A stretch of DNA of 64,000 nt from an uncultured virus (IMG/VR IMGVR_UViG_3300045738_001030) (taxonomy: Duplodnaviria; Heunggongvirae; Uroviricota; Caudoviricetes): the IMG/VR virus record IMGVR_UViG_3300045738_001030. One strand, written 5' to 3'. The number at the start of each line of letters is the position of its first letter. Positions within the stretch are counted from its first letter, which is position 1. This document shows, one piece after another, positions 1 through 64,000 of the stretch. The position numbers and the translations under genes are program-made. The notes beneath the pieces are model-generated. The model did not search any database, was not told the origin of the DNA, and was given only the letters and a program-made list of their open reading frames with translations.

Positions 1-2
1 TT

Positions 3-788
3 CAGGCGACAATGACGAATTTCAGTTACTTGTCTGATGAATGGAAAAAGAATAGTGAGGATGAACGTCTCCTTGGAGTAGATTTGTTGGGTTTTCTAGA
101 CAGCCCGTTGTTTCAAGGAGAAGACGCTGCACAAAACTTGCTTACTATTAGACGTCACGTTCGTGACACAAATCTTTACTGGTCGGAGAAATTGGGTATT
201 CGACCATCCGCAGCGTTGACATGTATTAAGCCGTCTGGGGATAGTAGCATATTTTTTGATACTGCTGCTGGTTTTAAGGGGCATCACGGGGAGTACTATA
301 TTCGGCGTGTGCGGGCTAACAGCACCAATCCGGTTGCAAAGATGCTGCGTGATGCGGGTGTTCCTACTTTCGAAGATTACGATGATAGCGGCTTGTTAGT
401 TTTAGAGTTCCCCATGCGTGCCCCCGAGGGGGGTGTTCTTCTGGAGGAGCAGTCTGCTTTGATGCAGTTAGCGAAGTGGCTTCTTTTCAAGAAGAATTGG
501 ACGGAGCATAACCCAGCAGTAACTATTTACGTTAAAGAAGATGAGTGGGATGACGTTGGAAATTGGGTTTACTCTCATTGGGACGAGGTGGGTGGTTTGA
601 GTTTCCTACCCTATTTTGGCGGTGCGTATCCTCTTGCCCCTTACGAGGCATTGGAGAAAGAAGAATATGATCAACGCATCGCGAGTTTCCCTGAGATTAA
701 CTGGTTTGATATAGTGAAGTATGAAAAGGAAGATATGACAGAGCAAACGCATCAGTATGCGTGTACTGGAGACAGATGTTCGATTTAA
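3..788 (+). CDS. nrdJ: Class II (adenosylcobalamin-dependent) ribonucleotide reductase, C-terminal part (5' truncated by window edge)
   Basis: Motifs TCIKPSG, YYIRRVR, EHNPAVT, GLSFLP and a C-terminal redox Cys pair (ACTGDRCSI); frame is open back to the window start. Confidence 0.88.
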   Translation, partial: QATMTNFSYLSDEWKKNSEDERLLGVDLLGFLDSPLFQGEDAAQNLLTIRRHVRDTNLYWSEKLGIRPSAALTCIKPSGDSSIFFDTAAGFKGHHGEYYIRRVRANSTNPVAKMLRDAGVPTFEDYDDSGLLVLEFPMRAPEGGVLLEEQSALMQLAKWLLFKKNWTEHNPAVTIYVKEDEWDDVGNWVYSHWDEVGGLSFLPYFGGAYPLAPYEALEKEEYDQRIASFPEINWFDIVKYEKEDMTEQTHQYACTGDRCSI

Positions 789-806
789 CGTAGGTCCCCC
801 CTGCGT

Positions 807-846
807 CCCGTGTCTGCACGTTTACGTGTGGGCACGGGTTTATTTT
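807..846 (+). terminator. Intrinsic terminator between convergent genes
   Basis: CCCGTGTCTGCACGT-TT-ACGTGTGGGCACGGG hairpin (with G-U pairs) followed by TTTATTTT, just after the nrdJ stop. Confidence 0.75.
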
Positions 847-1253
847 CCCAGAACGGGGGTGCGGCAGTTTATCGGCAATTTCTTTCTATCTTCTACTTCT
901 ACGTCGTAGTTAGTTCGTGTTTCTCTGAATGATGTGGCGTAAACTATACGCATGACGTTATCTGTTGCGTCATAGAATATGAGCACATGTTTTCGCATTT
1001 TGTAGTCGTAATGGATCAGTACTTTTGATTCCGTTTTTATTTTTCGCCATTCATGGACGTGGAATCTCCACTCTGGCTTTCCTGTTTTGTCGTCTAAGAT
1101 CCGCTTGAATCGCCAAAAAAGGAGCTGATCTAGGTTACGCCCCTGCCAGTCGGAGGTGTATACTCGGTTTACTTCGATAATATCGCAATTGTCTCGTCGT
1201 ACGGTATCGTGGGAGACATCCCCCATTACCGCGCATAGCATCAGAAATAACAT
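840..1253 (-). CDS. Exported hypothetical protein resembling a Planctomycetota conserved hypothetical family
   Basis: GGAGG 5 nt before ATG at 1253; hydrophobic N-terminus; motifs DIIEVN..Y, DQLLFW, WRKIK, FRETRTNYDVEVEDRKKLP recalled from Pirellulales proteins (not database-verified); only convincing minus-strand gene. Confidence 0.65.
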   Translation of the reverse strand: MLFLMLCAVMGDVSHDTVRRDNCDIIEVNRVYTSDWQGRNLDQLLFWRFKRILDDKTGKPEWRFHVHEWRKIKTESKVLIHYDYKMRKHVLIFYDATDNVMRIVYATSFRETRTNYDVEVEDRKKLPINCRTPVLGK

Positions 1254-1310
1254 AACGGCCTCCATGCCTGTTGTGGTATTATTATTTTGTATAGCGGGGT
1301 TTAATGCAAT

Positions 1311-1345
1311 TTCAAATAGTTGGTAGTATCCATGGATGGTAAAAT
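1311..1345 (+). promoter_or_regulatory. Candidate promoter, TTCAAAT-N19-TGgTAAAAT (extended -10)
   Basis: Extended -10-like TGGTAAAAT at 1337-1345 in the divergent intergenic region; same upstream heptamer and spacing as at 18476-18510. Confidence 0.4.
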
Positions 1346-1473
1346 GAAGGACACGGAAAAGAAGGAAACGGTACACGAAAAAATGACAATTCCGCACGAC
1401 GCGCTGGCAAGAATGTCCCAGCTTTTAAAGTTGCAGCAGCGGCGGGAAAAATCTGATAGCTGTTCTGATAGCA

Positions 1474-1755
1474 ATGTTAATAACGGGGATAAGTGATTGT
1501 GGTATGGTGCGAAAACATCGAGATGAAGCAGCTGCGGAGGCAGAACGAGATGATAAGCGGCGAGAAGAGCGTGAAAAGAAGCGTGATGATAAGCAAGATC
1601 ATCGTTTGGATAAGATAGAGTCCAGAACCGATAAAATCGATGCTCAGGCGCGCAAAGCGGCAGCTGTTGCCCAAAAACGCAAATGGCTTGTCATACTTAT
1701 AGTTGTCGTGCTCGGGGGAGCAGCTCTCGCGAAGAAATATTTCTTTGGAGGCTAG
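1474..1755 (+). CDS. Small coiled-coil protein with C-terminal transmembrane anchor
   Basis: Charged helical middle, then WLVILIVVVLGGAALA; start uncertain because in-frame hydrophobic codons continue upstream without an ATG. Confidence 0.6.
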   Translation: MLITGISDCGMVRKHRDEAAAEAERDDKRREEREKKRDDKQDHRLDKIESRTDKIDAQARKAAAVAQKRKWLVILIVVVLGGAALAKKYFFGG

Positions 1756-1756
1756 G

Positions 1757-2848
1757 ATGTCTAGCTTAAGGGAAATTGATGCTTATCTCTGGAGCGCAAT
1801 ACCGGAGAAAATAGACACACTGGTCGAGAAGTGTGCTGCACCTGCGTGGGATATGCGCTCGGCGACGTCTTCTGTTTATACGAAAAATGATGTGGGATAT
1901 TACTGGAATCCCCATCAGGAGAAGGCGGGAATTTATTTTCGCCCCGTATTTAATATTGAAGAGGGTGCTTGGTGTAAAGCGGCTCTTGATAGAGCAGTTG
2001 GCTCTGATCACGTGTGCAATGAAGCTCTGACTTTAGAGCAGGTTACGGGTGGTTCGTGGGTCAAAGTTGCGTATAGTCCCTCCCTTCGACGTCTCGGTGA
2101 GTACTTGAATTTCTTTCCGGAGGGCGGTAAGAAGGGTGGAAAGACATGGATGGGTATTAGTCCCAGTCCTTTAGCGGGAATGTTAACCAGCGGACTTGTG
2201 GGTTCGGGGTTGGGCTATGGGCTGGGATGGCTGGGAGAGAAACTTCTTCCGGAGAAGTGGAAGAAAGGTAGATTGAAGAAAACTTTAGCTATTTTAGGTG
2301 GCCTTGGGGGTGCTGCTCCGGGTGCGGGCTATATGCTTGCTAACTTAATGGCCGGTCAGTCTATAAATAGCAATATTTGGCAGTCGGGTCTTGACATGGA
2401 GGACGAATCGCCTAACCGGTTACTTGGGTCCGTCCTAGGGGACGAAGAAGATAAATATGCTCAGGCTTCGGATAAGTTTGTGAAAAAAGCCTTTATGGGG
2501 GCTGGTGCCTCTAATATCCCTCCTGTCAACATTAATAAATTGGGGCAGACTTTGTGGGAAGTAGGGGCGTCTCCCCAAACCGCAGCTGCTACAATGGCTA
2601 CGGCGTACGCCGCTCATCAGCTTCCCGGCGGTGTGGGACCCGGATATGTTACTCCCCGGCAAACAGGTTTATTGGGTACAATGATGGGGGCAGCTGGAGG
2701 AGGATTGAAGGGCTATGCAGTGGGGTGGGGAGTTGGAAAAGCTCTCGGGTTGCTCACAGGAATGCCTATTGGTACTCGTAAGATTCTGAATCGCGGTGGG
2801 GCCACGTTAGGAATTATTGATAGCTTGATGCCCCGTATGTTTAGGTAG
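1757..2848 (+). CDS. Glycine-zipper membrane-type protein, putative internal virion/ejection protein
   Basis: GGAGG then ATG 1757; several GxxxG helices (GLVGSGLGYGLG, GGLGGAAPGAG, GAAGGGLKGYAVGWGVG); K-x-A motifs EKCAA, VKVAY, VKKAF. Confidence 0.6.
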   Translation: MSSLREIDAYLWSAIPEKIDTLVEKCAAPAWDMRSATSSVYTKNDVGYYWNPHQEKAGIYFRPVFNIEEGAWCKAALDRAVGSDHVCNEALTLEQVTGGSWVKVAYSPSLRRLGEYLNFFPEGGKKGGKTWMGISPSPLAGMLTSGLVGSGLGYGLGWLGEKLLPEKWKKGRLKKTLAILGGLGGAAPGAGYMLANLMAGQSINSNIWQSGLDMEDESPNRLLGSVLGDEEDKYAQASDKFVKKAFMGAGASNIPPVNINKLGQTLWEVGASPQTAAATMATAYAAHQLPGGVGPGYVTPRQTGLLGTMMGAAGGGLKGYAVGWGVGKALGLLTGMPIGTRKILNRGGATLGIIDSLMPRMFR

Positions 2849-2859
2849 GAGGAAATTCG

Positions 2860-3273
2860 ATGGCTCTATATGACACATTGGAAGAAGGTATTCGAGGCGT
2901 TATTGACGCGTACAAAGAAGCGAAAGCGGATGACGACAAGATATCCTTCAACGAAGTCGTAGCGATTGTAGGCAAGTCAATTGGTTCTTTGGTTGCAATA
3001 GCCGAAAGTTTTAAGGAGCTTTCGGGCGAGGCAAAAAAGGCTGCTGTTGTGGCGGCGATTGGTACGCTTTATGACGAAGTGATCGCCCCCATTGACATCC
3101 AGAGGATTCCGAACTTCATTGAACCGATTGTTGATAAGGGTGTAAAGGCGTTGCTTCTCGCCATCAGTGATGGAATCGTTGACGGTATTGTGGCTCTCTA
3201 TAATGAGGGTGGATGGCCTACGCCGAGTACTCCAGATGATACGCCAGATGATACGCCAGATGACACGGAGTAA
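2860..3273 (+). CDS. Hypothetical amphipathic-helix protein
   Basis: AGGAGG RBS; GEAKKAAVV motif reminiscent of LL-H-type holin-like proteins; C-terminal PDDT repeats. Confidence 0.7.
   Translation: MALYDTLEEGIRGVIDAYKEAKADDDKISFNEVVAIVGKSIGSLVAIAESFKELSGEAKKAAVVAAIGTLYDEVIAPIDIQRIPNFIEPIVDKGVKALLLAISDGIVDGIVALYNEGGWPTPSTPDDTPDDTPDDTE
3232..3267 (+). repeat. 12-bp tandem repeat x3 (PDDT)
   Basis: CCAGATGATACG CCAGATGATACG CCAGATGACACG. Confidence 0.85.
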
Positions 3274-3286
3274 ATTCTGGAATTTA
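3271..3286. promoter_or_regulatory. Palindromic intergenic element TAAATTC-TG-GAATTTA (copy 1)
   Basis: Perfect 7-bp inverted repeat; identical 16-mer at 11551 and a one-mismatch copy at 31210. Confidence 0.55.
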
Positions 3287-3297
3287 AGAGATAGCTA

Positions 3298-3681
3298 ATG
3301 TCGGTACTTATTGGTGGACAGCATAACGTTGTATATTTTGGCCCTCGGAGTAATCCGAAGTGTCAGAGGTGGTGGGCAGATCATGGTTTGATTCATGTGG
3401 AGGACGCTCGCGATAACACTTTCGATAGTCTGGGTGTTCGCGAATTTCTTCACAGATTGAACGCTATTAACGATATGGTGGGTAATAGTAAGGCTACATT
3501 AGCTAGTGAGGGTTTTGCGCATCAAGACGAGATCGAACGTCAACAAAGATTTATTGAAGACGCGCTAGATCTTGTGAAACGAGCTAGAGAACAGGGAGAG
3601 CCTAGTAACCCGGATGCCGCGAAGGCCGCCAAATCACGGCGTCCGGTTACTTTGATTATGCCCGATAAACGAATGTTTTAG
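3298..3681 (+). CDS. Hypothetical protein
   Basis: 127-aa ORF tightly packed in the + strand operon. Confidence 0.75.
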   Translation: MSVLIGGQHNVVYFGPRSNPKCQRWWADHGLIHVEDARDNTFDSLGVREFLHRLNAINDMVGNSKATLASEGFAHQDEIERQQRFIEDALDLVKRAREQGEPSNPDAAKAAKSRRPVTLIMPDKRMF

Positions 3682-3693
3682 GAGATAGCAAGG

Positions 3694-4107
3694 ATGCGTT
3701 CAGCACAGGAAGCTTTTAAACTTGGTTTTCTTTCGAACTGCGTGGAGAGCGGTCTTTCAATTGGGGAAATGCGGTCACGTGTGAAGACTGCTATGGATTC
3801 ATTGGATTCGTTTGAGAAGCGAGCCCTAGCTGGTGAGCAAACGATTACCAAGTTGTTGGAGATTCTTGGTGAGGGCAGTAAATACGCGTTAGGTGCTTTA
3901 GCTTTTGCGCCTCCGGCTATTGGAGCTGCCGGGGGAATCATGGCTTCCAAGCTAACGGATGTTGACGATGAAGACGTAGCTGATGTGAAAAAAGAAGAAT
4001 TGATCGACGAATATCGCAGACAAGCACAGAAGTTGCGGCAGACTAAACAACTGAGGACTTTTCGAGATCAGTCCCAAGGAAACTTTGGTGGCGGCTTATA
4101 TCTGTGA
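3694..4107 (+). CDS. Small K-x-A/glycine-zipper protein, putative internal virion protein
   Basis: AGGAG RBS; FEKRA followed by hydrophobic ALGALAFAPPAIGAAGGIMA. Confidence 0.65.
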   Translation: MRSAQEAFKLGFLSNCVESGLSIGEMRSRVKTAMDSLDSFEKRALAGEQTITKLLEILGEGSKYALGALAFAPPAIGAAGGIMASKLTDVDDEDVADVKKEELIDEYRRQAQKLRQTKQLRTFRDQSQGNFGGGLYL

Positions 4108-4118
4108 CATGGAGATAA

Positions 4119-4526
4119 ATGCCAAATAGCTTAATTAAATTTGTTGACAAGACGGATGGTAATGGCCGGGGCCAAGTGTACTGGGGAAGGGCCGGAGTTG
4201 ATGGCTTACCTTTTCGGGGACAGGAAGCGCCTCTTCTTCGCGAAGAAGAATTTGATCAGCGTCTTGTTCGTGTAGCTGATCCTAAGAACGGAACGTTTTA
4301 CACGGGCGACGAGGAGCAGAACAAGAAATATTTAGAGGTCATGGACGGTGCCGCTAATGGATGGTTTCACGTTATGTTCATTAATCGTTGGAGAGAAGAA
4401 GACGACAAATATCATCACATATATTTGGAGTGGTTGGAGTATTTCTTAGAAGATGGTCAACCAGCCAAAGCTATAACGGCAGGAGAGAATTATGGACAGC
4501 CCCAAATGCCTCCGCTTGCTAGATAA
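4119..4526 (+). CDS. Hypothetical protein
   Basis: GGAG RBS; 135-aa ORF overlapping the next gene. Confidence 0.75.
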   Translation: MPNSLIKFVDKTDGNGRGQVYWGRAGVDGLPFRGQEAPLLREEEFDQRLVRVADPKNGTFYTGDEEQNKKYLEVMDGAANGWFHVMFINRWREEDDKYHHIYLEWLEYFLEDGQPAKAITAGENYGQPQMPPLAR

Positions 4527-5508
4527 GATAGCAACGGTTAAGGAAGCTGAAAAAGGGATAGTAGTAACTCCTACCTTTACAGATAGAAACAATGCGGTTC
4601 GGCAGGAAGCATGGGGTGATGTATTAAGGACTGGCTTGTTAGTCGGTGGTGGTGCTGCTTCGCTCCGGGGAATTCAAGGACTATTTAATCTGATCGGACG
4701 AGCAGGAGAAAGTGATGACAGCATTCGTTCGGGGATTGCACCGATGCCCGTTTCTTATCCTGTTCCACGCAAAAAAGAGGACGAAGAGGAAGAAGAGGAA
4801 CAAGAAGAACAAGAGCTTCTTGAGGAGTTTGGTAAAGCAGCGAGGCTTCTCTCGAAGCGGGCTCAAGACCCTTCACCCCCTAGCCCACGTTCGGGAACGA
4901 AGACGTTAGCTTACGACAAAAACGATTTTCCATTTTATTATCCCGGTATGCTTCTTGCGGCTTTGGGGGCAGGTTACGGTGGATGGAAGGGAATGGACTG
5001 GTTAATGGATAAACGACGTCAGGACGAGGTTCAAGACGAGTTGGATGAGGCTAAACAGGATTTCAGACAGGCACTTACCTCGCACCATACGACAAGTAGG
5101 CTTAAAGAGAAAAATGCAGCATGTTTATTGGGAGAAGAACTTGACGTTTTGTTTAATCGCGTCGAGCACCTCACGAGTTCTGAGAAGACTGCGCAGTCTT
5201 TTTCTGACGATCCCGTAGGCACTATCGGCAGGGGAATTGGTTGGCTTGGCGATCTTCCGGAAAAGAGTTACGACTGGATTACTGATCCACGAACAAAGGG
5301 GCACGGATTAGGGCTTTATGGTACTTATGCTATTCCTTCTCTTCTGTTGGGTTACTTTGCCGCCAAAGGAATGGCGGATAAATTCAGCAAAGAGAAGCTT
5401 CTAGAAGAAGCAGAGAAGCAAAGAGCTGTAACGAGAGCCCGTAAACGTCCTTCCGAGCTGTACGCGATTCCAAATCCGATTGAGTCGGACGATGATGATG
5501 AGGAATAA
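4492..5508 (+). CDS. Multi-helix glycine-zipper protein with K-x-A motifs, putative ejection protein
   Basis: AGGAG RBS; hydrophobic Gly-rich segments (GLLVGGGAASLRG, GMLLAALGAGYGG, GLGLYGTYAIPSLLLGYF) separated by DKIA, KEA, GKAA, SKRA, EKNA, EKTA. Confidence 0.65.
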   Translation: MDSPKCLRLLDKIATVKEAEKGIVVTPTFTDRNNAVRQEAWGDVLRTGLLVGGGAASLRGIQGLFNLIGRAGESDDSIRSGIAPMPVSYPVPRKKEDEEEEEEQEEQELLEEFGKAARLLSKRAQDPSPPSPRSGTKTLAYDKNDFPFYYPGMLLAALGAGYGGWKGMDWLMDKRRQDEVQDELDEAKQDFRQALTSHHTTSRLKEKNAACLLGEELDVLFNRVEHLTSSEKTAQSFSDDPVGTIGRGIGWLGDLPEKSYDWITDPRTKGHGLGLYGTYAIPSLLLGYFAAKGMADKFSKEKLLEEAEKQRAVTRARKRPSELYAIPNPIESDDDDEE

Positions 5509-5515
5509 ATGAGCT

Positions 5516-8500
5516 ATGAATATTAATATTCTTAGCGGCTCACCAACCTCTCTGCTCACGAATAATCCTGCTATCGTTCCTGAGCCCGAAAAAGAAGATC
5601 CCCGGTCATTTGGGGATATAAATGCGACACGTCGCAATATCTACAATCGTGTGTTGGAGGCAGCGGTTGGAGTCGAACCTGTTTCGAATGCGCAGTACAC
5701 ATTAGGGCTGCGGGACGTTCATTATCTAGACTCCGACTACGTCACGATAAAAGACCAGAAGAAGGCCATTTTGTCTGGCGAGTCACGTGGTCGTCGCCTG
5801 CGTGGTACGTGGGAACTGACAGACAATATTACGGGAGATGTTGTTGACCGTAAGAAGTCTGTTTTGATGACCGTACCACATCTCACAGGGCGTGGGACGT
5901 ATATTCATCGGGGCAATGAATATACTCTTCGGAACCAGCAACGTTTACGTTCTGGAGTATTTACGCGTATTAAAGACAACGGAGAAATTGAAGCTCATGC
6001 GAATGTTATGCCGGGTAAAGGACTTTCGCATCGCTATTTTCTTGATCCTGAGAAAGGTGTCTTTTACATACGAGCAGGACAAGCCAAGATTACCCTCATG
6101 CCGTTGCTCAAGATGATGGGAGCTACTCCAAAACAGTTGCAAGATGCGTGGGGATCGGAGATTTACTCCGCCAATTACCCGGCGGATGAAGCGTCCGCAT
6201 ATAAAAAGCTTGAAGCCAAGTTTTTAAGCGTCAAGGAACGTGAAAACGAGGAACTTTCGACACGTGAAAAACTCATTGCCAAGTTTGCCAACATGTCACT
6301 TGACCCCGAGGTGACCAGACGAACGCTGGGTACGCCGTATGAAGGTTTGAACTTGGATGCGATTCTAGACATCACAAAAAAACTTATCAGTGTATCTCGC
6401 GGTGAAGGTTCTGTAGATGATAGAGATGCATTGTCATTTCAGCGTGTGATGGGGCCGGAGGATTTATTTGCTGAGCGCGTGGCCAGAGATTATGGGGGTG
6501 CTCGTCGGAATATCTTATGGAAGGCTACGGGGAAAGGTAACCTAAAAAGCACTCCTTCTTCTGCTTTAAAGGCGCAAATAGAGGCTGCTTTGTTGGGATC
6601 GGGCTTGGGACAAGCATTAGAGGAGATTAATCCTGCGGAAATTTATGACAAGGCGTATTCCATTAGCCGTATGGGCGAAGGCGGTATTCCTAGCTTAGAC
6701 GCAGTCCCCGAGGAAGCTCGTAGCGTGCAGCCAAGTCATATGGGATTTATTGATCCTGTGCGCACGCCTGAATCTGCAAAGGTGGGTGTTGATCTTTACT
6801 TAGCACGCAATGTTCGCAAAGGACGTGATGGCAAGATTTATACGCAATTCATGAATCCTAAGACAGGTAGCAAGGTTTGGCGGTCTCCACAAGATATCGC
6901 AGATTTAGTTGTGGGATTTCCGGATTCGATGGATAGGCGTGGTACTCGTGCTCCCGCTATGTCGGGCGGTAAGATGGTGTGGGCAAGAAAGAAAGATATT
7001 GACCTTGTGTTGCCTGATTTTGAGGAAGCATTTAGTCCCCTTTCCAATGTCATTCCGATGAAGAGTATGATCAAGGGAGGGCGTCTTGTCATGGGTAGTC
7101 GTATGCTCACGCAGGCACTTCCCTTGGTGGGTGCAGAAGCTCCGCTAGTTCAATCAGCTATTCCCGGTACTAATGGACGTCGTAGTTATGAACAGGAATA
7201 CAGTAATCGGATGGGAAGTCGATTCGCTTCTAAGCCCGGCAAAGTATTGAAGGTAGATGACGCTGGTATCACTGTTAAATATATTGATGGTGAGACAGAG
7301 ACACTTGAACTGTATAATAACTTTCCGTTTAACAGGAAAACTTTTATTCACCAAACCCCGACACTGGGTCATGGGGATGTATTTGACAAAGGAGAGTTGT
7401 TAGCACGTTCTAACTTTACTGATGCAACAGGCACGATGGCTCTGGGTTTGAATGCTCGGACAGCATATGTATCTTGGCAAGGAAAGAATTTTGAGGATGC
7501 CATCGTAATTTCGGAAAGCTTTGCTAAGCGGTTAAAGTCAGAACATATGTACCAACACGATCTAGAGGTCGATGACAAGACTAAGATCGGAAAGAAGAAC
7601 TATATTAGCTTGTTCCCCGGCAAGTATGATAAGGCTGCGTTGTCCAAGTTAGACGAAAATGGGGTTATAGAGCCCGGAACTACCGTTGAGTATGGAGATC
7701 CTCTCGTCTTGGCTGTGGGTAGACGAGAAACGGCTTATAATAAAGTCCACAGGAAAGGACAGGCTGGTCATGCAGACGCAAGTATCTTATGGGATCATCA
7801 CGATCCCGGGGTTGTTACCGATGTTGAGTTGGGGAAGAAGGGGCCGGTTGTCGTCGTTAAAAGCTACAGCGACATGCAAGTTGGAGATAAGCTCTCGGGA
7901 CGTTATGGAGATAAAGGCATCGTTGCTGATATCATCTCAGATGACCAAATGCCGCACGATCAAGACGGTAAGCCCTTTGAAGTTCTCCTCAGCCCCCTTG
8001 GAATAATCACGCGTACTAACCCTGCGCAAATGGCGGAGCTTTATCTCGGTAAAATTGCCGAGAAGCGTGGGGAACCTATAAAGATCCAAGATTTTGATAC
8101 GTCGAAAGACATGTCTCAGTGGGTTTATGACTGGCTACGTCGTGAGGGGCTGTCCGACTTAGACGATATTTACGATCCTACTCATGATCGTAAGATTACT
8201 CAGATTGCAACGGGTAATAGATTTTTTATGAAACTGCACCACACTGCCGAGTCTAAAGGGCAGGCGAGAGGTGCGGGGGCATATTCTGCTGAGGGGGCCC
8301 CCGCAAAGGGAGGCGCTTCCGGTTCTAAGAGAATGGCTCTTCTTGATACTAATGCTTTGTTGTCTCACGGGGCTACAGAAACTTTACAGGATGTGGGGGC
8401 AATACGTGGTCAGCGTAATGAGAATTACTGGCTCCAGTTTATGTCCGGGGTCAATCCAAGTAACCCTAAAGTTCCCATGGTCTACAGGAAGTTTTTGAAT

Positions 8501-9940
8501 CAACTCCGTGCGGCTGGTGTTAATGTCAAGAGAGAGGGTACTCAAACTCATATCATGGCTCTAACAGACAAGGATGTTAACCAGTTGGCGGGTACCAGAA
8601 ACTTGGTGAACGCTAGTGGGGTTGATTGGAATAAAGGACTTGAGCCAATTCGGGGCGGCCTTTTTGATCCGGCTATGACTGGCGGACACAATGGTGATCG
8701 TTGGACAGCGATTAAATTTGCTGAGCCAATGCCTAATCCTGTTATGGAAGAGCCTATTCGACGTCTGTTAGGAATTACGCAAAAAGACTTTCAGGATGTT
8801 ATTGCGGGTAGTCAGGAGTTAACCGGGTTTGGGTCAGGCCCGAAAGCTATTAGTAAGGCCCTTTCTTCTATTAACATAGATAAAGCATTAGCTCAGACGC
8901 GTGCTGTTATCAAGATGGGTAAGAGTACGGAGCGGGATCAGGCTATCCGGAAACTGGGTTACTTGAAAAGTGCCAAGAGATTAGGCATTGAGCCCAAAGA
9001 TTGGATACTAAAACGTGCCCCTGTTCTACCTCCGTCATTTCGTCCTGTTAATATGATGAGTAGCGGTGTACCGCTTATTAACGACGCGAATTATCTTTAC
9101 AAGGAGTTGTTTGAGGCCAATAAGAACCTTACAAGTATGCAGGAGTTAGTCGGAGATGACGTAGGAGAGGAGCGTCTGGCGGTCTACAACGCATTCAAAG
9201 CGGTGACAGGTCTCGGAGACCCCATCAGTCAAAAGTCGCAGGAGCGGGGCATACGGGGTATTCTAAAGGACGTATTTGGTACAAGCCCCAAGTTTGGGAC
9301 GGTACAGCGTAAGCTTATCTCCACTACAGTGGATAATGTGGGGCGTGCGGTCATTTCGCCTAATCCCAATTTGGACATGGATAGCGTGGGATTACCGGAG
9401 GATAAAGCGTTTGACGTCTATCAAAAGTTCATCGTTCGTCGGCTGAAACGTAAAGGAATGTCAATTCGTCAGGCGATGCAGCATATTCGGGACAGATCGG
9501 AACTTGCCAGAGAGACTTTGCTATCGGAAATGGAGCATCGTCCCGTTATCATTAATCGTGCCCCTGTTTTGCACAAATTTGGTATTATGGCTTTCAGGCC
9601 GCAACTCACAAAAGGAGATACTTTGCAGGTGTCGCCTTTGATTGTTAGCGGGTTTGGTGCTGACTTTGACGGGGATGCGATGAATTATCATGTTCCCACT
9701 ACGGAGGGAGCACGAAAAGAAGCATTTGAGAGGTTACTTCCAAGCAGGAATTTATTGAGCTTAGCTGATTTTAAGCGTCCTATGCATGTTCCTAGCAACG
9801 AGTATGTGGGCGGGTTGTGGCACGCCACGAAATCAAAAAGCAAACGACCAACGAAGATTTTTAATACCATGGCTGACATGAAAGCCGCATATGCTAGTGG
9901 GGATATTTCATTAGATGACCGGGTTCAGATTTTAAACTAA
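5516..9940 (+). CDS. rpoBC: DNA-directed RNA polymerase: full beta subunit fused to N-terminal half of beta'
   Basis: Co-linear beta motifs (GTYIHRGNE, SHMGFIDPVRTPES, MGSRMLTQA, GKNFEDAIVIS, GDKLSGRYGDKG, MKLHH) then beta' motifs (GGLFD, PVLPPSFRP, GRAVI, NRAPVLH, catalytic GADFDGD at 9656-9676). Confidence 0.97.
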   Translation: MNINILSGSPTSLLTNNPAIVPEPEKEDPRSFGDINATRRNIYNRVLEAAVGVEPVSNAQYTLGLRDVHYLDSDYVTIKDQKKAILSGESRGRRLRGTWELTDNITGDVVDRKKSVLMTVPHLTGRGTYIHRGNEYTLRNQQRLRSGVFTRIKDNGEIEAHANVMPGKGLSHRYFLDPEKGVFYIRAGQAKITLMPLLKMMGATPKQLQDAWGSEIYSANYPADEASAYKKLEAKFLSVKERENEELSTREKLIAKFANMSLDPEVTRRTLGTPYEGLNLDAILDITKKLISVSRGEGSVDDRDALSFQRVMGPEDLFAERVARDYGGARRNILWKATGKGNLKSTPSSALKAQIEAALLGSGLGQALEEINPAEIYDKAYSISRMGEGGIPSLDAVPEEARSVQPSHMGFIDPVRTPESAKVGVDLYLARNVRKGRDGKIYTQFMNPKTGSKVWRSPQDIADLVVGFPDSMDRRGTRAPAMSGGKMVWARKKDIDLVLPDFEEAFSPLSNVIPMKSMIKGGRLVMGSRMLTQALPLVGAEAPLVQSAIPGTNGRRSYEQEYSNRMGSRFASKPGKVLKVDDAGITVKYIDGETETLELYNNFPFNRKTFIHQTPTLGHGDVFDKGELLARSNFTDATGTMALGLNARTAYVSWQGKNFEDAIVISESFAKRLKSEHMYQHDLEVDDKTKIGKKNYISLFPGKYDKAALSKLDENGVIEPGTTVEYGDPLVLAVGRRETAYNKVHRKGQAGHADASILWDHHDPGVVTDVELGKKGPVVVVKSYSDMQVGDKLSGRYGDKGIVADIISDDQMPHDQDGKPFEVLLSPLGIITRTNPAQMAELYLGKIAEKRGEPIKIQDFDTSKDMSQWVYDWLRREGLSDLDDIYDPTHDRKITQIATGNRFFMKLHHTAESKGQARGAGAYSAEGAPAKGGASGSKRMALLDTNALLSHGATETLQDVGAIRGQRNENYWLQFMSGVNPSNPKVPMVYRKFLNQLRAAGVNVKREGTQTHIMALTDKDVNQLAGTRNLVNASGVDWNKGLEPIRGGLFDPAMTGGHNGDRWTAIKFAEPMPNPVMEEPIRRLLGITQKDFQDVIAGSQELTGFGSGPKAISKALSSINIDKALAQTRAVIKMGKSTERDQAIRKLGYLKSAKRLGIEPKDWILKRAPVLPPSFRPVNMMSSGVPLINDANYLYKELFEANKNLTSMQELVGDDVGEERLAVYNAFKAVTGLGDPISQKSQERGIRGILKDVFGTSPKFGTVQRKLISTTVDNVGRAVISPNPNLDMDSVGLPEDKAFDVYQKFIVRRLKRKGMSIRQAMQHIRDRSELARETLLSEMEHRPVIINRAPVLHKFGIMAFRPQLTKGDTLQVSPLIVSGFGADFDGDAMNYHVPTTEGARKEAFERLLPSRNLLSLADFKRPMHVPSNEYVGGLWHATKSKSKRPTKIFNTMADMKAAYASGDISLDDRVQILN

Positions 9941-9955
9941 TCGGAGTACGTGAAA

Positions 9956-10714
9956 ATGTCATACGGAACTATTAATCCGGAACTTTTGGGTTTAGCAAAA
10001 CAGAATCTTGCCAAGGCTGCTGACGATGAGAAAGCGGCATTTGTTCAAGCGGGTGATCCTATGATGGACCCGATGGCTGCCCAAGGGGGCGGTCCCCCCA
10101 TGGACCCGATGATGGGTGGTGGTGGTCCTCCCATGGACCCGATGATGGGTGGTGGTGGTGGTCCTCCTATGCCCGGCGGTCCCCCCATGGACCCAATGAT
10201 GGGCGGTGCTCCTCCCATGGACCCCATGGCTGCTCTTCAACCCATGATCGAACAGGCTGTTCAGGCTGCTATGGCCTCTCAGGGCGGCGGCATGGGCGGT
10301 GATGGCGGCCAGATTAAACCCAAGATCGACGTTAATATCGAGATCATGCAGATCAAGAAGATCTTGGCTAAGATTTCTGACGCTTTAGGTATTCAGATAC
10401 CTGCTGCTGACATGGTTGCTACTCCAGAAGACTTGACCGCGATGGCTCAGGGTAATTCTGCTGGTGCTGGTGCTTTAGAGGGCGGAGGAGGCCCGAGTGC
10501 TATTAGTCCTCCGTCGCCGATTGATCCTATGGGAGCGGCAATGCCCGGTGCTCCGGGTGGTGGTGCTCCGGGTGGAGCACCGAAGCAAGCAGCTTGGGAG
10601 AATGGCTCAGCCGACGCGGCAATTTCCAGTCAGGTTATTACAGATAGCTTGCAGTCTACTGCAAATGTGGCTTCCGCTTGGTTGAGCATGCAATCAGCAA
10701 AGCAAGGAGGATAA
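9956..10714 (+). CDS. Gly/Pro/Met-rich low-complexity protein, putative internal head protein
   Basis: GGAG RBS; GGPPMDPMM repeats; K-x-A motifs AKAA, EKAA, PKQA (GTG at 9950 is an alternative start). Confidence 0.7.
   Translation: MSYGTINPELLGLAKQNLAKAADDEKAAFVQAGDPMMDPMAAQGGGPPMDPMMGGGGPPMDPMMGGGGGPPMPGGPPMDPMMGGAPPMDPMAALQPMIEQAVQAAMASQGGGMGGDGGQIKPKIDVNIEIMQIKKILAKISDALGIQIPAADMVATPEDLTAMAQGNSAGAGALEGGGGPSAISPPSPIDPMGAAMPGAPGGGAPGGAPKQAAWENGSADAAISSQVITDSLQSTANVASAWLSMQSAKQGG
10064..10232 (+). repeat. Imperfect coding tandem repeat (GGPPMDPM)
   Basis: Five ATGGACCCnATG units with GGT/GGC runs. Confidence 0.8.
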
Positions 10715-10717
10715 CCA

Positions 10718-10939
10718 TTGCGACTCGAAATATTACCGGCAGGCATTGGCAGTAAGCCAATTATCTTAGAGGCGACGCAGGTTGTAGTTAAGGGGGCAAA
10801 TGGAACCCCGGTGCAACTTGCAGCAGAACAAAGTCCCTCTAGTGTTTTATTGTTGTCCAACGTGGATGATGATGATTTTAATGAGGCGTTAAGGCAAATT
10901 GGGTATGACATTACCGTAATTTGTCAGGACCTAGAATAA
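10718..10939 (+). CDS. Small hypothetical protein
   Basis: AGGAGG RBS before a TTG start; fills the gap between neighbours. Confidence 0.65.
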   Translation: MRLEILPAGIGSKPIILEATQVVVKGANGTPVQLAAEQSPSSVLLLSNVDDDDFNEALRQIGYDITVICQDLE

Positions 10940-10947
10940 AATGAGGT

Positions 10948-11553
10948 GTGGTGATGACAGGTAGAGATCTATCCGCCGATAGAAAATACTATGCGTCTGG
11001 GCAGGACTCGGCACTTCAACTGGGAGTAGCTTCTTCTCCGGCTGCGCCCTCGCTTAAAACTACTACGGGTACTACTGATTCTATATCGGACGTGTCTGAT
11101 ATTTCTCGTGTGCTCGATAGTGTATGTGACCTTATTTCTACCGGAGTCACGGAAATACATGTTCCTGTCATGAGTGATTTATCACAAAAAGCTCGGGCGA
11201 ACCTTGATTTACGTGTTGGCCGTGGGGAGTTGACTACGGATCAGATAGCTGGGGTTCGTCTTGTGCTTCTTGAGCCTGTGCCTCCTGAGGAGTCTGAAGA
11301 GGAAGAATTTGAAGAAGAAAATACTGAAGCAGAGTTTGAAGATACAGACGATGTAGTGGAAGAAGCAGAGGAAGAGGAAGAGGAAGAGGAAGAGGAAGAG
11401 GAAGAGGAAGAGGAAGAGGAAGAGGAAGAGGAAGAGGAAGAGGTAGAAGACGCGACTACATCGGATGAGCTTTCAGATGCGTTAAATAGTGATGATACCC
11501 CGTCAATTGCAAGCCTGTTTGGTGCAACGGATGACGATGACGGCGACGATTAA
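10948..11553 (+). CDS. Protein with long acidic (poly-Glu) tail
   Basis: About 110-aa N-domain followed by an Asp/Glu-rich tail including an uninterrupted poly-Glu run. Confidence 0.75.
   Translation: MVMTGRDLSADRKYYASGQDSALQLGVASSPAAPSLKTTTGTTDSISDVSDISRVLDSVCDLISTGVTEIHVPVMSDLSQKARANLDLRVGRGELTTDQIAGVRLVLLEPVPPEESEEEEFEEENTEAEFEDTDDVVEEAEEEEEEEEEEEEEEEEEEEEEEEEEVEDATTSDELSDALNSDDTPSIASLFGATDDDDGDD
11368..11442 (+). repeat. Perfect (GAGGAA)n microsatellite, 12.5 units, encoding poly-Glu
   Basis: Strictly alternating GAG GAA codons over 75 nt. Confidence 0.92.
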
Positions 11554-11566
11554 ATTCTGGAATTTA
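11551..11566. promoter_or_regulatory. Palindromic intergenic element TAAATTC-TG-GAATTTA (copy 2)
   Basis: Identical to 3271-3286; lies 13 nt before the start of the beta' C-terminal gene. Confidence 0.55.
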
Positions 11567-11579
11567 GCGGGTAAGCAGG

Positions 11580-13466
11580 ATGCGAAGCGCTACCGTAGGA
11601 CAATTTCTTGTTAATGAAACGCTCCCTAAGGAATTGCGGGATTATGAGCGTATTCTTGACAAGAAAGGTATGGTTGCGTTACTGCAAGAGGTAGCGGAAA
11701 ATCATCCTGAGGAATATCGGGAGATTTCTTTTGCCTTGAATAATATTGGGCGTCAAGGTGCGCAGGAAAGCGGGAGCTTTTCTTTCGGATTGCGTCATCT
11801 TAAAACATCAAAAGCCGCAAAAGACGCAAGAAAACGTATTCAAGATCGTCTTACGAAGCTTCTAAGTGACTCTAGTTTGGATGATGCAGCTCTCTCTGAT
11901 GCTATTGTGCTTGCTGTTGGCAAGGAGATGAAGCCCCAGCAAGAGGCTATTTTACAAGAAGCCCTTGCCGAGGAAAATCCATTAGCGTTTCAGGCAACTT
12001 CTGGTGCTCGTGGTAATCCCATGAATCTTGCTAGCTTGTTGGGGAGTGACTTGCTTTATGCGGGTCACCGGGATCAGCCTTTACCTATTCCGATACTGCG
12101 TAGTTATTCGGAGGGACTTTCTCCTACGGAATACTGGGCTAGTTCGTATGGCGCACGCAAAGGAATTATGGCGGCGAAGTTTGCAACGCAGGATGCCGGA
12201 TTCCTTTCCAAACAATTAAATCAAGTGGCGCATCGTCTTGTTGTCACAGATGATGATTACCAGACGGCGCAGCGCCAGCTTAAACGTGGCGTTCCTGTGG
12301 ACACAGACGATCTTGATAACGAAGGTGCGCTGTTGGCTATGGATACGGGGCCTTACAAGAAAAACACTATTATCACTCCCAAGATTAGGAAGCATTTGAA
12401 ACGTCTTGGTAAAAAGAGAATTTTAATAAGATCTCCTATGGTAGGTGGTTCTCCGGCTGGCGGAGTCTATGCCAAGGATGTGGGAGTTCGTGAGCGGGGT
12501 AAACTTCCGGGACTTGGCGAGCAGGTAGGTCTTCAGGCTGCTCAAGCTTTAAGTGAGCCTCTAAGTCAGGCTCAGTTATCTGCCAAGCATTCGGGCGGTG
12601 TTGCCGGTGAAGAAGAGGCTGTGGGTGGTTTTAAATACATTAATCAACTTATTCAGGTTCCCAAGAAATTCAAAGGCGGTGCGGCTCATACTACGGTAGA
12701 CGGCACTGTCCAACGTATTGAGGAAGCTCCTGCCGGGGGTGATTACGTCACAATTGACGAAGTTCCTCATTACGTCGGCGAGGGCTACGACTTGAAAGTT
12801 AAAAAGGGCGACAAAGTCGAGGCTGGGGACGTTATTAGCGAGGGGTTCCCCAATCCCGCAATTATCACCAAATACAAAGGAGTCGGCGAGGGTCGCCGGT
12901 ATTTCGTAAGTGCTTACAGAGAGGCTATGGAATCCGCAGGATTGTCGCCACATCGAAGAAATATTGAATTATTGTCGCGGGGTCTTATAAACCATGTTCG
13001 TTTGACTGAGGAATATGGTGATAATGTGCCTGACGATGTAATTCCTTACTCTACTTTAGAGCATAGGTGGAAGCCGAGACCGGGAGCGAGAACGTTAACG
13101 CCAAAGAAGGCGATTGGTAAATATCTGGAACGTCCAGTTTTGCATTACACAATTGGAACTAAGGTACGTCCTTCAATGTTGAGGGATTTTCAGGACTTTG
13201 AAATCAGTGATGTGAACGTTCACGACGACCCACCTCCTTTTGAGCCGGAAATGATCAGAGGGATGTATAGTCTTCAGCATGATCCGGATTGGATGACGAG
13301 AATGTACGGTTCCGGCCTAAAGAAGAGCTTGCTGGAGGGCGCTAGGCGAGGATCTACTAGCGAGGAACGGGGAACGAGTTTTGTTCCTAGTATTTCTCGT
13401 AGTGTCGATTTCGGGAAGATTCCGGGGGGTTTGGTGAAGTCTCCGGAGGAGGTTTATGATGGGTGA
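11580..13466 (+). CDS. rpoC: DNA-directed RNA polymerase beta' C-terminal half (bridge helix, trigger loop)
   Basis: ATVGQFLVN (=TTVGRA), SGARGN, SYSEGLSPTEYWASSYGARKG, AGFLSKQLNQVA (bridge helix), AAQALSEPLSQAQLSAKHSGG (trigger loop His), HRRNIELLSR. Confidence 0.95.
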   Translation: MRSATVGQFLVNETLPKELRDYERILDKKGMVALLQEVAENHPEEYREISFALNNIGRQGAQESGSFSFGLRHLKTSKAAKDARKRIQDRLTKLLSDSSLDDAALSDAIVLAVGKEMKPQQEAILQEALAEENPLAFQATSGARGNPMNLASLLGSDLLYAGHRDQPLPIPILRSYSEGLSPTEYWASSYGARKGIMAAKFATQDAGFLSKQLNQVAHRLVVTDDDYQTAQRQLKRGVPVDTDDLDNEGALLAMDTGPYKKNTIITPKIRKHLKRLGKKRILIRSPMVGGSPAGGVYAKDVGVRERGKLPGLGEQVGLQAAQALSEPLSQAQLSAKHSGGVAGEEEAVGGFKYINQLIQVPKKFKGGAAHTTVDGTVQRIEEAPAGGDYVTIDEVPHYVGEGYDLKVKKGDKVEAGDVISEGFPNPAIITKYKGVGEGRRYFVSAYREAMESAGLSPHRRNIELLSRGLINHVRLTEEYGDNVPDDVIPYSTLEHRWKPRPGARTLTPKKAIGKYLERPVLHYTIGTKVRPSMLRDFQDFEISDVNVHDDPPPFEPEMIRGMYSLQHDPDWMTRMYGSGLKKSLLEGARRGSTSEERGTSFVPSISRSVDFGKIPGGLVKSPEEVYDG

Positions 13467-16400
13467 CCAGAATTATGAGCTTTTTCGGTCTGCTCCTCGT
13501 AGTAAGACGGCGCAACAGCAGGGCGGACTGTTAAGTTCATTTTTAGGTGATTCCTACAAGGGTGGGAATGTCTGGGATACTAAATTAGGTAAACAATTTT
13601 TGCCTATGATGGGTCCTCTGACGGCTCAAAATCCTGCTCTGGGCGGTGGTCTTTTAGCACTGGGTATGGGGCCAAAAAATTGGCAAACGTTGATGTCGCC
13701 CGGAGGTTCTGGTTCCGGTCGGATCGGGGGATTTTCGAGTTCTCAATATAAACCGGGAACGTCATTGGCTTCTTATGGGACGCCTCAGCAGCCAACACCT
13801 CAGCAGCCAGTGCCCCAGCCAGCACTTCCACGACCAACGTCACCGCAGCAGTCTCCTATGACGCGGGCTCAGGTACCAACGCCAAATGCTGCAATGTCGA
13901 TTCCTCCGTATTCTGTGCCCAGAGCATCTACTGCTCAACCTATGACTCAGTTGGACATGGTGCAGGCTGTTACTCCTCGCTCGGGTATATTTGGACGGCG
14001 CACGCAGATGCAGGGCCAGTCGCCGAGAGTTCGTGCGATTGATATAGGTCGCCAGCAGGCCGCAACGGGTCAACGTCGCACACCACTTCGTAACATAGGT
14101 CAAGCACGTCAGCAAAATGTTTTTCAGAACACGACTCGACGGGATCTTCGTCCACAACAACAAGCAATGCGACAAATGAATAGAGCCAGTCGCCCGGGGT
14201 TATTTGGTCGCCGGAAAGCTGGTTCTGTGTTGGAAAAGTATGGCTTCGTCATCTCTCCAGCCGCAGTCGACCCTGCAAATTTCATGCTTGAGCAGCCCTC
14301 AGCGCCCGCCGAGCCCAAACCCCTCGCCTATGCCCAGCTGCCTGAAGATCTGCCTGCTGAGCGTCCCATCGATGTCGTGTCCGAGTCTCCCCTCTCCGAG
14401 TCTTCCCTCGTGACTCCGCCACCGCCGCCGAAGAAACTTACTGCCGAGGAATTGGAACGTAACAAGAGGACGCAGGAGATCCAGACAAATCGTTACCTTA
14501 ACCCTAACGCTGTTCCGGGCGAGGGAGAGGGGAACTACAAAGCCCTTAGTGACGCTTATTTTAGGGCGATACAGCTGGAGCCGAATAAACTTCAAGAGGC
14601 GCTTCAAGCCCAGCGGCAGCGACGGCGACAAGAACCTCCTGAGTATATGACTGATCCTCGGGAAAGGGATTTATTCCAAATAGGCGAAGAACTGTATGGT
14701 ACTCTGCCGGACCCGGAGGAGCGGGAACACTATGACATGCTGAGGAAGATTCAGCCCGAGTATCCGCCTGATGCGGAGTGGGAAAAAGGTTACAAGCAGG
14801 ACAGCCTGACCCACGAATCTCCGGAGGTTCAACAGTGGTTGCAATATGAAAATCTTGTGAAGAATGTACAGACCGGATGGACTCAGGAGGGCTGGGAGGA
14901 ACTTGTAACGAAGGCGAGAAGAGAACACGCTCTTCGGATTGCCCGGACTGATCCTAAGTTGAGTCATCTCCTTCACAGCCCTAATTCTGCCGAGGGAATT
15001 GCTACGCTTAATTGGTTGGCACAGACCACAACCGGAGAAGAGCGTCAAAGCGGTGTCGGCCCGGACGGAAAGCCGACCGCGACAACGGAAGATTTTGTTA
15101 GATCAATGTTCCCCGCAGATGCCGAGGGGATGGCGTTTGAATGGAATGTCGGGAGACGTTATCGCAGTCAATATGTGGATGCAGAAGGTAGGTCACTCTT
15201 GCTCAGAGATGACAAGGGGGAGCCAATCCTAGATGACGATGGGCAACCGCAGCCAATTCTTGACGAGACGACAGGAGAGCCTCGACAGGGAGGTTGGATA
15301 ACTCCAAGAGGCGAGCTGGTTCAAGACATTCCAATGTCATCGAGGTCGGACATCTCGCCGGAGGATGTGGGGACATTGAGGGGCTATGATGACGAGGGGA
15401 AACCGATCTACTGGCAAGCGCACGATACTCGTAATCCGTTGGGTGGAGAAGCTCCGCTGTCTCACGATGACTTAATGCAGGCTTACATCGATGTTTATAG
15501 CGAAGTTCTAGACCCGTCACGTCTTACCGCAGATCAAAACTGGGTACCATGGGGTGGTCCAGTCCGCAGCGGTACAGGTAAAGAAGTGCAACAGACAACA
15601 ATGGATGCAGATCCACTTACTCCTTGGGTTGATATTGATAGTACGATGATTCCGTGGGGGATGTCGCTTTATAACGATATTAGGGAGCAGGGCATAAATC
15701 CTCGGAATTGGCGAGAGGGTACAAAGAGCATCTTAGATCCTAGTCGAGGTATGCCGACAGCGGGTGAGCCTTATGAAGGTGCTATTGATACGAAAAAAAG
15801 TTACGCTGGTGGCACTGGTAAGTGGGTGCCATTTACGGATGCCGAGGGAAATAAATCGATGATCTGGCAAGATCTGCGTAGTCATCCAAGTAATGAGCGG
15901 GCTCCCAACCCGGGCTGGGAGAAAATCCGAGAACGTAGCGTTAGATTCTTGGCGGGTCAAGATGTAACTAACTGGATGTTGCAGTCCCAAATGACAGGAG
16001 GAATAACGGGTATTAATCCCGGTAACATAGGGAGAAAAATATTTGGCCCCGTGGTCAATTACGGAGTGAAAGCGCCACTTAAAGAGGCGGCCAAACTGGG
16101 GTTGGCCCTCACAAAAGACGGCTGGAGGGTAGTTAATAACGTACTTTATCAATCGCAAATACACTCACGAGGCTTAGGTGCTTCCAATTTGCCGTCGGTA
16201 CCGCCGCGTGTGCCGCTGGCATCGCACGGCCCGCCCGGCAGCGCTGCTTGGAATACAACTGATTATGCGGACGATGCTTTTTCCAGAGTCAAAAATATAC
16301 CCCGTGCAGTTCAAGATGCGGTGAGAAACGCGAGTAATGTGTTTCGAACTAGCGAGGGGGCACTTTCGTGGGGTGCAACTGGGCGGTCAGCGATTAATGC

Positions 16401-18444
16401 CGTTAATGTTCCCAAGCAGGTTTTGAGTACGGCAAAGAATATTGCTAACGCTAAAGGATTTTGGGGAAAAACTAATGCACTCTTTATGGCCGCTGAAGGG
16501 GTGAAAGCCATACTTGGGGAACCGGCATTAGACGCTCATACTCTTTCTAAGGCAGTTACGCCGGAGGAAATCAGAAACTGGGCGTTTTCGGGCTCTCAGG
16601 GAACGTTTAGCAAAGATTACGGTAACGCCGCTCCGGTGTTCGGGAGTAAATATCTTGGCCAAACGTTGCAGGGAATGAGTTCGCCACAAGCTGCCTCTAG
16701 GGAACTGGTTGCTTCCGGGCTTGATTTCATAGGAATGGGCTTGTTTAAGGCCGGGCTGATTAAAGATCCCCGGCTCGGTCGCAAGGTTTCTGATCCTAGT
16801 AAACCCGGAATGAGGATAGGGGCGAGCGAGCATATTCCATATATACCATCGCTTTTTGATGTCCCCCGCTGGCTCCATGGGTGGAGGCGGACAGTCCCAG
16901 ATCTCTATGATCCGCTCAGCCTTCCGGCGGGTAAAAAAGCGTCGTGGAAGAATTGGAAATCATATGCCCCGTGGGAGTGGTTTGATAAGGTGGATTTCGG
17001 GCAAACGATGCCTGAAAATATAACTCCCAAAGATGCGACTGAGTGGAGGACACATTTCGATAAGGAAGTAGCCTTAGTTAGATCAAACATCAAGGGCCTC
17101 GATTCAATGCGAGGTAGCGACGGTAAATTTATCATCGACAATGCGGAAGTCGATGATGAGATGCTAAGGGAAGTATTGCGAATACGAATGGCCAATGATG
17201 CTAACATTGGTGTTCCTTACGATCAGCTGTCCCCCGAACACAGAGAGGTCTTTGATCAGTACGTCCAAATTCGGCACAATCAAATAATGGGTGATGACGT
17301 TCGACGGGCAGCTATGCAGGATATGTTCAATATGCCTGAGATGCAAGAAGGACGGGAGTTATTCAGAACAGAGATGCAGTCGGTAGTCGAGTCTCAATAC
17401 AAGCATTTTCAGAACGAGTTAGGGAAGTTGCCACAACGAGCAGCGGACAAATCAGATCCAACGGCTACTATGAGATATAGTCACCCGATGATTTTGAGAG
17501 TGCGAAAGGCGGCGGAAACAGCTAATACGGAATCCTCTAAACTCGGTAAGCAAATTGTGGCAATGAGACGACATGACCTGATCCAAGACGGTAAGTGGAC
17601 AGGGGTGATGCAAAATAAGATCAATGAATTGCAACGTCAGCGAGGTGCCGCTCTGGGTAGAGTCGCAATGGCAAACAAGATAAGCGAGCTTTATCACGAT
17701 AACATGAGCTTCATGCCAAACTGGCTTGCTCGTGCGTACCAACCCAGCGGCATGTCGGATGCAGGCTCGTTTGCAGCCTCGAATCTAATAACTAGTAGAG
17801 GTGATATGCGTGAGGACATGGCGCAATACGGCAAAGTGACGTCAACCGCATATCAGGGGCAACGAGATTACAATCCGCGCGATAGAACAATCACTATGGA
17901 AGATATAAGTAGCGCCACGTACGCCCGTAATTTACTTTTGGACGATGGCGGCGGCACGGTGGGAGTGGGCCTTCTTGAGGAATACAAGAATAGTATTTAT
18001 AGCGGCACTATAGAAGACGTGAGGCGAGAGACGAATAATTGGGGTAAACAGGTAGGTGGAACCAAGTATCCAGAGTACAAGAGAGCTATGACGCGACAAG
18101 AAGCTCATGATCGTGGCATCCTCGGGTCAGAGGATACTTGGCCGGGGATAAATATGTTCCCCGACGAGATTGATGAAGTCATCGCAGTAAAAGAGAGGGA
18201 ATGGCATAGGGTAAAGGCTGACTTCCAGAGGCGAATTAATGACGCGCAGGACACTATAGCCGTGATTCCTGAGAAACGGCAGCGGTTGCAGCTTTACAAT
18301 GAGTTGAGGGGTAAACTGGAACTTCTTAGGGATATCGGAGGAGGTTCGGGCGGTTTGCCCCTGAAGCCCGGAGATACTTTTGATGAGCGAAATAAGAGAG
18401 AGAAAGCGGATAGCAGGGCGTGGCATATGAAATACGGTAGATGA
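13456..18444 (+). CDS. Very large (1662 aa) Cys-free hypothetical protein, putative internal virion/ejection protein
   Basis: GGAGGAGG RBS; overlaps the beta'-C stop; SKTA near N-terminus; Pro/Gln-rich N-region; helical C-region; no recognisable enzyme motif. Confidence 0.75.
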   Translation: MMGDQNYELFRSAPRSKTAQQQGGLLSSFLGDSYKGGNVWDTKLGKQFLPMMGPLTAQNPALGGGLLALGMGPKNWQTLMSPGGSGSGRIGGFSSSQYKPGTSLASYGTPQQPTPQQPVPQPALPRPTSPQQSPMTRAQVPTPNAAMSIPPYSVPRASTAQPMTQLDMVQAVTPRSGIFGRRTQMQGQSPRVRAIDIGRQQAATGQRRTPLRNIGQARQQNVFQNTTRRDLRPQQQAMRQMNRASRPGLFGRRKAGSVLEKYGFVISPAAVDPANFMLEQPSAPAEPKPLAYAQLPEDLPAERPIDVVSESPLSESSLVTPPPPPKKLTAEELERNKRTQEIQTNRYLNPNAVPGEGEGNYKALSDAYFRAIQLEPNKLQEALQAQRQRRRQEPPEYMTDPRERDLFQIGEELYGTLPDPEEREHYDMLRKIQPEYPPDAEWEKGYKQDSLTHESPEVQQWLQYENLVKNVQTGWTQEGWEELVTKARREHALRIARTDPKLSHLLHSPNSAEGIATLNWLAQTTTGEERQSGVGPDGKPTATTEDFVRSMFPADAEGMAFEWNVGRRYRSQYVDAEGRSLLLRDDKGEPILDDDGQPQPILDETTGEPRQGGWITPRGELVQDIPMSSRSDISPEDVGTLRGYDDEGKPIYWQAHDTRNPLGGEAPLSHDDLMQAYIDVYSEVLDPSRLTADQNWVPWGGPVRSGTGKEVQQTTMDADPLTPWVDIDSTMIPWGMSLYNDIREQGINPRNWREGTKSILDPSRGMPTAGEPYEGAIDTKKSYAGGTGKWVPFTDAEGNKSMIWQDLRSHPSNERAPNPGWEKIRERSVRFLAGQDVTNWMLQSQMTGGITGINPGNIGRKIFGPVVNYGVKAPLKEAAKLGLALTKDGWRVVNNVLYQSQIHSRGLGASNLPSVPPRVPLASHGPPGSAAWNTTDYADDAFSRVKNIPRAVQDAVRNASNVFRTSEGALSWGATGRSAINAVNVPKQVLSTAKNIANAKGFWGKTNALFMAAEGVKAILGEPALDAHTLSKAVTPEEIRNWAFSGSQGTFSKDYGNAAPVFGSKYLGQTLQGMSSPQAASRELVASGLDFIGMGLFKAGLIKDPRLGRKVSDPSKPGMRIGASEHIPYIPSLFDVPRWLHGWRRTVPDLYDPLSLPAGKKASWKNWKSYAPWEWFDKVDFGQTMPENITPKDATEWRTHFDKEVALVRSNIKGLDSMRGSDGKFIIDNAEVDDEMLREVLRIRMANDANIGVPYDQLSPEHREVFDQYVQIRHNQIMGDDVRRAAMQDMFNMPEMQEGRELFRTEMQSVVESQYKHFQNELGKLPQRAADKSDPTATMRYSHPMILRVRKAAETANTESSKLGKQIVAMRRHDLIQDGKWTGVMQNKINELQRQRGAALGRVAMANKISELYHDNMSFMPNWLARAYQPSGMSDAGSFAASNLITSRGDMREDMAQYGKVTSTAYQGQRDYNPRDRTITMEDISSATYARNLLLDDGGGTVGVGLLEEYKNSIYSGTIEDVRRETNNWGKQVGGTKYPEYKRAMTRQEAHDRGILGSEDTWPGINMFPDEIDEVIAVKEREWHRVKADFQRRINDAQDTIAVIPEKRQRLQLYNELRGKLELLRDIGGGSGGLPLKPGDTFDERNKREKADSRAWHMKYGR

Positions 18445-18475
18445 TGTTGCTATTTAACCGGCTAAAGAGATAAAC

Positions 18476-18510
18476 TTCAAATTCCATCTGTACACTAAAA
18501 ATGTTATAAT
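18476..18510 (+). promoter_or_regulatory. Candidate promoter, TTCAAAT-N19-TGtTATAAT (extended -10)
   Basis: Consensus TGnTATAAT at 18502-18510 in a 134-bp AT-rich intergenic gap upstream of the head operon. Confidence 0.55.
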
Positions 18511-18578
18511 CGGGGCTGGAACAGCTTGTAGCCACCACAATAGAGCAGTATCTAATTATTAGAGATGAGGATTCCTTC

Positions 18579-21197
18579 ATGGACGGAACCATGTCGCAGG
18601 CAAACTACGAGAAAGTTTCTGGAACTGGAACTTTTTGGCGTTCATCTGCTAACCCAAATCAACTCAGATCGATTTTAAGGGATCAGGTAAACAACGGTCT
18701 TTTTAAATCCGCTAGCGCGCCTGTTGGCGGTGAAACTGAGTTTGAGCAGGCTTTTTCGAGCTTAGCTTATGCCTATTTGAAAGATAAGGCACCTCGTCTT
18801 CTTGATTATCTTGTTGGTTTCCAGCTTGTTGATCGAAACGACGATAATACTAAAGCCATGGGTGTCTTCGGATTTAGTGTTGGCGATCAGTGGCTTTATG
18901 CGCCCGTATTTTTTCTGAACGGGGATCTCAAGGGGCATGAACTTCTTTATCTCAAGAATAAAGATGCCTTTGTTCCGATGAAAGAAAACTGGGTTAACTA
19001 CTTAATCTCTCGTAAGCCGCATATTCTGGGTGAGCAGTCCGAGCAAGACACTTTTGAACTGGGTGGTCTTCAGCCGGATATCTATGGCTTGTCGATGTCT
19101 CCTTCGACGGGTTTTGGCAAGCGAGGATTCGATCAATGGTCTCGTCCGTTCCTGCCGATATACGCTGCGACTAAAGTTGCATCGGCGAAAAGCTTGTACA
19201 AGAGTGCGGGCCCCAATACCAAGTTGGAACTGGACGTTATTGTGGAAGCTCCTTATCAGGCGGCGCTGGCAGAGATTGCTGGCAATCTGGATTTGAACAG
19301 GATCATGCCTTCCAGTTTTGACATGTTGAAAGTGGCTTTTGATATTTCACAGAAATTCCCTGCTATCTTGGATGGGTTTACTCGTTTCTACGGGGATGAT
19401 TGTTTTGGACGTTGGGGAGCCCAATTAAAAGAGGCAGCTACTAAGGTTCAAAATAGCATTTTGCCCGCCAACCAATTCCCCGAGGCCCCACGTTACGCGA
19501 CGACCAAGTCTCTTATCCCAGAGACAGACAATCGTCCCGAACATCCGATTAAATCGGGTGCTTTGCGTATGTACGTGTATGAGCACGTAACTGTAAAGGG
19601 GGCACCAGAGCTTACAGATGATGAGCGTGAAAAGCTCATGGAGGACACTGTCCTTATCAAGGATCATCGTGAGGGGGAAGAAGTCAGCAAGGCGTATAAC
19701 ACACAGATGGATATGCGGCTGATTAATCCTGACGCTACTAATCTTTATCGCGTGCTTGAGAAGCCGGGCTCGTTTAGCAAGATGTTTGTTGCTGTTCATC
19801 CGCTTTCTAACCGTGGTGGCCAAGATATGGTTACGGCTGTTCGTCTAGATGGTGACGGTGATAAGGCATGGTTAAACAGTTACACAGGTAACGTATTTTC
19901 GGATCAGGAAGCCGAACGTGACGAGTGGGACGATTGGTTTGACGATCTCTCTGATTCAGATAGTCTTTCTGTGGGTGGCACATATATCGCTGTCACGCCT
20001 ACGCATAGTAGTACTGTCCCATTTGTAGTCAGAGAGAATTACGGGGACGGTCTCTATAAAGTAGATTTTGAAGACAGGCCGCATTATAACGAAACACGAG
20101 TTGTTCAACACATAAGGGCTCAAAACGGTGATTATTTAGGATCGTATGACCCTTCTCCAAGTCCGTATGGTGCGCTCTTACGTGTTAACGCAGAGGGCAA
20201 AGCAGGAACACGTCTTCGTGCTATTTCCGGTGAGCTACGTGTACCGGGAGTAGCTAAATTCCTAACTCTTAAGAAGCCTCGCAGCGAAGATAAGGGCAGC
20301 TTACTTATTCCTTGTTGTAACAGTGGAGAAGGAGACCACAGTAAGTCTGAGCCGATTCAATTTGGAAATATTGAAGATATCCAGACGCTTTTCTACGAGA
20401 AGACGGCACGGTTAAAGCTCTACAATGACGGACACGATGTTTCGCTTACGTCTACTGACGGAACGAAAAGACTTAGTCAGAAGGGAATGCTTATGTCGCT
20501 AATTGGCGACCATGGATTTTCCGAGAAGACAGCGCGTGAGATGATTAAAGAATCTATACGCAAAGAGGCTTCTGTTTATCGAGTTATTTATGCCCCGGGT
20601 TTTGGGGATAAGAAACACTTGGTCAAGTCCGCTGCTCCTAATGATAGTATTTTGGCGGGTGGTCCAAATGCGCCTCATGCTGACATGGGGCCTCAGTTCG
20701 GCATGGAAATGCTGGGAGGGCGTACGCCAGTTCAGACTCAGTACGCGGATGAGTCAGTTCAAGTTGTGCCGGAGCTGGAAGCGGGACGTACTGATCCAAA
20801 TGTGTGGGACCCGTGGCAGAATTACACGGCAGAAGACTTCCAAGGTGTCATGAATGTCGCGCAGAATGCTGCCGGTGAGGGGCAGAAGGAAGTTTTTGAT
20901 ACAGCGATGATTGGTACTTTGTTAAAGTCAGTACGCCAAGATTCTTTGGTAGACCGTCATCTTGGTGACTTAATGAAGGCTATTAATAGCTTGGGACGGA
21001 TTTTATTCCTGTTCTATTGGCATCAGGAAGAGTTTGAAGATCGTTATGGTAAATCGGATATGCCTGAATTGGAAGATAGTCTTCGGAACGCATTTGAGGC
21101 GTTAGGCGATGTGACTCTCTTCTTGAAAGAGAAAACTATTGAGTCTCCGTTCACTGAAAATGCTGAACTGAATCTCGAAGAATCTGCGAGGAATTAA
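18579..21197 (+). CDS. Large head-region protein with many K-x-A motifs (function unknown)
   Basis: 872 aa; FKSA, TKVA, YKSA, LKVA, LKEA, EKTA x2, RKEA, VKSA; first gene after the candidate promoter. Confidence 0.75.
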   Translation: MDGTMSQANYEKVSGTGTFWRSSANPNQLRSILRDQVNNGLFKSASAPVGGETEFEQAFSSLAYAYLKDKAPRLLDYLVGFQLVDRNDDNTKAMGVFGFSVGDQWLYAPVFFLNGDLKGHELLYLKNKDAFVPMKENWVNYLISRKPHILGEQSEQDTFELGGLQPDIYGLSMSPSTGFGKRGFDQWSRPFLPIYAATKVASAKSLYKSAGPNTKLELDVIVEAPYQAALAEIAGNLDLNRIMPSSFDMLKVAFDISQKFPAILDGFTRFYGDDCFGRWGAQLKEAATKVQNSILPANQFPEAPRYATTKSLIPETDNRPEHPIKSGALRMYVYEHVTVKGAPELTDDEREKLMEDTVLIKDHREGEEVSKAYNTQMDMRLINPDATNLYRVLEKPGSFSKMFVAVHPLSNRGGQDMVTAVRLDGDGDKAWLNSYTGNVFSDQEAERDEWDDWFDDLSDSDSLSVGGTYIAVTPTHSSTVPFVVRENYGDGLYKVDFEDRPHYNETRVVQHIRAQNGDYLGSYDPSPSPYGALLRVNAEGKAGTRLRAISGELRVPGVAKFLTLKKPRSEDKGSLLIPCCNSGEGDHSKSEPIQFGNIEDIQTLFYEKTARLKLYNDGHDVSLTSTDGTKRLSQKGMLMSLIGDHGFSEKTAREMIKESIRKEASVYRVIYAPGFGDKKHLVKSAAPNDSILAGGPNAPHADMGPQFGMEMLGGRTPVQTQYADESVQVVPELEAGRTDPNVWDPWQNYTAEDFQGVMNVAQNAAGEGQKEVFDTAMIGTLLKSVRQDSLVDRHLGDLMKAINSLGRILFLFYWHQEEFEDRYGKSDMPELEDSLRNAFEALGDVTLFLKEKTIESPFTENAELNLEESARN

Positions 21198-21200
21198 TTC

Positions 21201-21881
21201 ATGGGCGGAACATATTCACGCGTGGTTGAAGCCACAGTTACAGGCGGCGTTTCTAATTGTGTTGAGCTTCCGGTACCTCCTCGGGGTGTGCTGGAACGTG
21301 TTATTGTCAAACAAACGTCCGGGACGGACGTGGATTTTGACTTTGTTGTATATAACCGTAAAGGTGCGTGTCCCACGGGCATTGACCTGCATGTTAACGG
21401 TGGCGATGTTACAGCTGTTGCTAATAATGGCGGTGCTGCTCAATTAACGCTGACGACAACTCAAACATATCCCTATGGCTATGATCTTGCAGTTGGCGAC
21501 AAAATCTACGTCAAAGGCACTAATGTTGCGGGTTACAACGTGGTTCATACGGTTGCTTCTGTTGAGAGCGCCACACAGGTAACAACGGATATCACTTATT
21601 CGGCGGTCATTACTACTAATGGAGTCTGGCAGGATTCTGAGCCGCAAGTTTATAGACGGAATGATCCGACTATGCATATTGTGAACGAATCGACTACTGG
21701 AACTGCCGGAAATGCATCCGCCAACTTCGATCTGGAGCGCACTTACGAAAACGCTGATAATCAGGATGTGACTGCACGTCGGTTGGCTACATCGCTGTGG
21801 GTGGATTTGCAGCCTGACGGGGCTGAGGCGGGTATCAAGTACGAGATTGCGTATACTGCGGACGTGCAATACGATTTTTAA
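21201..21881 (+). CDS. Putative virion structural protein with inserted beta-rich domain
   Basis: Thr/Val-rich; segment LAVGDKIYVKGTNVAGYNVVHTVASV resembles FCCH-like beta-barrel modules common in phage virion proteins. Confidence 0.55.
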   Translation: MGGTYSRVVEATVTGGVSNCVELPVPPRGVLERVIVKQTSGTDVDFDFVVYNRKGACPTGIDLHVNGGDVTAVANNGGAAQLTLTTTQTYPYGYDLAVGDKIYVKGTNVAGYNVVHTVASVESATQVTTDITYSAVITTNGVWQDSEPQVYRRNDPTMHIVNESTTGTAGNASANFDLERTYENADNQDVTARRLATSLWVDLQPDGAEAGIKYEIAYTADVQYDF

Positions 21882-21900
21882 TGGATTATGTCGATAAATA

Positions 21901-22929
21901 ATGAAATTGCGTTACAAGGATGTGCGACTCTACAACCCGTTTTTACGCCCAGACTGGCGTTTTGAGCGGGTGTTGAAGCTCGTGGGACGTGTTCCTACGC
22001 CGGGGCGTACTACGAAGCTCGATGACGAGAACATTAAGCAAGCTCGTTCATTTATGCTCAAATGGAGGAAAGGAGAATCCTTTAGAGAGCAGTTGTTGTC
22101 GGAAGATCCGGGTTTGTATTACGCCTACATGGTGTACGACAATTTGCATACTGATCCGGAAGTGAGATTTATGCTTGAAGCTCGTCTTCTTTCCGGGCAA
22201 CCGGCGGCGGAGATTGCAGAAGCATTAAAGACACTTCCAGAAACAGTTAGTTGGTACGAAAAGCTATTTTTTAATATAAAGCCATTTCTTCGACATCACG
22301 ATTGGATCGTAAAGCACGTGTTGCTACCTGCATCTGATCGTTTTGCAGAGCATGAAGATGCTGATGACGATGTTCCACAACCACACGGTACGCCACTTAT
22401 CGTAAGACCGCATTTGGACATGACATTGAAGTTCTTTTCGTACTTCGGTGGCCCTGTTTTATGCGAATTTATGATCGGCGGTTTCCGACGAGGAACGACG
22501 GTTCACACACAAGACGATGTTTCTTCGTGGTTAGACGATCAATGGCAATTGACTTTGCAACGGCGTAGTGCGCAGGCAGCCGGTGTTTTCGAGGTTAATC
22601 GCTATAATGTCATGGAATTATTTGCCACTCATACTCGCATTATTGAACTACAACGTACAGCAGAGAGTGGTGATGAACGTCGTTCCTTGTTTGAACGACA
22701 CGTTCAGGCCATGTTGACAGAGTTGCCGTGGACAGTAGGACGCGAGGCAAAACAGCTTTATGAAGGTTCCGTTATTAGTGAATATGAGGATCTTCCTGCC
22801 GAGCTTAATGCAGAAGAATTAATGTGTATTGGCGGCGGGGAAAGTCCAGAGTATCTAGACGAGCTTCCTGAAATTTCTATTACAGGTCGTGACGATGGGG
22901 AGGCAAGTAATGCCAAATCTAACAAGTAG
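21901..22929 (+). CDS. Hypothetical protein (possible helix-turn-helix segment)
   Basis: 342-aa ORF; SGQPAAEIAEALKTLPETVSWY looks HTH-like. Confidence 0.65.
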   Translation: MKLRYKDVRLYNPFLRPDWRFERVLKLVGRVPTPGRTTKLDDENIKQARSFMLKWRKGESFREQLLSEDPGLYYAYMVYDNLHTDPEVRFMLEARLLSGQPAAEIAEALKTLPETVSWYEKLFFNIKPFLRHHDWIVKHVLLPASDRFAEHEDADDDVPQPHGTPLIVRPHLDMTLKFFSYFGGPVLCEFMIGGFRRGTTVHTQDDVSSWLDDQWQLTLQRRSAQAAGVFEVNRYNVMELFATHTRIIELQRTAESGDERRSLFERHVQAMLTELPWTVGREAKQLYEGSVISEYEDLPAELNAEELMCIGGGESPEYLDELPEISITGRDDGEASNAKSNK

Positions 22930-24304
22930 TGACGAACAGAAATTGATTGACGGTGTAAAACAGGCCGTTCATTATGTGGATGATAATGATATGCTGCCGG
23001 ATGATGCTTTGGCTAAGGTAGCGAAAGATATGTCATTTACACCCGGTTTCGTAAAAGCTGCCGTTAACGCTTTTAATAACGGTCGTCAGGTGTCTCAGTG
23101 GAAGGCTAATACTCCTGTACTGGATAAATTGGCTGAATTTCCATTAGCCAGCTACACCGAAATCCACAAGCAAATTTGGGGTGGGACAGAGAAAGAGGCG
23201 AAGGAAAAGTATTTGTCTCTGGGGGATGAAATACATTCCGATTATCAGAAAGCCCCACAATGGTCTAAAGAAAATGACTTATCGAAGTTAGCAACTATGG
23301 ATTTAGGTCTTGAAAAGGCCGCCGCAGACGAAGAAGTCCCTGAATATATTCAGACCCATGAGCACACTAAGAAAGTGAATGCTGTGTGGGATGTTTACGC
23401 CCGCACCAAGCGTGCTCATGAGGAAGCTCGTGGACGCCATTATGCGGCTAGGGATAGGTTGGACATTCACTTGAACGTTTTAACCAGCTACTTTAAGAAG
23501 TTCGCACAGGATCGCTTACCTTTTGATGTCGTAGATAAGGCTGCCAAGTCTTATTACGGCTCACGGGGGACGGCACTGATGAATGTCGTTGCGGAGCAAT
23601 TCCCTGATGAAAAGAGGGCGGCAGATACTAAACGTTACTGGGATAAGCCTCTTAGCAGAGATGCTGAGCCATTTACGTTTGTAGCGAGTTCTATTAAGGC
23701 CGCAAAAGACTTACATGCTACAACCAACGCACTGGGAATGGCCAAGCAAGCATGGGAGGAAGCCAAAGAAGCACTCCTCCCTTTTGTGCCAACCCCGAGT
23801 CCGTCGAACCAAAAGAAAGACACTACTTTCTCAATCTCATTGATTGACGACGGAGTCGGGGAAAAAGAAGCTGGTACTGGTATGGGTCTTCTTTTAGGAA
23901 TGGCCGGTCGTCCTGTCGCAGATGCTTTAGTAAGCGGCGACGCTATTGATCGAAAAGTTTCGAAGACTGTAGCTGGTTTGGAAGATCCCCGCCACGAGGA
24001 CGAATTGCGCAAGATCAGGGCGCAAGTAATGCTTGCGGAAATGTTGGGAGACTCTCAAAACCCCATTAGTCAATATGACCCTGCGGAAGTTCTTGCGGCT
24101 TATAACGAGCTGACCCAATTAGCCCCGAGAATTGCCGAGCAACCAGCGGCTATGCAGCCGCTGCTGGCTAAGCGACTAGCGGGAGGAACCGAACCGTTCG
24201 AAATCAAAGAAATTAGCGACATTGAAAAAGGCATTCAGCAAACGCATGAACATGATTCAAGTGCAAATATTTTAAAGCAAAGTCATGACTCAATACTTAA
24301 TTGA
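22910..24304 (+). CDS. Helical K-x-A-rich head-associated protein
   Basis: GGGGAGG RBS before ATG 22910; EKEA x2, SKLA, EKAA, KKFA, DKAA, EKRA; no Cys. Confidence 0.7.
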   Translation: MPNLTSSDEQKLIDGVKQAVHYVDDNDMLPDDALAKVAKDMSFTPGFVKAAVNAFNNGRQVSQWKANTPVLDKLAEFPLASYTEIHKQIWGGTEKEAKEKYLSLGDEIHSDYQKAPQWSKENDLSKLATMDLGLEKAAADEEVPEYIQTHEHTKKVNAVWDVYARTKRAHEEARGRHYAARDRLDIHLNVLTSYFKKFAQDRLPFDVVDKAAKSYYGSRGTALMNVVAEQFPDEKRAADTKRYWDKPLSRDAEPFTFVASSIKAAKDLHATTNALGMAKQAWEEAKEALLPFVPTPSPSNQKKDTTFSISLIDDGVGEKEAGTGMGLLLGMAGRPVADALVSGDAIDRKVSKTVAGLEDPRHEDELRKIRAQVMLAEMLGDSQNPISQYDPAEVLAAYNELTQLAPRIAEQPAAMQPLLAKRLAGGTEPFEIKEISDIEKGIQQTHEHDSSANILKQSHDSILN

Positions 24305-26150
24305 CGTTACAACTGATCAAGTCGCAGATTTTTTAGCCCATCGGCATGTGGGTGCGCGTTACGTTGAGTTGCCGTCATTGGGAGGTCTTGACAAAGAGGC
24401 TGCAAGTGAGTTTTTGCAGAATTTAGCCGAGAGATTTAATAATTTAGATTCGGCAGCTCAATACGGCTTGATTGGCAGTCTTGCCGGGGGTGGCGTCGGC
24501 GCAGTTGCCGGAGCTTTCAGAAAGAAACGCAAAAACTGGTGGCGAGACATGCTGACCGGGGCGCTTGCCGGGGGTGGCGCTGGTCTAGGCCTAGGCTTAG
24601 GCAAGCAAATGTTAGAACAGCAGCAGGAGCAGGCGAATTCACGCGGTGCCGGGATTAATGAGGCGGCAACGCAGGCGGGGCTCCCCGGGGCCAACGAGCC
24701 CGGCTTGGTGATGCAGGACGTCACTGTCTATGAGCTTGACGGGGGTCTCCACCCGGATACCGGCCAACCTATGAATCCCCCTAGAGCGATCAAAACAACA
24801 TATCCGACCAAGTACCTTCAAGCTAGCACTTTTGGTTTTCCCACGCAGGATGGTTCTTTCAACGATGAACAAGCTTATGCTGCCATGGATGCTATTAAGG
24901 CTCTACAGGGTTCTCCATGGCTTAAAGACGGTTATACGTTCCCCAACGGTACACAATATGACAAAGATCAAATGTTTAGATGGTCTATGCAGCAAATGAG
25001 TACACGTTCCGAAATCGGACAGCCACTGATGGCTGGCGATTTTGCTAATAATTTTTCCGTTGAGTTCAAAAGGATGGCCGAGGCGGATATGCCATTCTTG
25101 GCAATTTTCGCGGACTCCTTGATGGAGCTGGCAATGTATGGGCCATTTTCTGTGGGTAAGGGGATGGGAGCATGGTTGGATAGAACTCACCCCGAGTATG
25201 GCCAGTGGGGAGAAGTTGCTGGTGCCACTGCCGGTGCGGCGACGGTTGCTGGCATATGGGCTTCTGGATCGATGGGTGCTTTCAGCACAGCGAGAAATCT
25301 TAGCAGTATGGCGCGTCACGGGGGGGACTCGTCATTTAGACGTAATATTCATCCTCATCGACTGCAAGAACTTATTGATGCGGGAAATCCCGCTGGAAAG
25401 TGGCAGGAAAGTTATCGTAAAGCAAACACTGCTCCCCCGTCGTATCTGCTGGATAGACAAACTAAGATGGCGCGTTTGATGGAACAGCTTGATGCGAAGT
25501 TGGAGAACGTTAAGACGTATGGTGGGGATGCTTCAAAGACGTCTGGATCGCAAATTACCAACTATAAGGCGGGCGAAGTGGCAGCAGATGTGAAAAAAGC
25601 CATGGGGGGCGATCCGACTGCTTATCGACGATTGATAAATGAACTTAATCTCGGTAAGAAATCCCCGGCGGCAATAGCAGTTCATGACTACCTACAGGGG
25701 GTTCATAACCTAACACCCCAGCCCGTCAAAAGCACCAAAACGGAAGTCGGAAAGCCGCCTGCGTGGGAATGGGCAAATAAAGATATAGATTTTTCGCATT
25801 CTTTATCGGCATCCCAGCGGGCAAAACTTAGGAAGGCTTACAACCGAAAACCCGGGACTCGGAAACCTCGCGGCGTGGGGACAATAACTGATCTACCGAA
25901 ATTGCCCGGGGTACCTACTAAATCGTATCATTGGGGTGATGTTTCCTCGGGGGGTAGACCACCTAAGCTGCTCGGCGGCAGGGGGATGCCCTTCTTCCTC
26001 ACTATGCCTATTGTTGGTGGTTATCTTTATGAAAAGTCTTACGGCGACATACCTCAGCCTGAGCAGATGAAGGACTTCAAAAGGCAGTTCCTTCTCGATC
26101 AAGATACCGGAGAGTCGCTAATAGATCGGCCTTGGGGTAGGGGTAATTAA
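24285..26150 (+). CDS. Glycine-zipper protein, putative ejection protein
   Basis: DKEA followed by a helical hairpin GLIGSLAGGGVGAVAG-RKKRKNWW-GALAGGGAGLGLGLG; further Gly/Ala segment; no Cys. Confidence 0.65.
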   Translation: MTQYLIDVTTDQVADFLAHRHVGARYVELPSLGGLDKEAASEFLQNLAERFNNLDSAAQYGLIGSLAGGGVGAVAGAFRKKRKNWWRDMLTGALAGGGAGLGLGLGKQMLEQQQEQANSRGAGINEAATQAGLPGANEPGLVMQDVTVYELDGGLHPDTGQPMNPPRAIKTTYPTKYLQASTFGFPTQDGSFNDEQAYAAMDAIKALQGSPWLKDGYTFPNGTQYDKDQMFRWSMQQMSTRSEIGQPLMAGDFANNFSVEFKRMAEADMPFLAIFADSLMELAMYGPFSVGKGMGAWLDRTHPEYGQWGEVAGATAGAATVAGIWASGSMGAFSTARNLSSMARHGGDSSFRRNIHPHRLQELIDAGNPAGKWQESYRKANTAPPSYLLDRQTKMARLMEQLDAKLENVKTYGGDASKTSGSQITNYKAGEVAADVKKAMGGDPTAYRRLINELNLGKKSPAAIAVHDYLQGVHNLTPQPVKSTKTEVGKPPAWEWANKDIDFSHSLSASQRAKLRKAYNRKPGTRKPRGVGTITDLPKLPGVPTKSYHWGDVSSGGRPPKLLGGRGMPFFLTMPIVGGYLYEKSYGDIPQPEQMKDFKRQFLLDQDTGESLIDRPWGRGN

Positions 26151-26153
26151 TTT

Positions 26154-27638
26154 GTGTCAATGATCAAATACATATCGCCGTCTGGCTGGGATTGGGATCG
26201 ACCCATTGCGATTCCTGTGCCTATTTCTAGTCGGGGTCTTATCGGCAACGACCGCCGCGAGTTTACGAAACTTGCGGGGCATATGTTTGTTGACGAAGTA
26301 GATCGAACGAAATTCGCAAACGATGAAGTTCCTGTGCATTTAATTGCTCTGGGTGCTAGTGAGGCATATGGGCCTAATCGAAACGGGGATGGTTTTAAAG
26401 AGGCAACCTGCAAGAAGTATCATGATACGTTTGTAAAGTTTGCCCAGTTCTTCCGAAACCACAAGAACAAGCCTGAGCGTGGAGATCCTAGCTTTGGCAT
26501 TATAAAGTCATCTGCTTATAACGTTCCCATGCGTCGAGTCGAATTGTTAATTGGGCTTAATGCGGAGAAAAGCGCTGCCGACCGTAATAATGGGTTTGTA
26601 GCCGATACGGAACTGGAGAAGCTGGCTCGCGGTGACGATATTGCCGTCTCGATGGCGTGTCGTGTGCCTTATGATTCTTGTTCATGGTGTGGCAATAAAG
26701 CAAAAACTCGTGAGGAATATTGTGGCCGTGAGAAGTGTGCTGCTGGGGGTTGCAAGGACAATCTCACCCGCTTAATTAAAGTTGGGGATGACATGCATCA
26801 CTTACATGTGGATAATCCTACTCCGACTTGGTTTGACATTAGTCGGGTATTTCGCCCGGCAGATCGAATTGCTTACGGAGCAAAAGCAGACTGGCTGACT
26901 AAGGCTGCCGCCGATAATGGCCTTTTTGAGTTTTGCGATTATATTAAAATGTCTGAGTCAGAAAGTGCCCCTCTCCGTGTTGTTATGTATCAGAATGGAT
27001 TACCGGGTGAGTGGGATCAGAAAGTTGCCGGGCAGATTAAATTGGCTTACGGCTTGGCTAAATTAGAACGCCGAGTAGACGCTACTGCTCCTGAAATTTA
27101 TAGCGGCATTAAGACTGAGCCTATTGAATTAGATCTTTTAGGAGAGTTAGGCACTACTAAATGCGCCGAAGGATTGTCCGCATTAGCCGATAATAAGATT
27201 ATTTTGTCCTTTCCTGATTGGTCACGATTGGCAAAAAAACCCGCATTAATAAAGGAAGCATCTGTATATCTGCCTAGCATTTATAATCGAATGTTGGACA
27301 ATGGTAATATTGAACAGAAAATAGAGTCGAATCCTTATCCACTTTCTGATAAAGTGGCATCGATAAAACAACGTACTTTTGCTAACCTAAGTGTTGGTTC
27401 TCATTCGTTGGAAAAGTCAGCTGTTCAAAATCGGAGTATGTTATCTGCAATTCGCAACGTACCTGCTCCTGTGGTAAGTCCCATGATTGAAAAGTTTGGA
27501 TCAAATAACGAAGAGGCTGAGGAGCTTGCAATTGAATATGCGTTGTATAAAATTGCCGCTCTTCAGAAAATTGCGTCATTTGATGATAATTTTCCGTTGA
27601 CAGCAAGGCTAAGTGTGAGGCAGAATCAGTTAACTTAA
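26154..27638 (+). CDS. Prohead (capsid maturation) protease with Zn ribbon
   Basis: PNRNGDGF, FRNH (His), VSMAC (Ser), CSWCG..C..C zinc ribbon, FDISRVFRPAD matching the E-x-S-x-V-x-x-P-A motif of HK97-type proteases; lies upstream of scaffold and capsid genes. Confidence 0.8.
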   Translation: MSMIKYISPSGWDWDRPIAIPVPISSRGLIGNDRREFTKLAGHMFVDEVDRTKFANDEVPVHLIALGASEAYGPNRNGDGFKEATCKKYHDTFVKFAQFFRNHKNKPERGDPSFGIIKSSAYNVPMRRVELLIGLNAEKSAADRNNGFVADTELEKLARGDDIAVSMACRVPYDSCSWCGNKAKTREEYCGREKCAAGGCKDNLTRLIKVGDDMHHLHVDNPTPTWFDISRVFRPADRIAYGAKADWLTKAAADNGLFEFCDYIKMSESESAPLRVVMYQNGLPGEWDQKVAGQIKLAYGLAKLERRVDATAPEIYSGIKTEPIELDLLGELGTTKCAEGLSALADNKIILSFPDWSRLAKKPALIKEASVYLPSIYNRMLDNGNIEQKIESNPYPLSDKVASIKQRTFANLSVGSHSLEKSAVQNRSMLSAIRNVPAPVVSPMIEKFGSNNEEAEELAIEYALYKIAALQKIASFDDNFPLTARLSVRQNQLT

Positions 27639-27693
27639 TGACACTGAATTTTGTTGCACGGAACTGCAACCGTTTTTGCAAGGAGTGCTCTAT

Positions 27694-29082
27694 ATGACCG
27701 CCCTATCCGCTAGAGAGTCGATGAACACCATCGATAAGTTTATCCGGGAGGTCGGGGCTGCTGAAAAGACCGCTGCTGAGGCTAACACTGAGCCCGGTAG
27801 TGTTGGCGGCGCGACTGAACATCCTGTGAAGGACGTTGACGACAGCACAGAAGATGCTGAAGAAGGCTTCCGATCAAAAGAAAATGATGAAGACGTTAAA
27901 GAGGACGAGGGTCCTCCGAGCGTTGATAATCAGCCAATTGCTGAAGCTCCCAATTTGGCGGGCAGCAGTAAGTCGGCTGCGGAAGGTAAGTCCGAGGGTG
28001 GTGCGGCTGGTGATCCAGTTCAAAGCCCCGGTTCTGCTTCAGATGATCAAATTCAGATTGGTACTGTTAAGGAACCGACTGGTGATGATCCTTCTGTCGA
28101 AACATCTTCTGTCAAAGAAGAAAAAGAAGATTCTTCTACTGACCATCCTGCTCGTACTGACAATTCGTCACTGGACGGACTGAAGTATGCCGAAGCAGAT
28201 CTGGAGAATATGCCTCTTGATCAGCTTTCAAAGATTGCGTCGGGTCTTAACAATGCTATCTTGGCTGAGTTAGCTGTGCATGACTTCCGTAAGGGAGCTG
28301 GACATGACGAAGACGAAGACGAAGATGAAAACGAGGAAGATTCGGATAAAGAGGCTGTTGATTTAGCTTCGCAAGCCGGGTACGAATTGGCCGGACTTCT
28401 TACGGGTGAACTAGACAAAACTGCGGTAGACGGCATCGTTCAGGATACTCTGGAAGACGTCATCAAAACTGCCTCAGGCGATGCAGATCGAGTAGCTGTT
28501 TTTCTCGCTAATTATAATGACGAGATGAATAAACAGCAGGCTTGGTCAAAGCAAGCTGAGGGAGGAATGCCGATGGTTCCCCCGGAAGCAGCTGGTGGTC
28601 TTCCTCCAGAAGTTGCTGGTGGTCTTCCTCCAGAAGAGGAAGCACTCGGTGGTGGTGGTGAAGAGGATGAACTTATCCAGCAGATGTTGGGTGAGGAAGC
28701 TGGTCCTCCTGTTGACGCTGGTGCTCCTCCCGAGCTGGGTGGTGGCGAAGGCGGTGATGTGGAAGAGCTGGCCGCAATTCTCGAAGAATTGGGCATTTCA
28801 CCTGAAGAGCTTGAGGCGGCAATGGTTGCCGAAGAGGGCGGTGGTGGCCTAGAAGGTGCTGGTGGCCTAGAGGGCGCTGGCCTAGAAGGCGCTGGTCTTC
28901 CTCCAGAAGTTGCTGGTGGTCTTCCTCCAGAAGCTGCTGGTGGTCTTCCCATGGAAGAAGCTGCTGGTTTGGAAGTAGAGGCTCGTGATGTACTTGCTAA
29001 ACTTGCTGCCGCTAAAAGGGGTAACGCCATGGCTGGCGTTCGGGATTATATTCAAGAACTTATTACTCGTTCGCGAAACTAG
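27694..29082 (+). CDS. Putative scaffold/core protein, acidic and low complexity
   Basis: AGGAG RBS; between protease and capsid genes; very acidic; 10 of 20 lysines in K-x-A (manual count); GGLPPE repeats. Confidence 0.68.
   Translation: MTALSARESMNTIDKFIREVGAAEKTAAEANTEPGSVGGATEHPVKDVDDSTEDAEEGFRSKENDEDVKEDEGPPSVDNQPIAEAPNLAGSSKSAAEGKSEGGAAGDPVQSPGSASDDQIQIGTVKEPTGDDPSVETSSVKEEKEDSSTDHPARTDNSSLDGLKYAEADLENMPLDQLSKIASGLNNAILAELAVHDFRKGAGHDEDEDEDENEEDSDKEAVDLASQAGYELAGLLTGELDKTAVDGIVQDTLEDVIKTASGDADRVAVFLANYNDEMNKQQAWSKQAEGGMPMVPPEAAGGLPPEVAGGLPPEEEALGGGGEEDELIQQMLGEEAGPPVDAGAPPELGGGEGGDVEELAAILEELGISPEELEAAMVAEEGGGGLEGAGGLEGAGLEGAGLPPEVAGGLPPEAAGGLPMEEAAGLEVEARDVLAKLAAAKRGNAMAGVRDYIQELITRSRN
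28585..28968 (+). repeat. Dispersed coding repeats (AGGLPPE / GLEGA)
   Basis: GGTCTTCCTCCAGAAG occurs four times in two blocks; GGCCTAGARGGYGCT x3. Confidence 0.75.
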
Positions 29083-29118
29083 CTAACGGTTGATATTAGC
29101 CTCAAGGAGGAGTTTCAG

Positions 29119-29556
29119 ATGAATCAGAAACTCGCGAATCTTTTTGTGAAGAGCATTCAGATCAGCTCGATTCTCCAGAAGCGAGCTTTGGATAAACTTC
29201 ATAATCACCAAGTATCAGCAAGTTCTGCGGTAGAAAAAACCGCTGGTCTTATTGATCATATGGTGGAAAAGGGATGTGTTGCGGAACACCAGAAGCAAGC
29301 TGCTTCTGATCTTCTGGGTTCGCATTCCGGTACAATGGATCTTTTGTGGAATTCTGTTGAGAAATTAGCAGATGCTCATAAGGGACTGGAGAAGGCAGGC
29401 CGAGACATGGGTCAAGCAATTGACCCTGATCAGTCAGGCGTTCAGACGGTTCCTTCTTATAATTCGCTTGATGATCCTTATATGGGTCGTCGAACGAGTG
29501 AAAAGAAGGCTTCTGACGCTGCGATTTGGGCTGCTGTTGATGGTAATGCTTTTTAA
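29119..29556 (+). CDS. Small K-x-A-rich head assembly protein
   Basis: AGGAGGAG RBS; QKLA, QKRA, EKTA, QKQA, EKLA, KKA. Confidence 0.7.
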   Translation: MNQKLANLFVKSIQISSILQKRALDKLHNHQVSASSAVEKTAGLIDHMVEKGCVAEHQKQAASDLLGSHSGTMDLLWNSVEKLADAHKGLEKAGRDMGQAIDPDQSGVQTVPSYNSLDDPYMGRRTSEKKASDAAIWAAVDGNAF

Positions 29557-29617
29557 TTACGTAATTGAGAGTGGGTTGATCCTGCTTTTTTAGACATAGT
29601 TCATGGAGGACTAAATC

Positions 29618-30178
29618 ATGGCCGCACCTCGGCAAATGACTGCGAATACTCTTAACGCGCTGAAAGGATGGCCCAGTCAGTCCGCAGTGGATTTCCATTC
29701 GAAATTCGATGCGACTATTTTGGCCGCCAACGAGCCTATTTTGGCTGGTTCAGTTGTATGTTTAGGGGCAGACGGCGAGTTCGAACTTGGTATCGACGCT
29801 GCTGATCGTATGCCCTTATTTTTGTTTAACAACAGCGATGATCCTGATGTTGAAAATCCCGGCGGCGATGCTGCTGAGGGTGGTGACAAAGGTGTTTGGG
29901 TTGCTGTCGCTCCCACAGGTCAGGCAATGGCGCTTGTAGCTGTTGGGGCCTATGAGCTTACTTCGACTGCGTTTGTCACTGGCGGTAACATCGATGTTCC
30001 GAACACTCCTTTGTGGTCGGATGATGCTGGTGCTAACATTGGCAAACTTGATGATACTACCTTTACCGGCGGAAAAACTGTCGTTGGTATTGTGAGTCGG
30101 GGTGTTGTTGATAACGGTTATGGACACGATTCTGTCGCGTTCTGGCCTTACTTCCTGCCTGCTAGTATCAACGTCTAG
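29618..30178 (+). CDS. Putative head decoration/cement protein
   Basis: GGAGG RBS; small Gly/Ala beta-rich protein directly upstream of the major capsid gene (ILAGSVV, VVGIVSRG). Confidence 0.6.
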   Translation: MAAPRQMTANTLNALKGWPSQSAVDFHSKFDATILAANEPILAGSVVCLGADGEFELGIDAADRMPLFLFNNSDDPDVENPGGDAAEGGDKGVWVAVAPTGQAMALVAVGAYELTSTAFVTGGNIDVPNTPLWSDDAGANIGKLDDTTFTGGKTVVGIVSRGVVDNGYGHDSVAFWPYFLPASINV

Positions 30179-30219
30179 GCTGGATCAAATTTTTAAATAA
30201 ACCTTGGAGGTAATACTCG

Positions 30220-31164
30220 ATGACTTCTCAGATGACCCAAGAGGAATCAAAACTCCTCAACGAGTCGATTTTCGAGAAGCTGGCCTCTCGTGATCCACTT
30301 CTGGAAAAACAGGCTGTTGACGCGGTCAACGACTTTACCAGAACCAAGATGCGGGAAGATGGCTTCTACCGTCGGATTATTCCGCCGTTGCCAATCAGTA
30401 ATGACGAACTTGATCGTCAGGTTGACACGGACAAGCCGGTCAAGATTGTGGACAAGGAACCTGATAGCCCAGCGGCTGTTTCGATCCCGTTTGCGACCTT
30501 GCCAACGAATCTGTATATCCGTGGTCCCCGCTACAAGGTCACCTTCGACCGTATCGTGACGCCTCGCTTCACGAAGGACGTTGATGAACTGCGTACTTGG
30601 TACATGGATATTCGTCAGGTACTGAGCGATAACGCTATCAAGGACATGTTGGCAGAGGAAGATGGAAAGTTCATCGCCGCTATTAATGTTGCCCTCGGTG
30701 GTGCTGCCGGTACAAAACCGCCGACTTCGGGCGTTGTCCAGTGGGAAGAGATTGCTGGTGGTATCACCCGTGACACTCTTTGGGATAGCCTTAAGATCAT
30801 GCCTAACACTTCGTCGAACCTTGAAGTTCACGTTGTGCTCCTCAACAATATCACCATCAAGGAAGTTGCGAAGTTTAGTCGTAACGAAATGGGCGGTGAC
30901 TTGAGTGAGGAAGTCATGCGTAACGGATGGGCTCTGGCTGAGTTCATGGGCGTGAAGTGGATCATCACAATTAAGAAGGCCCTTGTGCCGACTAATACGA
31001 TGTACCACTTTGCCGATCCTAAATTTATTGGTAAGAGTTACATCCTCGAAGACACGACCATGTACATTCGTCGCGAAGCGTACATGATCGAATTCTTCGC
31101 GTATGAAACCCTTGGTGGGACGATTGGTCACACTAGTGGTTTGTCTCGTGCTGATTTCATTTAG
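30220..31164 (+). CDS. Major capsid protein (HK97 fold, encapsulin/linocin-like)
   Basis: 314 aa; strong RBS; codon bias typical of high expression; FYRRIIP, FDRIVTPRF, AIKDMLAEEDGKFI pattern; order protease-scaffold-decoration-MCP-terminator. Confidence 0.82.
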   Translation: MTSQMTQEESKLLNESIFEKLASRDPLLEKQAVDAVNDFTRTKMREDGFYRRIIPPLPISNDELDRQVDTDKPVKIVDKEPDSPAAVSIPFATLPTNLYIRGPRYKVTFDRIVTPRFTKDVDELRTWYMDIRQVLSDNAIKDMLAEEDGKFIAAINVALGGAAGTKPPTSGVVQWEEIAGGITRDTLWDSLKIMPNTSSNLEVHVVLLNNITIKEVAKFSRNEMGGDLSEEVMRNGWALAEFMGVKWIITIKKALVPTNTMYHFADPKFIGKSYILEDTTMYIRREAYMIEFFAYETLGGTIGHTSGLSRADFI

Positions 31165-31172
31165 TATATGTT

Positions 31173-31210
31173 GAAGGTGAACCGCCCTTCGGGGCGGAGA
31201 TCCTTTTTTT
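31173..31210 (+). terminator. Intrinsic terminator after major capsid gene
   Basis: CCGCCC-TTCG-GGGCGG (cUUCGg tetraloop) with outer AAGG/CCTT pairing and a T7 tract. Confidence 0.75.
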
Positions 31211-31225
31211 AAATACTGGAATTTA
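31210..31225. promoter_or_regulatory. Palindromic element variant TAAATAC-TG-GAATTTA (copy 3)
   Basis: One mismatch from copies at 3271 and 11551; directly after the capsid terminator. Confidence 0.45.
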
Positions 31226-31244
31226 AGACAAGCGGAGTCACGCC

Positions 31245-31664
31245 ATGTCGAATAAAAATCAAGCTACCCTGCCCGAACCGGCAGAAGCTTATAACAACCT
31301 GTTTGAAGGCGTGCACGCAAATGTCTTTTTTGGCAAGTTAGCGAATCAGGGTTTCCAGCCTCAATCCGAGAAGGAAGCAGCCGATTTACTCCAACTAGCC
31401 GGAAGACTGCGTCACGTCGATGACACTGAAAAGGCGGCGAGTGCCAGCCATAGCCGATTTGAGGGCCCTACAGATGCTCTTGATAGCGTTATGGAGGGGG
31501 CCGGTCTTGGGAGTATCAAGGCTGCACAGGCTTATACTGAAGAAGATCAAGCTGTTAAAGCGGCTGCTGCGCAGCTTGCTCAAGAGCCTATCTACTATAA
31601 CTCTGTGTTATCGCTGAAAGCTCACGAAGCCGCAGTTCTCGCGCAACAAAATGGAGGGAACTAA
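31245..31664 (+). CDS. Small K-x-A-rich head protein
   Basis: 5 of 7 lysines in K-x-A (GKLA, EKEA, EKAA, IKAA, VKAA). Confidence 0.7.
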   Translation: MSNKNQATLPEPAEAYNNLFEGVHANVFFGKLANQGFQPQSEKEAADLLQLAGRLRHVDDTEKAASASHSRFEGPTDALDSVMEGAGLGSIKAAQAYTEEDQAVKAAAAQLAQEPIYYNSVLSLKAHEAAVLAQQNGGN

Positions 31665-31667
31665 ATA

Positions 31668-32012
31668 ATGGCTTATACACATGACCTTACCTGTCTTTAT
31701 AGCACCGTCAAGAATATCTCTGGCGGCACTATGACGTTCGGGTTTTTACCACCGCATGGCCGTTCGTTAGCCGACGATGGGGAATTTACCGTGTTTGGTA
31801 ACATCCTCGACGCTGTTGCTAATGGATTTGATCGTGTAACAAGCCGTCGTTCTATCCTTGCTTTTGAGAGCGCGGTAGATAACGGTAAACTTGAGATTGT
31901 CCATACTCCGGCTCCGATTCTGAAAGACGTCACACTGGCTGATGGTTTCATGATTGTGTTGGATAATGGTACTTTGAGTGTTGATGACCCTTGTTGGGAA
32001 TCGACTGCTTAA
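31668..32012 (+). CDS. Hypothetical (probable virion) protein
   Basis: GGAGGG RBS; 114 aa; in the head module. Confidence 0.7.
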   Translation: MAYTHDLTCLYSTVKNISGGTMTFGFLPPHGRSLADDGEFTVFGNILDAVANGFDRVTSRRSILAFESAVDNGKLEIVHTPAPILKDVTLADGFMIVLDNGTLSVDDPCWESTA

Positions 32013-32057
32013 TTTAAAGGTTTACGAAACAGGCTTTGCCACGGTCTGTTCTTCCGT

Positions 32058-32094
32058 AAAGGCTCGGTAGGTTATGCCTATCGAGCCTTTTTTT
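32058..32094 (+). terminator. Intrinsic terminator
   Basis: AAAGGCTCGGTAGG-TTATG-CCTATCGAGCCTTT-TTTT. Confidence 0.85.
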
Positions 32095-32121
32095 ATGTCG
32101 ACAAGTGGTTAAACTTTAGGT

Positions 32122-33342
32122 ATGAAGCTCAGTATTTTTACGCCTACGCACTTACCCGATCATTTGTGTGAGACGTATCATTCGATTTTGCGTCAAAATT
32201 ACACTAATTGGGAGTGGGTAATTGTTCCCAATGGTTCCAAAGCATTCGTTCCTGATCACATTAGAGAAGATGAACGGGTGAAAGTGGTGTCGGGCGGCGA
32301 ACGAATTTACAACATTGGTGCCTTAAAACGACTCGCGTGTGACAACGCCACTGGGTATGGCTTTATTGAGTTAGATCACGACGACTTGCTATTTCCCGGT
32401 GATTCGTTAGGAGCGATTGCTTCGGCATTTAAGCGGGGAGGCGGCTTCGTATTCTCAGACGCGGCAGTTTTTAATTACGGGGCCGACAATAAATATGGTA
32501 AATACATGTATGCCGAGTCACATGGATGGTCAAATTACCCTGTTAACGTGTACGGCAGAGACTTAATAGCCACGCGGGCCTTCGAACCGTCACCTCGGTC
32601 TCTTTGTGAAATATATTACGCTCCTGATCATGTCAGGTGCTGGAGTCGAGAAGCTTACTATGCCGCAGGGGGTCATAATCGTGATTTGCCCGTGGCTGAC
32701 GATCAAGAGTTAATGGCTAAAACATACTTAGCCGGTTTTCCATTTGAGCATACTGGTGGTTGTCACTACCTGTATCGAATGTACGCTAAAAACACTGTCA
32801 GATCCCGTAACATAAGGATTCAGGAATTGGCGAAAACGTTCAAAAAGAAATATACAGAAGATTTAATACGTGAATGGGCATCTCGCGAAAATCACGAGAT
32901 ACTTGATGTACGGGAGTTACAGCAAGAGGGCTGGGATTGTGAACGTGACTTGCGATATGGTCTTGGGGATTCCAAGTATGGAATCATAGAGGCTCATGAT
33001 TTCTTGCAGTGGCTTGACGGAAATCAAGTTGTTGAATTTATGAATGCTGCATATGACGCATTAGTGCCGGGCGGTTACATGATGATATCTGTTCCAGACG
33101 CAAGGCATGAAATAGGATATGCCGATCCGGGATACAAAACGTATTACAGTACTTTAAGTATGATGCCTTACACGTATTCTCAGTATGCGAAAGCAAACGG
33201 GAATGTAAGATGTCGTTTTCAGCAAGTTCATATGGATGAAGAGTTTCCTTCTGAATGGCATCAAAAGCGTGGTTTTCGGCATCTACGTTTTCATTTATGC
33301 GCATTAAAAGGACAGAGACAGCCCGGAGAGTGTCATATATGA
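32122..33342 (+). CDS. GT2-family glycosyltransferase fused to a SAM-methyltransferase-like domain
   Basis: MKLSIFTPTH, SILRQNYTNWEWVIV, IELDHDD (DxD), ADDQEL; C-terminal IIEAHDFLQWL..FMNAAYDALVPGGYMMISVPD. Confidence 0.82.
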   Translation: MKLSIFTPTHLPDHLCETYHSILRQNYTNWEWVIVPNGSKAFVPDHIREDERVKVVSGGERIYNIGALKRLACDNATGYGFIELDHDDLLFPGDSLGAIASAFKRGGGFVFSDAAVFNYGADNKYGKYMYAESHGWSNYPVNVYGRDLIATRAFEPSPRSLCEIYYAPDHVRCWSREAYYAAGGHNRDLPVADDQELMAKTYLAGFPFEHTGGCHYLYRMYAKNTVRSRNIRIQELAKTFKKKYTEDLIREWASRENHEILDVRELQQEGWDCERDLRYGLGDSKYGIIEAHDFLQWLDGNQVVEFMNAAYDALVPGGYMMISVPDARHEIGYADPGYKTYYSTLSMMPYTYSQYAKANGNVRCRFQQVHMDEEFPSEWHQKRGFRHLRFHLCALKGQRQPGECHI

Positions 33343-33364
33343 TATTCTGATCTTCCCCGAGGAA

Positions 33365-33373
33365 GGTTATAAT
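33365..33373 (+). promoter_or_regulatory. Candidate -10 box upstream of neck/tail operon
   Basis: GGTTATAAT in the intergenic gap; no canonical -35. Confidence 0.35.
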
Positions 33374-33410
33374 GCACTTGGAGTGTGTATTCACATAGCA
33401 GGGAGAAAGC

Positions 33411-34373
33411 ATGACGCAATCGAATCCTCCCACCAACACGGACTGTGAAGAGCAGAATAAAATTAAGGCTCCAGTCACGTATGTTGATGGATGTCCAGTA
33501 CTACCTAAATTACAGTGCCACGAAGTTCAGATGGGGCAAGATGCCCGTCTAGAGTGGACTATGCGCACGTCTAACGGCGATCCAGTTAATCTGACTGATT
33601 GTGCTACTTCATGTTCCAGTGCCAGTGAGGCGTCCTCTGAGACCTACGATGCTCTGGGGACGCCCCCTTGCGGCATTCAGCTGAGAATACGTGAATTGAC
33701 AGGTTTAGACCCTTCCAAAGACCCCGTTGCCTGCATTACCGCAGATATCATTACGGCAGCTGATGGTTTTGTGCGTGCTCAAAGTCTTCCGGATGCTATC
33801 TCCAGAGAGCCCGGAGTGTATATCGAAGAGTGGGGTCTTTTTACCGAAGATGGGCGGATGCTTTTTAGTAATCAATCCTTGTGTTTTGTCAGACGTGGTT
33901 TATTTGGTCTTAGCAATGATACAAGTCAATATAGTCTGGGGCCGCCCAGCGTAGAAGAAATTCGCTTGACCATGCGAGATAATGCTTCGGCAGATAATCT
34001 TTTATTGGACAACATTGAATTTGACGGAGCAGAAATTGCGCAGGCAGTTTTGCGGCCTATTCAGTATTGGAATGAAATTCCTCCTCCGTTACGTCCTTTT
34101 CAGACAACAAAAACGTTTGTTTTTAAAGAAATGTGGTTGAAAGGTATTCAGGCATATCTTTACCGCATGGCTGCAAATACTTATCGTCGCAATCGTCTTG
34201 CTTATAGCGCGGGTGGCGTGTCTGTAGACGATAAGAACAAGGAACAGGAATATTCAGCCGCAGGAAATGGAATGCTTCAAGAGTTCCAAAATATGGTTCA
34301 AGCGAAGAAAGTTGAAATTAATATTGCCGGGTTTGCGGGAAATGTCTCGTCGCAATATGGAAATTTTCGTTAA
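33411..34373 (+). CDS. Putative neck/head-tail adaptor protein
   Basis: Position after head genes; beta-rich N-domain; helical C-domain EEIRLTMRD...RRNRLAYSAGGVSVDDK. Confidence 0.6.
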   Translation: MTQSNPPTNTDCEEQNKIKAPVTYVDGCPVLPKLQCHEVQMGQDARLEWTMRTSNGDPVNLTDCATSCSSASEASSETYDALGTPPCGIQLRIRELTGLDPSKDPVACITADIITAADGFVRAQSLPDAISREPGVYIEEWGLFTEDGRMLFSNQSLCFVRRGLFGLSNDTSQYSLGPPSVEEIRLTMRDNASADNLLLDNIEFDGAEIAQAVLRPIQYWNEIPPPLRPFQTTKTFVFKEMWLKGIQAYLYRMAANTYRRNRLAYSAGGVSVDDKNKEQEYSAAGNGMLQEFQNMVQAKKVEINIAGFAGNVSSQYGNFR

Positions 34374-34392
34374 ACAGCAAGGATGCTGATTT

Positions 34393-35286
34393 ATGCCACA
34401 ACGTATCATTGGACAATCCCCACTACCGGATTCCACTTGTCAAGACGAGTGCCCCTCTCAATGCGAATCAGTATTCGACATGGTGCACGTTAGTTACCTG
34501 ATTCGCGGGGGTACTAGAGTCTGTTGGCAACTTCTGAGTACGTTTTCTGATCCGTTGCCCTATACATTCCAGTTACAAGTAGGTCAGTCGGGAAATTCCG
34601 ATGCCGATGACTGGGAAGATGTCGGCACAGACATCGAAAACACGTTTTATGCGATAGACGGTACAAAGCGTGTGTATGGAAAGACGCAGTACACACATTA
34701 CCGTGTGGAAATGACAACGAGTCTTGGGACATATTATTCTGATCCCACGGCTGTGGGTGGTATTCTAGGGGTCAGAGACTGGCGATTAGCACGTGAGATT
34801 GTACGCAAAGAGAAATTACGGTTTCGTTACACAAGTCAGGATGGTTACTTGCTGAAACGGCGCATTACCGGAGTAGCGTGTACAAAATGTTTGGATCTTC
34901 AAACAGATGAAGTAACTAACCCAGATTGTCCTGAGTGCTACGGTACGGGATTTCAGTGCGGGTATTTCTATCCGATGGGATGCATCTGGGCCGATCTGTC
35001 CCCAAAAACAAAACGAAAGCATATTGACGACTCTGGGGTTAGAGGAACAATTAATGATATTGTGGTAACGGGACGTATGTTAATGCTGCCGTTGTTACAA
35101 GCAACAGATGTGTGGATTAGTCGAGAAACAGATGATCGATATTATATTCAGAGTATTCAAGATGTAGCTGAAATAAGGGGAGTTCCTCTAGTTGCTAATG
35201 TGGAATTGCGCCCAGCGCCGTATACTGATGTTATTTACACCATTGCTATTCCGCAACAGGATGAATTTTTGACGGGAAATTGTTGA
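34393..35286 (+). CDS. Putative head-closure/neck protein with Zn finger
   Basis: CTKC...CPECYGTG; C-terminal DVWISRETDDRYYIQSI typical of head-closure beta-barrels. Confidence 0.58.
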   Translation: MPQRIIGQSPLPDSTCQDECPSQCESVFDMVHVSYLIRGGTRVCWQLLSTFSDPLPYTFQLQVGQSGNSDADDWEDVGTDIENTFYAIDGTKRVYGKTQYTHYRVEMTTSLGTYYSDPTAVGGILGVRDWRLAREIVRKEKLRFRYTSQDGYLLKRRITGVACTKCLDLQTDEVTNPDCPECYGTGFQCGYFYPMGCIWADLSPKTKRKHIDDSGVRGTINDIVVTGRMLMLPLLQATDVWISRETDDRYYIQSIQDVAEIRGVPLVANVELRPAPYTDVIYTIAIPQQDEFLTGNC

Positions 35287-35558
35287 TGCCGCACATACCT
35301 AGATTTACCCCTACGTCGCTACCACGCCAACCGCTGGGGGGACATAAACCCCCTGTCCCATATATGGGAAGTAAAGCAGGCGAGCCTGATCCGGCAGTTA
35401 AAAAACCCGGAAAGGGATTACGAATGCTTAGTCGTCTTGATCCGTTCTCATGGAAATATGGTACGGATCAAGTAATCAAGATCATGTACCCTGACCTTAA
35501 GTTGTCAATCGATGACCACACCCGAGGATTGGTGTCAGACGACACCTCCAACACCTAA
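35286..35558 (+). CDS. Small Pro-rich hypothetical protein
   Basis: TGATG stop/start overlap with the upstream gene. Confidence 0.55.
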   Translation: MPHIPRFTPTSLPRQPLGGHKPPVPYMGSKAGEPDPAVKKPGKGLRMLSRLDPFSWKYGTDQVIKIMYPDLKLSIDDHTRGLVSDDTSNT

Positions 35559-36216
35559 AGATACTTGCAAAACGCAATCTCCGTATTTTGAAACGGATTC
35601 GCTTTGTGAGAATGGCTGGCAGCCCCTATATTTAACGGGGTTATTGCGGGATATACTCATTCGGCACTTTTCTGCGGCTGATAACTTACGAGCAGAAGAT
35701 TTAAAGCAATTCATCTGGAAGGAGGGGGCCGACTCGGGTATATTAATTGAAAGCGTTTATCGGTGGCGCAGTGATCTTGTTGGAAAAAGACCTGCGTTGC
35801 TGGTAAAGAGAAATGCTTATCGCCAGAGGCGTCTTGGAATAAATGACGAGGTGATGGGAGTTGGGTTAGACGAAACCCTGTATGAAAACGAAAGAGGTGC
35901 ACATTCCCTTTACACAGTACACTGGGTAGGGAGTCACACCATTTTCTGCATCCACGGAACGGGTGCAAGTTGTGAAATCTTGGCGAGCGAGGTAGTAGAC
36001 CAATTTACGGTCTTTTCCCCCGCTATTCGTCAAACATTGGAACTTGATGAATTTCAAGTGACAGAAGTGGGAGAAATTAGTGAGCTTGAAGAAGCCACTG
36101 AGAATTATGTGATCCCTGTTACGGTTGGCTGGGTATATAACAAAACTTGGCAGCTTCAACTGGAGTCGCTTCCCCTTCGTAAGGTCGTTCAGAACATTAC
36201 TCCGAACGACTGTTAA
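35512..36216 (+). CDS. Putative tail completion/terminator protein
   Basis: Immediately before the sheath; KRPALLVKR and YVIPVTVGW patterns. Confidence 0.58.
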   Translation: MTTPEDWCQTTPPTPKDTCKTQSPYFETDSLCENGWQPLYLTGLLRDILIRHFSAADNLRAEDLKQFIWKEGADSGILIESVYRWRSDLVGKRPALLVKRNAYRQRRLGINDEVMGVGLDETLYENERGAHSLYTVHWVGSHTIFCIHGTGASCEILASEVVDQFTVFSPAIRQTLELDEFQVTEVGEISELEEATENYVIPVTVGWVYNKTWQLQLESLPLRKVVQNITPNDC

Positions 36217-36260
36217 TTAGTACAACAATCACAACAATATAGGTATGGAGACCGTTTATT

Positions 36261-39110
36261 ATGGCTACTTACGTTTTACCCCAAGTCCTTGTATTTCAGG
36301 ACTTTACTATTGCAGTTACCGCAGCGGCAAATCCGTTGTCTTCTTTCATTACCGGCGGTCACGCACAGTTAATTCGTTATGACGACGCCGATGAGCGCGA
36401 GTTCGGAGACCTCGGGTATTACGAAGAGTCTATTGCTACATCTTATTTGTGGCCCAGCAGAGAACCGGGCGGCATTGTTGATGGAGACTATACCAAGGTA
36501 TGGATTCAAAATGCACTGCTTCAGTACTACACGGATGCGGTAAGTGCGGGCGATCCCATTCTGGTTGTCGCCGATTACAACAATCGTGTTCGTTCGAATA
36601 CTACTAACTATACGACCAATGGCGTGTACGCAAGAGAGTCCACGTTGTATGACCGCGATGTCAAAGTTGGTGACGTGATTCGAGTTCGCGGTGTTCCAAC
36701 TGGCGGCGGAGATCCTGTCGTTTTGTGGACGTATGTCAAAAGTATTATTGCGGACGAGGTTGCAGCGATTATTGCTTCGTCAACAGATGATTCCAGTAAT
36801 GCGCAGGATCAAGCTGTCGTGGCCGTCCCGACAGTCACTCAGACAGCGGGACCTGAGAACTGTATTATCGCCACAGGCGACGGTACAGGGTACGACGGTA
36901 TTGCGTCAGGTAAGGTTACCGAGACGTATACAATTACCGTAACTGAAAGTTCGGCGGCTGGCGAGTTGCCTACTGGTCGACTTACGATTTTGTCTGCTAG
37001 TGGGACGGATGACGTTTTATCTGTTGTTCCCGAGGCTAACGGTGATCCAACGTCTATCGGAACACGTGGCCTTACCGTTACGTTTACGGATGACGATGGT
37101 GCGGCTTGTTCTTTGTCTGCTGACCATGGTAGCTACGGCTACAACGATTTGATTCAGGGACAGGTATTTACTGTCACTGCTCAGATGGCATGGGAAGTAG
37201 TCGTGTCAACGAGCGGCGGCACATATATTGATGCCAATAGCACTACTTATATCGTCGAAGTTACTAAGGGCGGCGCATTTGCGGACACTGTTAAACCGCA
37301 GATTAGCGTCACTACGGTTAATGGTTTTGACCAAAGTGGTCCTCACGACGTAACTGCCACGGCAACGGCTGTGGCCATTGGCACCGAGGGCGTCACTATT
37401 TCCTTCGATCAGGCGGGTCCACCCACCCATGGTCCGGGCTTGGTTTTGTATGACCGTTTCTATGTCGAGGTTACTGGTGTTGGCCAAGGGCCCACTAGAA
37501 CCTTGGAATTGGGGCACAACTTGTCAGATACGTTGACGTCAGGAGATGAATGTGGAGTTGAACTCTATATTCGTAATGCGTTGCTTCAGGTCGCACAAAA
37601 TCGTGCTAATTATGCTCCGGTGACAAACTGGGATCAGACTGAAACAGAGATTACCGTCAATGCCGGTATTATCGCTTATGATAGTACGTGGACTGATGAT
37701 GGTGTTCTCAAGGAGCTGGGCGTCTTTAGTTCATCGGATGCCGGTTACGGCAAACTTTTTGTTGAATATCGTGCTTGGCTTCCGGATTTGTGTTCGCAAA
37801 TTACCAGTATCACGGATGTTGGTGATATTGATGATATTGCGGGTTCGTTGACACCGGATAATCCTCTGAAATGGGGCGTCTACAAGGCTCTTACTAATTC
37901 CAATGGCACTCCGGTGCTTTATTCCGCTATTTGCGATCCTCGTGATCCAGATGATTGGGATGAGCCCTTGGATCTTGCGCAGCAGCGTGATGATTGCTAT
38001 GGTTTTGTACCGCTGACGAGAGATGCCACTGTTCTGGGCCTCTATCAGGCTCATGTAGGGGCTATGTCTTCGGCTACTGAGGCGCTTTGGCGTGTCGCTT
38101 GGTTTAACCTTCTTGGTGTTCCGGAAATTCCTGTCGTGGCAAAAGGCTCGACTGTTCCGGGGCATACCACGGCAACGACGTCTGATGGGGAAGACGCATT
38201 ATGCGTATTTGAGGATGATCCTAACACCTCAGGTGAGCAGTATACGCGTCTTCGTAATCCGTCCGGTAATGCCGACTTCATTGAGAACGGGGTTCGCGCA
38301 GGCGATATTGTGCGTGCTTTGTATGTCGGTGACGGTTTTGGTAATTACACTTACACTGAATTCATCGTAGATGATGTTCAGGCGGAGGATCAAATTCGTC
38401 TTATGACGGGTCCGTCATTGCCGCAGAGTGTAGCCGCCAAGATTGAAATTTGGCGCAATTTGACTCTTACTGAAGAGTCGTTTGAGATTGGTAAGGATGC
38501 GGGTGCTTATAATGATCGCCGTATTCGTGCTGTCTGGCCTGATCAAATTGAAACTTCTGGCACTGTCCAAGACGGTTTTTATCTTGCTGCGGCACTTTCC
38601 GGTTTAACTTCCGGCGTGGTTCCGCATCAGGGCTTGACCCGCTTGGCCGTTGCTGGTTTTACGGACGTGCAGCGGACATCCCGATTCAGCAAAGCTCAGC
38701 TTGATGCGATGGCTATTGCTGGAACGTGGATCGTTATGCAAACTCCACTGGGTGATATCTTTACTCGCCATGCGGTAACGACTGGCAACTACTCAGATAT
38801 CAATCAGCGTGAAGAGATGCTTACTAGAAACGTGGATTCGATTAGTTACCGGTTTAAGGATTTCTTTGAGCCTTATATCGGTGTTTCTAACGTTACTCCA
38901 AGTATGGCGGAAGAGTTGCAGATCGGTATTGGAGATCTCGCTCATAATCTGGAAACGGAATTCTTCACTGAAAATCTCGGAGGTCAATTGATTTCAGCAA
39001 CAATTGTTTCGTTCGAGGTAAGCGCAGTTTTCAAGGATAGATATGTTTGCTTCCTTGAAATTGAAGTACCGTATGCGTTGAATAACTTTGAAATTCACTT
39101 GGTAGTTTAA
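36261..39110 (+). CDS. Contractile tail sheath protein
   Basis: 949 aa; MATYVLPQVLVFQ N-terminus; GFYLAAALSGL, TRHAVTT, EEMLTRNVDSIS, YIG..N, VPYALNNFEIHLVV C-terminus. Confidence 0.9.
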   Translation: MATYVLPQVLVFQDFTIAVTAAANPLSSFITGGHAQLIRYDDADEREFGDLGYYEESIATSYLWPSREPGGIVDGDYTKVWIQNALLQYYTDAVSAGDPILVVADYNNRVRSNTTNYTTNGVYARESTLYDRDVKVGDVIRVRGVPTGGGDPVVLWTYVKSIIADEVAAIIASSTDDSSNAQDQAVVAVPTVTQTAGPENCIIATGDGTGYDGIASGKVTETYTITVTESSAAGELPTGRLTILSASGTDDVLSVVPEANGDPTSIGTRGLTVTFTDDDGAACSLSADHGSYGYNDLIQGQVFTVTAQMAWEVVVSTSGGTYIDANSTTYIVEVTKGGAFADTVKPQISVTTVNGFDQSGPHDVTATATAVAIGTEGVTISFDQAGPPTHGPGLVLYDRFYVEVTGVGQGPTRTLELGHNLSDTLTSGDECGVELYIRNALLQVAQNRANYAPVTNWDQTETEITVNAGIIAYDSTWTDDGVLKELGVFSSSDAGYGKLFVEYRAWLPDLCSQITSITDVGDIDDIAGSLTPDNPLKWGVYKALTNSNGTPVLYSAICDPRDPDDWDEPLDLAQQRDDCYGFVPLTRDATVLGLYQAHVGAMSSATEALWRVAWFNLLGVPEIPVVAKGSTVPGHTTATTSDGEDALCVFEDDPNTSGEQYTRLRNPSGNADFIENGVRAGDIVRALYVGDGFGNYTYTEFIVDDVQAEDQIRLMTGPSLPQSVAAKIEIWRNLTLTEESFEIGKDAGAYNDRRIRAVWPDQIETSGTVQDGFYLAAALSGLTSGVVPHQGLTRLAVAGFTDVQRTSRFSKAQLDAMAIAGTWIVMQTPLGDIFTRHAVTTGNYSDINQREEMLTRNVDSISYRFKDFFEPYIGVSNVTPSMAEELQIGIGDLAHNLETEFFTENLGGQLISATIVSFEVSAVFKDRYVCFLEIEVPYALNNFEIHLVV

Positions 39111-39122
39111 CTTGTTGCCTAT

Positions 39123-39157
39123 CTCCGGGGGGCACTGCCAGCCCCCCGGGGTTTTTC
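39123..39157 (+). terminator. Intrinsic terminator-like hairpin after sheath gene
   Basis: CTCCGGGGGGC-ACTGCCA-GCCCCCCGGGG-TTTTTC. Confidence 0.7.
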
Positions 39158-39218
39158 CTCGCGTAGGACAAACGTCTGCGGGATGGCATCCGCGACTTAA
39201 ATTATGGAGATTTAAACA

Positions 39219-39680
39219 ATGGCTAGAGTATTCGCAGAATCAACTCCCAATCTTAAGGGTGTTTGGTCTTCTAACAAAGCTGGAGTTCGCGGGGCTGGTG
39301 GAAACCTTGGTGTTGTTACTAACATCCAGATCCAGTTCTCTCAAACTGTCAATCGTATTTTCGATTTGAATAGGAAAGCGGGTAAGGGTGCCTTTTATTA
39401 CATAGGTGGTCGTGCCGAGGGACGAGCTACTTTTGGTCGTCTTATTGGCCCCGCAGGTTCTGGTTGCGATTTTTACGCTAAGTATGGCAATATCTGTAAT
39501 ATCAAAGACAGTATTTCCATAACATTTGTAGGGTCGGGTAAGGGTAAATGTGGAAATACCACATCGACTTACAAGATGATGAAGCCTATTGCTGTTCAAG
39601 TGGGTATTACACAAAATGCCCAAGATACAATGATTAACGAAAATGTGCAGTTCATGTTTGCGGACTTGGATTGCAAGTAA
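39219..39680 (+). CDS. Tail tube protein
   Basis: 153 aa directly after the sheath; IQIQFSQTVNRIFDL, YYIGGRAEG, INENVQFMF. Confidence 0.78.
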   Translation: MARVFAESTPNLKGVWSSNKAGVRGAGGNLGVVTNIQIQFSQTVNRIFDLNRKAGKGAFYYIGGRAEGRATFGRLIGPAGSGCDFYAKYGNICNIKDSISITFVGSGKGKCGNTTSTYKMMKPIAVQVGITQNAQDTMINENVQFMFADLDCK

Positions 39681-39714
39681 TCGTTGATACATTGACAACT
39701 TAACGTTGTTATTA

Positions 39715-39758
39715 AATTCGACCCTGATCCTCTACAGGGTCAGGGTCGAATTATTTTG
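39715..39758 (+). terminator. Long hairpin/terminator after tube gene
   Basis: AATTCGACCCTGATCCT-CTAC-AGGGTCAGGGTCGAATT (17-bp stem, one G-U) then ATTTT. Confidence 0.72.
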
Positions 39759-39797
39759 AGCTTAGTGCTCATTAACCGCACCGGAAGGTGAGATATT

Positions 39798-42581
39798 ATG
39801 GCGTACAAGCAATTTCAAGATGTAGATTCGTTTAACGAGGGTGCTGGTTATACGGACGATTTTATTCGGCAGATAAAAGATCCGACAACTGATGCACTTA
39901 CTGCACATCTTTCTGCTCTAAATCCTTCTGGTCGGCAGCGCATTGAAACCGCGTCTGATACCTCGTACAGCGAAGCGCTGTACCGGCACGGAGTCGGATC
40001 TAACATTCGTACGGGTCTCGTTCTTTTTGCCCTTCCTTACCAGCACCACTATAAAGTGCAGGTAGATGGCGGCCCCGTCACTAAAGCCATCAAAGTAGAG
40101 AGTACCGGAATACTGCCGTTAGGGGCACGGTCTTCTGGCATTATCCCGGTGGGGTCTAGTGTTATTCTACTTTGGCCTGAGAACGCTCCTGTTCCGTACA
40201 TCATCGGTACATTGCCGCATTCTGTGGCGGATGACAGAAAGAATCTTGCCGCTGTTATGCAGCAAGGTGGTAATAGTACCGTCTTATCTCAACTGTTTTA
40301 CAGGCAAATGCCGGGCTTGTTGGCGTTAGACGGGCAAATTCAAAACTATGGCTGCGGTCGTCCTCTGGACGGGCTTAACTACGAGTATTCAATTAGTACG
40401 GACATCTCGCCGAGTTTTTTGATTGATTCGTATCAGATTGCTTTGAGCATTAGCGAAGCGTGTGGGTTGTTCTGTAATTGGTTCGATAACCATACTCGTT
40501 TAGCCGGGTTTGGACTGGATATCCAATCATACGCTGAACATGTTATGCAACGTTATGATGAGGGCGAAAATATATCATTCCGGGGCGGCTTGATTTACCC
40601 GTGGGAATCTACTGGTAACTATAAGTACGGGGAAGATTTCACAAAAGAACGTGAGGTGGAGGAGTATCAACTCTCAAAGGAAACTCCTTACGGGCATATT
40701 GATTTGGATGAAGAAGATCAAGACTTAGTTCCTATTTACCGTTGTATGGAGTATGGGGGCTATCTGGGACAGGGCATTACTCGAATGCTCATGAAACCCG
40801 CAAAAGAAGAAGGTAAGCGACATGCCAAAGATGAAGATATTGATTACGGCTTGTGGCATGAGACGATAGCGCTGGACGGTAGTTATACCATGCGTTCTGC
40901 GAAGAGTGTCTTTATCGGTAAGTATGCCCTCATCCCGATCCCCAAACGTTTGCGGATGCCGGAAGACTGGAAAGAAGGCGATGACGCTAGAGAAGATAAC
41001 TATAAATTTAGTAGCGAATTTGGTAGTTCCGAGGATCACAAGGTAAAAGATTTCGAAATTTCCGGTGAGGATAAGCATTTATTGCGGGCTGCCGGGGTAT
41101 TAGACCTATTGACGTATAACTACAATTGGAAAGGGACTCACCCCTTTTATTACCACAAAAAGGATTACAATTTTCCCGAGGAAAGTAAGCTTTCTGACAT
41201 AAAAAAAGCGCAAGAAAAACTTTCTTATGGCTCTTTAGCTACAGATAGCTATCTTGATGAACCCAATAGCAAGAAACTCAAGATTGATGATCGATACAAG
41301 AAAGTTGAATATTTTCAAAGTATGGCTTACATCACCATGCTAGAGGATGGCGGAGTTCTAATTGGAGACGGTTACGGCTCTCAGATCACTATGACGGGCG
41401 GTCAAATTCGGTTAGAGGCTCCCGGCGAGGTAATGATCATGCCGGGAACTCGTGCCGTTACGTTGTGCGACGAATTCCTTGTTCGGGCGAAGAGCAACAT
41501 CGAGCTTTCCAGTTCTGAGAAGGATGTACGGTTGAAAGCCGAACGTAATATGCAATTGCTGTCTGGCAATGATGGTAAAGGGGGAATGCTGATTGAAAAT
41601 AAGGCTGAGAAGAGTTGGAAGCACAAGTACAAAGAGAAATATGGTGATGAAGTTGTTGATTCGGGTATTACATTGCTAGCGAAAGACTCAGGCGTGGGTG
41701 CCGTAGGTAACGACATTTATATTCGTAGTAATGCTAGTGGAGGATCGGGCGGGGGCCAAATAACTTTGGATGGCGGACAAGGCCGCGACAATATTGTGAT
41801 GTACGCCAAGGCATTTCATATCTTTGAAAGCGAGGGTATGACTTTATGGGAAGGCCCCGAAGGCGAAAACCCGGACGAGATGAAAGAAACACATCGTTTT
41901 CATAGCTCGGCAACCATGCATTCTTCTCCTCTCTTGGTGGAGGGGAACATTGTGACCACGAAACCGGATAGCTCAATTACAACTGCTGGTTCCATTTACG
42001 CCAAAGAAAATATTTTATGCCGTGGTATCCTTGGTCATTACAATCCTCCTTTTGTTGCCGATCTTAGAAATTCCGACGAAGATCTGGGTACGAAGATTGA
42101 CGAAATAACGAAGGGGGCTCAAGACGGTATTGATAACGTGGTTGGCATGGGCAAAACGTCTTTCACACAACTCGATGAGCTGTACGGTGATAACAAGATC
42201 GGAAATTCTGAGTTTCTGAATAATACGATGGGATTTTCGTTCAATGATAAACCCAAGGGTAAGCCCTATGGTTACAGCGCGAATACTTTTAAATTGCCCG
42301 AAACACGGTGGCAACAATGGACTAATTTAGGTATTGCGAGCGGGGGCAGCGGGTGGAAGGAAAAGTCGGTCAAGTATCAGGGTGCTGAGAGTTATCCGTG
42401 GCCCGGCAAGAAAAACTGGGTGGAAGGGACGAATTACAAGAGAATAAAGAAGTTGAACCTATTTGATGCGTCACAGGGAAGGGCTATTGATCGTGAAGGC
42501 GGTGAATATGAAGAGCCTAAGTTAGAAGATTTTGATTCTAAGATTGCGGACAGCAATTACACCTTAATCGGAGGAAGTTAA
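39798..42581 (+). CDS. Putative baseplate central spike protein (gp5/gpV/VgrG-like)
   Basis: OB-fold-like IPVGSSVILL...PYIIGTLP; short beta-strand repeats (GSQITMTGGQIRLEAPG, ARSNIEL-like AKSNIELSSSEKDVRLKAERNMQL). Confidence 0.6.
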   Translation: MAYKQFQDVDSFNEGAGYTDDFIRQIKDPTTDALTAHLSALNPSGRQRIETASDTSYSEALYRHGVGSNIRTGLVLFALPYQHHYKVQVDGGPVTKAIKVESTGILPLGARSSGIIPVGSSVILLWPENAPVPYIIGTLPHSVADDRKNLAAVMQQGGNSTVLSQLFYRQMPGLLALDGQIQNYGCGRPLDGLNYEYSISTDISPSFLIDSYQIALSISEACGLFCNWFDNHTRLAGFGLDIQSYAEHVMQRYDEGENISFRGGLIYPWESTGNYKYGEDFTKEREVEEYQLSKETPYGHIDLDEEDQDLVPIYRCMEYGGYLGQGITRMLMKPAKEEGKRHAKDEDIDYGLWHETIALDGSYTMRSAKSVFIGKYALIPIPKRLRMPEDWKEGDDAREDNYKFSSEFGSSEDHKVKDFEISGEDKHLLRAAGVLDLLTYNYNWKGTHPFYYHKKDYNFPEESKLSDIKKAQEKLSYGSLATDSYLDEPNSKKLKIDDRYKKVEYFQSMAYITMLEDGGVLIGDGYGSQITMTGGQIRLEAPGEVMIMPGTRAVTLCDEFLVRAKSNIELSSSEKDVRLKAERNMQLLSGNDGKGGMLIENKAEKSWKHKYKEKYGDEVVDSGITLLAKDSGVGAVGNDIYIRSNASGGSGGGQITLDGGQGRDNIVMYAKAFHIFESEGMTLWEGPEGENPDEMKETHRFHSSATMHSSPLLVEGNIVTTKPDSSITTAGSIYAKENILCRGILGHYNPPFVADLRNSDEDLGTKIDEITKGAQDGIDNVVGMGKTSFTQLDELYGDNKIGNSEFLNNTMGFSFNDKPKGKPYGYSANTFKLPETRWQQWTNLGIASGGSGWKEKSVKYQGAESYPWPGKKNWVEGTNYKRIKKLNLFDASQGRAIDREGGEYEEPKLEDFDSKIADSNYTLIGGS

Positions 42582-42582
42582 T

Positions 42583-43602
42583 GTGGCTAAGCAGAATGAA
42601 GATGCGGGTAACCAGCGAGCTGCTCCTGCTAATCTTGATATTGTGAGTGATGTCGACGTGAGTAAATTGAGTACTGCTGAAAAGCAGATGCTTACTGATT
42701 TGAATACCGCTAAGGAGGTAAAGGAGGATGTATTTCCTCCGTCGTTGGCGGATGTCAGTGTTCCGGAGGACGAAACCGTTGACACGATTACTTTTTCCCA
42801 TGAACCGTCTATGCCGGTAGACGACCCCGGACCTCCCGGTGAGCCGGGACCCCCGGGAAAAGAGGCAGACGTCGTTGCGACTGGGGTGCCTGTTGATACG
42901 CCTATACCTGATTTAGATGTGGAGGCGGATTCATCTCCTTCTTTTCCTCCTCCACTTCAGGAAGGACCGGAAATACTTCCGGAAGAAGATGTAGCTGAGG
43001 GTGAGGCCTTGTCAGCAGGAGGAACCTCAGAGCTTCAAAATTGCCCTCATTGCGGGTGGGATATGGGATTGCCCACTATTGCGGAGCCCACTTACGACGA
43101 AAAAATGGGGTTTTTGCACAGTGTACTGGGGCAAAAAACATTCGTTCATCAATACGAACTGTTTGGCGGCAAAGTCATAGTGAGGTTTCGAACACTTACG
43201 ACTAAGGAAATGGATGTTATTTACAACCAAGTATTCCGGGAGCGGGAATCTGGCGCGGTTACTACAATTCAAGATTACTGGGAGAAAGTAAATCGATACA
43301 GGCTGTATTTGCAGTTAACGTATTTGTCGGCTGTAGACGGAAGTTTTACTCATACGTTGCCAGACGGGTATAGTTCCGACGCAAATCCACATGCGGACAG
43401 CCACTACGATTTTAAACCTGCTAATCCTGATGACAGTTATTTACCGGAAATTGAACAACATGTTCTTGAGGAGGTTTTGCGTACTGAAACGATTCAACGT
43501 TCAATCAATACCATGTGCGCGCGCTTTAACAGGCTCGTCGCCAAACTAGAGGCGATGATTGATAACTCGGATTTTTGGGAAGCGACCAAGGAGCAGTCCT
43601 GA
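42583..43602 (+). CDS. Tail assembly chaperone (G-like)
   Basis: GGAGG + GTG; CPHC; VRFRTLTTKEMD; ends ..NSDFW at a slippery site; upstream of tape measure. Confidence 0.65.
   Translation: MAKQNEDAGNQRAAPANLDIVSDVDVSKLSTAEKQMLTDLNTAKEVKEDVFPPSLADVSVPEDETVDTITFSHEPSMPVDDPGPPGEPGPPGKEADVVATGVPVDTPIPDLDVEADSSPSFPPPLQEGPEILPEEDVAEGEALSAGGTSELQNCPHCGWDMGLPTIAEPTYDEKMGFLHSVLGQKTFVHQYELFGGKVIVRFRTLTTKEMDVIYNQVFRERESGAVTTIQDYWEKVNRYRLYLQLTYLSAVDGSFTHTLPDGYSSDANPHADSHYDFKPANPDDSYLPEIEQHVLEEVLRTETIQRSINTMCARFNRLVAKLEAMIDNSDFWEATKEQS
43569..43575 (+). other. Programmed -1 ribosomal frameshift site (G GAT TTT)
   Basis: In-frame G-GAT-TTT-T near the end of the chaperone; the -1 frame opens at 43566 and runs to 44102. 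Confidence 0.6.
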
Positions 43603-44102
43603 CGGTTAGAAGTGCTGTGCGAGGAGTCATCGATTATCGCGAAGCAAATATTTTAGACCGGAGATGGTGGAGACGATGGAGAATTTTAGTAACCGAAATG
43701 TCAGCAGCGGACAACACGGGGTTACGAAGAGGTCTTTACGATTATCATCTTGCCTTAGTCGCTAATTCAGGGCTTACACCCGAAAGTTTCAAACAAACAC
43801 AGGAAAGCGCACGTGATGATTTTGAAGAGCTTATCGCTACGATACGGCCATGGGAAGGTCATGATAAGAGTAGCAGGTTAGACGGAGTAGTTGAAGAATT
43901 CAGACGCGATTGGAAAGAATTTGCAGGGTGGGATTTGGAGGATAAAGAAGCTCTTGCCAAGTGGGAAGCAGAAACGAAAGCTAACTACGAGAAGCATGAT
44001 GCTGAGCAAGCAGCACTAGCAGAAGAAGAAGAAACACGAGATGACAGATTTGAAGAAGCTAAAAAGAGAGTAGAGGAGCGTCGCGCACGTAGTCGTCGAT
44101 AG
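43575..44102 (+). CDS. Tail chaperone extension (T-like), probably expressed as a frameshift fusion
   Basis: -1 frame overlap with the upstream ORF; no evident RBS; directly precedes tape measure. Confidence 0.65.
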   Translation: MGSDQGAVLTVRSAVRGVIDYREANILDRRWWRRWRILVTEMSAADNTGLRRGLYDYHLALVANSGLTPESFKQTQESARDDFEELIATIRPWEGHDKSSRLDGVVEEFRRDWKEFAGWDLEDKEALAKWEAETKANYEKHDAEQAALAEEEETRDDRFEEAKKRVEERRARSRR

Positions 44103-44114
44103 CAAGGAAGCGAT

Positions 44115-47100
44115 ATGGATCAGTCTTATCAACAGCAACAGCTGATGATGCAGATGCAGCAGCAGCAGATGATGATGATGGGAATTCCCATGGGGGGAAT
44201 GACCATGAATCCGTTTGCCCAGCGGGGGCAGACGGATTTGATGCTGATGAACCAGTTAGCGCAGAATTTTGCTCCGGTTATGACTGCGCCGCAACAGCAG
44301 ATGCGCACAGGTTTCGAGTCGTTGCCCGGATTCAATCAGCCCGGCTTAATGGGCGGCATGATGAATATGATTGTGGCTCCCATGTTGCAGCAAATGATGG
44401 GGAAGCAGGGAATGATGCCCGGAGGCATTTCCCCTCAGAATCTCATGGATTTCATGGATTCTCGGCAATATCAAACTGATCAACTGAGCATAATGAGTCA
44501 GCTTGGTGAGCGGGATGAGGAGGGTTACTATCAGACTTTACGTGGTATGCAGGCTTTGACTGGGGGGCCGTTTAATGCCCCGCAAAGAGCTGCGGCACGC
44601 AATCTCGCATCTACTGCTGCGGGGTTGACTTCAACAATAGCTCCATTCGCTCCTGAACTTATTGACACTCTTTCGGGACGAGCAGGTTCGGCAGCGGTTA
44701 TGGGAATGCGTATGCAGCAGTTTAATCGGTTCAAAACCGATCCTTCCACGGGGTTAATGGGATATAGCCTTGAATCTAATGTGCAACAGGCAGAAGAGAT
44801 TTTTGACGAGATGTTTGCGCCGGACAACATGTCGCAAATGAGAGGTATGCGTGCCGGGCAAGTAGGCAACATGTATGGCGAATTGATGAAGCGGGGAATG
44901 ATAGGCGGAGATGCCCGACCTTTCCGTGAGAGGATTCAGTCAGCGGCTGAGGGAGTACTGGGAGGCGGAAATGACGAGTCTATAAAGGCAATTCAGGCTT
45001 TAGGTCTGCCTAAAACTGCCGGGGGAGAAATAGACTTCAAAGACATGAGTGCTGGTCAGATGGACAAACTCCGGGGTTTGGAGGGCGTTCAGGGTGAGAT
45101 GAGGTCGTTTAATGCCGATAAAGTAACAAGAAGCCTAGAGGGTTATGTTGATGCTGTAACCACCATGCGTGAAATATTCGGCGATGCGGGTATGTCAAAT
45201 GCGCCGATGGCAAAATTGATACAGGGGTTAGAGGCATTGTCGCAAGGATCAATGACTCAAATCAATCCCGGCGATTTGAACATGATGGTGCGTACGACTC
45301 AACAGTTGGCACAGCAATCCGGGATGACAATTGATTCCGCCATAATGATGCAGCAACAGGGTGCTACGACATTACAGGGATTAGGGGTTGAACGAATTTT
45401 TGCCCCTAAGATTACGCAAGGTGCTATGGCGTTCGGTCAAGCAGCGGATGCCGCAGGAGTGGGGGCTCATCAAGCGTGGGGGCTGGAAAATATGGATTTC
45501 CAGCGGCAGTTTGATCAAAACGCAAGAGCCCGTGCTGTCGCTTCCCCGGCGGCTAATGCGATGGGCGCATTAATACGAGCCGAAGAGCAGTTTGGTGGTT
45601 TTGGCACCGCTAACGAAGAAGAAAGACAAGCCACAGCTCTTTCTAAGGCGATCCAAGAAGGACGTACAGAATATACATACAAAGATGAAAAGGGAAACGA
45701 GGTTGCGCCTAGATCCGTTTTTAGTGACACAAATCTCATACAGGCAATGATTGCACGGCAAGGAGAGAAGAGAGGAAATTTTGACGAGAAGGCCGCTGGT
45801 AGCCGGGCGATGAGGATGATGACGCAAGAAGGAGCTAACCGAGAAAGAGCTTTTGAGGTAAATGCGCAAGATCTTGCAAGGCAAATGCAACCGGCAGAAG
45901 TACGTGAGCAGCTTATTAACCCGCGAGCCACGGGTGTATTTGGCGCGTATGTTGATGATGAGGAAGATGCGCGAAAAATGGCTGCTGCTTTTTCAGATAC
46001 TTTCACTTCTATGGATCGGGAAACGGCCACAAACACTAAGAATCGCAACGTGGCATTTGCAAAGGCTATGCGTGATTCTGGGGGAGCCAAAGGACTTACT
46101 GACGAACAATTGGAAGCGATGGCAGCAGATGCATATGGGGCGGTTGATACGGCAGTTAGAGATCCTAACAATCCTTTCGGGGGTTATCGATCAGCTCAAA
46201 ATCTTATGGTTCAAGTTAATGAGGGGACGTTACGAGATACGGCCTTCCGAACTAGACGTGCCAGAATTGATGCGGGTATTAAGGACGCTATGACGGGTCT
46301 CACCGGGCACGGAGTACTTGCTAATTTGGTGGACGCTGTTCAAACGGCTGGCGAAGATGAAACGCAAGCCACGTTAACTGATGTTCTAGGTAAGACTTTT
46401 GGTGGTATCCAGAAGACTGAAGTAGCAGAACGTTTAACTGAGCCGATGGAAAATTTACGAGAAATAAGGACTGATATTGAGCGTACACAGCGGCTGATCA
46501 AGCAAGCTCCGGATAGCGCTGCGAAGGACAAGCTACTTGGGGATCTGGCAAACCAAAGAGATACGTTGAAACAAAGAACAGACCAATTGCGAGACATGGC
46601 CGAACGGGAGGGATTACTTGAGCAGCAGGACATATTAGATATAACGGATATCGATGCATACGAGGCTGCCGAAGAGACCAGAAAACAAAACCAAATGACA
46701 GCGGCCTCGTTTATGATTCGTCCTTTCGGCGACGAAACACCCGAACAGAAGGTAGCTAGGGGCAGAAGAACGGGATTGTTACGTGCTGAAGGTACGGGAC
46801 CTGAACAAATTGGTGCACTTCTCGGAGAGGCCAAGGCAAATGAGTTGTTAGATGAATTTGCCAAGGAAGTGGCGATAGAGGAGAAAAAAGAATCCTTAAG
46901 AGTTGATCTCGCTGCGGCGGAAACAGACGAAGACAAAGAAGATATAAGAAAGCAAATTGCTGACGCTGACGAACCGGATGAGGATGCTGTTACAGCTGCT
47001 CGCGGTCGTCTTGCTGCGGGTGAGCAAGAGCTTACTGATGATCAACGTATACGTCTTCTGGGCGCACGTAGAGACATAATAAGAATTGCACCTACGAAAG

Positions 47101-48965
47101 GCGAAGTAACTGCTGAGATGTCGGAAGCTCTGACCGATGCGGACTTTAAGAAGTTTGAAGACGATGACGATGTTAGAAGGTTATTCGCGGGATCAAGAGC
47201 TACACAGGCACGCATGCAGAAAACCGGTGTGACTGAGGAAGATCTAGCTGCCCTAGCTCCGGATGTCGAAATGTCAAATGTAGATGCACGCCTTGCGGAA
47301 TTAGGATTAGATCCCGCTAATGTCTCTGATGAAAATAAGCAACGCTTACTTTCCTCGATGCGGGAGTCTGATGCATATCCCAAATTGGCCGCGCAAGCGG
47401 TGTCTTCGGGGGAAATGGACTTAATGCGTGAGCGCTATGAGGGTATGACTGAAGAGCAACGTAATATGCTCAGGGGAGGCAGTAAGGACGCCTTTGACCG
47501 TGTGCAGCACCTTATTGATACCACGGGCACCTCACGATTTGTTAGGGAGGCAGGCGGTAAAGGTCTGATGCTTCGGGATGAATTGCAGGACCTCCAAGCA
47601 CAAGAAACCAAGTTATTAGCGGCGGCAGGTGGTGATAGGGGTGCTTTCGCGACCGGGGCATTTGGCGGCGGTATCACCGCCGACAGGCGACTCTCAAACT
47701 ATTTTATGACGGAACATAATATTGACCCGGATAAGTTCTTTTATGATGGAACCGAGACAGATGAGTCTGGGAAAGTACGTGAAGCCGGTGAATTACGAGA
47801 TGAGTATGCTAAGGGTGACTTGAGTGGGGAGCCCGGTGCACCCCTTACTCGTGCTGATTTCGAAAAAACTGAGGGTGTAACTGACAGCACTCTACATCGA
47901 AAAAGAAGAGCTATATTGGCTTCAGTGGATATGCAGGCGGAGTGGAGTAAATTACAAGAACAAAAAGGAAGAGCCACTGATGAACTGATCGGAGCTATTG
48001 GTGCGCGGGGTGGTCGTTTTACCATTACACCAAGCGAAGAGACGGAGGCGGAGGCAGCGGAATTAGGAATGGACGCAACTGTGTTGCAATCTTTGAGAAG
48101 TACTGCTCGTTTGAAGGGTGTTGATATTACGGATGAGAGGTTACGGGAGCTTACTTTGGGGGTATCTAGAAGGGGGACGGATCACATACCTGCTCCCGCC
48201 ACCGATGAAGAAGCAAAAATCATGGAAGGGGGAAAAGCATCTCGCGATTTGGTCGCTCTTTCGGCTGAGCAATATCACGCGATAAGTACGACAGATATGG
48301 ACCAGTTAGCGGAACATGAGTATCAGGCTCTTACCGATACCGGGATGACTTATGATCAATTCGCAACCGCTAGAGGTCAGTTTGAAACTGTACGGGCAAG
48401 TCGTAACGAGGCGGTTGCACGTATGGACAAATCTGATCTGTCTGATCCTAGTGACGCCATGAAGGCCATCGGCACCGCGATGGGTTTAGAGGGTAAAGAC
48501 CTAGACGAATTTCGTCAGAATCGTCAGGTGGCTCCGAAGATGGGAACTGGGGAGGGGCAAGCGTGGGCGCGCGAAATAACGAGTTCTATCGGTGGTATTG
48601 AAGGGGCAGCGGAGGAGATGGAGGGCACCGATGCAACGGAATTGTTTAAGGATATTCAATCTGCTCTAAAGGGCGGCAAACTTAGCGACGCGTTACAGGG
48701 TCGTACTGATTCCGGGGAATTGCTGGAACAAGGAGCCGTTTTACAGCAAACTGGTATGCTGGATATATTGGCTGGCGGGGGCACGGGAGGGGACATAGGG
48801 CCACAACTTGTTGAAGCTCTTAAAAGTTTACAAGACAGTCAAAAAACCGTGGCAGACATGAAGGACAGAACTATGCGGATTACCGGACATTTACAGGTTT
48901 CAGGTGCGACAGCAACGCTTAATGCCGTGGGTAGTGGCGGTGCTAATACAAAGGCTACGACGTAG
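44115..48965 (+). CDS. Tape measure protein
   Basis: 1616 aa; Ala/Gly/Met/Gln-rich helical; Cys-free; follows the chaperone pair. Confidence 0.8.
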   Translation: MDQSYQQQQLMMQMQQQQMMMMGIPMGGMTMNPFAQRGQTDLMLMNQLAQNFAPVMTAPQQQMRTGFESLPGFNQPGLMGGMMNMIVAPMLQQMMGKQGMMPGGISPQNLMDFMDSRQYQTDQLSIMSQLGERDEEGYYQTLRGMQALTGGPFNAPQRAAARNLASTAAGLTSTIAPFAPELIDTLSGRAGSAAVMGMRMQQFNRFKTDPSTGLMGYSLESNVQQAEEIFDEMFAPDNMSQMRGMRAGQVGNMYGELMKRGMIGGDARPFRERIQSAAEGVLGGGNDESIKAIQALGLPKTAGGEIDFKDMSAGQMDKLRGLEGVQGEMRSFNADKVTRSLEGYVDAVTTMREIFGDAGMSNAPMAKLIQGLEALSQGSMTQINPGDLNMMVRTTQQLAQQSGMTIDSAIMMQQQGATTLQGLGVERIFAPKITQGAMAFGQAADAAGVGAHQAWGLENMDFQRQFDQNARARAVASPAANAMGALIRAEEQFGGFGTANEEERQATALSKAIQEGRTEYTYKDEKGNEVAPRSVFSDTNLIQAMIARQGEKRGNFDEKAAGSRAMRMMTQEGANRERAFEVNAQDLARQMQPAEVREQLINPRATGVFGAYVDDEEDARKMAAAFSDTFTSMDRETATNTKNRNVAFAKAMRDSGGAKGLTDEQLEAMAADAYGAVDTAVRDPNNPFGGYRSAQNLMVQVNEGTLRDTAFRTRRARIDAGIKDAMTGLTGHGVLANLVDAVQTAGEDETQATLTDVLGKTFGGIQKTEVAERLTEPMENLREIRTDIERTQRLIKQAPDSAAKDKLLGDLANQRDTLKQRTDQLRDMAEREGLLEQQDILDITDIDAYEAAEETRKQNQMTAASFMIRPFGDETPEQKVARGRRTGLLRAEGTGPEQIGALLGEAKANELLDEFAKEVAIEEKKESLRVDLAAAETDEDKEDIRKQIADADEPDEDAVTAARGRLAAGEQELTDDQRIRLLGARRDIIRIAPTKGEVTAEMSEALTDADFKKFEDDDDVRRLFAGSRATQARMQKTGVTEEDLAALAPDVEMSNVDARLAELGLDPANVSDENKQRLLSSMRESDAYPKLAAQAVSSGEMDLMRERYEGMTEEQRNMLRGGSKDAFDRVQHLIDTTGTSRFVREAGGKGLMLRDELQDLQAQETKLLAAAGGDRGAFATGAFGGGITADRRLSNYFMTEHNIDPDKFFYDGTETDESGKVREAGELRDEYAKGDLSGEPGAPLTRADFEKTEGVTDSTLHRKRRAILASVDMQAEWSKLQEQKGRATDELIGAIGARGGRFTITPSEETEAEAAELGMDATVLQSLRSTARLKGVDITDERLRELTLGVSRRGTDHIPAPATDEEAKIMEGGKASRDLVALSAEQYHAISTTDMDQLAEHEYQALTDTGMTYDQFATARGQFETVRASRNEAVARMDKSDLSDPSDAMKAIGTAMGLEGKDLDEFRQNRQVAPKMGTGEGQAWAREITSSIGGIEGAAEEMEGTDATELFKDIQSALKGGKLSDALQGRTDSGELLEQGAVLQQTGMLDILAGGGTGGDIGPQLVEALKSLQDSQKTVADMKDRTMRITGHLQVSGATATLNAVGSGGANTKATT

Positions 48966-48983
48966 TATTTTAGGAGAGACAAA

Positions 48984-49454
48984 ATGCCATCTGTTTTTAC
49001 AGGAGGACGTGTAGGGTCAGTAGCAAGGATGACTGGCATCAGAACAGTAACTTTTTCTCTTTTAGAGACTGACCCTACCATTGCAAAAGCTAAAACCGCT
49101 TTGCAGGGTTTTAGTATGCAAGATAACGTTAACGTACAGTTCACTCATACGATGGGTGACGATATTTATATGAACGTTTTCGGTAACCGCATGGGTGTTT
49201 TGACTATTGACGGAGTATCATTTAATGCGGAAGCCAGCGGGGGAGCATGTGATAACGGGCCGCACGGCATTATAAAAATGATTGAGTGGTATGAGGAGAA
49301 TCGCGCCTCAAATCGACTTGACCCAATTGAAGTAAAAATCAGCGGACAAGCCGCAACCCAAGGATTCCTAATCGCCGCAACTTATCGTGCTAATGACCCC
49401 ATGAATTGGGTAGTTAGTTACCAGATGCAGGTGGCGACGGTTCCAAGGACGTAA
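48984..49454 (+). CDS. Putative tail-tube initiator / baseplate tube-like protein
   Basis: 156 aa right after tape measure; VNVQFTHTMGDDIYMNVFGNRMGVLTIDG tube-fold pattern. Confidence 0.55.
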   Translation: MPSVFTGGRVGSVARMTGIRTVTFSLLETDPTIAKAKTALQGFSMQDNVNVQFTHTMGDDIYMNVFGNRMGVLTIDGVSFNAEASGGACDNGPHGIIKMIEWYEENRASNRLDPIEVKISGQAATQGFLIAATYRANDPMNWVVSYQMQVATVPRT

Positions 49455-49457
49455 TAG

Positions 49458-50261
49458 ATGTTTAATCACGCACGAACATTACTGCTTAACATCTCTGGAT
49501 CTAATAGTCCGGATGTTTCTTATCTAGGTGAAGAACTTGTACCCGCAGACTACGAGGCGGTGACGTTTCCAAGTTTCATAGAGAATGTTCGACGTCCTAT
49601 TTTTGGTGCCGACCCGGATCGTGCCATGCTCAACTACCGTATTCGTCAACTTTTGATCTCGATTGATGATACCGATCTCCAGCAGTACATAATTGACTTA
49701 GATAATCGTATCACTTATACGCTTGGAGAAGATACTACTTTTGCGAAGCATGAGACGTGGGCTCCGGTGATTACACGGTATGGGGGAACAGAAGACGACA
49801 TTGCGACTGTAGGTGGCAATTCTGAACGTCCTGATTTCACGGGAAGGATGTTTTATCAATTTAACGTAAGTATTCCATCTTCTGTGCTCATTCAGATATA
49901 CCGAGAAACACCGCCGCTTAAATCCCAGAATTTAGACTTGGCATTAACGAGTGGTTTGTCAGCACCTTACGACTTGTTTTATACGGGTCACACTGTGTAT
50001 GTGAATACTACTAATACGGACGCTGCTTGGTCTATTTCAGGATACTTGCGCCCGCAAATATCCCTCGCAGAAATAGCTGCCCAGCTAGACTCTGTTGGCG
50101 ATGATGTATTGACAGAGCTTTTTGGGACAAAACGAATAGAACCGTGGAATACTTTCAGGAATTTATGGTATGACCATCCGGAATTGCCATACAAGATGGG
50201 CGGTCTCATTCTCGCTTTGATTTATCGTACTGATGCGGTGAGGATGAACGTCAATGGCTAA
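49458..50261 (+). CDS. Hypothetical tail/baseplate protein
   Basis: 267-aa ORF coupled to neighbours in the baseplate module. Confidence 0.6.
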   Translation: MFNHARTLLLNISGSNSPDVSYLGEELVPADYEAVTFPSFIENVRRPIFGADPDRAMLNYRIRQLLISIDDTDLQQYIIDLDNRITYTLGEDTTFAKHETWAPVITRYGGTEDDIATVGGNSERPDFTGRMFYQFNVSIPSSVLIQIYRETPPLKSQNLDLALTSGLSAPYDLFYTGHTVYVNTTNTDAAWSISGYLRPQISLAEIAAQLDSVGDDVLTELFGTKRIEPWNTFRNLWYDHPELPYKMGGLILALIYRTDAVRMNVNG

Positions 50262-51936
50262 AATAGGTCTTCCTAACGTAGCGCGAGTTCAGTTCTTTGC
50301 TAAAAAGCACTCTTCGTTGTGGCTTGAAGTAAATGGTAAAAAATATGCCATATCTCAGTACAGTTCTACGTTTGCAGTAAACGAAATACCTTCGGCAACA
50401 TGTGTATTAGCGACAGGGGAAAAAATAAACAAAAAGGAGAAAGATAAGTTCAATCCTGCGGAAGACTTGGCAGCATCATTAAGCGGGGTGGGATTTGCTA
50501 AAGCGGAAGTAATCTTAAAATTCTCCGGCACGAAGACTGACTGGGAACCGCCGCTTGGCAGCAAGGGATGGCGGGGCACAAAGAAGATATTTGAAGGTTA
50601 TTACGCTGGAATTTCTTATCACCGGGTAGGAAACAAAATTCAGTGCACAGTTAGTTTGGTACACAAGTTAGTGGATTTGACATTCGGTTCTATCTTTTCC
50701 GCAAAAATGCACTCTTCAAACCCGGCATCTTTGATTAGACCGGCTACTGTAGCAGTACTGGGGGGCTGTGGGGGCTTCGCAGCTGGTGGTTCTTGGGCTA
50801 GCACAGCTTTCGTGGGTGATAAATTACCTCCGCCAGCCGCGAAAGGTGCCAATCAGGGACTTGGTGGTCGCCTGATTAAGATACTTAAATGCTTGGCTGA
50901 ATTAGACATTTTCGAACTACCCTGCGATGGGGACGGTCCCAGCGGCGTTCTTAATGGTGCGGTAATGGAAATACTAGAAAACATGGAATCTGAGACAGGT
51001 GAACTCAAACCGCCCCTTAATCAACCACCATTCGATACGTCTATTGCCTCTTACATAGGCAACAATCTGAACTCTTTCCGGGGAACTACCTTTTGGGATC
51101 TCTTGGTGGGGAAATGGTGTCCGGATTTCATGATCGCACTCTCTCCGTTGCCGGGTAAGACGGATGGCGGCAAGTTCAAGTGTTACGCAAATCTTATCCC
51201 CAACATACCAACGTATGACAAATTTTTCAAAACCCTCTACTTGAACGATTACGTCGAATTTCAAATGCGGGCTACGCAGGAAAATCCTTTGGCTGCTGTT
51301 GGTATTTTATCTCCGGTTGTCTCGGCTACGGGTGCGCAGTGGGTTACTGAACCAAAAAGCCCCCAAAGAGGTTACACGTGCATTGGTGGTCAGTACCCGA
51401 AGACACCTAAACCACAGGGGCAATATCTGGCTTTAGATGCTCCCGGCTGGTTTCAGCAGGTTCTAGAGAGCAGTAAGGGAGCTAGTGAAATAGCTAAGGG
51501 AGCTAATGAGATATCTAATCCCAATCAGAAGCAGAACAACCGCCCCACAAGTTACGAGGCATACAAAGCTCCGCTTACCGAGGCGATGAATAACATTGCG
51601 CATGTCTATTATGCGGCCAATGCTTTGCGAGGTCGTGTCGGTTCTTTCAGCAGCAAGTTACGTTTTGATATACCTCCCGGCGCTATGGTTACCTTAAAAA
51701 AGAGCCCCAAGGCGGCGGGAGGTGCCACTAAAGACTTACCCTCTGACTTTCACGTGCAAATTACGCGGGTGTCCTATAACATTAATTCAGATACCCCTGT
51801 AGCGAGAACAGAGTTTCAATGTGCAACTATTCGCACCCCAAGGGAACTTAAGGACAAAGATTATACGTTGAGTTCGCATCCTTTTGTTGATGGGACATGG
51901 AATGGTGATGAATTTGTAAAAGGATGGGGATTCTAA
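50254..51936 (+). CDS. Putative baseplate hub protein (gp27/gpD-like)
   Basis: FAVNEIPSATCVL, KIFEGYYAG, LRFDIPPGAMV, ITRVSYNI; typical position. Confidence 0.58.
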   Translation: MAKIGLPNVARVQFFAKKHSSLWLEVNGKKYAISQYSSTFAVNEIPSATCVLATGEKINKKEKDKFNPAEDLAASLSGVGFAKAEVILKFSGTKTDWEPPLGSKGWRGTKKIFEGYYAGISYHRVGNKIQCTVSLVHKLVDLTFGSIFSAKMHSSNPASLIRPATVAVLGGCGGFAAGGSWASTAFVGDKLPPPAAKGANQGLGGRLIKILKCLAELDIFELPCDGDGPSGVLNGAVMEILENMESETGELKPPLNQPPFDTSIASYIGNNLNSFRGTTFWDLLVGKWCPDFMIALSPLPGKTDGGKFKCYANLIPNIPTYDKFFKTLYLNDYVEFQMRATQENPLAAVGILSPVVSATGAQWVTEPKSPQRGYTCIGGQYPKTPKPQGQYLALDAPGWFQQVLESSKGASEIAKGANEISNPNQKQNNRPTSYEAYKAPLTEAMNNIAHVYYAANALRGRVGSFSSKLRFDIPPGAMVTLKKSPKAAGGATKDLPSDFHVQITRVSYNINSDTPVARTEFQCATIRTPRELKDKDYTLSSHPFVDGTWNGDEFVKGWGF

Positions 51937-52658
51937 TGGATTACTTAGAGCCGGAATACCGGGAAGCTTATGAGGCGTGGGAGCAAGATCAAACTCCCAC
52001 CGGAAATGCGGCTATATTGGGGGCCATTGATCCAGTGGTACGAAAAGGCACTTCAATGTATGGCGGTGTAAGTCCTTTGACGCGCAGTCGTGGGCGGAAG
52101 TTGGCGCTAGAGGGTTTGCGTACTTATGATCGAAGCCGATCTCGTCTTCAAAGTCACCTTATAAATCAGCTAAAGGGGCTTCAGCGTATTTCTAAGCAGC
52201 AACATGAGGTAGTACATGCCCCCGAAAGAGTCTTATTAGATCGTTTCAAGCTACAGAGATACGAGCAAGAATTAATGGACACATTAGGACGTGACGGGAC
52301 AGACGCTGAGTTGGCAGACCAGTCTGGATTTTCGTTGAAACGTATAAAGCATATTCGAGGCTGGCAACCCGGAATGACAAGTAGCCAATTAGAGGACATT
52401 AGTCCTAATTTGGCGGGTGGTCAGTTTGTAGGGGGCGTTAGCAGTCAGGCAGCTTGGTTGGAAGTAGTTTATGACAGTTTGGCCCCCATGGATCAGAAGA
52501 TCATGGAATTTTCGATGGGACTTCACGGACGAAAAGAACTATCCAATCAGGAAATTGCCAAAAAGTTAAAGCGTACTCCCGGTGCGATAAGTCAACGCAA
52601 GAAAAAGATACAAGAGATTATCAGACAAGAAGAAGACCTTTCTCCCTTTATAGGATAA
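51936..52658 (+). CDS. Sigma70-family RNA polymerase sigma factor-like protein
   Basis: TAATG coupling; region 2-like LEGLRTYDRSRSRLQSHL; region 3 ELMDTLGRDGTDAELA; region 4 SLAPMDQKIMEFSMGL..LSNQEIAKKLKRTPGAISQRKKK. Confidence 0.8.
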   Translation: MDYLEPEYREAYEAWEQDQTPTGNAAILGAIDPVVRKGTSMYGGVSPLTRSRGRKLALEGLRTYDRSRSRLQSHLINQLKGLQRISKQQHEVVHAPERVLLDRFKLQRYEQELMDTLGRDGTDAELADQSGFSLKRIKHIRGWQPGMTSSQLEDISPNLAGGQFVGGVSSQAAWLEVVYDSLAPMDQKIMEFSMGLHGRKELSNQEIAKKLKRTPGAISQRKKKIQEIIRQEEDLSPFIG

Positions 52659-52663
52659 GTATC

Positions 52664-53122
52664 ATGGGTATTATAATCAAAGTAGATGCGCTGCTTGAAG
52701 AATTGATGAAGGACTTTAAGAAGCAAGCTAAAGAGGATGGCAAAGAACGCAAAAAGAACGAGCAAGTTCAATGGATAATGCCCCCGAAGCACAAGAGCTG
52801 GCAGGGGGATTTGTACGATTGGCCGTCTATGTACGATGCTTATGAGTCTGAAGAACTTAATGATCTTATGAAGTTCTCGATTGAATTGTCAGGGGAGTCA
52901 TCCAATGGTAATGATGGTGATGTGCTTCTGGGGCAATCTCAGATGGAATACAAGTCAATGCTAGAACGTGCTTTTCGTGCGAGGCATACGATGACATTTC
53001 CAAGAAACGTTGCCCATACCTGTGCCCGCAAGAAGGGGCAAGGAAAAGATGAAGGGCCTCTTGAGTATGGAGTGATAGATTACATGAGGCAGCTGGATAA
53101 AGTCGCTAAGAGGATAGTTTAA
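52664..53122 (+). CDS. Hypothetical protein
   Basis: 152-aa ORF with TAATG coupling to the next gene. Confidence 0.7.
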   Translation: MGIIIKVDALLEELMKDFKKQAKEDGKERKKNEQVQWIMPPKHKSWQGDLYDWPSMYDAYESEELNDLMKFSIELSGESSNGNDGDVLLGQSQMEYKSMLERAFRARHTMTFPRNVAHTCARKKGQGKDEGPLEYGVIDYMRQLDKVAKRIV

Positions 53123-53595
53123 TGAGCACTCTTGCAGATTATAAAGACCGGACTGTAGATGTGGCTGCTTTCACGGGGTGGGAGCTGGGGGCTGAACGAC
53201 AAGTAACGCAAGCTCTTGCGCTTCCCGGTTATAGCGGTTCAATCATAGCCGGTATCGAAAAATTAGTTCAAAGATTCACTATTGAGCTTTTCACCGAACT
53301 TGGAAGTCTTCTCTATCTTCCTGCGCGTGGCTGTTCTTTTATGATAGATGCCCGAAGTGGTATATGGCGTACGGTGGGAGACGTAGAAGAATCTTTTTCT
53401 TCAGCTCTTCTCACGGTTGCGACGAACTTGGGACTTGAAGAAACAGATGATGATCCTGATGACGAAGTTTTTTCTTCGGCTGAGGTGGTGGCAGTATCTT
53501 TGTTAGGAGATTCTGTGACGTTACGTTTAAAGATCATAAGCGCGGCTGACACATCTTTTACGGTTCTGTTACCTTTAACCGTAACTCCGTATTGA
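53122..53595 (+). CDS. Baseplate wedge / sheath initiator (gp25-like)
   Basis: IAGIEKLVQRFTIELFTELGSLLYLPARGCSF; precedes the baseplate J-like gene. Confidence 0.72.
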   Translation: MSTLADYKDRTVDVAAFTGWELGAERQVTQALALPGYSGSIIAGIEKLVQRFTIELFTELGSLLYLPARGCSFMIDARSGIWRTVGDVEESFSSALLTVATNLGLEETDDDPDDEVFSSAEVVAVSLLGDSVTLRLKIISAADTSFTVLLPLTVTPY

Positions 53596-53606
53596 GGTAC
53601 TTATAA

Positions 53607-55259
53607 ATGGTTTATGAAATTACAAATCTTAATGACCTAGACGCTACAGACGTTACCGCTCTGCTTACTAAAATCACGGAAGAACTACAGGAAAAAAATC
53701 CCACTTTAGATTTAAAGCGAGGAGTGCTCCACGATAGTGTGGTCTATTATCACGCTGTGCTAGAAACTGCTATTCGAGAAAATTTAGATCGTTACTTGTC
53801 GGCACGTAGTTTGAAGCAAATTGAAGTAGACCCCACAATCGCCGATACGACTACGGTTGACGACATATTGAGTAACTGGGGAGTTTCGAGACGTGACGGA
53901 ACGCAAGCACAGGGCGAAGTGACCATTATTGTCAGTACTTCTTCCAGCGTTTCTTTTGCGTCAGACGCCGTGTTTGAGGCGAATGGACTCTCTTTTACCT
54001 CCGATCTTGCTTATTCGTCTACGTCTAATTCGGCGGCAGTAGCTACACCTAATGATCGTCTTATGACGCAGCTTAGCGATGGTAATTGGTCATTTACTAT
54101 TTTTGTGACAGCAGTTGAAACTGGGGCCGATGGGAAACTAACTGCTAACACCTCGATTATTCCTGAAACTCCTATTTCGAACTACGTTTCCAGTTATGTA
54201 ACTGCTGACTTTGCAGGGGGGACGGAGACTGAAACAAATAGTGAGTTGCTTAACGTGTTGCAAGATGGGCTTGCTGCAAAAGCGCTTTCTAACCGCGTTA
54301 ATATGCGTTCGTTCCTTCGTTCTTTATCGCAATTTCCGGCTGTCACTAATCAATCAATAGTGGGTTATGGTGACGCAGAGATGTTGCGAGACAAGCATTC
54401 TCTTTTTCCTGTAAGTTACGGGGGCCGGGTTGACTGGTATATCCGGGGACAAGAGGGGCTTCAAATAGTCACGTTAACTAAATCAGCGACATTGATCAGC
54501 GTGAACACAGAGGGAGAAGGGACGTGGCAGTTCACGTTAGTAAAAGTAGATGCTCCCGGGTTTTATGAAGTTTCTCGTATCTCTCTTCCCTCGTCAGATC
54601 CCGAGGAAACAGGAACTTTTAGTGTTACTAGCGATGTTCGGGGGTTGGACTTGACGGGAAGTGGATTCATACCCGACATTAAGACGCAGGTGGAAGGTGC
54701 GTTTACGGCATATCAGACAGCGACGATTCAGTTTGTAGACACTGTCACAGATGCCTCTTCACTTTCGGCTGGGGACAAAAAAGATTACACAGTCAATGTG
54801 TCAAATACACCTTCTATTGGAGAACTCCAAGATTATGTGGGTGGTCGAGACGTTCGAAGTTACGGTGCCGACGCTTTAATAAAGGCACCAGTTCCTTGTT
54901 TTGTTCAAGTTTCATGCGTAATTAATAAAACTGGTGCGGACGCGGACCCAGATTTAGCGGGTATTAAGAATTCAATTATATCCTTAATTAACAATACTGG
55001 ATTTATTGGTCGTTTGGACGGTTCTAGGATACTTGATGTAATCCATGGATACATTCAAAACGATGTTAGCATCACAGATCTAGATATTCTGGGTCGAATT
55101 TTAACGCCGGGCGGTACAACTACATGGTTGCATGATTCTTCTTCTATTGTTGTGGTAGATGACTCTTCTGGTATGGTAACAGCTAAAACGGTTCAATTTT
55201 TTGCCAGTGTTTCCGATATTTCTGTAGATGTGCAGACAACGATTCCAACGTTCACTTAG
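53607..55259 (+). CDS. Baseplate J-like (gp6-like) wedge protein
   Basis: DDILSNWGVSRRDGTQAQGEV, VTAVETGADG, FAGGTETETNSELL, GGRVDWYI. Confidence 0.85.
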   Translation: MVYEITNLNDLDATDVTALLTKITEELQEKNPTLDLKRGVLHDSVVYYHAVLETAIRENLDRYLSARSLKQIEVDPTIADTTTVDDILSNWGVSRRDGTQAQGEVTIIVSTSSSVSFASDAVFEANGLSFTSDLAYSSTSNSAAVATPNDRLMTQLSDGNWSFTIFVTAVETGADGKLTANTSIIPETPISNYVSSYVTADFAGGTETETNSELLNVLQDGLAAKALSNRVNMRSFLRSLSQFPAVTNQSIVGYGDAEMLRDKHSLFPVSYGGRVDWYIRGQEGLQIVTLTKSATLISVNTEGEGTWQFTLVKVDAPGFYEVSRISLPSSDPEETGTFSVTSDVRGLDLTGSGFIPDIKTQVEGAFTAYQTATIQFVDTVTDASSLSAGDKKDYTVNVSNTPSIGELQDYVGGRDVRSYGADALIKAPVPCFVQVSCVINKTGADADPDLAGIKNSIISLINNTGFIGRLDGSRILDVIHGYIQNDVSITDLDILGRILTPGGTTTWLHDSSSIVVVDDSSGMVTAKTVQFFASVSDISVDVQTTIPTFT

Positions 55260-55281
55260 TATTAATTCAGGAACGGTAAAA

Positions 55282-55488
55282 ATGGACAATACACGATTCA
55301 AGCTTACAAAAACCGATTTAACCAAAGTAGGTAAGGGGGTTCTAGTTGCTATAGCTGGGGCTGCTTTGACCTATTTAACTGAGTGGGCTGCTAACACGGA
55401 TTTCGGGTCTTATACGCCTGTTATTGTGGCTGGACTTTCAATTTTAGCCAACATAGTCCGAAAGTGGTCTACTCCTAGCTCAGAGTGA
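55282..55488 (+). CDS. Putative holin (two transmembrane helices)
   Basis: 68 aa; GVLVAIAGAALTYL and TPVIVAGLSILANIV, followed by RKW. Confidence 0.62.
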   Translation: MDNTRFKLTKTDLTKVGKGVLVAIAGAALTYLTEWAANTDFGSYTPVIVAGLSILANIVRKWSTPSSE

Positions 55489-55499
55489 GAGGAGGAGTG

Positions 55500-55958
55500 A
55501 TGAGACGAAAAGAACTATTTATCCTGCTGATCGGGATGCTGCTGCTGATCGGATGCAGGAAGTCATCGGACCCTGTGTATGCAACAAAGGCAGGCGCGGA
55601 GAACAATGAATATATACCATCAGCTGAACTGCAAACTCTTGTAAGTCCATTACGGGATTTGGGTATGAGTGCGAAAGATGCCGCTAAAATGGCTAAGTTT
55701 TTTGAAGATTTTGCCGATGTCCTTAGTCGGGATGATTCGATTCTAAAGACGACGGAGGATATTCGAGAAGGGTATATTCGCGCAGAAACGTTGATGTTGC
55801 AAAAAACAGAACTGGTAGGGAAGTACCCGGGATTTGGTAAGGCTAAAGACGATATTCTAGCCGAGACTCTTGGACTTAATCGTGTTCTTTTGACCTCTGA
55901 AAAACGTTCTAAAGCTGTCGATGCGTTTAAGGCGATGGCTTGGGCATTGGGAGGTTAA
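55500..55958 (+). CDS. Lipoprotein
   Basis: GGAGGAG RBS; MRRKELFILLIGMLLLIG-C lipobox. Confidence 0.7.
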   Translation: MRRKELFILLIGMLLLIGCRKSSDPVYATKAGAENNEYIPSAELQTLVSPLRDLGMSAKDAAKMAKFFEDFADVLSRDDSILKTTEDIREGYIRAETLMLQKTELVGKYPGFGKAKDDILAETLGLNRVLLTSEKRSKAVDAFKAMAWALGG

Positions 55959-55960
55959 CG

Positions 55961-56902
55961 ATGCCCGCAAATTTTCCAGACAATCCTACCCCCGCAGAAT
56001 TGCGCAGAGCATACGCGGGGGGATTTGAAGGTGCTAAATGCGATCCCGAGGGTCTTGCAAATCTCTTGGGAGACTTACTGCACCCGCTTTTTGGTGCTTC
56101 AGCTTATTCGCTAGAGGGCGACGGCAAAGGCAAAGTTTCCTTGCCGTTCAAGTCATTATTGAAGTTTGACTCGGGTTTTGGCCCTTCAGAGAGCCAAACC
56201 ACCGGAGACTGCGTCAGTCATGCCACTAGGAACGCTGTAGACGTCACCAGAGCCGTTGAGATCGACATTAAAGGGGAAGAGGAGGGTTTCCTGCACCGTG
56301 GCGCTACAGAGGCCATATACGGCTCTAGGGGGCATGGTGGGCAAGGAATGGCATGTTCAGAGGCTGCCCGTTTTGTTAGTCAGGAGGGAGGAATTCTCCT
56401 TCGTAAAGACTATGGATATGTCGACTTTTCTGTGTATGACAGTTCACTCGGTGCAAAGTGGGGACGCAGGGGAGTTCCTGACTCTATCGAGAAGGAAGGA
56501 CGTCGACATCAAGTGAACACTGTTTCCTTGGTGGTATCTGTGGCAGAAGCCCGGGATGCCTTAGCAAATGGCTATGCATTGTCGGTGTGCAGCAGTGTGG
56601 GGTTCTCATCGCGACGAAATGACAATGGCTATGCGAATCGTAAGGGCTCTTGGAATCATGCGATGGCATGGGTTGGTTGTAACGACACTAAGAAAAACGG
56701 GGGTCCCGGCTTCTTAGTACAGAACAGTTGGGGAAGATGGAATGGGGGAGGTAAGAAGTTCGATCAACCTGACGGTAGCTTCTGGATTAACTACAATACG
56801 GCTGCGAGACTGATTGATGCACGCGGTTCGTGGGTTTTTTCAGATGTTGACGGTTTCCCGCCGCGAAAATTACCTGATTACGGAAAATCATTATGGGGGT
56901 AG
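55961..56902 (+). CDS. Papain-like (C1-type) cysteine peptidase
   Basis: Q-TTGD-C-VSHA (oxyanion Gln and catalytic Cys), WNHAM (His), VQNSWG (Asn), GSFWI. Confidence 0.85.
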   Translation: MPANFPDNPTPAELRRAYAGGFEGAKCDPEGLANLLGDLLHPLFGASAYSLEGDGKGKVSLPFKSLLKFDSGFGPSESQTTGDCVSHATRNAVDVTRAVEIDIKGEEEGFLHRGATEAIYGSRGHGGQGMACSEAARFVSQEGGILLRKDYGYVDFSVYDSSLGAKWGRRGVPDSIEKEGRRHQVNTVSLVVSVAEARDALANGYALSVCSSVGFSSRRNDNGYANRKGSWNHAMAWVGCNDTKKNGGPGFLVQNSWGRWNGGGKKFDQPDGSFWINYNTAARLIDARGSWVFSDVDGFPPRKLPDYGKSLWG

Positions 56903-56906
56903 TACA

Positions 56907-57194
56907 ATGGATGTACGAACCGGAAGACTTGTTTTAAGTGTTGTTTTCTTGATCGGTGGGTGCGGTCAGTTTCTTCCTTCCGCATATGTTGATACGACGG
57001 ATTGGACTCCCACCATCTCTGTTTCTCTAGCTATGGCGACGTTGAACGTCCCGGCTCCTGACGATACTACGCCAGCACCAGATCCGGACCCGGCTAAATG
57101 TCCGTGCAAAGGTACTGGCATCATTACGCATGGAGACGGTCATACAACGCCATGTCCATACCACGGCGAAGACAACAAACCAGATGAAGGATAA
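56907..57194 (+). CDS. Small putative lipoprotein with C-terminal Zn-finger-like motif
   Basis: LVLSVVFLIGG-C; Pro/Asp linker; CPCKGTG...GDGHTTPCPYH. Confidence 0.6.
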   Translation: MDVRTGRLVLSVVFLIGGCGQFLPSAYVDTTDWTPTISVSLAMATLNVPAPDDTTPAPDPDPAKCPCKGTGIITHGDGHTTPCPYHGEDNKPDEG

Positions 57195-57195
57195 T

Positions 57196-58752
57196 ATGGT
57201 TAAGTATGTTTATCCAACAAATGATCTAGATCGTGCTGACAGGTTATTGGACTTGTTAGGTAGCTACTGGTCTACCACGTATCTAGGCATGGATTTAGTA
57301 CAAGATATTTTGAGGGCTAAAGCGCATTTGACTGCTCAAACTTGGCTCAACTTTATGGAGCTTATTGCGGCAGTATCCAGATTTAATGTTCCCGTATACC
57401 ACCAAGAAAATTGGTACGCGCTTACCCTAAAAGAATCCGAATTAAATAACTTTGATGTGCTTATATCCGATTACAAAACTGGTACATCTCGCACATATGA
57501 CGTATCGGAAGGTTTAGAGTATGGGAAAATAGCTGCGGTAGACGGGTATTTTTCAGTGCCGTTACCCGCATCGGTCATAAAAGTTAATACTATTTTGAAC
57601 CGTATTGTTTCCCCGTCGTTGACGCTGTCATCCGGAGTAGATTATTGGATTGAAGAGTCTGGCGTCCTGACTTTCAGAGAGAATCCGTTTAATAACGATG
57701 CTATTACAGTTCGAGACATTGTTAAGGATAGTGTTGTTGTTGATCGAGAGTGCATTTTATGGCTTTACCACGGCCAGTGGGATTGGGATACCGTTTATAA
57801 GCAGTTCGGATACGCGTTAAATCTGCGTATGAAATCCAGCAGCGGCTACCGTGACATTATTAATGCGGTATTGGATGCTTTTGCTGGTGGTACCACCATA
57901 AGAGACATTCAGTTTGCGTGGTCTGCGATTACCGGCGTATCGCTCGTCGTTGAACAAGAGGAGACCGTAGAGCTTGTTCAAAAAGATGTGCGATCATTAG
58001 TCGTCGTGACGGATAAAAATGCATACAATTTCAATCCGCTTTCCGGGGCGATTGTCGTTGAGGGCGAAAAGGTTTACGCAGGAAACGAGTTAGTTGACGC
58101 AGTTCAAATTTTCGAATTTAACCGTGGGGAAGTGCCTGCGGACTTAGCGGGGCTTGTATTGGGCCCCGGATTTTTGTCCTTGGGATTCTTTGGGGACCTT
58201 TCATTCGAGAATAAAGACGTGGCTATCGTTGTTGAAGAGGACGTGGACGATTACACGAAGGTTTCGTGGGATCTTGGCGGTTTTCCCGGTGACGTCGTTA
58301 AATTCTGGGAAGATACGCACGCTTCGGGGGTGGCAGCGGGTAAAACGCTTGCCATGTATTTGGATATTCGATCCGACCCTGTCGGACAACCGGTGGCTGC
58401 CAATCTTCCGACTACAATTAATCCTTTAGAGTTTCTTTGCGAGAATTTTTTACGGTATAATACGTTTTTGGTCCGAATTAAGTCGAATCAGCTGGGAGTT
58501 GACAAATTACCGTCAATACCCGCAGATTCACTTCGAAAAATTATCCCGCCCCAAACGGCAATGATTGTCTTAGTCGAATTGGTTCACACTGACAATCCTG
58601 TTATTATGGACGGAGCTGGAAGTACTTCTGACGCAGGATATGAGGAAGAATTAAGCGGGTTTCCGTGTATGCCAACGGACGAAAGCATGCTTGGAACCAC
58701 TTACATCACTGAAGAAATTCGTCTAGTTCAGATTGCTGGGCGCTGCCAATAG
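57196..58752 (+). CDS. Putative baseplate wedge protein
   Basis: ATG 57196 just after the upstream stop; VYKQFGYAL..YRDIINAVLDAFAGGTT, LRKIIPPQT patterns; position after the J-like gene. Confidence 0.55.
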   Translation: MVKYVYPTNDLDRADRLLDLLGSYWSTTYLGMDLVQDILRAKAHLTAQTWLNFMELIAAVSRFNVPVYHQENWYALTLKESELNNFDVLISDYKTGTSRTYDVSEGLEYGKIAAVDGYFSVPLPASVIKVNTILNRIVSPSLTLSSGVDYWIEESGVLTFRENPFNNDAITVRDIVKDSVVVDRECILWLYHGQWDWDTVYKQFGYALNLRMKSSSGYRDIINAVLDAFAGGTTIRDIQFAWSAITGVSLVVEQEETVELVQKDVRSLVVVTDKNAYNFNPLSGAIVVEGEKVYAGNELVDAVQIFEFNRGEVPADLAGLVLGPGFLSLGFFGDLSFENKDVAIVVEEDVDDYTKVSWDLGGFPGDVVKFWEDTHASGVAAGKTLAMYLDIRSDPVGQPVAANLPTTINPLEFLCENFLRYNTFLVRIKSNQLGVDKLPSIPADSLRKIIPPQTAMIVLVELVHTDNPVIMDGAGSTSDAGYEEELSGFPCMPTDESMLGTTYITEEIRLVQIAGRCQ

Positions 58753-58761
58753 GATTATAGA

Positions 58762-59367
58762 ATGTCTTTAATTGACCCAAACCAAGATAAGCGAGAAATT
58801 ATCCCGCCTCCTGTGGGTCGCGTACGTGCCTACAGTATCCCTGCTCCCTACACAGATTCGCCATGGGAACTTATGACAGACTGGTCTACGAACCTCGTTG
58901 TGTACGAGTGGGCGAGTATTGTCGGCAATCTCCTGAATGGCACGGGATTGAACTATCGAATTGGGGGTATGTACCTCGAATTTGATAACGACGGGAGTCC
59001 AGTTACTCCCCCTTCGTTTGATAGAACTCGCAATGTCGGTTATTACAACGACTTGACGGGTAATCGAGACTATTTGCGTGTGGGTTTAACTTCCGCGCTA
59101 CTTACATCTTCGGATGCAACGCTCTTTCCGGGCGGCAATAAATGTACTTTCTTTTCTCGTAGTCAAGGAACCCAAGGCGTGCATTCAACAGCGTTCAGTA
59201 ATGCTGCCGGTTCCATCATTTTCGGGGCCTCATTAGTTGCCTATGTCGATGATACTGATTCGACACAGGATTTGATTCTTAGCAGCATGTATTTTGATTC
59301 TGGTGATCAACAGGAAAAGCTGTCTACGAGTCAAATCGGACTAGAGTGGGAGCTTACACTGCAATAG
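58762..59367 (+). CDS. Putative baseplate/tail-fibre attachment protein
   Basis: 201 aa; NLVV..W...VGNLL..YRIGGMYLEF; ends IGLEWELTL; precedes fibre genes. Confidence 0.5.
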   Translation: MSLIDPNQDKREIIPPPVGRVRAYSIPAPYTDSPWELMTDWSTNLVVYEWASIVGNLLNGTGLNYRIGGMYLEFDNDGSPVTPPSFDRTRNVGYYNDLTGNRDYLRVGLTSALLTSSDATLFPGGNKCTFFSRSQGTQGVHSTAFSNAAGSIIFGASLVAYVDDTDSTQDLILSSMYFDSGDQQEKLSTSQIGLEWELTLQ

Positions 59368-59378
59368 GGAACTCACGG

Positions 59379-61217
59379 ATGAGCCTCGAACGATTTATCA
59401 AGTTTATTAAAGAGGGAGAGCCGGTAGCCCCGGGTACTCCTAATCGTCCTTTACGTCAGCTGGATCAAAACGTCCAGTATCTCTGGGATGTAATTCAGGC
59501 TGCGGAATTAGGATCGACCGTCTATGCCCGAGAAGTAGTAATTGAAGCCGATGCTCAAGTGGGTATGCCGGTTTACTGGAATACCGTTGAGAGTCGTTTT
59601 GATCGTGCTGTTGCTGGCATGCAAACGGATGCTACAACAGGCTATTTGATTCAGACGGATTCATCGCATGTGTGGGGTATTGTCGCTGAAAAGCATAGTG
59701 CCACATCCGCAGACTTATTATTGTTCGGGTATGCCAAGATTGATGTGTCTGCGGCTACTGATTCTACGGGTGGTGTTCCTGCCGGTACTTATTACCTGTC
59801 GGGAACAGGCCTTGGGAAATTGGTTCTTCAGAAACCACCAGTTTCAGTTCCCGTTCTTCGTTCTGACGGTGGCGGGAACATCTTTGTTAATCCATCATTC
59901 ATGGACTCACTGGATAACCACCAGCATTACAAGTTCGACTTAGTAATGTTACCTGCTGGTGACGTATCTCCTCCTGCGGAAGGGGCCATACATACGATCA
60001 CCAGTCCGGATTCTGATCAGACGGGGTGGTTACCGGCAGATGACGCTATATTTGACAGCAAAGCTCCGGCGGGAGCCAAGTTTGGTTACAACATCAGCGT
60101 AGATTATTATCTGAACAACTTGTGGCCCCCAATACCTGTTCAGAGCGCTGACGTAGAGCTTATACGTCCCTCGATTTATGATTCGGCGGATTTGAAGCTA
60201 AGGGAGAAACTTGCCGGTCAGATTCTTGCTGACATCGTACAAGTCGATAGCAACGGTATCTGGTGGATGACCGATTGCTATGATCAAGTGCCGTGGCCCA
60301 CAGATTACACCACAGGCGATTCCCTGTCATATTCGCTAGATACGTGTCCGCAGGAGTCTGTTCCTGCGATGCTGCTGTACTTTACTAAGGTCAATTTCGC
60401 TACGGATATTACAGTTGTTCGTAGTTTGAAATCTTTGGATGGACGTCTGAAGATTTATTGTGCTGGAACTACCACAATCGAGTCTGTCGGCGATCTGGAA
60501 CTTGACTTAGATTTGAATTTCGTTATCGGCGACGATGACACAGCTGGTTATTTGGCATTTAAAGAGATTGACGGTAATAGTTTCAAACGTGGTCCTGTGG
60601 TGGAAGGCCTTTATAAGGGCAGTACGAATGTTATTTTGGCCGGAGATGCGTCTAAATCCCTAGTTATTGATGGGGAAACTGAAACTGTTTGGTACGGCAA
60701 TATCAGTGTCGGTATTTTAGCTAATCCGACGCAAGAATTAGCTAGCCAGCTTGTCAGGCTTGATGGGGTTACAGAAGAACATTACCCGGTATTGTATTTA
60801 GGTTTTCCTTCGGACGTAGAAACGAGTTTTATAGTCAAATTTGAGATTCCCGCAGATGCCCCTAACACCAAGTTTAGATATCGGCCAAGAATTATTGGTC
60901 GTGCTGCTGGTAACCTTCCAGCTTTGCTAATTGAATACCAGAGAGCTGAACGTCCAGCCGAGGCACCTGTTAATGTAGCCGGTAGTACAGGGGCTACCGG
61001 TATTCTCGTGCCTGATGCTGCGTTCGCCACATTAACCTCAGATACAGCCTTTAGCAGCCTTACCGCGAATTACGCTATTGAAGCTTTGACTGCCGCTGTA
61101 GACGTAGTGGCTGGAGACGTTGTGTATGTCAGGGTGACTCGGGTGAATCCAAGCGGTGATGGTTATGTGGGTGAATTAGGGGTTATGCAACAAAATGGAA
61201 TTTTATCGTCAACCTGA
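59379..61217 (+). CDS. Putative tail fibre / baseplate arm protein
   Basis: N-terminal EGEPVAPGTPNRPLRQLDQNVQYL matches a common myovirus fibre N-terminal motif; GTYYLSGTGLGKL. Confidence 0.62.
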   Translation: MSLERFIKFIKEGEPVAPGTPNRPLRQLDQNVQYLWDVIQAAELGSTVYAREVVIEADAQVGMPVYWNTVESRFDRAVAGMQTDATTGYLIQTDSSHVWGIVAEKHSATSADLLLFGYAKIDVSAATDSTGGVPAGTYYLSGTGLGKLVLQKPPVSVPVLRSDGGGNIFVNPSFMDSLDNHQHYKFDLVMLPAGDVSPPAEGAIHTITSPDSDQTGWLPADDAIFDSKAPAGAKFGYNISVDYYLNNLWPPIPVQSADVELIRPSIYDSADLKLREKLAGQILADIVQVDSNGIWWMTDCYDQVPWPTDYTTGDSLSYSLDTCPQESVPAMLLYFTKVNFATDITVVRSLKSLDGRLKIYCAGTTTIESVGDLELDLDLNFVIGDDDTAGYLAFKEIDGNSFKRGPVVEGLYKGSTNVILAGDASKSLVIDGETETVWYGNISVGILANPTQELASQLVRLDGVTEEHYPVLYLGFPSDVETSFIVKFEIPADAPNTKFRYRPRIIGRAAGNLPALLIEYQRAERPAEAPVNVAGSTGATGILVPDAAFATLTSDTAFSSLTANYAIEALTAAVDVVAGDVVYVRVTRVNPSGDGYVGELGVMQQNGILSST

Positions 61218-61229
61218 TAGGAGGTACGG

Positions 61230-62189
61230 ATGCCTCTCTCACAATGGAATCTAGAATGGCTAGATCACAATAGCCAAAGAAATTACCCTCTCGCAGAGGA
61301 TGCGACGGGTCTTGACAGCACAGACAGCTTCAAGATTCCAGAAGACTTCATAGTCGAAATGGATTTACCTATCCATGCTGCAATGGATATGGACCCCTCT
61401 AGGTTCTTTATTCGTCAAATTGTGGCTGCTGGCACCGGTTACTCCATCATCGTGTCTTATTCTGGTGATAGCGGTGTTCAGGATGTAGCGTCTGCCAATA
61501 TTCCGAAAACCTCGCACACAAGGTGGACGGTATATGCCTTAGGCGGTATCGAGCCTTTTGACGATACTGTCGGCAAAGTCACCATCAACAAGCTGTCTTC
61601 TATTGACGCACAGCCTCCGGGTCTGTGGGAATTCACTTACGCGGGTTCTAGAATTGAACCAGACACCGTTCGCCCGATCATACGGGGTGTGCAGTCTATT
61701 AAAGTTCAATCTGGTACTGTTAGCAGCGAACGATTTTACGGTGATATTGAGTTAGTGGCTGGTAATAACATTCAACTGACTCCGGTTGCTGTTGAAAGCG
61801 GCGTTTCAAAAATCATTATTAGTGCTTTAAGTGGTGAGGGGCTGGATGAGCCATGTGTTTGTGAGGGTGACGCAGCTAAGGTCCCCTGCATTAAAACTAT
61901 CAATGGCGTTTTTCCAACTCCTCAAGGTGAATTTAATCTTATTGGTGATGATTGTATCGAGTTAGAAGACCTCGCTGAAGCGCATGCGATCAGGATGACT
62001 GATGTATGTTGTGCTCCGTGTTGTGGTTGCGTTGAACTTGAAGCAATTACACAAGACCTCGAACGTTTTAATCAGCAAAAGATTAATTTAGAACTTTTCG
62101 TCAACACGTTACAGTCATCTGTAACTGAAATGAATATGGTTGTCCTTGGAGCCCGACTGGGTGACAAAGGCTGCATGACTTGTGAGTAA
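61230..62189 (+). CDS. Cys-rich fibre-like structural protein (paralog A)
   Basis: WLDHNSQRNYPL, GDIELVAGNNIQL, IKTINGV, CCAPCCGC then coiled coil. Confidence 0.62.
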   Translation: MPLSQWNLEWLDHNSQRNYPLAEDATGLDSTDSFKIPEDFIVEMDLPIHAAMDMDPSRFFIRQIVAAGTGYSIIVSYSGDSGVQDVASANIPKTSHTRWTVYALGGIEPFDDTVGKVTINKLSSIDAQPPGLWEFTYAGSRIEPDTVRPIIRGVQSIKVQSGTVSSERFYGDIELVAGNNIQLTPVAVESGVSKIIISALSGEGLDEPCVCEGDAAKVPCIKTINGVFPTPQGEFNLIGDDCIELEDLAEAHAIRMTDVCCAPCCGCVELEAITQDLERFNQQKINLELFVNTLQSSVTEMNMVVLGARLGDKGCMTCE

Positions 62190-62195
62190 TATAAG

Positions 62196-63905
62196 ATGGC
62201 AGACCCCCGAGGTCGTCAGCCCATCGGCGTCAATCAGCCGCCGGGTGGCGGCACTAATTATCCATTTAATCGCCCTTCCTCGGATATTCAATATCTACTA
62301 GGCGATTTTTATCTGTCCTTTACTGATATTACGTGTCAGTACTCTTACCCTTTTCACGTGGAGTGGATGTACGGGTTTGGTACTAACTCTGTAACGCCTC
62401 CTTCGGGCTACCCCGCTCCTGTTCATACTCGTGACATCATTATCAAGGATGCTAGTGGTGTGACAGTTTTTGACTCTACTCGGGATGGTACTCTGTATTC
62501 TGCCAACGTGTGGGGTACTCGTTTGCTTGTTCATGAGTGGGTTGATTCCGATAAGTACACTGTCTGTCGCTGCACAGAGCACACTGAATGGACTCAAGGG
62601 GACATCGATGCCGGTCTCGACAAAACTTATGACGATTACATCGTTCCTACGGATGGAATACTAGATGCGCGGACGTATAACAGGTTGCCTCAGCGTGTTA
62701 ATACAATAACTGTCGGTTTGGTGACTTTAGACGGTCAAATAAGCTTTGAAGAGGGATACAACATTGGGCTGACAGGAACTCTAAGAACTAGTGATATTGC
62801 TAAACTGACGTTGGCGGATATTGGAGTTGAAACGCAATCTGCTGAGGTAATTCCGGGCGAGCGTAGAACTACATACCTAACGTTAGACGCCACGCCGGGG
62901 CTTGGTTTAGGAACTTTTCCAAGTTGCGAGAACCTTGCGGATAATTACCAGACTGATTTGCGTAAATTGAACGGGGTTATAGGTGATGCGTCTGGAAACG
63001 TAAATTTGGATACTGAAGATGAGTCTTGTCTGCGTATCCAAAGGCCTACGGTTCTCACGAGTCTTGATCCTCGCGAATTTATATACTACTCACCCCTAGC
63101 GCCGGTCGATCAGCTGGTTCAGTCGAAATCAGCACTTGAGCTTCGAAATGACTGTGGTCCTTGTTGTGATTGCGAATATTTTGCAAGAACTTACCAAGGC
63201 TTAAAACGGCAATGGTTCTTTTATCAAGATATAGCCACGGATGCGGAAGAAACTCGGGATACTCATAATTCTAATATTCTCCGCTGGAATGCGCAAAAAG
63301 AATGCCGTGAAGCTAGGCCAATTAGCGTATCTACATTGGCAGAGCCTGACTGCAAGATCATACATTCATCAATTTTTGGTAACACTAGCAAATGCTGCCT
63401 GCTAAAAGTTCATTTTCGGTTTACTTTTTACTACTACCGCGCGGGTGGAATTATTAGTCCGCCTGAGCTAGCGTATTTTGATTGTAAACGCACAGAGATT
63501 TTGGGATCTCCTCAGGGAAATGGGCCGGAGGCTTATACATTAATCGGTGATTACCCGGTGTACGAAACCATTATTGACTACATGGAGCCTCAATCTAACG
63601 CCCGTACAACATTCAGATTCTGTTTTCCCAGCTGCCTAGAAAATGACCGAGTACAGATACGGACACACATATATTGGGAGGGTGTGCGTACTGAGGCCGA
63701 GTATCCAGAATGGCCGCTAAAAAACTTAACATGCTCTTATCCGACTGTAGACATCGACGCTGCGCTATACTCCCTTTGGTCTACTTCTTCGTTGGGCGTT
63801 CCCTCGGAGGATGTGCGGTACGATAAAGACACAAAACTTATAACAACTAACCCCATAAACAAATATTGTGTTCAATGCGATTGTGATAGCGTAAGCATAG
63901 GTTAA
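62196..63905 (+). CDS. Cys-rich fibre-like structural protein (paralog B)
   Basis: NYPF, GQISFEEGYNIGL, LRKLNGV, DCGPCCDC then helix; 20 Cys by manual count. Confidence 0.62.
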   Translation: MADPRGRQPIGVNQPPGGGTNYPFNRPSSDIQYLLGDFYLSFTDITCQYSYPFHVEWMYGFGTNSVTPPSGYPAPVHTRDIIIKDASGVTVFDSTRDGTLYSANVWGTRLLVHEWVDSDKYTVCRCTEHTEWTQGDIDAGLDKTYDDYIVPTDGILDARTYNRLPQRVNTITVGLVTLDGQISFEEGYNIGLTGTLRTSDIAKLTLADIGVETQSAEVIPGERRTTYLTLDATPGLGLGTFPSCENLADNYQTDLRKLNGVIGDASGNVNLDTEDESCLRIQRPTVLTSLDPREFIYYSPLAPVDQLVQSKSALELRNDCGPCCDCEYFARTYQGLKRQWFFYQDIATDAEETRDTHNSNILRWNAQKECREARPISVSTLAEPDCKIIHSSIFGNTSKCCLLKVHFRFTFYYYRAGGIISPPELAYFDCKRTEILGSPQGNGPEAYTLIGDYPVYETIIDYMEPQSNARTTFRFCFPSCLENDRVQIRTHIYWEGVRTEAEYPEWPLKNLTCSYPTVDIDAALYSLWSTSSLGVPSEDVRYDKDTKLITTNPINKYCVQCDCDSVSIG

Positions 63906-63946
63906 TACGCTCGCACTTAATTGCCAGTTATCCCGAAATGTAACTC

Positions 63947-64000
63947 ATGGCCATCCGTAACCAAGCTTGGTACAACTTAAATTCGACAAGGGATTACCCT
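63947..64000 (+). CDS. Start of a third paralog (3' truncated by window edge)
   Basis: MAIRNQAWYNLNSTRDYP matches the WLDHNSQRNYP motif of 61230. Confidence 0.6.
   Translation, partial: MAIRNQAWYNLNSTRDYP

Follow-up and report, generated by a model that had tools for sequence, protein, structure and literature searches.

Two genes in a 64,000-nt stretch of DNA (the window; IMG/VR record IMGVR_UViG_3300045738_001030) from an uncultured marine phage are most likely the genes for the catalytic core of a bacterial-type, sigma-dependent multisubunit RNA polymerase (RNAP) that belongs to the phage itself, is unusually cut, and is probably packaged in the virion. The two chains totaled 2102 aa, in line with the roughly 2100 aa of the preliminary description, and were composed as follows: (i) a complete beta joined head-to-tail with the part of beta' equivalent to Escherichia coli residues ~12-552 and (ii) the remaining beta' from ~569, carrying the bridge helix, the trigger loop, and the C-terminal modules. 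The first chain therefore housed the flap and clamp helices as well as the two double-psi barrels and the DFDGD magnesium site. This layout, a beta/beta'-N fusion plus a split-off beta'-C, was genuine and common to a very large phage family. All features described below lay on the + strand, and E. coli K-12 rpoB/rpoC served as the reference for residue mapping of both chains.

The fusion gene (5516..9940; 1474 aa, no Cys) was matched by Pfam and by NCBIfam rpoB and rpoC models, and it displayed a complete beta followed without a linker by beta', with the stop located about 90 residues past the catalytic GADFDGD. The Pfam domain mapping suggested in the preliminary description placed Rpb2_3 (residues 366-431), Rpb2_6 (residues 585-924, E 3e-50), Rpb1_1 (residues 1157-1210, below cut-off), and Rpb1_2 (residues 1339-1404, E 7e-25) on the long ORF, and Rpb1_5 (residues 179-363, E 2e-18) on the short one. 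The enzyme had been called bacterial in type, and the long ORF indeed matched the NCBIfam bacterial models rpoB (E 2.5e-80) and rpoC (E 3.3e-59) far better than archaeal B (E 4e-26) and A' (E 2.3e-20).

In the beta module (residues 1-1008; 5516..8539), four pieces of alignment linked family profile positions 52-1008 to E. coli beta 51-1337 (full length 1342), leaving E. coli beta 225-419 and 933-1049 unaligned, and residues 776-1007 of the long chain itself aligned with E. coli beta 1045-1340 of 1342. This module harbored the conserved barrel motif GDKLSGRYGDKG (beta lysine motif; 7883-7918), aligned to E. coli beta 1060-1080. The beta'-N module (residues 1009-1474; 8540..9937), assigned by BLASTP together with profile and chain-end alignment to E. 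coli beta', contained the clamp helices, the lid/rudder region, and the catalytic barrel and ended near E. coli beta' 552; in BLASTP, residues 1086-1472 of the long chain matched E. coli beta' 150-550. The catalytic motif GADFDGDAM (residues 1381-1389; 9656..9682) had Gly in place of E. coli Asn458. Gly at this position was unusual for a cellular enzyme. Among the 120 listed family members, the motif read NADFDGD in 78, GADFDGD in 37, GMDFDGD in 3, and NMDFDGD in 2.

The beta'-C gene (11580..13466; 628 aa, no Cys) was identified by Rpb1_5, by profile alignment, and by rpoC_TIGR, of which it matched model positions 549-1050. Position 4 of the short-chain profile corresponded to E. coli beta' 571 (DTTVGR), so that the chain started at the equivalent of TTVGR, and the profile aligned to E. 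coli beta' 571-952 plus 1153-1286. Residues 178-223 (12111..12248) aligned to E. coli beta' 765-810, the bridge-helix region, and residues 311-343 (12516..12608), aligned to E. coli beta' 910-946, formed the first trigger-loop arm; the insertion that E. coli has after this arm was missing, the profile skipping from E. coli 952 to 1153. The ORFs, the Pfam matches, and the E. coli alignments together confirmed what had first been claimed, namely, that beta was fused to beta'-N through DFDGD and that a separate beta'-C began at TTVGR.

The beta/beta' junction GVNVKREGTQTHIMAL (8516..8563), placed by alignment to E. coli beta', had no linker: the beta C-terminal peptide VPMVYRKFLNQLRAAGVNV occupied residues 986-1004 of the long chain, and IMALTDKD, aligned on IKIALASPD of E. 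coli beta', immediately followed the beta C-terminal GVNV. AlphaFold predicted two consecutive strands at the join (protein residues 1002-1007 and 1010-1015, numbered 102-107 and 110-115 in the model) with a block pLDDT of 74-83, and the top Foldseek matches of the junction/beta'-N model were bacterial beta'/gamma chains (E about 1e-11). A mis-assembly or frame error joining separate rpoB-like and rpoC-like genes might be suspected from the fact that Logan contigs over 8486-8755 came only from the probable source run, none crossing the join in the other three runs compared. Against such an artefact, high-scoring segment pairs (HSPs) crossed the join in frame in all 19 related loci from other samples (17 IMG/VR loci plus Arash and D69), two of these being the isolate genomes of Salmonella phage Arash and Vibrio phage D69, and in 147 of the best 150 representatives of 50%-identity clusters (all E <= 1e-123), the other three being fragments that started beyond the join; in addition, peptide coverage of Arash gp206 was 100% in the available text of PMC10585845. 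An artefact had next to no probability left and was refuted for practical purposes by the in-frame join across loci, representatives, and isolates.

The chain end lay within 15 residues of that in the window in 146 of these 150 best representatives. The 120 closest 90%-clusters listed, mostly 1448-1505 aa, all carried PF00623, and all but two carried PF00562. An identical join and chain end in independent data, together with the extreme HMM E-values, went far beyond chance; the metagenomic relatives that had been thought possible turned out to constitute a very large family.

By alignment to E. coli beta', both beta' zinc sites were lost in the RNAP of the window. At the first site (8654..8719), the 22-residue E. 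coli stretch of the N-terminal zinc-binding element had no counterpart in the six sequences compared (the window, three IMG/VR relatives, Arash, and D69). At the second site (12249..12485), all four Cys were replaced, E. coli DDCGTH and SCDT-DFGVCAHCYG corresponding to DDDYQTA and MVGGSPAGGVYAKDVG, respectively. Cys was absent from both RNAP chains versus 0.73% over the 50 ORFs of the window, and 94 of the 120 listed fusion homologues were likewise Cys-free. It is very improbable that the two proteins are polymerase relics serving, for example, as structural virion components with no role in transcription: the loss of both zinc sites, the change of Asn458 to Gly, and the lack of detected alpha/omega would suit such relics, but the DFDGD core was kept in 120/120 listed family members, the beta lysine motif, bridge helix, and trigger loop were conserved at an identity of only 26-30%, and inteins and homing-endonuclease inserts occurred in the RNAP genes of relatives.

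Three ORFs separated the two RNAP genes. The first (9950..10714; 254 aa, no Cys) featured repeats rich in Pro, Met, Ala, and Gly along with a single conserved helical block; its homologues lay between the two RNAP genes in 13/13 loci compared, none of its 187 database homologues carried a Pfam domain, and no match was found in the locus L017. The second (10718..10939; 73 aa) adjoined the 254-aa family in 13/13 loci and was predicted by AlphaFold to contain five strands and one helix (pLDDT 86.9); Foldseek gave no PDB structure at E <= 0.001, and no omega similarity was found. The third (10948..11553; 201 aa) had homologues in 7/13 loci, closer relatives only, and its sole Pfam match was below cut-off.

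Downstream of beta'-C, a 1662-aa Cys-free ORF (13456..18444) overlapped the beta'-C stop by 11 nt, with ATGATGGGTGA at the overlap and GGAGGAGG upstream; it was Pro/Gln-rich over its first ~330 residues, had no family in Pfam or PHROG, and occupied the place of the C-terminal tail that was fused to beta'-C in relatives. The region 13427-13600 was covered by contigs of runs from four studies, with no indel listed. The beta'-C tails of the 120 listed relatives were long and hypervariable (median 643.5 aa; 105/120 Cys-free), and, like injected polyvalent proteins, some of them contained small enzyme domains. Next followed an 872-aa ORF (18579..21197), kept downstream of beta'-C in relatives, which had tblastn matches in 17/17 IMG/VR loci, weak ones in Vibrio phage D69, and no family in Pfam or PHROG; an atlas look-up gave no usable lead for it.

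A 244-aa Cys-free ORF (51924..52658) resembled the sigma-70 family and is a candidate specificity factor: it matched the PHROG 351 sigma factor (E 1.4e-7) and sigma gp10 of Arash (BLASTP E 4e-12), Pfam Sigma70_r3 (3.6e-5) and Sigma70_r4 (6.8e-4) matches were both below cut-off, all NCBIfam sigma models were far below cut-off, and a PDB sequence search gave no match. Five large records of relatives were also searched, comprising four IMG/VR contigs of 173-235 kb (CheckV 83-100% complete) and the complete Arash genome. Sigma70_r4 matches were present in four of the five, and one Rpb2_6 match per record in all five pointed to a single RNAP set each, a count that applies to these relatives' records, the phage of the window being known from a contig of 71,211 bp. 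Alpha (PF01000) and omega (PF01192) were each found in 0/5 of these records versus 14/14 positive control genomes, as judged by Pfam models, which a diverged analogue would escape.

The same two-gene layout was found in cultured phages, namely Arash (OQ632216.1; gp206 of 1525 aa with beta plus beta'-N in one ORF and gp216 of 606 aa with beta'-C apart) and Vibrio phages D69, D148, and D181. The long chain of the window shared 30% identity with that of Arash, and its beta'-C shared 26% with gp216 (E 5e-50). Arash resembled the window in the deletion of the N-terminal zinc element (also seen in D69), in a homologous sigma factor, and in its one RNAP set (as counted in the large relatives of the window). 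Unlike the window, Arash and D69 retained the second zinc site with its four Cys in beta'-C, had 1-2 Cys in the fusion, displayed AADYDGD instead of GADFDGD, and had a different gene neighborhood with no match to the 254-aa and 73-aa companion ORFs.

The absence of this layout from sequenced cultured phages, implied in the preliminary description, did not hold, since Arash has both the layout and virion proteomics for both chains (PMC10585845, available text). Its genes were annotated as beta and beta', with no fusion mentioned in the available text (PMC10585845), and those of D69/D148/D181 were likewise annotated simply as beta and beta'. The literature search yielded no paper describing the beta plus beta'-N/beta'-C architecture. 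The claim of novelty was thus partly upheld: the architecture was, as far as the literature search went, undescribed, and the genes, plainly annotated as beta/beta' in cultured phages, were already known.

The layout was further compared to other known RNAPs. Fused rpoBC of Helicobacter/Wolbachia (NF007172 and NF011417, which gave the long ORF its highest NCBIfam scores, at E 2.6e-101 and 1.4e-87, respectively) likewise carried beta head-to-tail with beta' in one chain, but these chains extended over all of beta' (model lengths of 2890 and 2839 positions), unlike the phage chain with its stop near beta' 552, and the long ORF scored 339.5 bits against a fused rpoBC model with a cut-off of 5372. 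The cellular fused enzymes keep alpha, omega, and the zinc sites. In cyanobacteria/plastids (gamma plus beta'; TIGR02387/TIGR02388), the cut in beta' likewise followed the catalytic barrel and lay no more than a few tens of residues from the phage cut, but beta was a separate chain (8syi_C, 8syi_D). The gamma and beta'' model positions bore out the earlier statement that the cyanobacterial cut lies slightly downstream: in the gamma models, which are 619-626 positions long, the fused chain reached to about position 552-557, gamma running ~65 model positions beyond it, and the phage beta'-C started ~13 positions ahead of where the cyanobacterial beta'' model begins.

Among phage enzymes, the phiKZ/AR9-type RNAPs were similarly phage-encoded, had no alpha/omega, and had beta' divided past the barrel, at the point where cyanobacteria divide it, according to the available text of PMC7598289; as described in the available parts of PMC7598289 and PMC7824862, they differed in having beta in two or three chains with nothing fused (whole and fused in the window), virion and non-virion enzyme sets (one set in the large relatives), and no recognizable sigma (sigma-like ORFs in the window and its relatives). 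The crAss-like phi14:2 gp66 and the Thermus phage P23-45 RNAP also have, as far as the available accounts go, both barrels on one virion-delivered chain, the latter being tape-measure-fused, just as beta'-C of relatives was joined to another protein; these RNAPs escape cellular beta/beta' models (PMC7481178, available text), whereas the chains of the window matched them at E 1e-50 to 1e-100.

Bacterial-type beta and beta' in tailed phages of 60-300 kb were shared with Kleczkowskaviridae (Rhizobium phage RHph_Y65) and mReC (multisubunit-RNAP-encoding Caudovirales; Weinheimer and Aylward 2020), but RHph_Y65 had separate and unsplit beta and beta', the latter a whole gene of 3384 nt. That the enzyme belongs to the mReC clade, and hence had already been described, was improbable. 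The mReC phages, tailed phages recovered from aquatic and other metagenomes, carry beta and beta' genes that branch deeply, and the two lineages could be related; in the available parts of that report, however, beta (999-1487 aa) and beta' (887-1391 aa) were two different proteins, from separate and unsplit genes, in 43/43 metagenomic-phage rows (supplementary file 5), the filter admitted beta' matches only from 800 aa upwards and with NADxDGD, which GADFDGD would fail, 'fused'/'fusion' was used in the main text for crAss-like phages alone, and 0/6 IMG sample numbers of the related loci were present among the RNAP contigs (PMC7481178).

The packaging evidence came from the single phage Arash, the chains of which were only 30% and 26% identical to those of the window. 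According to the available text, mass spectrometry of its virions detected no protein more often than gp206 (3516 spectra; 128 unique peptides at 100% coverage); gp216 (1210 spectra) and sigma gp10 (467) were abundant as well, helicase gp217 gave 1148 spectra, and its authors allowed that abundant enzymes may simply co-purify (PMC10585845). This carry-over would suit a less probable but still plausible alternative, in which the same two-chain polymerase is not packaged and, like phiKZ-type non-virion enzymes, is expressed by host RNAP from early promoters for middle/late transcription only. Sigma-70-like hexamers between some genes of the window (e.g., TGTTATAAT at 18445-18578) would fit it as well, but sigma-70-type promoters were not in excess in 4000-23999 (17 versus 24.7 +/- 5.6 in shuffles). 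The four Cys in beta'-C of packaged Arash also spoke for this alternative: Cys-freedom is no rule of a packaged enzyme because beta'-C of both Arash and D69 keeps four Cys and the second zinc site, and the Cys-free clade of the window therefore needs another or additional cause. Besides the top rank of gp206 in Arash virions, what counted against it was that the Arash RNAP genes lay among structural genes, with the portal two genes upstream, and that relatives extended beta'-C by long, fused, Cys-free tails bearing effector-like domains.

In view of the Arash virions, the Cys-free chains, and the tails of relatives, the fused-and-split RNAP is probably a packaged enzyme. Its two chains would assemble as a core with no alpha/omega, the covalent beta-beta' link would partly stand in for alpha in assembly, and phage sigma-70-family factors would direct the core to promoters. 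Packed in the virion, this core may enter the cell together with the DNA to carry out early transcription and would then be active throughout infection.

The window encoded a multisubunit RNA polymerase (RNAP) in two + strand ORFs: (i) a long chain of 1474 aa (5516-9940) composed of beta fused to the N-terminal part of beta' (beta'-N), and (ii) a short chain of 628 aa (11580-13466) composed of the remaining part of beta' (beta'-C). Along the long ORF, Pfam placed Rpb2_3 and Rpb2_6 (beta; E 3e-50 for Rpb2_6) and then Rpb1_1 and Rpb1_2 (beta'; E 7e-25 for Rpb1_2); the short ORF carried Rpb1_5. Both ORFs, with these coordinates and lengths, and the domain order beta to beta' were as reported in the preliminary description, and the combination of fusion and split that it had proposed was genuine: the join was found in 19 related loci, and alignment to E. 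coli rpoB/rpoC placed the join and the cut as described. The enzyme is a variant of phage multisubunit RNAP, and its family is large and includes cultured phages.

The source contig of the window was 71,211 bp long. Its gene content suits a piece of a tailed-phage genome: the long ORFs were nearly all located on the + strand, and among the families recognized were a baseplate J-like protein, part of a ribonucleotide reductase, a sigma-like ORF, and, weakly, a major head protein; most ORFs were assigned to no Pfam or PHROG family. The + strand gene array had a 914-bp break at 789-1702, containing the sole sizeable minus-strand ORF (840-1397, 185 aa; no PHROG family). A Cys-rich gene block opened with an ORF at 32122-33342 that had a glycosyltransferase domain of family 2 and also matched a methyltransferase weakly.

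The window proteins and the family profiles were aligned with E. coli K-12 rpoB and rpoC. Beta was nearly complete: of the 1342 residues of E. coli beta, 51-1337 corresponded to profile positions 52-1008, except that 225-419 and 933-1049 had no counterpart in the family profile. The beta lysine motif GDKLSGRYGDKG aligned to E. coli beta 1060-1080. At the join, the beta C-terminal GVNV was located directly before the beta' N-terminus and IMALTDKD aligned to E. coli IKIALASPD, and thus the two parts were connected without a linker at 8516-8563. An AlphaFold model of residues 901-1275 displayed two consecutive strands at the join and was confident at all residues after it, and its best PDB matches were bacterial beta' or gamma chains. 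The beta' catalytic motif GADFDGD aligned to E. coli NADFDGD; the Asn of this motif (9656-9682) was replaced by Gly in the window, as it was in 40 of the 120 family members, and by Ala in the cultured Salmonella phage Arash and Vibrio phage D69, a change that might bear on sugar discrimination. In E. coli beta' numbering, the long chain ended at about 552 and the start of the short chain lay at about 569, at TTVGR, with a loop of about 16 residues absent between them; the rpoC_TIGR model was concordant (long chain up to position 533, short chain from 549). The short chain harbored what we take to be the bridge helix (residues 178-223, E. coli beta' 765-810) and the trigger loop (residues 311-343, E. 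coli beta' 910-946, without the large E. coli insertion), the positions themselves coming from the alignments. The bacterial-type beta/beta' catalytic core was represented by the beta lysine motif, DFDGD, bridge helix, and trigger loop, and the two zinc sites were missing: the beta' N-terminal zinc element was deleted, and all four cysteines of the second beta' zinc site were substituted.

In tblastn, an HSP ran across the join in every one of 17 IMG/VR loci, and the isolate genomes of Arash and D69 showed the same. When the join region was used in a word-indexed search, at least 120 clusters at 60-100% identity were obtained, derived from four source collections and from contigs as long as about 235 kb; the 120 listed were mostly of 1448-1505 aa, all having Rpb1_2 and all but two having Rpb2_6. 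With beta'-N as the sole query, the best 150 representatives of an exhaustive search each had E <= 1e-123; 147 of these 150 had an HSP over the join, the remaining three being fragments that began past it, and 146 ended no more than 15 residues from the end of the window's chain. Many representatives were much longer (up to 3350 aa), and several contained intein or LAGLIDADG domains. The fusion gene or beta'-C was interrupted in the related IMG/VR loci L008, L009, L010, L017/L018, and L019 and in Vibrio phages D148/D181 by 1- to 2.4-kb inserts, inteins, or homing endonuclease genes; the window copies of both genes were uninterrupted.

A read check with Logan contigs of the probable source run covered the join with no differences; this was a weak test, not an independent one, because the Logan contigs of three other studies missed 8486-8755. 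Within beta'-C, contigs of three sequencing runs (X1, X2, and X3) matched solely over the 33 nt at 12633-12665 and carried identical unrelated flanks on both sides, which suggests a short stretch common to beta'-C and another abundant sequence.

Arash gp206 (1525 aa) and gp216 (606 aa) were 30% and 26% identical to the window's long and short chains, respectively, over the full length, and the accessible text of the Arash paper labels them beta and beta' (PMC10585845). The window shared the features defining the Arash type: a fusion ending at about beta' 552, a separate beta'-C starting from TTVGR, and deletion of the N-terminal zinc element. The gene order of window 44115-55259 also resembled that of Arash 8089-15058, each showing a very large structural protein, a few small ORFs, sigma, small ORFs, and baseplate/structural genes.

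Known RNAPs of other layouts were compared as follows: (i) mReC, as defined in the accessible part of Weinheimer and Aylward 2020, has separate beta and beta' of at least 800 aa each, with NADxDGD in beta', and the two were separate proteins in all 43 table rows available there; the window had both matches on one protein, a beta'-C of 628 aa, and GADFDGD, so it lies outside mReC as defined there, and that filter would leave out the fused family; (ii) Rhizobium phage RHph_Y65 had a whole beta' gene; (iii) phiKZ/AR9-type phages, according to the accessible portions of PMC7598289 and PMC7824862, have beta in two to three chains and beta' in two, with nothing fused, and two enzyme sets working without sigma, whereas the window had beta whole and fused together with sigma-like ORFs, and one enzyme set was found in five of five relatives; (iv) the fused rpoBC of Helicobacter/Wolbachia (NF007172/NF011417) gave the best NCBIfam matches but is a fusion with whole beta', and the window's long chain scored 339.5 bits against a cut-off of 5372 and ended at position 1940 of 2890 on this model; and (v) in cyanobacteria/plastids, gamma and beta' are divided about 13-65 model positions downstream of the phage cut, as the preliminary description had stated, but beta is separate in cyanobacteria and fused in the phage. 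Moraphages (PMC12619734) were ruled out as the lineage, being without RNAP genes. In the literature, excluding bioRxiv supplements and most subscription journals, no description of a phage beta-beta'N fusion with a separate beta'-C was found. The proposed novelty may thus hold for the layout in print, and it failed for the family, which is large and has cultured members already sequenced; what the window newly provides is one further member of that family and the finding about its beta'-C tail.

Alpha and omega Pfam families were absent from the 44 window ORFs scanned, a search that diverged analogues could escape. The scan was extended to five large relatives, namely Arash and four contigs of 173-235 kb from IMG/VR: PF01000 and PF01192 were each found in none of the five (controls 14/14 positive), Rpb2_6 matched once in each, and Sigma70_r4 matched in four. 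Given one Rpb2_6 each, no alpha/omega, and the sigma matches, the two chains are read as the sole RNAP core of the phage, which would operate without alpha and omega and be directed by phage sigma factors. The window's sigma-like ORF (51924-52658, 244 aa) was homologous to Arash sigma gp10; its family matches were all under curated cut-offs, and a PDB sequence search with it gave no match. The clamp-helix region of the window beta' aligned to E. coli by sequence, and E. coli beta was aligned up to 932, a range that should take in the flap. No phage promoter was definable because a promoter/terminator scan of 4000-23999 gave no excess over shuffles. Intergenic regions 31165-31244, 32013-32121, 39111-39218, and 39681-39797 displayed GC-rich hairpins followed by T runs, resembling intrinsic terminators, and TATAAT-like boxes were seen at 18445-18578 and 33343-33410.

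Two companion ORFs, of 254 aa (9950-10714) and 73 aa (10718-10939), adjoined each other between the RNAP genes in all 13 loci that were compared. The 254-aa companion was rejected as an alpha-like platform, because apart from a single conserved helical block it consisted largely of low-complexity repeats and no Pfam domain occurred among 187 homologues; the 73-aa companion was rejected as omega-like, its confident model (pLDDT 86.9) having no PDB match at E <= 0.001 and the protein atlas giving no usable match. Neither was detectable in the Arash, D69, and L017 loci (best E 0.098 and 0.28), and they were therefore taken as clade-specific rather than core subunits. An 872-aa ORF downstream of beta'-C had no family, with atlas scores all <0.8.

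Most close relatives had beta'-C fused to a long tail: the beta'-C ORF extended to 1060-1390 aa in IMG/VR relatives L003-L007 and L019, and at least 120 clusters of longer relatives (P0390-P0509) were 61-74% identical to the window's beta'-C over essentially all 628 aa. Each of the 120 listed had a C-terminal tail (median 643.5 aa; Cys-free in 105), Pro/Gln/Ser-rich and hypervariable, with acylphosphatase, P-loop kinase-like, DUF5661, or DUF4269 domains in some. The window beta'-C terminated where these tails start, and a Cys-free + strand ORF of 1662 aa (13456-18444), Pro/Gln-rich in its first third, started 11 nt ahead of the beta'-C stop, with GGAGGAGG upstream of its start. The overlap was covered by contigs from four studies with no indel listed. 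The 1662-aa ORF had no BLAST similarity to the 120 tails at E <= 1e-3, and pattern scans of metagenome_contigs and viral_contigs found no relatives; it was equivalent to the tails by position and composition only.

The two RNAP chains contained no cysteine in 2102 residues, compared to 0.73% Cys in the window, and 94 of 120 fusion homologues were likewise Cys-free; Arash and D69 retained the second zinc site with four cysteines, which counts against a simple Cys-free rule. In Arash virions, gp206 was the most detected protein, and gp216, sigma gp10, and helicase gp217 were also found; the Arash authors consider two explanations, that these proteins act when infection begins or that abundant proteins were carried over (PMC10585845). 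The Arash proteomics, the lack of cysteine, and the beta'-C tails together lead us to infer that the RNAP is probably packed into the virion. Cys content across the window was bimodal, with 15 of the 50 ORFs tabulated being Cys-free, including the 1616-aa and 1662-aa giants, the sigma-like ORF, and the weak major-head match (coordinates listed for this bimodality: 44115-48965, 22889-26150, 27676-29082, 30220-31164, and 51924-52658); on the Cys-rich side, block 32122-36216 and the last two ORFs had 2-3.7% Cys.

A joint reading is offered tentatively, as possible rather than probable: a capsid-borne, two-chain minimal RNAP, its beta'-C tethered to an effector tail, would be the standard enzyme of a very large uncharacterized phage group, with genomes of about 170-235 kb, that inhabits the sea and fresh water. 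This bacterial-type RNAP would dispense with alpha, omega, zinc, and cysteine, the covalent beta-beta' link substituting for alpha in assembly, and it would travel inside the capsid until its ejection into the host cell. The beta'-C chain would be bound to a hypervariable, disordered, effector-bearing 'polyvalent' tail, by fusion in most relatives and through the translationally coupled 1662-aa ORF in the window, and polymerase and anti-host effectors might reach the cell as a single unit.

The family has been hidden by annotation pipelines naming the fused gene 'beta', and aquatic metagenomes contain it in abundance, with 150 or more clusters at 50% identity; since it has cultured members (Arash and Vibrio phages D69/D148/D181), it is already open to biochemical, structural, and infection studies. 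With two chains, about 2100 residues, and no alpha, omega, or zinc, this would be the simplest bacterial-type RNAP known, and it could reveal what the cellular enzyme can do without and how an assembly platform can be replaced by joining beta covalently to beta'. If delivered with the DNA, it would represent a third independent route to host-independent early transcription, beside the N4/crAss-type and phiKZ-type virion polymerases and, unlike them, still using sigma factors.

Follow-up and report, generated by a model that had tools for sequence, protein, structure and literature searches.

A cysteine-free two-chain RNA polymerase, probably virion-packaged, in an uncultured myovirus related to Salmonella phage Arash

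The stretch of DNA analysed here (hereafter the window) spans 64,000 nucleotides of an uncultured virus of the Caudoviricetes (IMG/VR record IMGVR_UViG_3300045738_001030) and encodes an RNA polymerase (RNAP) in two chains (Table 1). Chain 1 comprises a whole beta subunit, up to about residue 1005, followed by the N-terminal catalytic half of beta' (beta'N), a layout supported both by its Pfam domains (Rpb2_3, Rpb2_6, Rpb1_1 and Rpb1_2) and by PDB alignments. The DxDGD motif of beta' is present in chain 1 as GADFDGD, with residues D1383, D1385 and D1387 invariant in 81/81 aligned rows, and so are the beta catalytic lysines Lys792 and Lys800, which align to Thermus beta. An AF2 model of chain 2 (beta'C; pLDDT 81) matches bacterial beta' with a Z score of 30.3 and an rmsd of 3.4 over 447 aligned residues. 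The window RNAP is of the double-psi-barrel multisubunit type, with the catalytic motifs of both barrels intact. Positions E369, K379 and S382 of chain 1, which we take to be rifampicin contacts, depart from the Thermus sequence, and we predict from them that the enzyme would be insensitive to rifampicin. Genome-wide tests were run on complete relatives (e.g., G002) rather than on the window phage's own genome. All five complete relatives lack an alpha subunit (PF01000; control rings were found in 14/14) and each carries one PF00623 locus and one PF00562 locus. A strongly divergent second RNAP could escape a count based on these two profiles. The RNAP genes had been described as lying among head-type genes; this holds downstream, where protease-like, scaffold-like and capsid genes follow; upstream, a ribonucleotide reductase gene ends 4.7 kb away.

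Table 1. Features of the window discussed in the text.
Feature	Coordinates	Strand	Length (aa)	Cys	Remarks
RNAP chain 1	5516..9940	+	1474	0	beta fused to beta'N
254-aa protein	9950..10714	+	254	0	Pro/Gly/Met-rich, low complexity
201-aa protein	10948..11553	+	201	1	poly-Glu tract
RNAP chain 2	11580..13466	+	628	0	C-terminal half of beta'; Pfam Rpb1_5
Orphan protein	13456..18444	+	1662	0	start overlaps beta'C stop; own Shine-Dalgarno
Conserved virion protein	18579..21197	+	872	kept	K-x-A rich; Arash gp218 relative
Head protein	22889..24304	+	471 (464 from ATG 22910)	0	K-x-A rich
621-aa protein	24285..26150	+	621	0	glycine-zipper segment at 53-119
Probable prohead protease	26154..27638	+	494	9	17 K-x-A; 35% identity to Arash gp222
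Scaffold-like protein	27676..29082	+	468	0	K-x-A rich; between protease and capsid genes; role inferred
Major capsid protein	30220..31164	+		0	30% identity to Arash gp226; phrog_2522
Tail sheath	36261..39110	+		kept	28% to Arash gp236, itself a phrog_279 tail sheath match
Tape-measure-like protein	44115..48965	+	1616	0	identity inferred from position and size
Sigma-70-type factor	51924..52658	+	244	0	baseplate module; Arash gp10 orthologue

The preliminary description of this DNA had reported, from a manual scan, that cysteine is missing from both RNAP chains, the 1662-aa protein, the 471/464-aa and 621-aa proteins and the tape-measure-position protein, while neck and fibre proteins are Cys-rich. 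Every one of these counts proved to be zero, and the genes at 33411, 34393, 61230 and 62196 reach 2.5-3.7% Cys; 18 neck, tail, baseplate and fibre-region genes, grouped by position, hold 99 Cys in 7,313 aa. The remaining 45 of the 48 genes in the window average 0.88% Cys (146 residues in 16,591 aa); at that rate, in a post hoc test, the 1474-aa chain would be free of Cys with a probability of 2e-6 and the two RNAP chains together with one of 8.5e-9. The mean over window genes is 0.72%. Avoidance of the codons at the DNA level is ruled out as a cause, TGT and TGC being plentiful in the two other frames of the 1474-aa gene (44 and 83 occurrences, vs none in frame). Four more Cys-free proteins had escaped the earlier scan, namely the major capsid protein, the scaffold-like protein, the 254-aa protein and the sigma factor, and 7 of the 17 window ORFs of at least 400 aa encode no Cys.

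Homologue searches with chain 1 returned 1,703 matches, and all counts below come from the 120 that were listed and examined. Chains shorter than 1,560 aa were treated as intein-free (108 with the window's own copy, 95 of them Cys-free). Leaving that copy out, 94 of the 107 intein-free relatives among the matches listed, which are 57-86% identical to the window chain, contain no Cys and the remaining 13 contain 1-3 each, so the absence, as had been proposed for checking, is kept in homologues. Altogether 19 Cys occur in 159,684 aa of intein-free chains (0.012%) at pairwise identities of 52-96%, and Cys makes up 15 of 6,131 derived residue states. The 12 longer homologues provide a control: their 16 intein-like insertions hold 146 Cys in 5,842 inserted residues (2.5%), and the polymerase parts of the same chains 2 Cys in 17,891 residues (0.011%). 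Since inteins splice out before packaging, the Cys rule holds for the mature chain. The aligned beta'C core is likewise Cys-free in 41 of 46 distinct rows, and in IMG/VR loci, where no correction was made for inteins or ORF starts, 44/64 chain-1 and 47/56 chain-2 ORFs lack Cys. The complete relative G002 has 1.56% Cys over mechanically picked ORFs, yet 4 of its 44 ORFs of at least 400 aa are Cys-free: both RNAP chains and the scaffold-like and tape-measure-like proteins. As further controls, none of 23 sheath homologues (0.67% Cys) and none of 50 homologues of the 872-aa neighbour (0.93%) is Cys-free, and cytoplasmic enzymes of the same genomes hold Cys (reductase 2.3%, DNA polymerase 1.8%). 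Because so many homologues are Cys-free and inteins differ so widely from the polymerase around them, the absence of Cys from the RNAP chains is strongly selected.

Both zinc sites of beta' are gone from the window RNAP. The N-terminal zinc ribbon is deleted near residues 1047-1071 of chain 1, where a 25-residue span of constant length and without a Cys motif, matched in 81 of the 120 homologues listed, takes its place. At the C-terminal four-Cys site, the ligand positions of 8i23_D and 8x6f_D align to Y227, G289, Y297 and D300 of chain 2; the site is retained in Arash, in phage D69 and in the relatives L059, L064, L127, L132 and L134. A quick tree (midpoint root, rows with fewer than 400 aligned residues left out) places the window inside a 28-row clade devoid of the second site with a support of 99. 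The first quick tree requires 1 change for the loss of this site and a wider tree at least 2, though a single origin may still hold; two long-branch rows that also lack the site fall outside the clade, so it was lost once or more. To our knowledge, both beta' zinc sites have been treated as fixed parts of bacterial-type RNAPs.

A third putative polymerase component lies in the baseplate module. The 244-aa protein matches Pfam Sigma70_r3/r4 below cut-off as well as phrog_351, and the 50 best Foldseek matches of its model are all sigma chains (E 1e-6, with low TM from domain motion). Its gene was located in 31 of 35 related records searched, and the 28 distinct homologues (6,885 aa) are all Cys-free, while three genes next to it have 0.6-1.0% Cys. 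Modelled as a complex with part of chain 1 (residues 640-1395), this protein gave a score of 0.71, vs 0.00 for the best control, the mark for such models being reached by 116 of 157 solved pairs and 2 of 215 mismatched pairs. The runs share at least 91% of contacts with a partner pLDDT of at least 79, and the predicted interface on chain 1 corresponds to the clamp helices. RNAP and sigma being a textbook pair, a complex model may pass by likeness. We propose that this protein is a virion sigma factor. A search of 71 G002 intergenic regions for a conserved early promoter motif brought up nothing but terminator U-tracts, and sigma-70 sites are not in excess between positions 700 and 19000 of the window (14 vs 20.6 in shuffles). 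A second sigma-2 match over cut-off occurs in one of the five complete relatives (G003).

The 1662-aa protein encoded directly after beta'C is an orphan: searches returned only itself plus two short fragments and no full-length homologue (the profile-library search used residues 301-1500), and an Atlas search gave hits at 0.78 but no family. An assembly error at the beta'C/1662 junction is unsupported, given that contigs of three runs from three studies, two of them with short left flanks, cross it without an indel. In 10 of 44 distinct relatives, all of the window's subclade, beta'C itself bears a fused tail of 314-851 aa, and these tails hold 1 Cys in 6,014 aa; two genome-bin relatives have Cys-free tails of 859 and 599 aa, and most clade members have no tail. 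BLASTP, phmmer and a tail profile brought to light no homology between the orphan and the tails. The link between the two is one of position and composition only. Other ORFs occupying the slot of the orphan do hold Cys (31 in 2,839 aa), and in Arash the slot is filled by the Cys-free, virion-detected helicase gp217, whose homologue in relative G001 carries its 7 Cys entirely C-terminal to residue 573, outside the helicase match and downstream of a K-x-A. Of 48 proteins tested for the K-x-A motif, the protease-like, scaffold-like and 471-aa ones contain more of it than expected (p <0.001), as do four others (p <0.02); neither the RNAP chains nor the orphan shows an excess. One K-x-A is found at residue 17 of the orphan, and one within 130 residues in each tail, which chance would give in about half of them. 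We infer that K-x-A marks a prohead-protease site and that the position of the orphan is a cargo slot, from which the 1662-aa protein would probably be co-packaged cargo. Low-complexity proteins are generally Cys-poor anyway, so the case is weaker for the 1662-aa protein and the tails.

Homologues of the 254-aa protein, probably an internal head protein, are Cys-free in 16 of 19 cases (3 Cys in 4,564 aa), and those of the 471-aa protein in only 6 of 18 (0.26% Cys). The 621-aa protein, with a weak NF053611 match (E 1e-3, far under cut-off), is a candidate membrane-inserting ejection protein. The nearest named Atlas clusters of the 494-aa protein are Peptidase_S77/S80 at 0.90-0.91, a lead only, and this protein is probably the prohead protease orthologous to Arash gp222. 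The tape-measure-like counterpart in G002 has 1174 aa and the one assigned by position in Arash (gp4) 1097 aa; both are Cys-free too. A holin or spanin family match was sought in 124 of the 214 ORFs of G002 and none was found. The window belongs to a myovirus whose relatives include Salmonella phage Arash and Vibrio phages D69, D148 and D181; IMG/VR relatives reach 190-235 kb. The best-matching sequencing run is a seawater metagenome, possibly the sample from which the window came, and no RNA dataset among the matches listed contains the window sequence. Four of 20 genome-bin matches fall in Planctomycetota and the rest are scattered, these being probably mis-binned phage contigs.

The closest described system is that of Arash. 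Arash Gp206, Gp216 and Gp10 (OQ632216), as well as D69, D148 and D181, have the same two-chain cut, at 30% and 26% identity to the window chains, and the Arash group shares with the window the deletion of the N-terminal zinc ribbon region, a Cys-free sigma in the baseplate module and orthologous protease-like, capsid and sheath genes. Unlike the window, Arash and D69 retain four Cys at the zinc site of beta'C and have a chain 1 with 1-2 Cys, and the slot after beta'C is occupied in Arash by helicase gp217 instead of the 1662-aa orphan. On these sequence comparisons, we class the window enzyme as a member of an Arash-type two-chain group. According to the available text of PMC10585845 (Table 2), Gp206 yielded 3516 spectra in Arash virion mass spectrometry (MS), the most of all proteins, Gp216 1210 and sigma Gp10 467; per residue this amounts to 2.3, 2.0 and 2.0 spectra, compared with 1.5 for the portal, 1.0 for the sheath and 4.3 for the capsid. 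The virion list given there does not include helicase gp198, terminase gp1 or gp196, which is the second sigma (PMC10585845). The preparation, from one sucrose gradient, contained 116 proteins including primase, ligase and reductase, for which the authors allow carry-over, but Gp206 was represented by 128 unique peptides vs 2-11 for those three enzymes (PMC10585845). The text consulted in that paper does not discuss the fusion, Cys or zinc (PMC10585845). Virion MS, which had been suggested as a check, thus speaks for the Arash orthologues, in a relative 25-30% identical. Virion packaging of the RNAP, claimed before on the strength of its Cys count, is well supported by the Arash particles together with the conserved absence of Cys, although the count alone is not its basis, and we consider it very likely. 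Injection into the host and host-independent early transcription would be further steps of the same model.

Among other virion RNAPs, those of phiKZ, SPN3US and AR9 resemble the window enzyme in being double-barrel multisubunit polymerases without alpha and with beta' split after the catalytic barrel, and are described as head-packaged and presumably ejected unfolded (PMC7598289, PMC10052503, as far as their available text goes). Each of those phages carries two RNAPs, with at least five chains in the virion and no recognisable sigma, where the window has one RNAP of two chains, beta joined to beta'N, and a sigma-70-type factor; Cys occurs in the phiKZ-type virion chains and is missing from those of the window. 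The accessible part of PMC7824862 describes no such beta-beta'N fusion. In phiKZ, the counts are 16 Cys over the 2,614 aa of four virion subunits (gp80, gp149, gp178 and gp180; neither gp123 nor the small fifth virion chain is included) and 26 Cys over the 2,307 aa of five non-virion ORFs. A virion RNAP can thus contain Cys, as the phiKZ chains and the zinc site of Arash show, and packaging is possible without a full Cys purge, given the four zinc Cys in the beta'C of Arash and D69. The comparison with coliphage N4 made in the preliminary description holds for the Cys rule and fails for the type of enzyme. Like the window RNAP, the virion RNAP of N4 and DEV (Schitoviridae) is Cys-free and flanked by Cys-free co-ejected proteins (PMC11445570, PMC3915230, PMC13434306), with Schitoviridae ejection proteins reported at 0.00075% Cys vs 0.865% (PMC11445570), but the N4 enzyme is a single T7-like chain of 3,500 aa from a podovirus, with a fold unrelated to the Rpb1/Rpb2 domains found here.

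The RNAPs of mReC phages and of the RHph_Y65 type are, as in the window, still recognisably akin to cellular beta and beta'. The mReC group was defined by beta and beta' matches of at least 800 aa, the NADxDGD motif and Gp23-type capsids (Weinheimer and Aylward 2020, PMC7481178, in its available text). The window combines GADFDGD with a 628-aa beta'C, NADFDGD occurs in 75 of the 120 homologues listed, and the fused chain is long enough. The window major capsid protein gave no Pfam match at E 0.01, PF07068 being the mReC capsid family, and comes nearest to gp226 of Arash and gp27 of Bacillus phage G; membership of mReC is not supported by the capsid. Rhizobium phage RHph_Y65 has an intact beta' with 16 Cys and both zinc motifs, encoded next to the DNA polymerase in a replication module. 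The bacterial RNAP-sigma70 holoenzyme shares with the window enzyme the catalytic residues, the beta'C fold, the sigma fold and the predicted clamp-helix interface; the window enzyme differs in the loss of both zinc sites, in its chain boundaries, in the altered rifampicin pocket and, in all five complete relatives, in having no counterpart of alpha. In short, the window enzyme is like a phiKZ-type virion RNAP in its working and like N4 in its Cys rule, and is a member of neither family. The literature searched, which did not cover subscription journals, contained no description of this architecture or of its Cys rule.

We suggest, with a probability of roughly 0.72, that the two chains and the sigma factor form a virion-packaged three-chain holoenzyme that is ejected with the DNA and transcribes early genes. 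They would constitute the sole RNAP of an Arash-like myovirus of roughly 200 kb, expressed late along with head and tail genes, as their position suggests, and packed into the head, as seen in Arash particles. The chains may then pass through the tail with the DNA in a loosened state, by analogy with N4 and phiKZ-type models (PMC13434306, PMC7598289, PMC10052503, in their available parts), and would refold in the cytoplasm, needing neither zinc nor alpha, into beta-beta'N, beta'C and sigma, the latter, whose binding is modelled only, directing transcription of early genes. Cys would have been purged so that mature chains avoid cross-linking or metal mis-binding during storage and threading in an oxidising setting, a purge that in the window's clade may have reached as far as both beta' zinc sites. 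A more elaborate version, in which a large phage clade packages a zinc-free and Cys-free three-chain holoenzyme of cellular type that self-assembles after ejection without alpha or omega, beta'C acts as a packaging carrier for fused, fast-evolving cargo that a Lys-x-Ala-specific prohead protease sets free, and the 1662-aa protein is cargo turned into a separate gene, is tentative, and the odds seem to us to lie against it. With one RNAP per genome, late transcription too may depend on this enzyme, or even be its main task. Capsid and scaffold proteins are not ejected, yet are Cys-free, so Cys absence is not a specific marker of ejection.

The same Cys-free capsid and scaffold bear on whether the Cys rule arose specifically from unfolded chains of a packaged, ejected RNAP crossing an oxidising periplasm. 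The periplasm was suggested as the reason for the Cys-free ejection operon of N4 and DEV (PMC11445570, available text), the hosts of cultured relatives are Gram-negative, and the tape-measure-like and glycine-zipper proteins follow the rule too. Against this cause stand the 16 Cys of the phiKZ virion RNAP, the zinc site of Arash, the scattering of binned relatives across phyla and the capsid and scaffold themselves. A contractile tail, moreover, may shield its cargo from the periplasm. Passage through the tail was put forward as another cause of Cys absence (PMC3915230, available text). All told, we regard a specifically periplasmic cause as doubtful. Another possibility is that the RNAP serves late genes from outside the virion, its detection in Arash particles being carry-over and its Cys lost because the host is under oxidative stress or short of zinc; the single RNAP per complete genome (late genes need that enzyme or the host's), the cytoplasmic enzymes that contaminate the Arash MS (PMC10585845, available text) and the marine habitat could be so explained. 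General stress or scarcity, however, agrees poorly with the Cys kept in reductase, DNA polymerase and RNAP inteins, and carry-over with the unique peptides of Gp206 set against those of primase, ligase and reductase, which makes this reading quite improbable.

A packaged RNAP might instead serve above all to drive ejection, its transcription drawing the DNA into the cell, or to form a structural core, with gene expression left mostly to the host RNAP and other phage sigmas. For N4, the enzyme has been suggested to reel in the genome from an anchored position in the membrane (PMC13434306, available text), 10 of 44 relatives carry long Cys-free tails on beta'C, and a second sigma exists in Arash (the non-virion gp196) and in G003; but the tail is missing from most clade members, a second sigma-2 match passes the cut-off in just one of the five complete relatives and no membrane anchor is apparent in the RNAP chains, and we find this unlikely. 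Chance or drift in a Cys-poor proteome could draw on the 0.72% mean of the window genes and on the low Cys content of low-complexity proteins in general, yet it is hard to reconcile with 0.012% Cys over chains at 52-96% pairwise identity, with the scarcity of Cys among derived states and with the replacement of conserved zinc ligands. For the two RNAP chains and sigma it is refuted by the homologue, intein and sigma counts, and its overall probability is very small.

If a virion-packaged three-chain holoenzyme is indeed what these genes encode, the Cys rule, though not ejection-specific, would be usable as a sequence marker of ejected cargo in uncultured phages. More than 100 natural sequences retain the catalytic core of RNAP without the zinc sites, and relatives that keep the second site allow a direct comparison. 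According to the available text of a 2020 review, purification of a jumbo-phage virion RNAP was still outstanding, and a remarkable ability to refold was expected of these enzymes (PMC7598289). A two-chain enzyme with a recognisable sigma would offer a far simpler system in which to study the refolding of virion RNAPs.

The catalytic motif of three homologues of RNAP chain 1, the beta-beta'N fusion (P0085, P0102 and P0107), is interrupted by an intein-like insertion. Asn-Cys comes after DFDG where the insert begins and Asp-Thr stands where it ends, so that with normal splicing the position of the third Asp would be occupied by Asn. At other related loci (L009/L062, L052, L053 and L054), two ORFs stand in place of one for chain 1, a breakage probably caused by introns or homing endonucleases and found likewise in Vibrio phages D148 and D181. 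Single-frame ORFs of about 1,650 aa were observed at two loci from Lentisphaerae/Victivallales bins (L135 and L136); they match the beta, beta'N and beta'C pieces at about 25-34% identity, contain 27-31 Cys and represent fused RNAPs of a different kind.

Contigs break at the repeat of the poly-Glu ORF, one of the additional window genes tabulated below. The papain-family match of the peptidase-like gene is weak, falling below the cut-off. In many relatives, homologues are located upstream of the RNAP.

Additional genes of the window
Coordinates	Feature	Location
10948-11553	201-aa ORF containing a long tract of poly-Glu	between the genes for RNAP chains 1 and 2
32122-33342	glycosyltransferase family 2 and methyltransferase-like protein	between the capsid genes and the neck genes
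55485-56902	lipoprotein-like ORF, then papain-family (C1) peptidase-like gene	

Head-assembly proteins of the window (4492-5508, 18579-21197, 22889-24304, 26154-29556 and 31245-31664) are enriched in Lys-x-Ala (K-x-A) motifs, as are gp222, orthologue of the probable prohead protease, and gp223 of the cultured Salmonella phage Arash. Lys-x-Ala is a candidate specificity for the prohead protease. In one relative (G001), Cys-poor glycine-zipper proteins flanked by K-x-A form a second block distant from the RNAP genes, together with a helicase similar to the Cys-free Arash gp217 (L115:4174-12594). The proteins of this block are probable additional head cargo.
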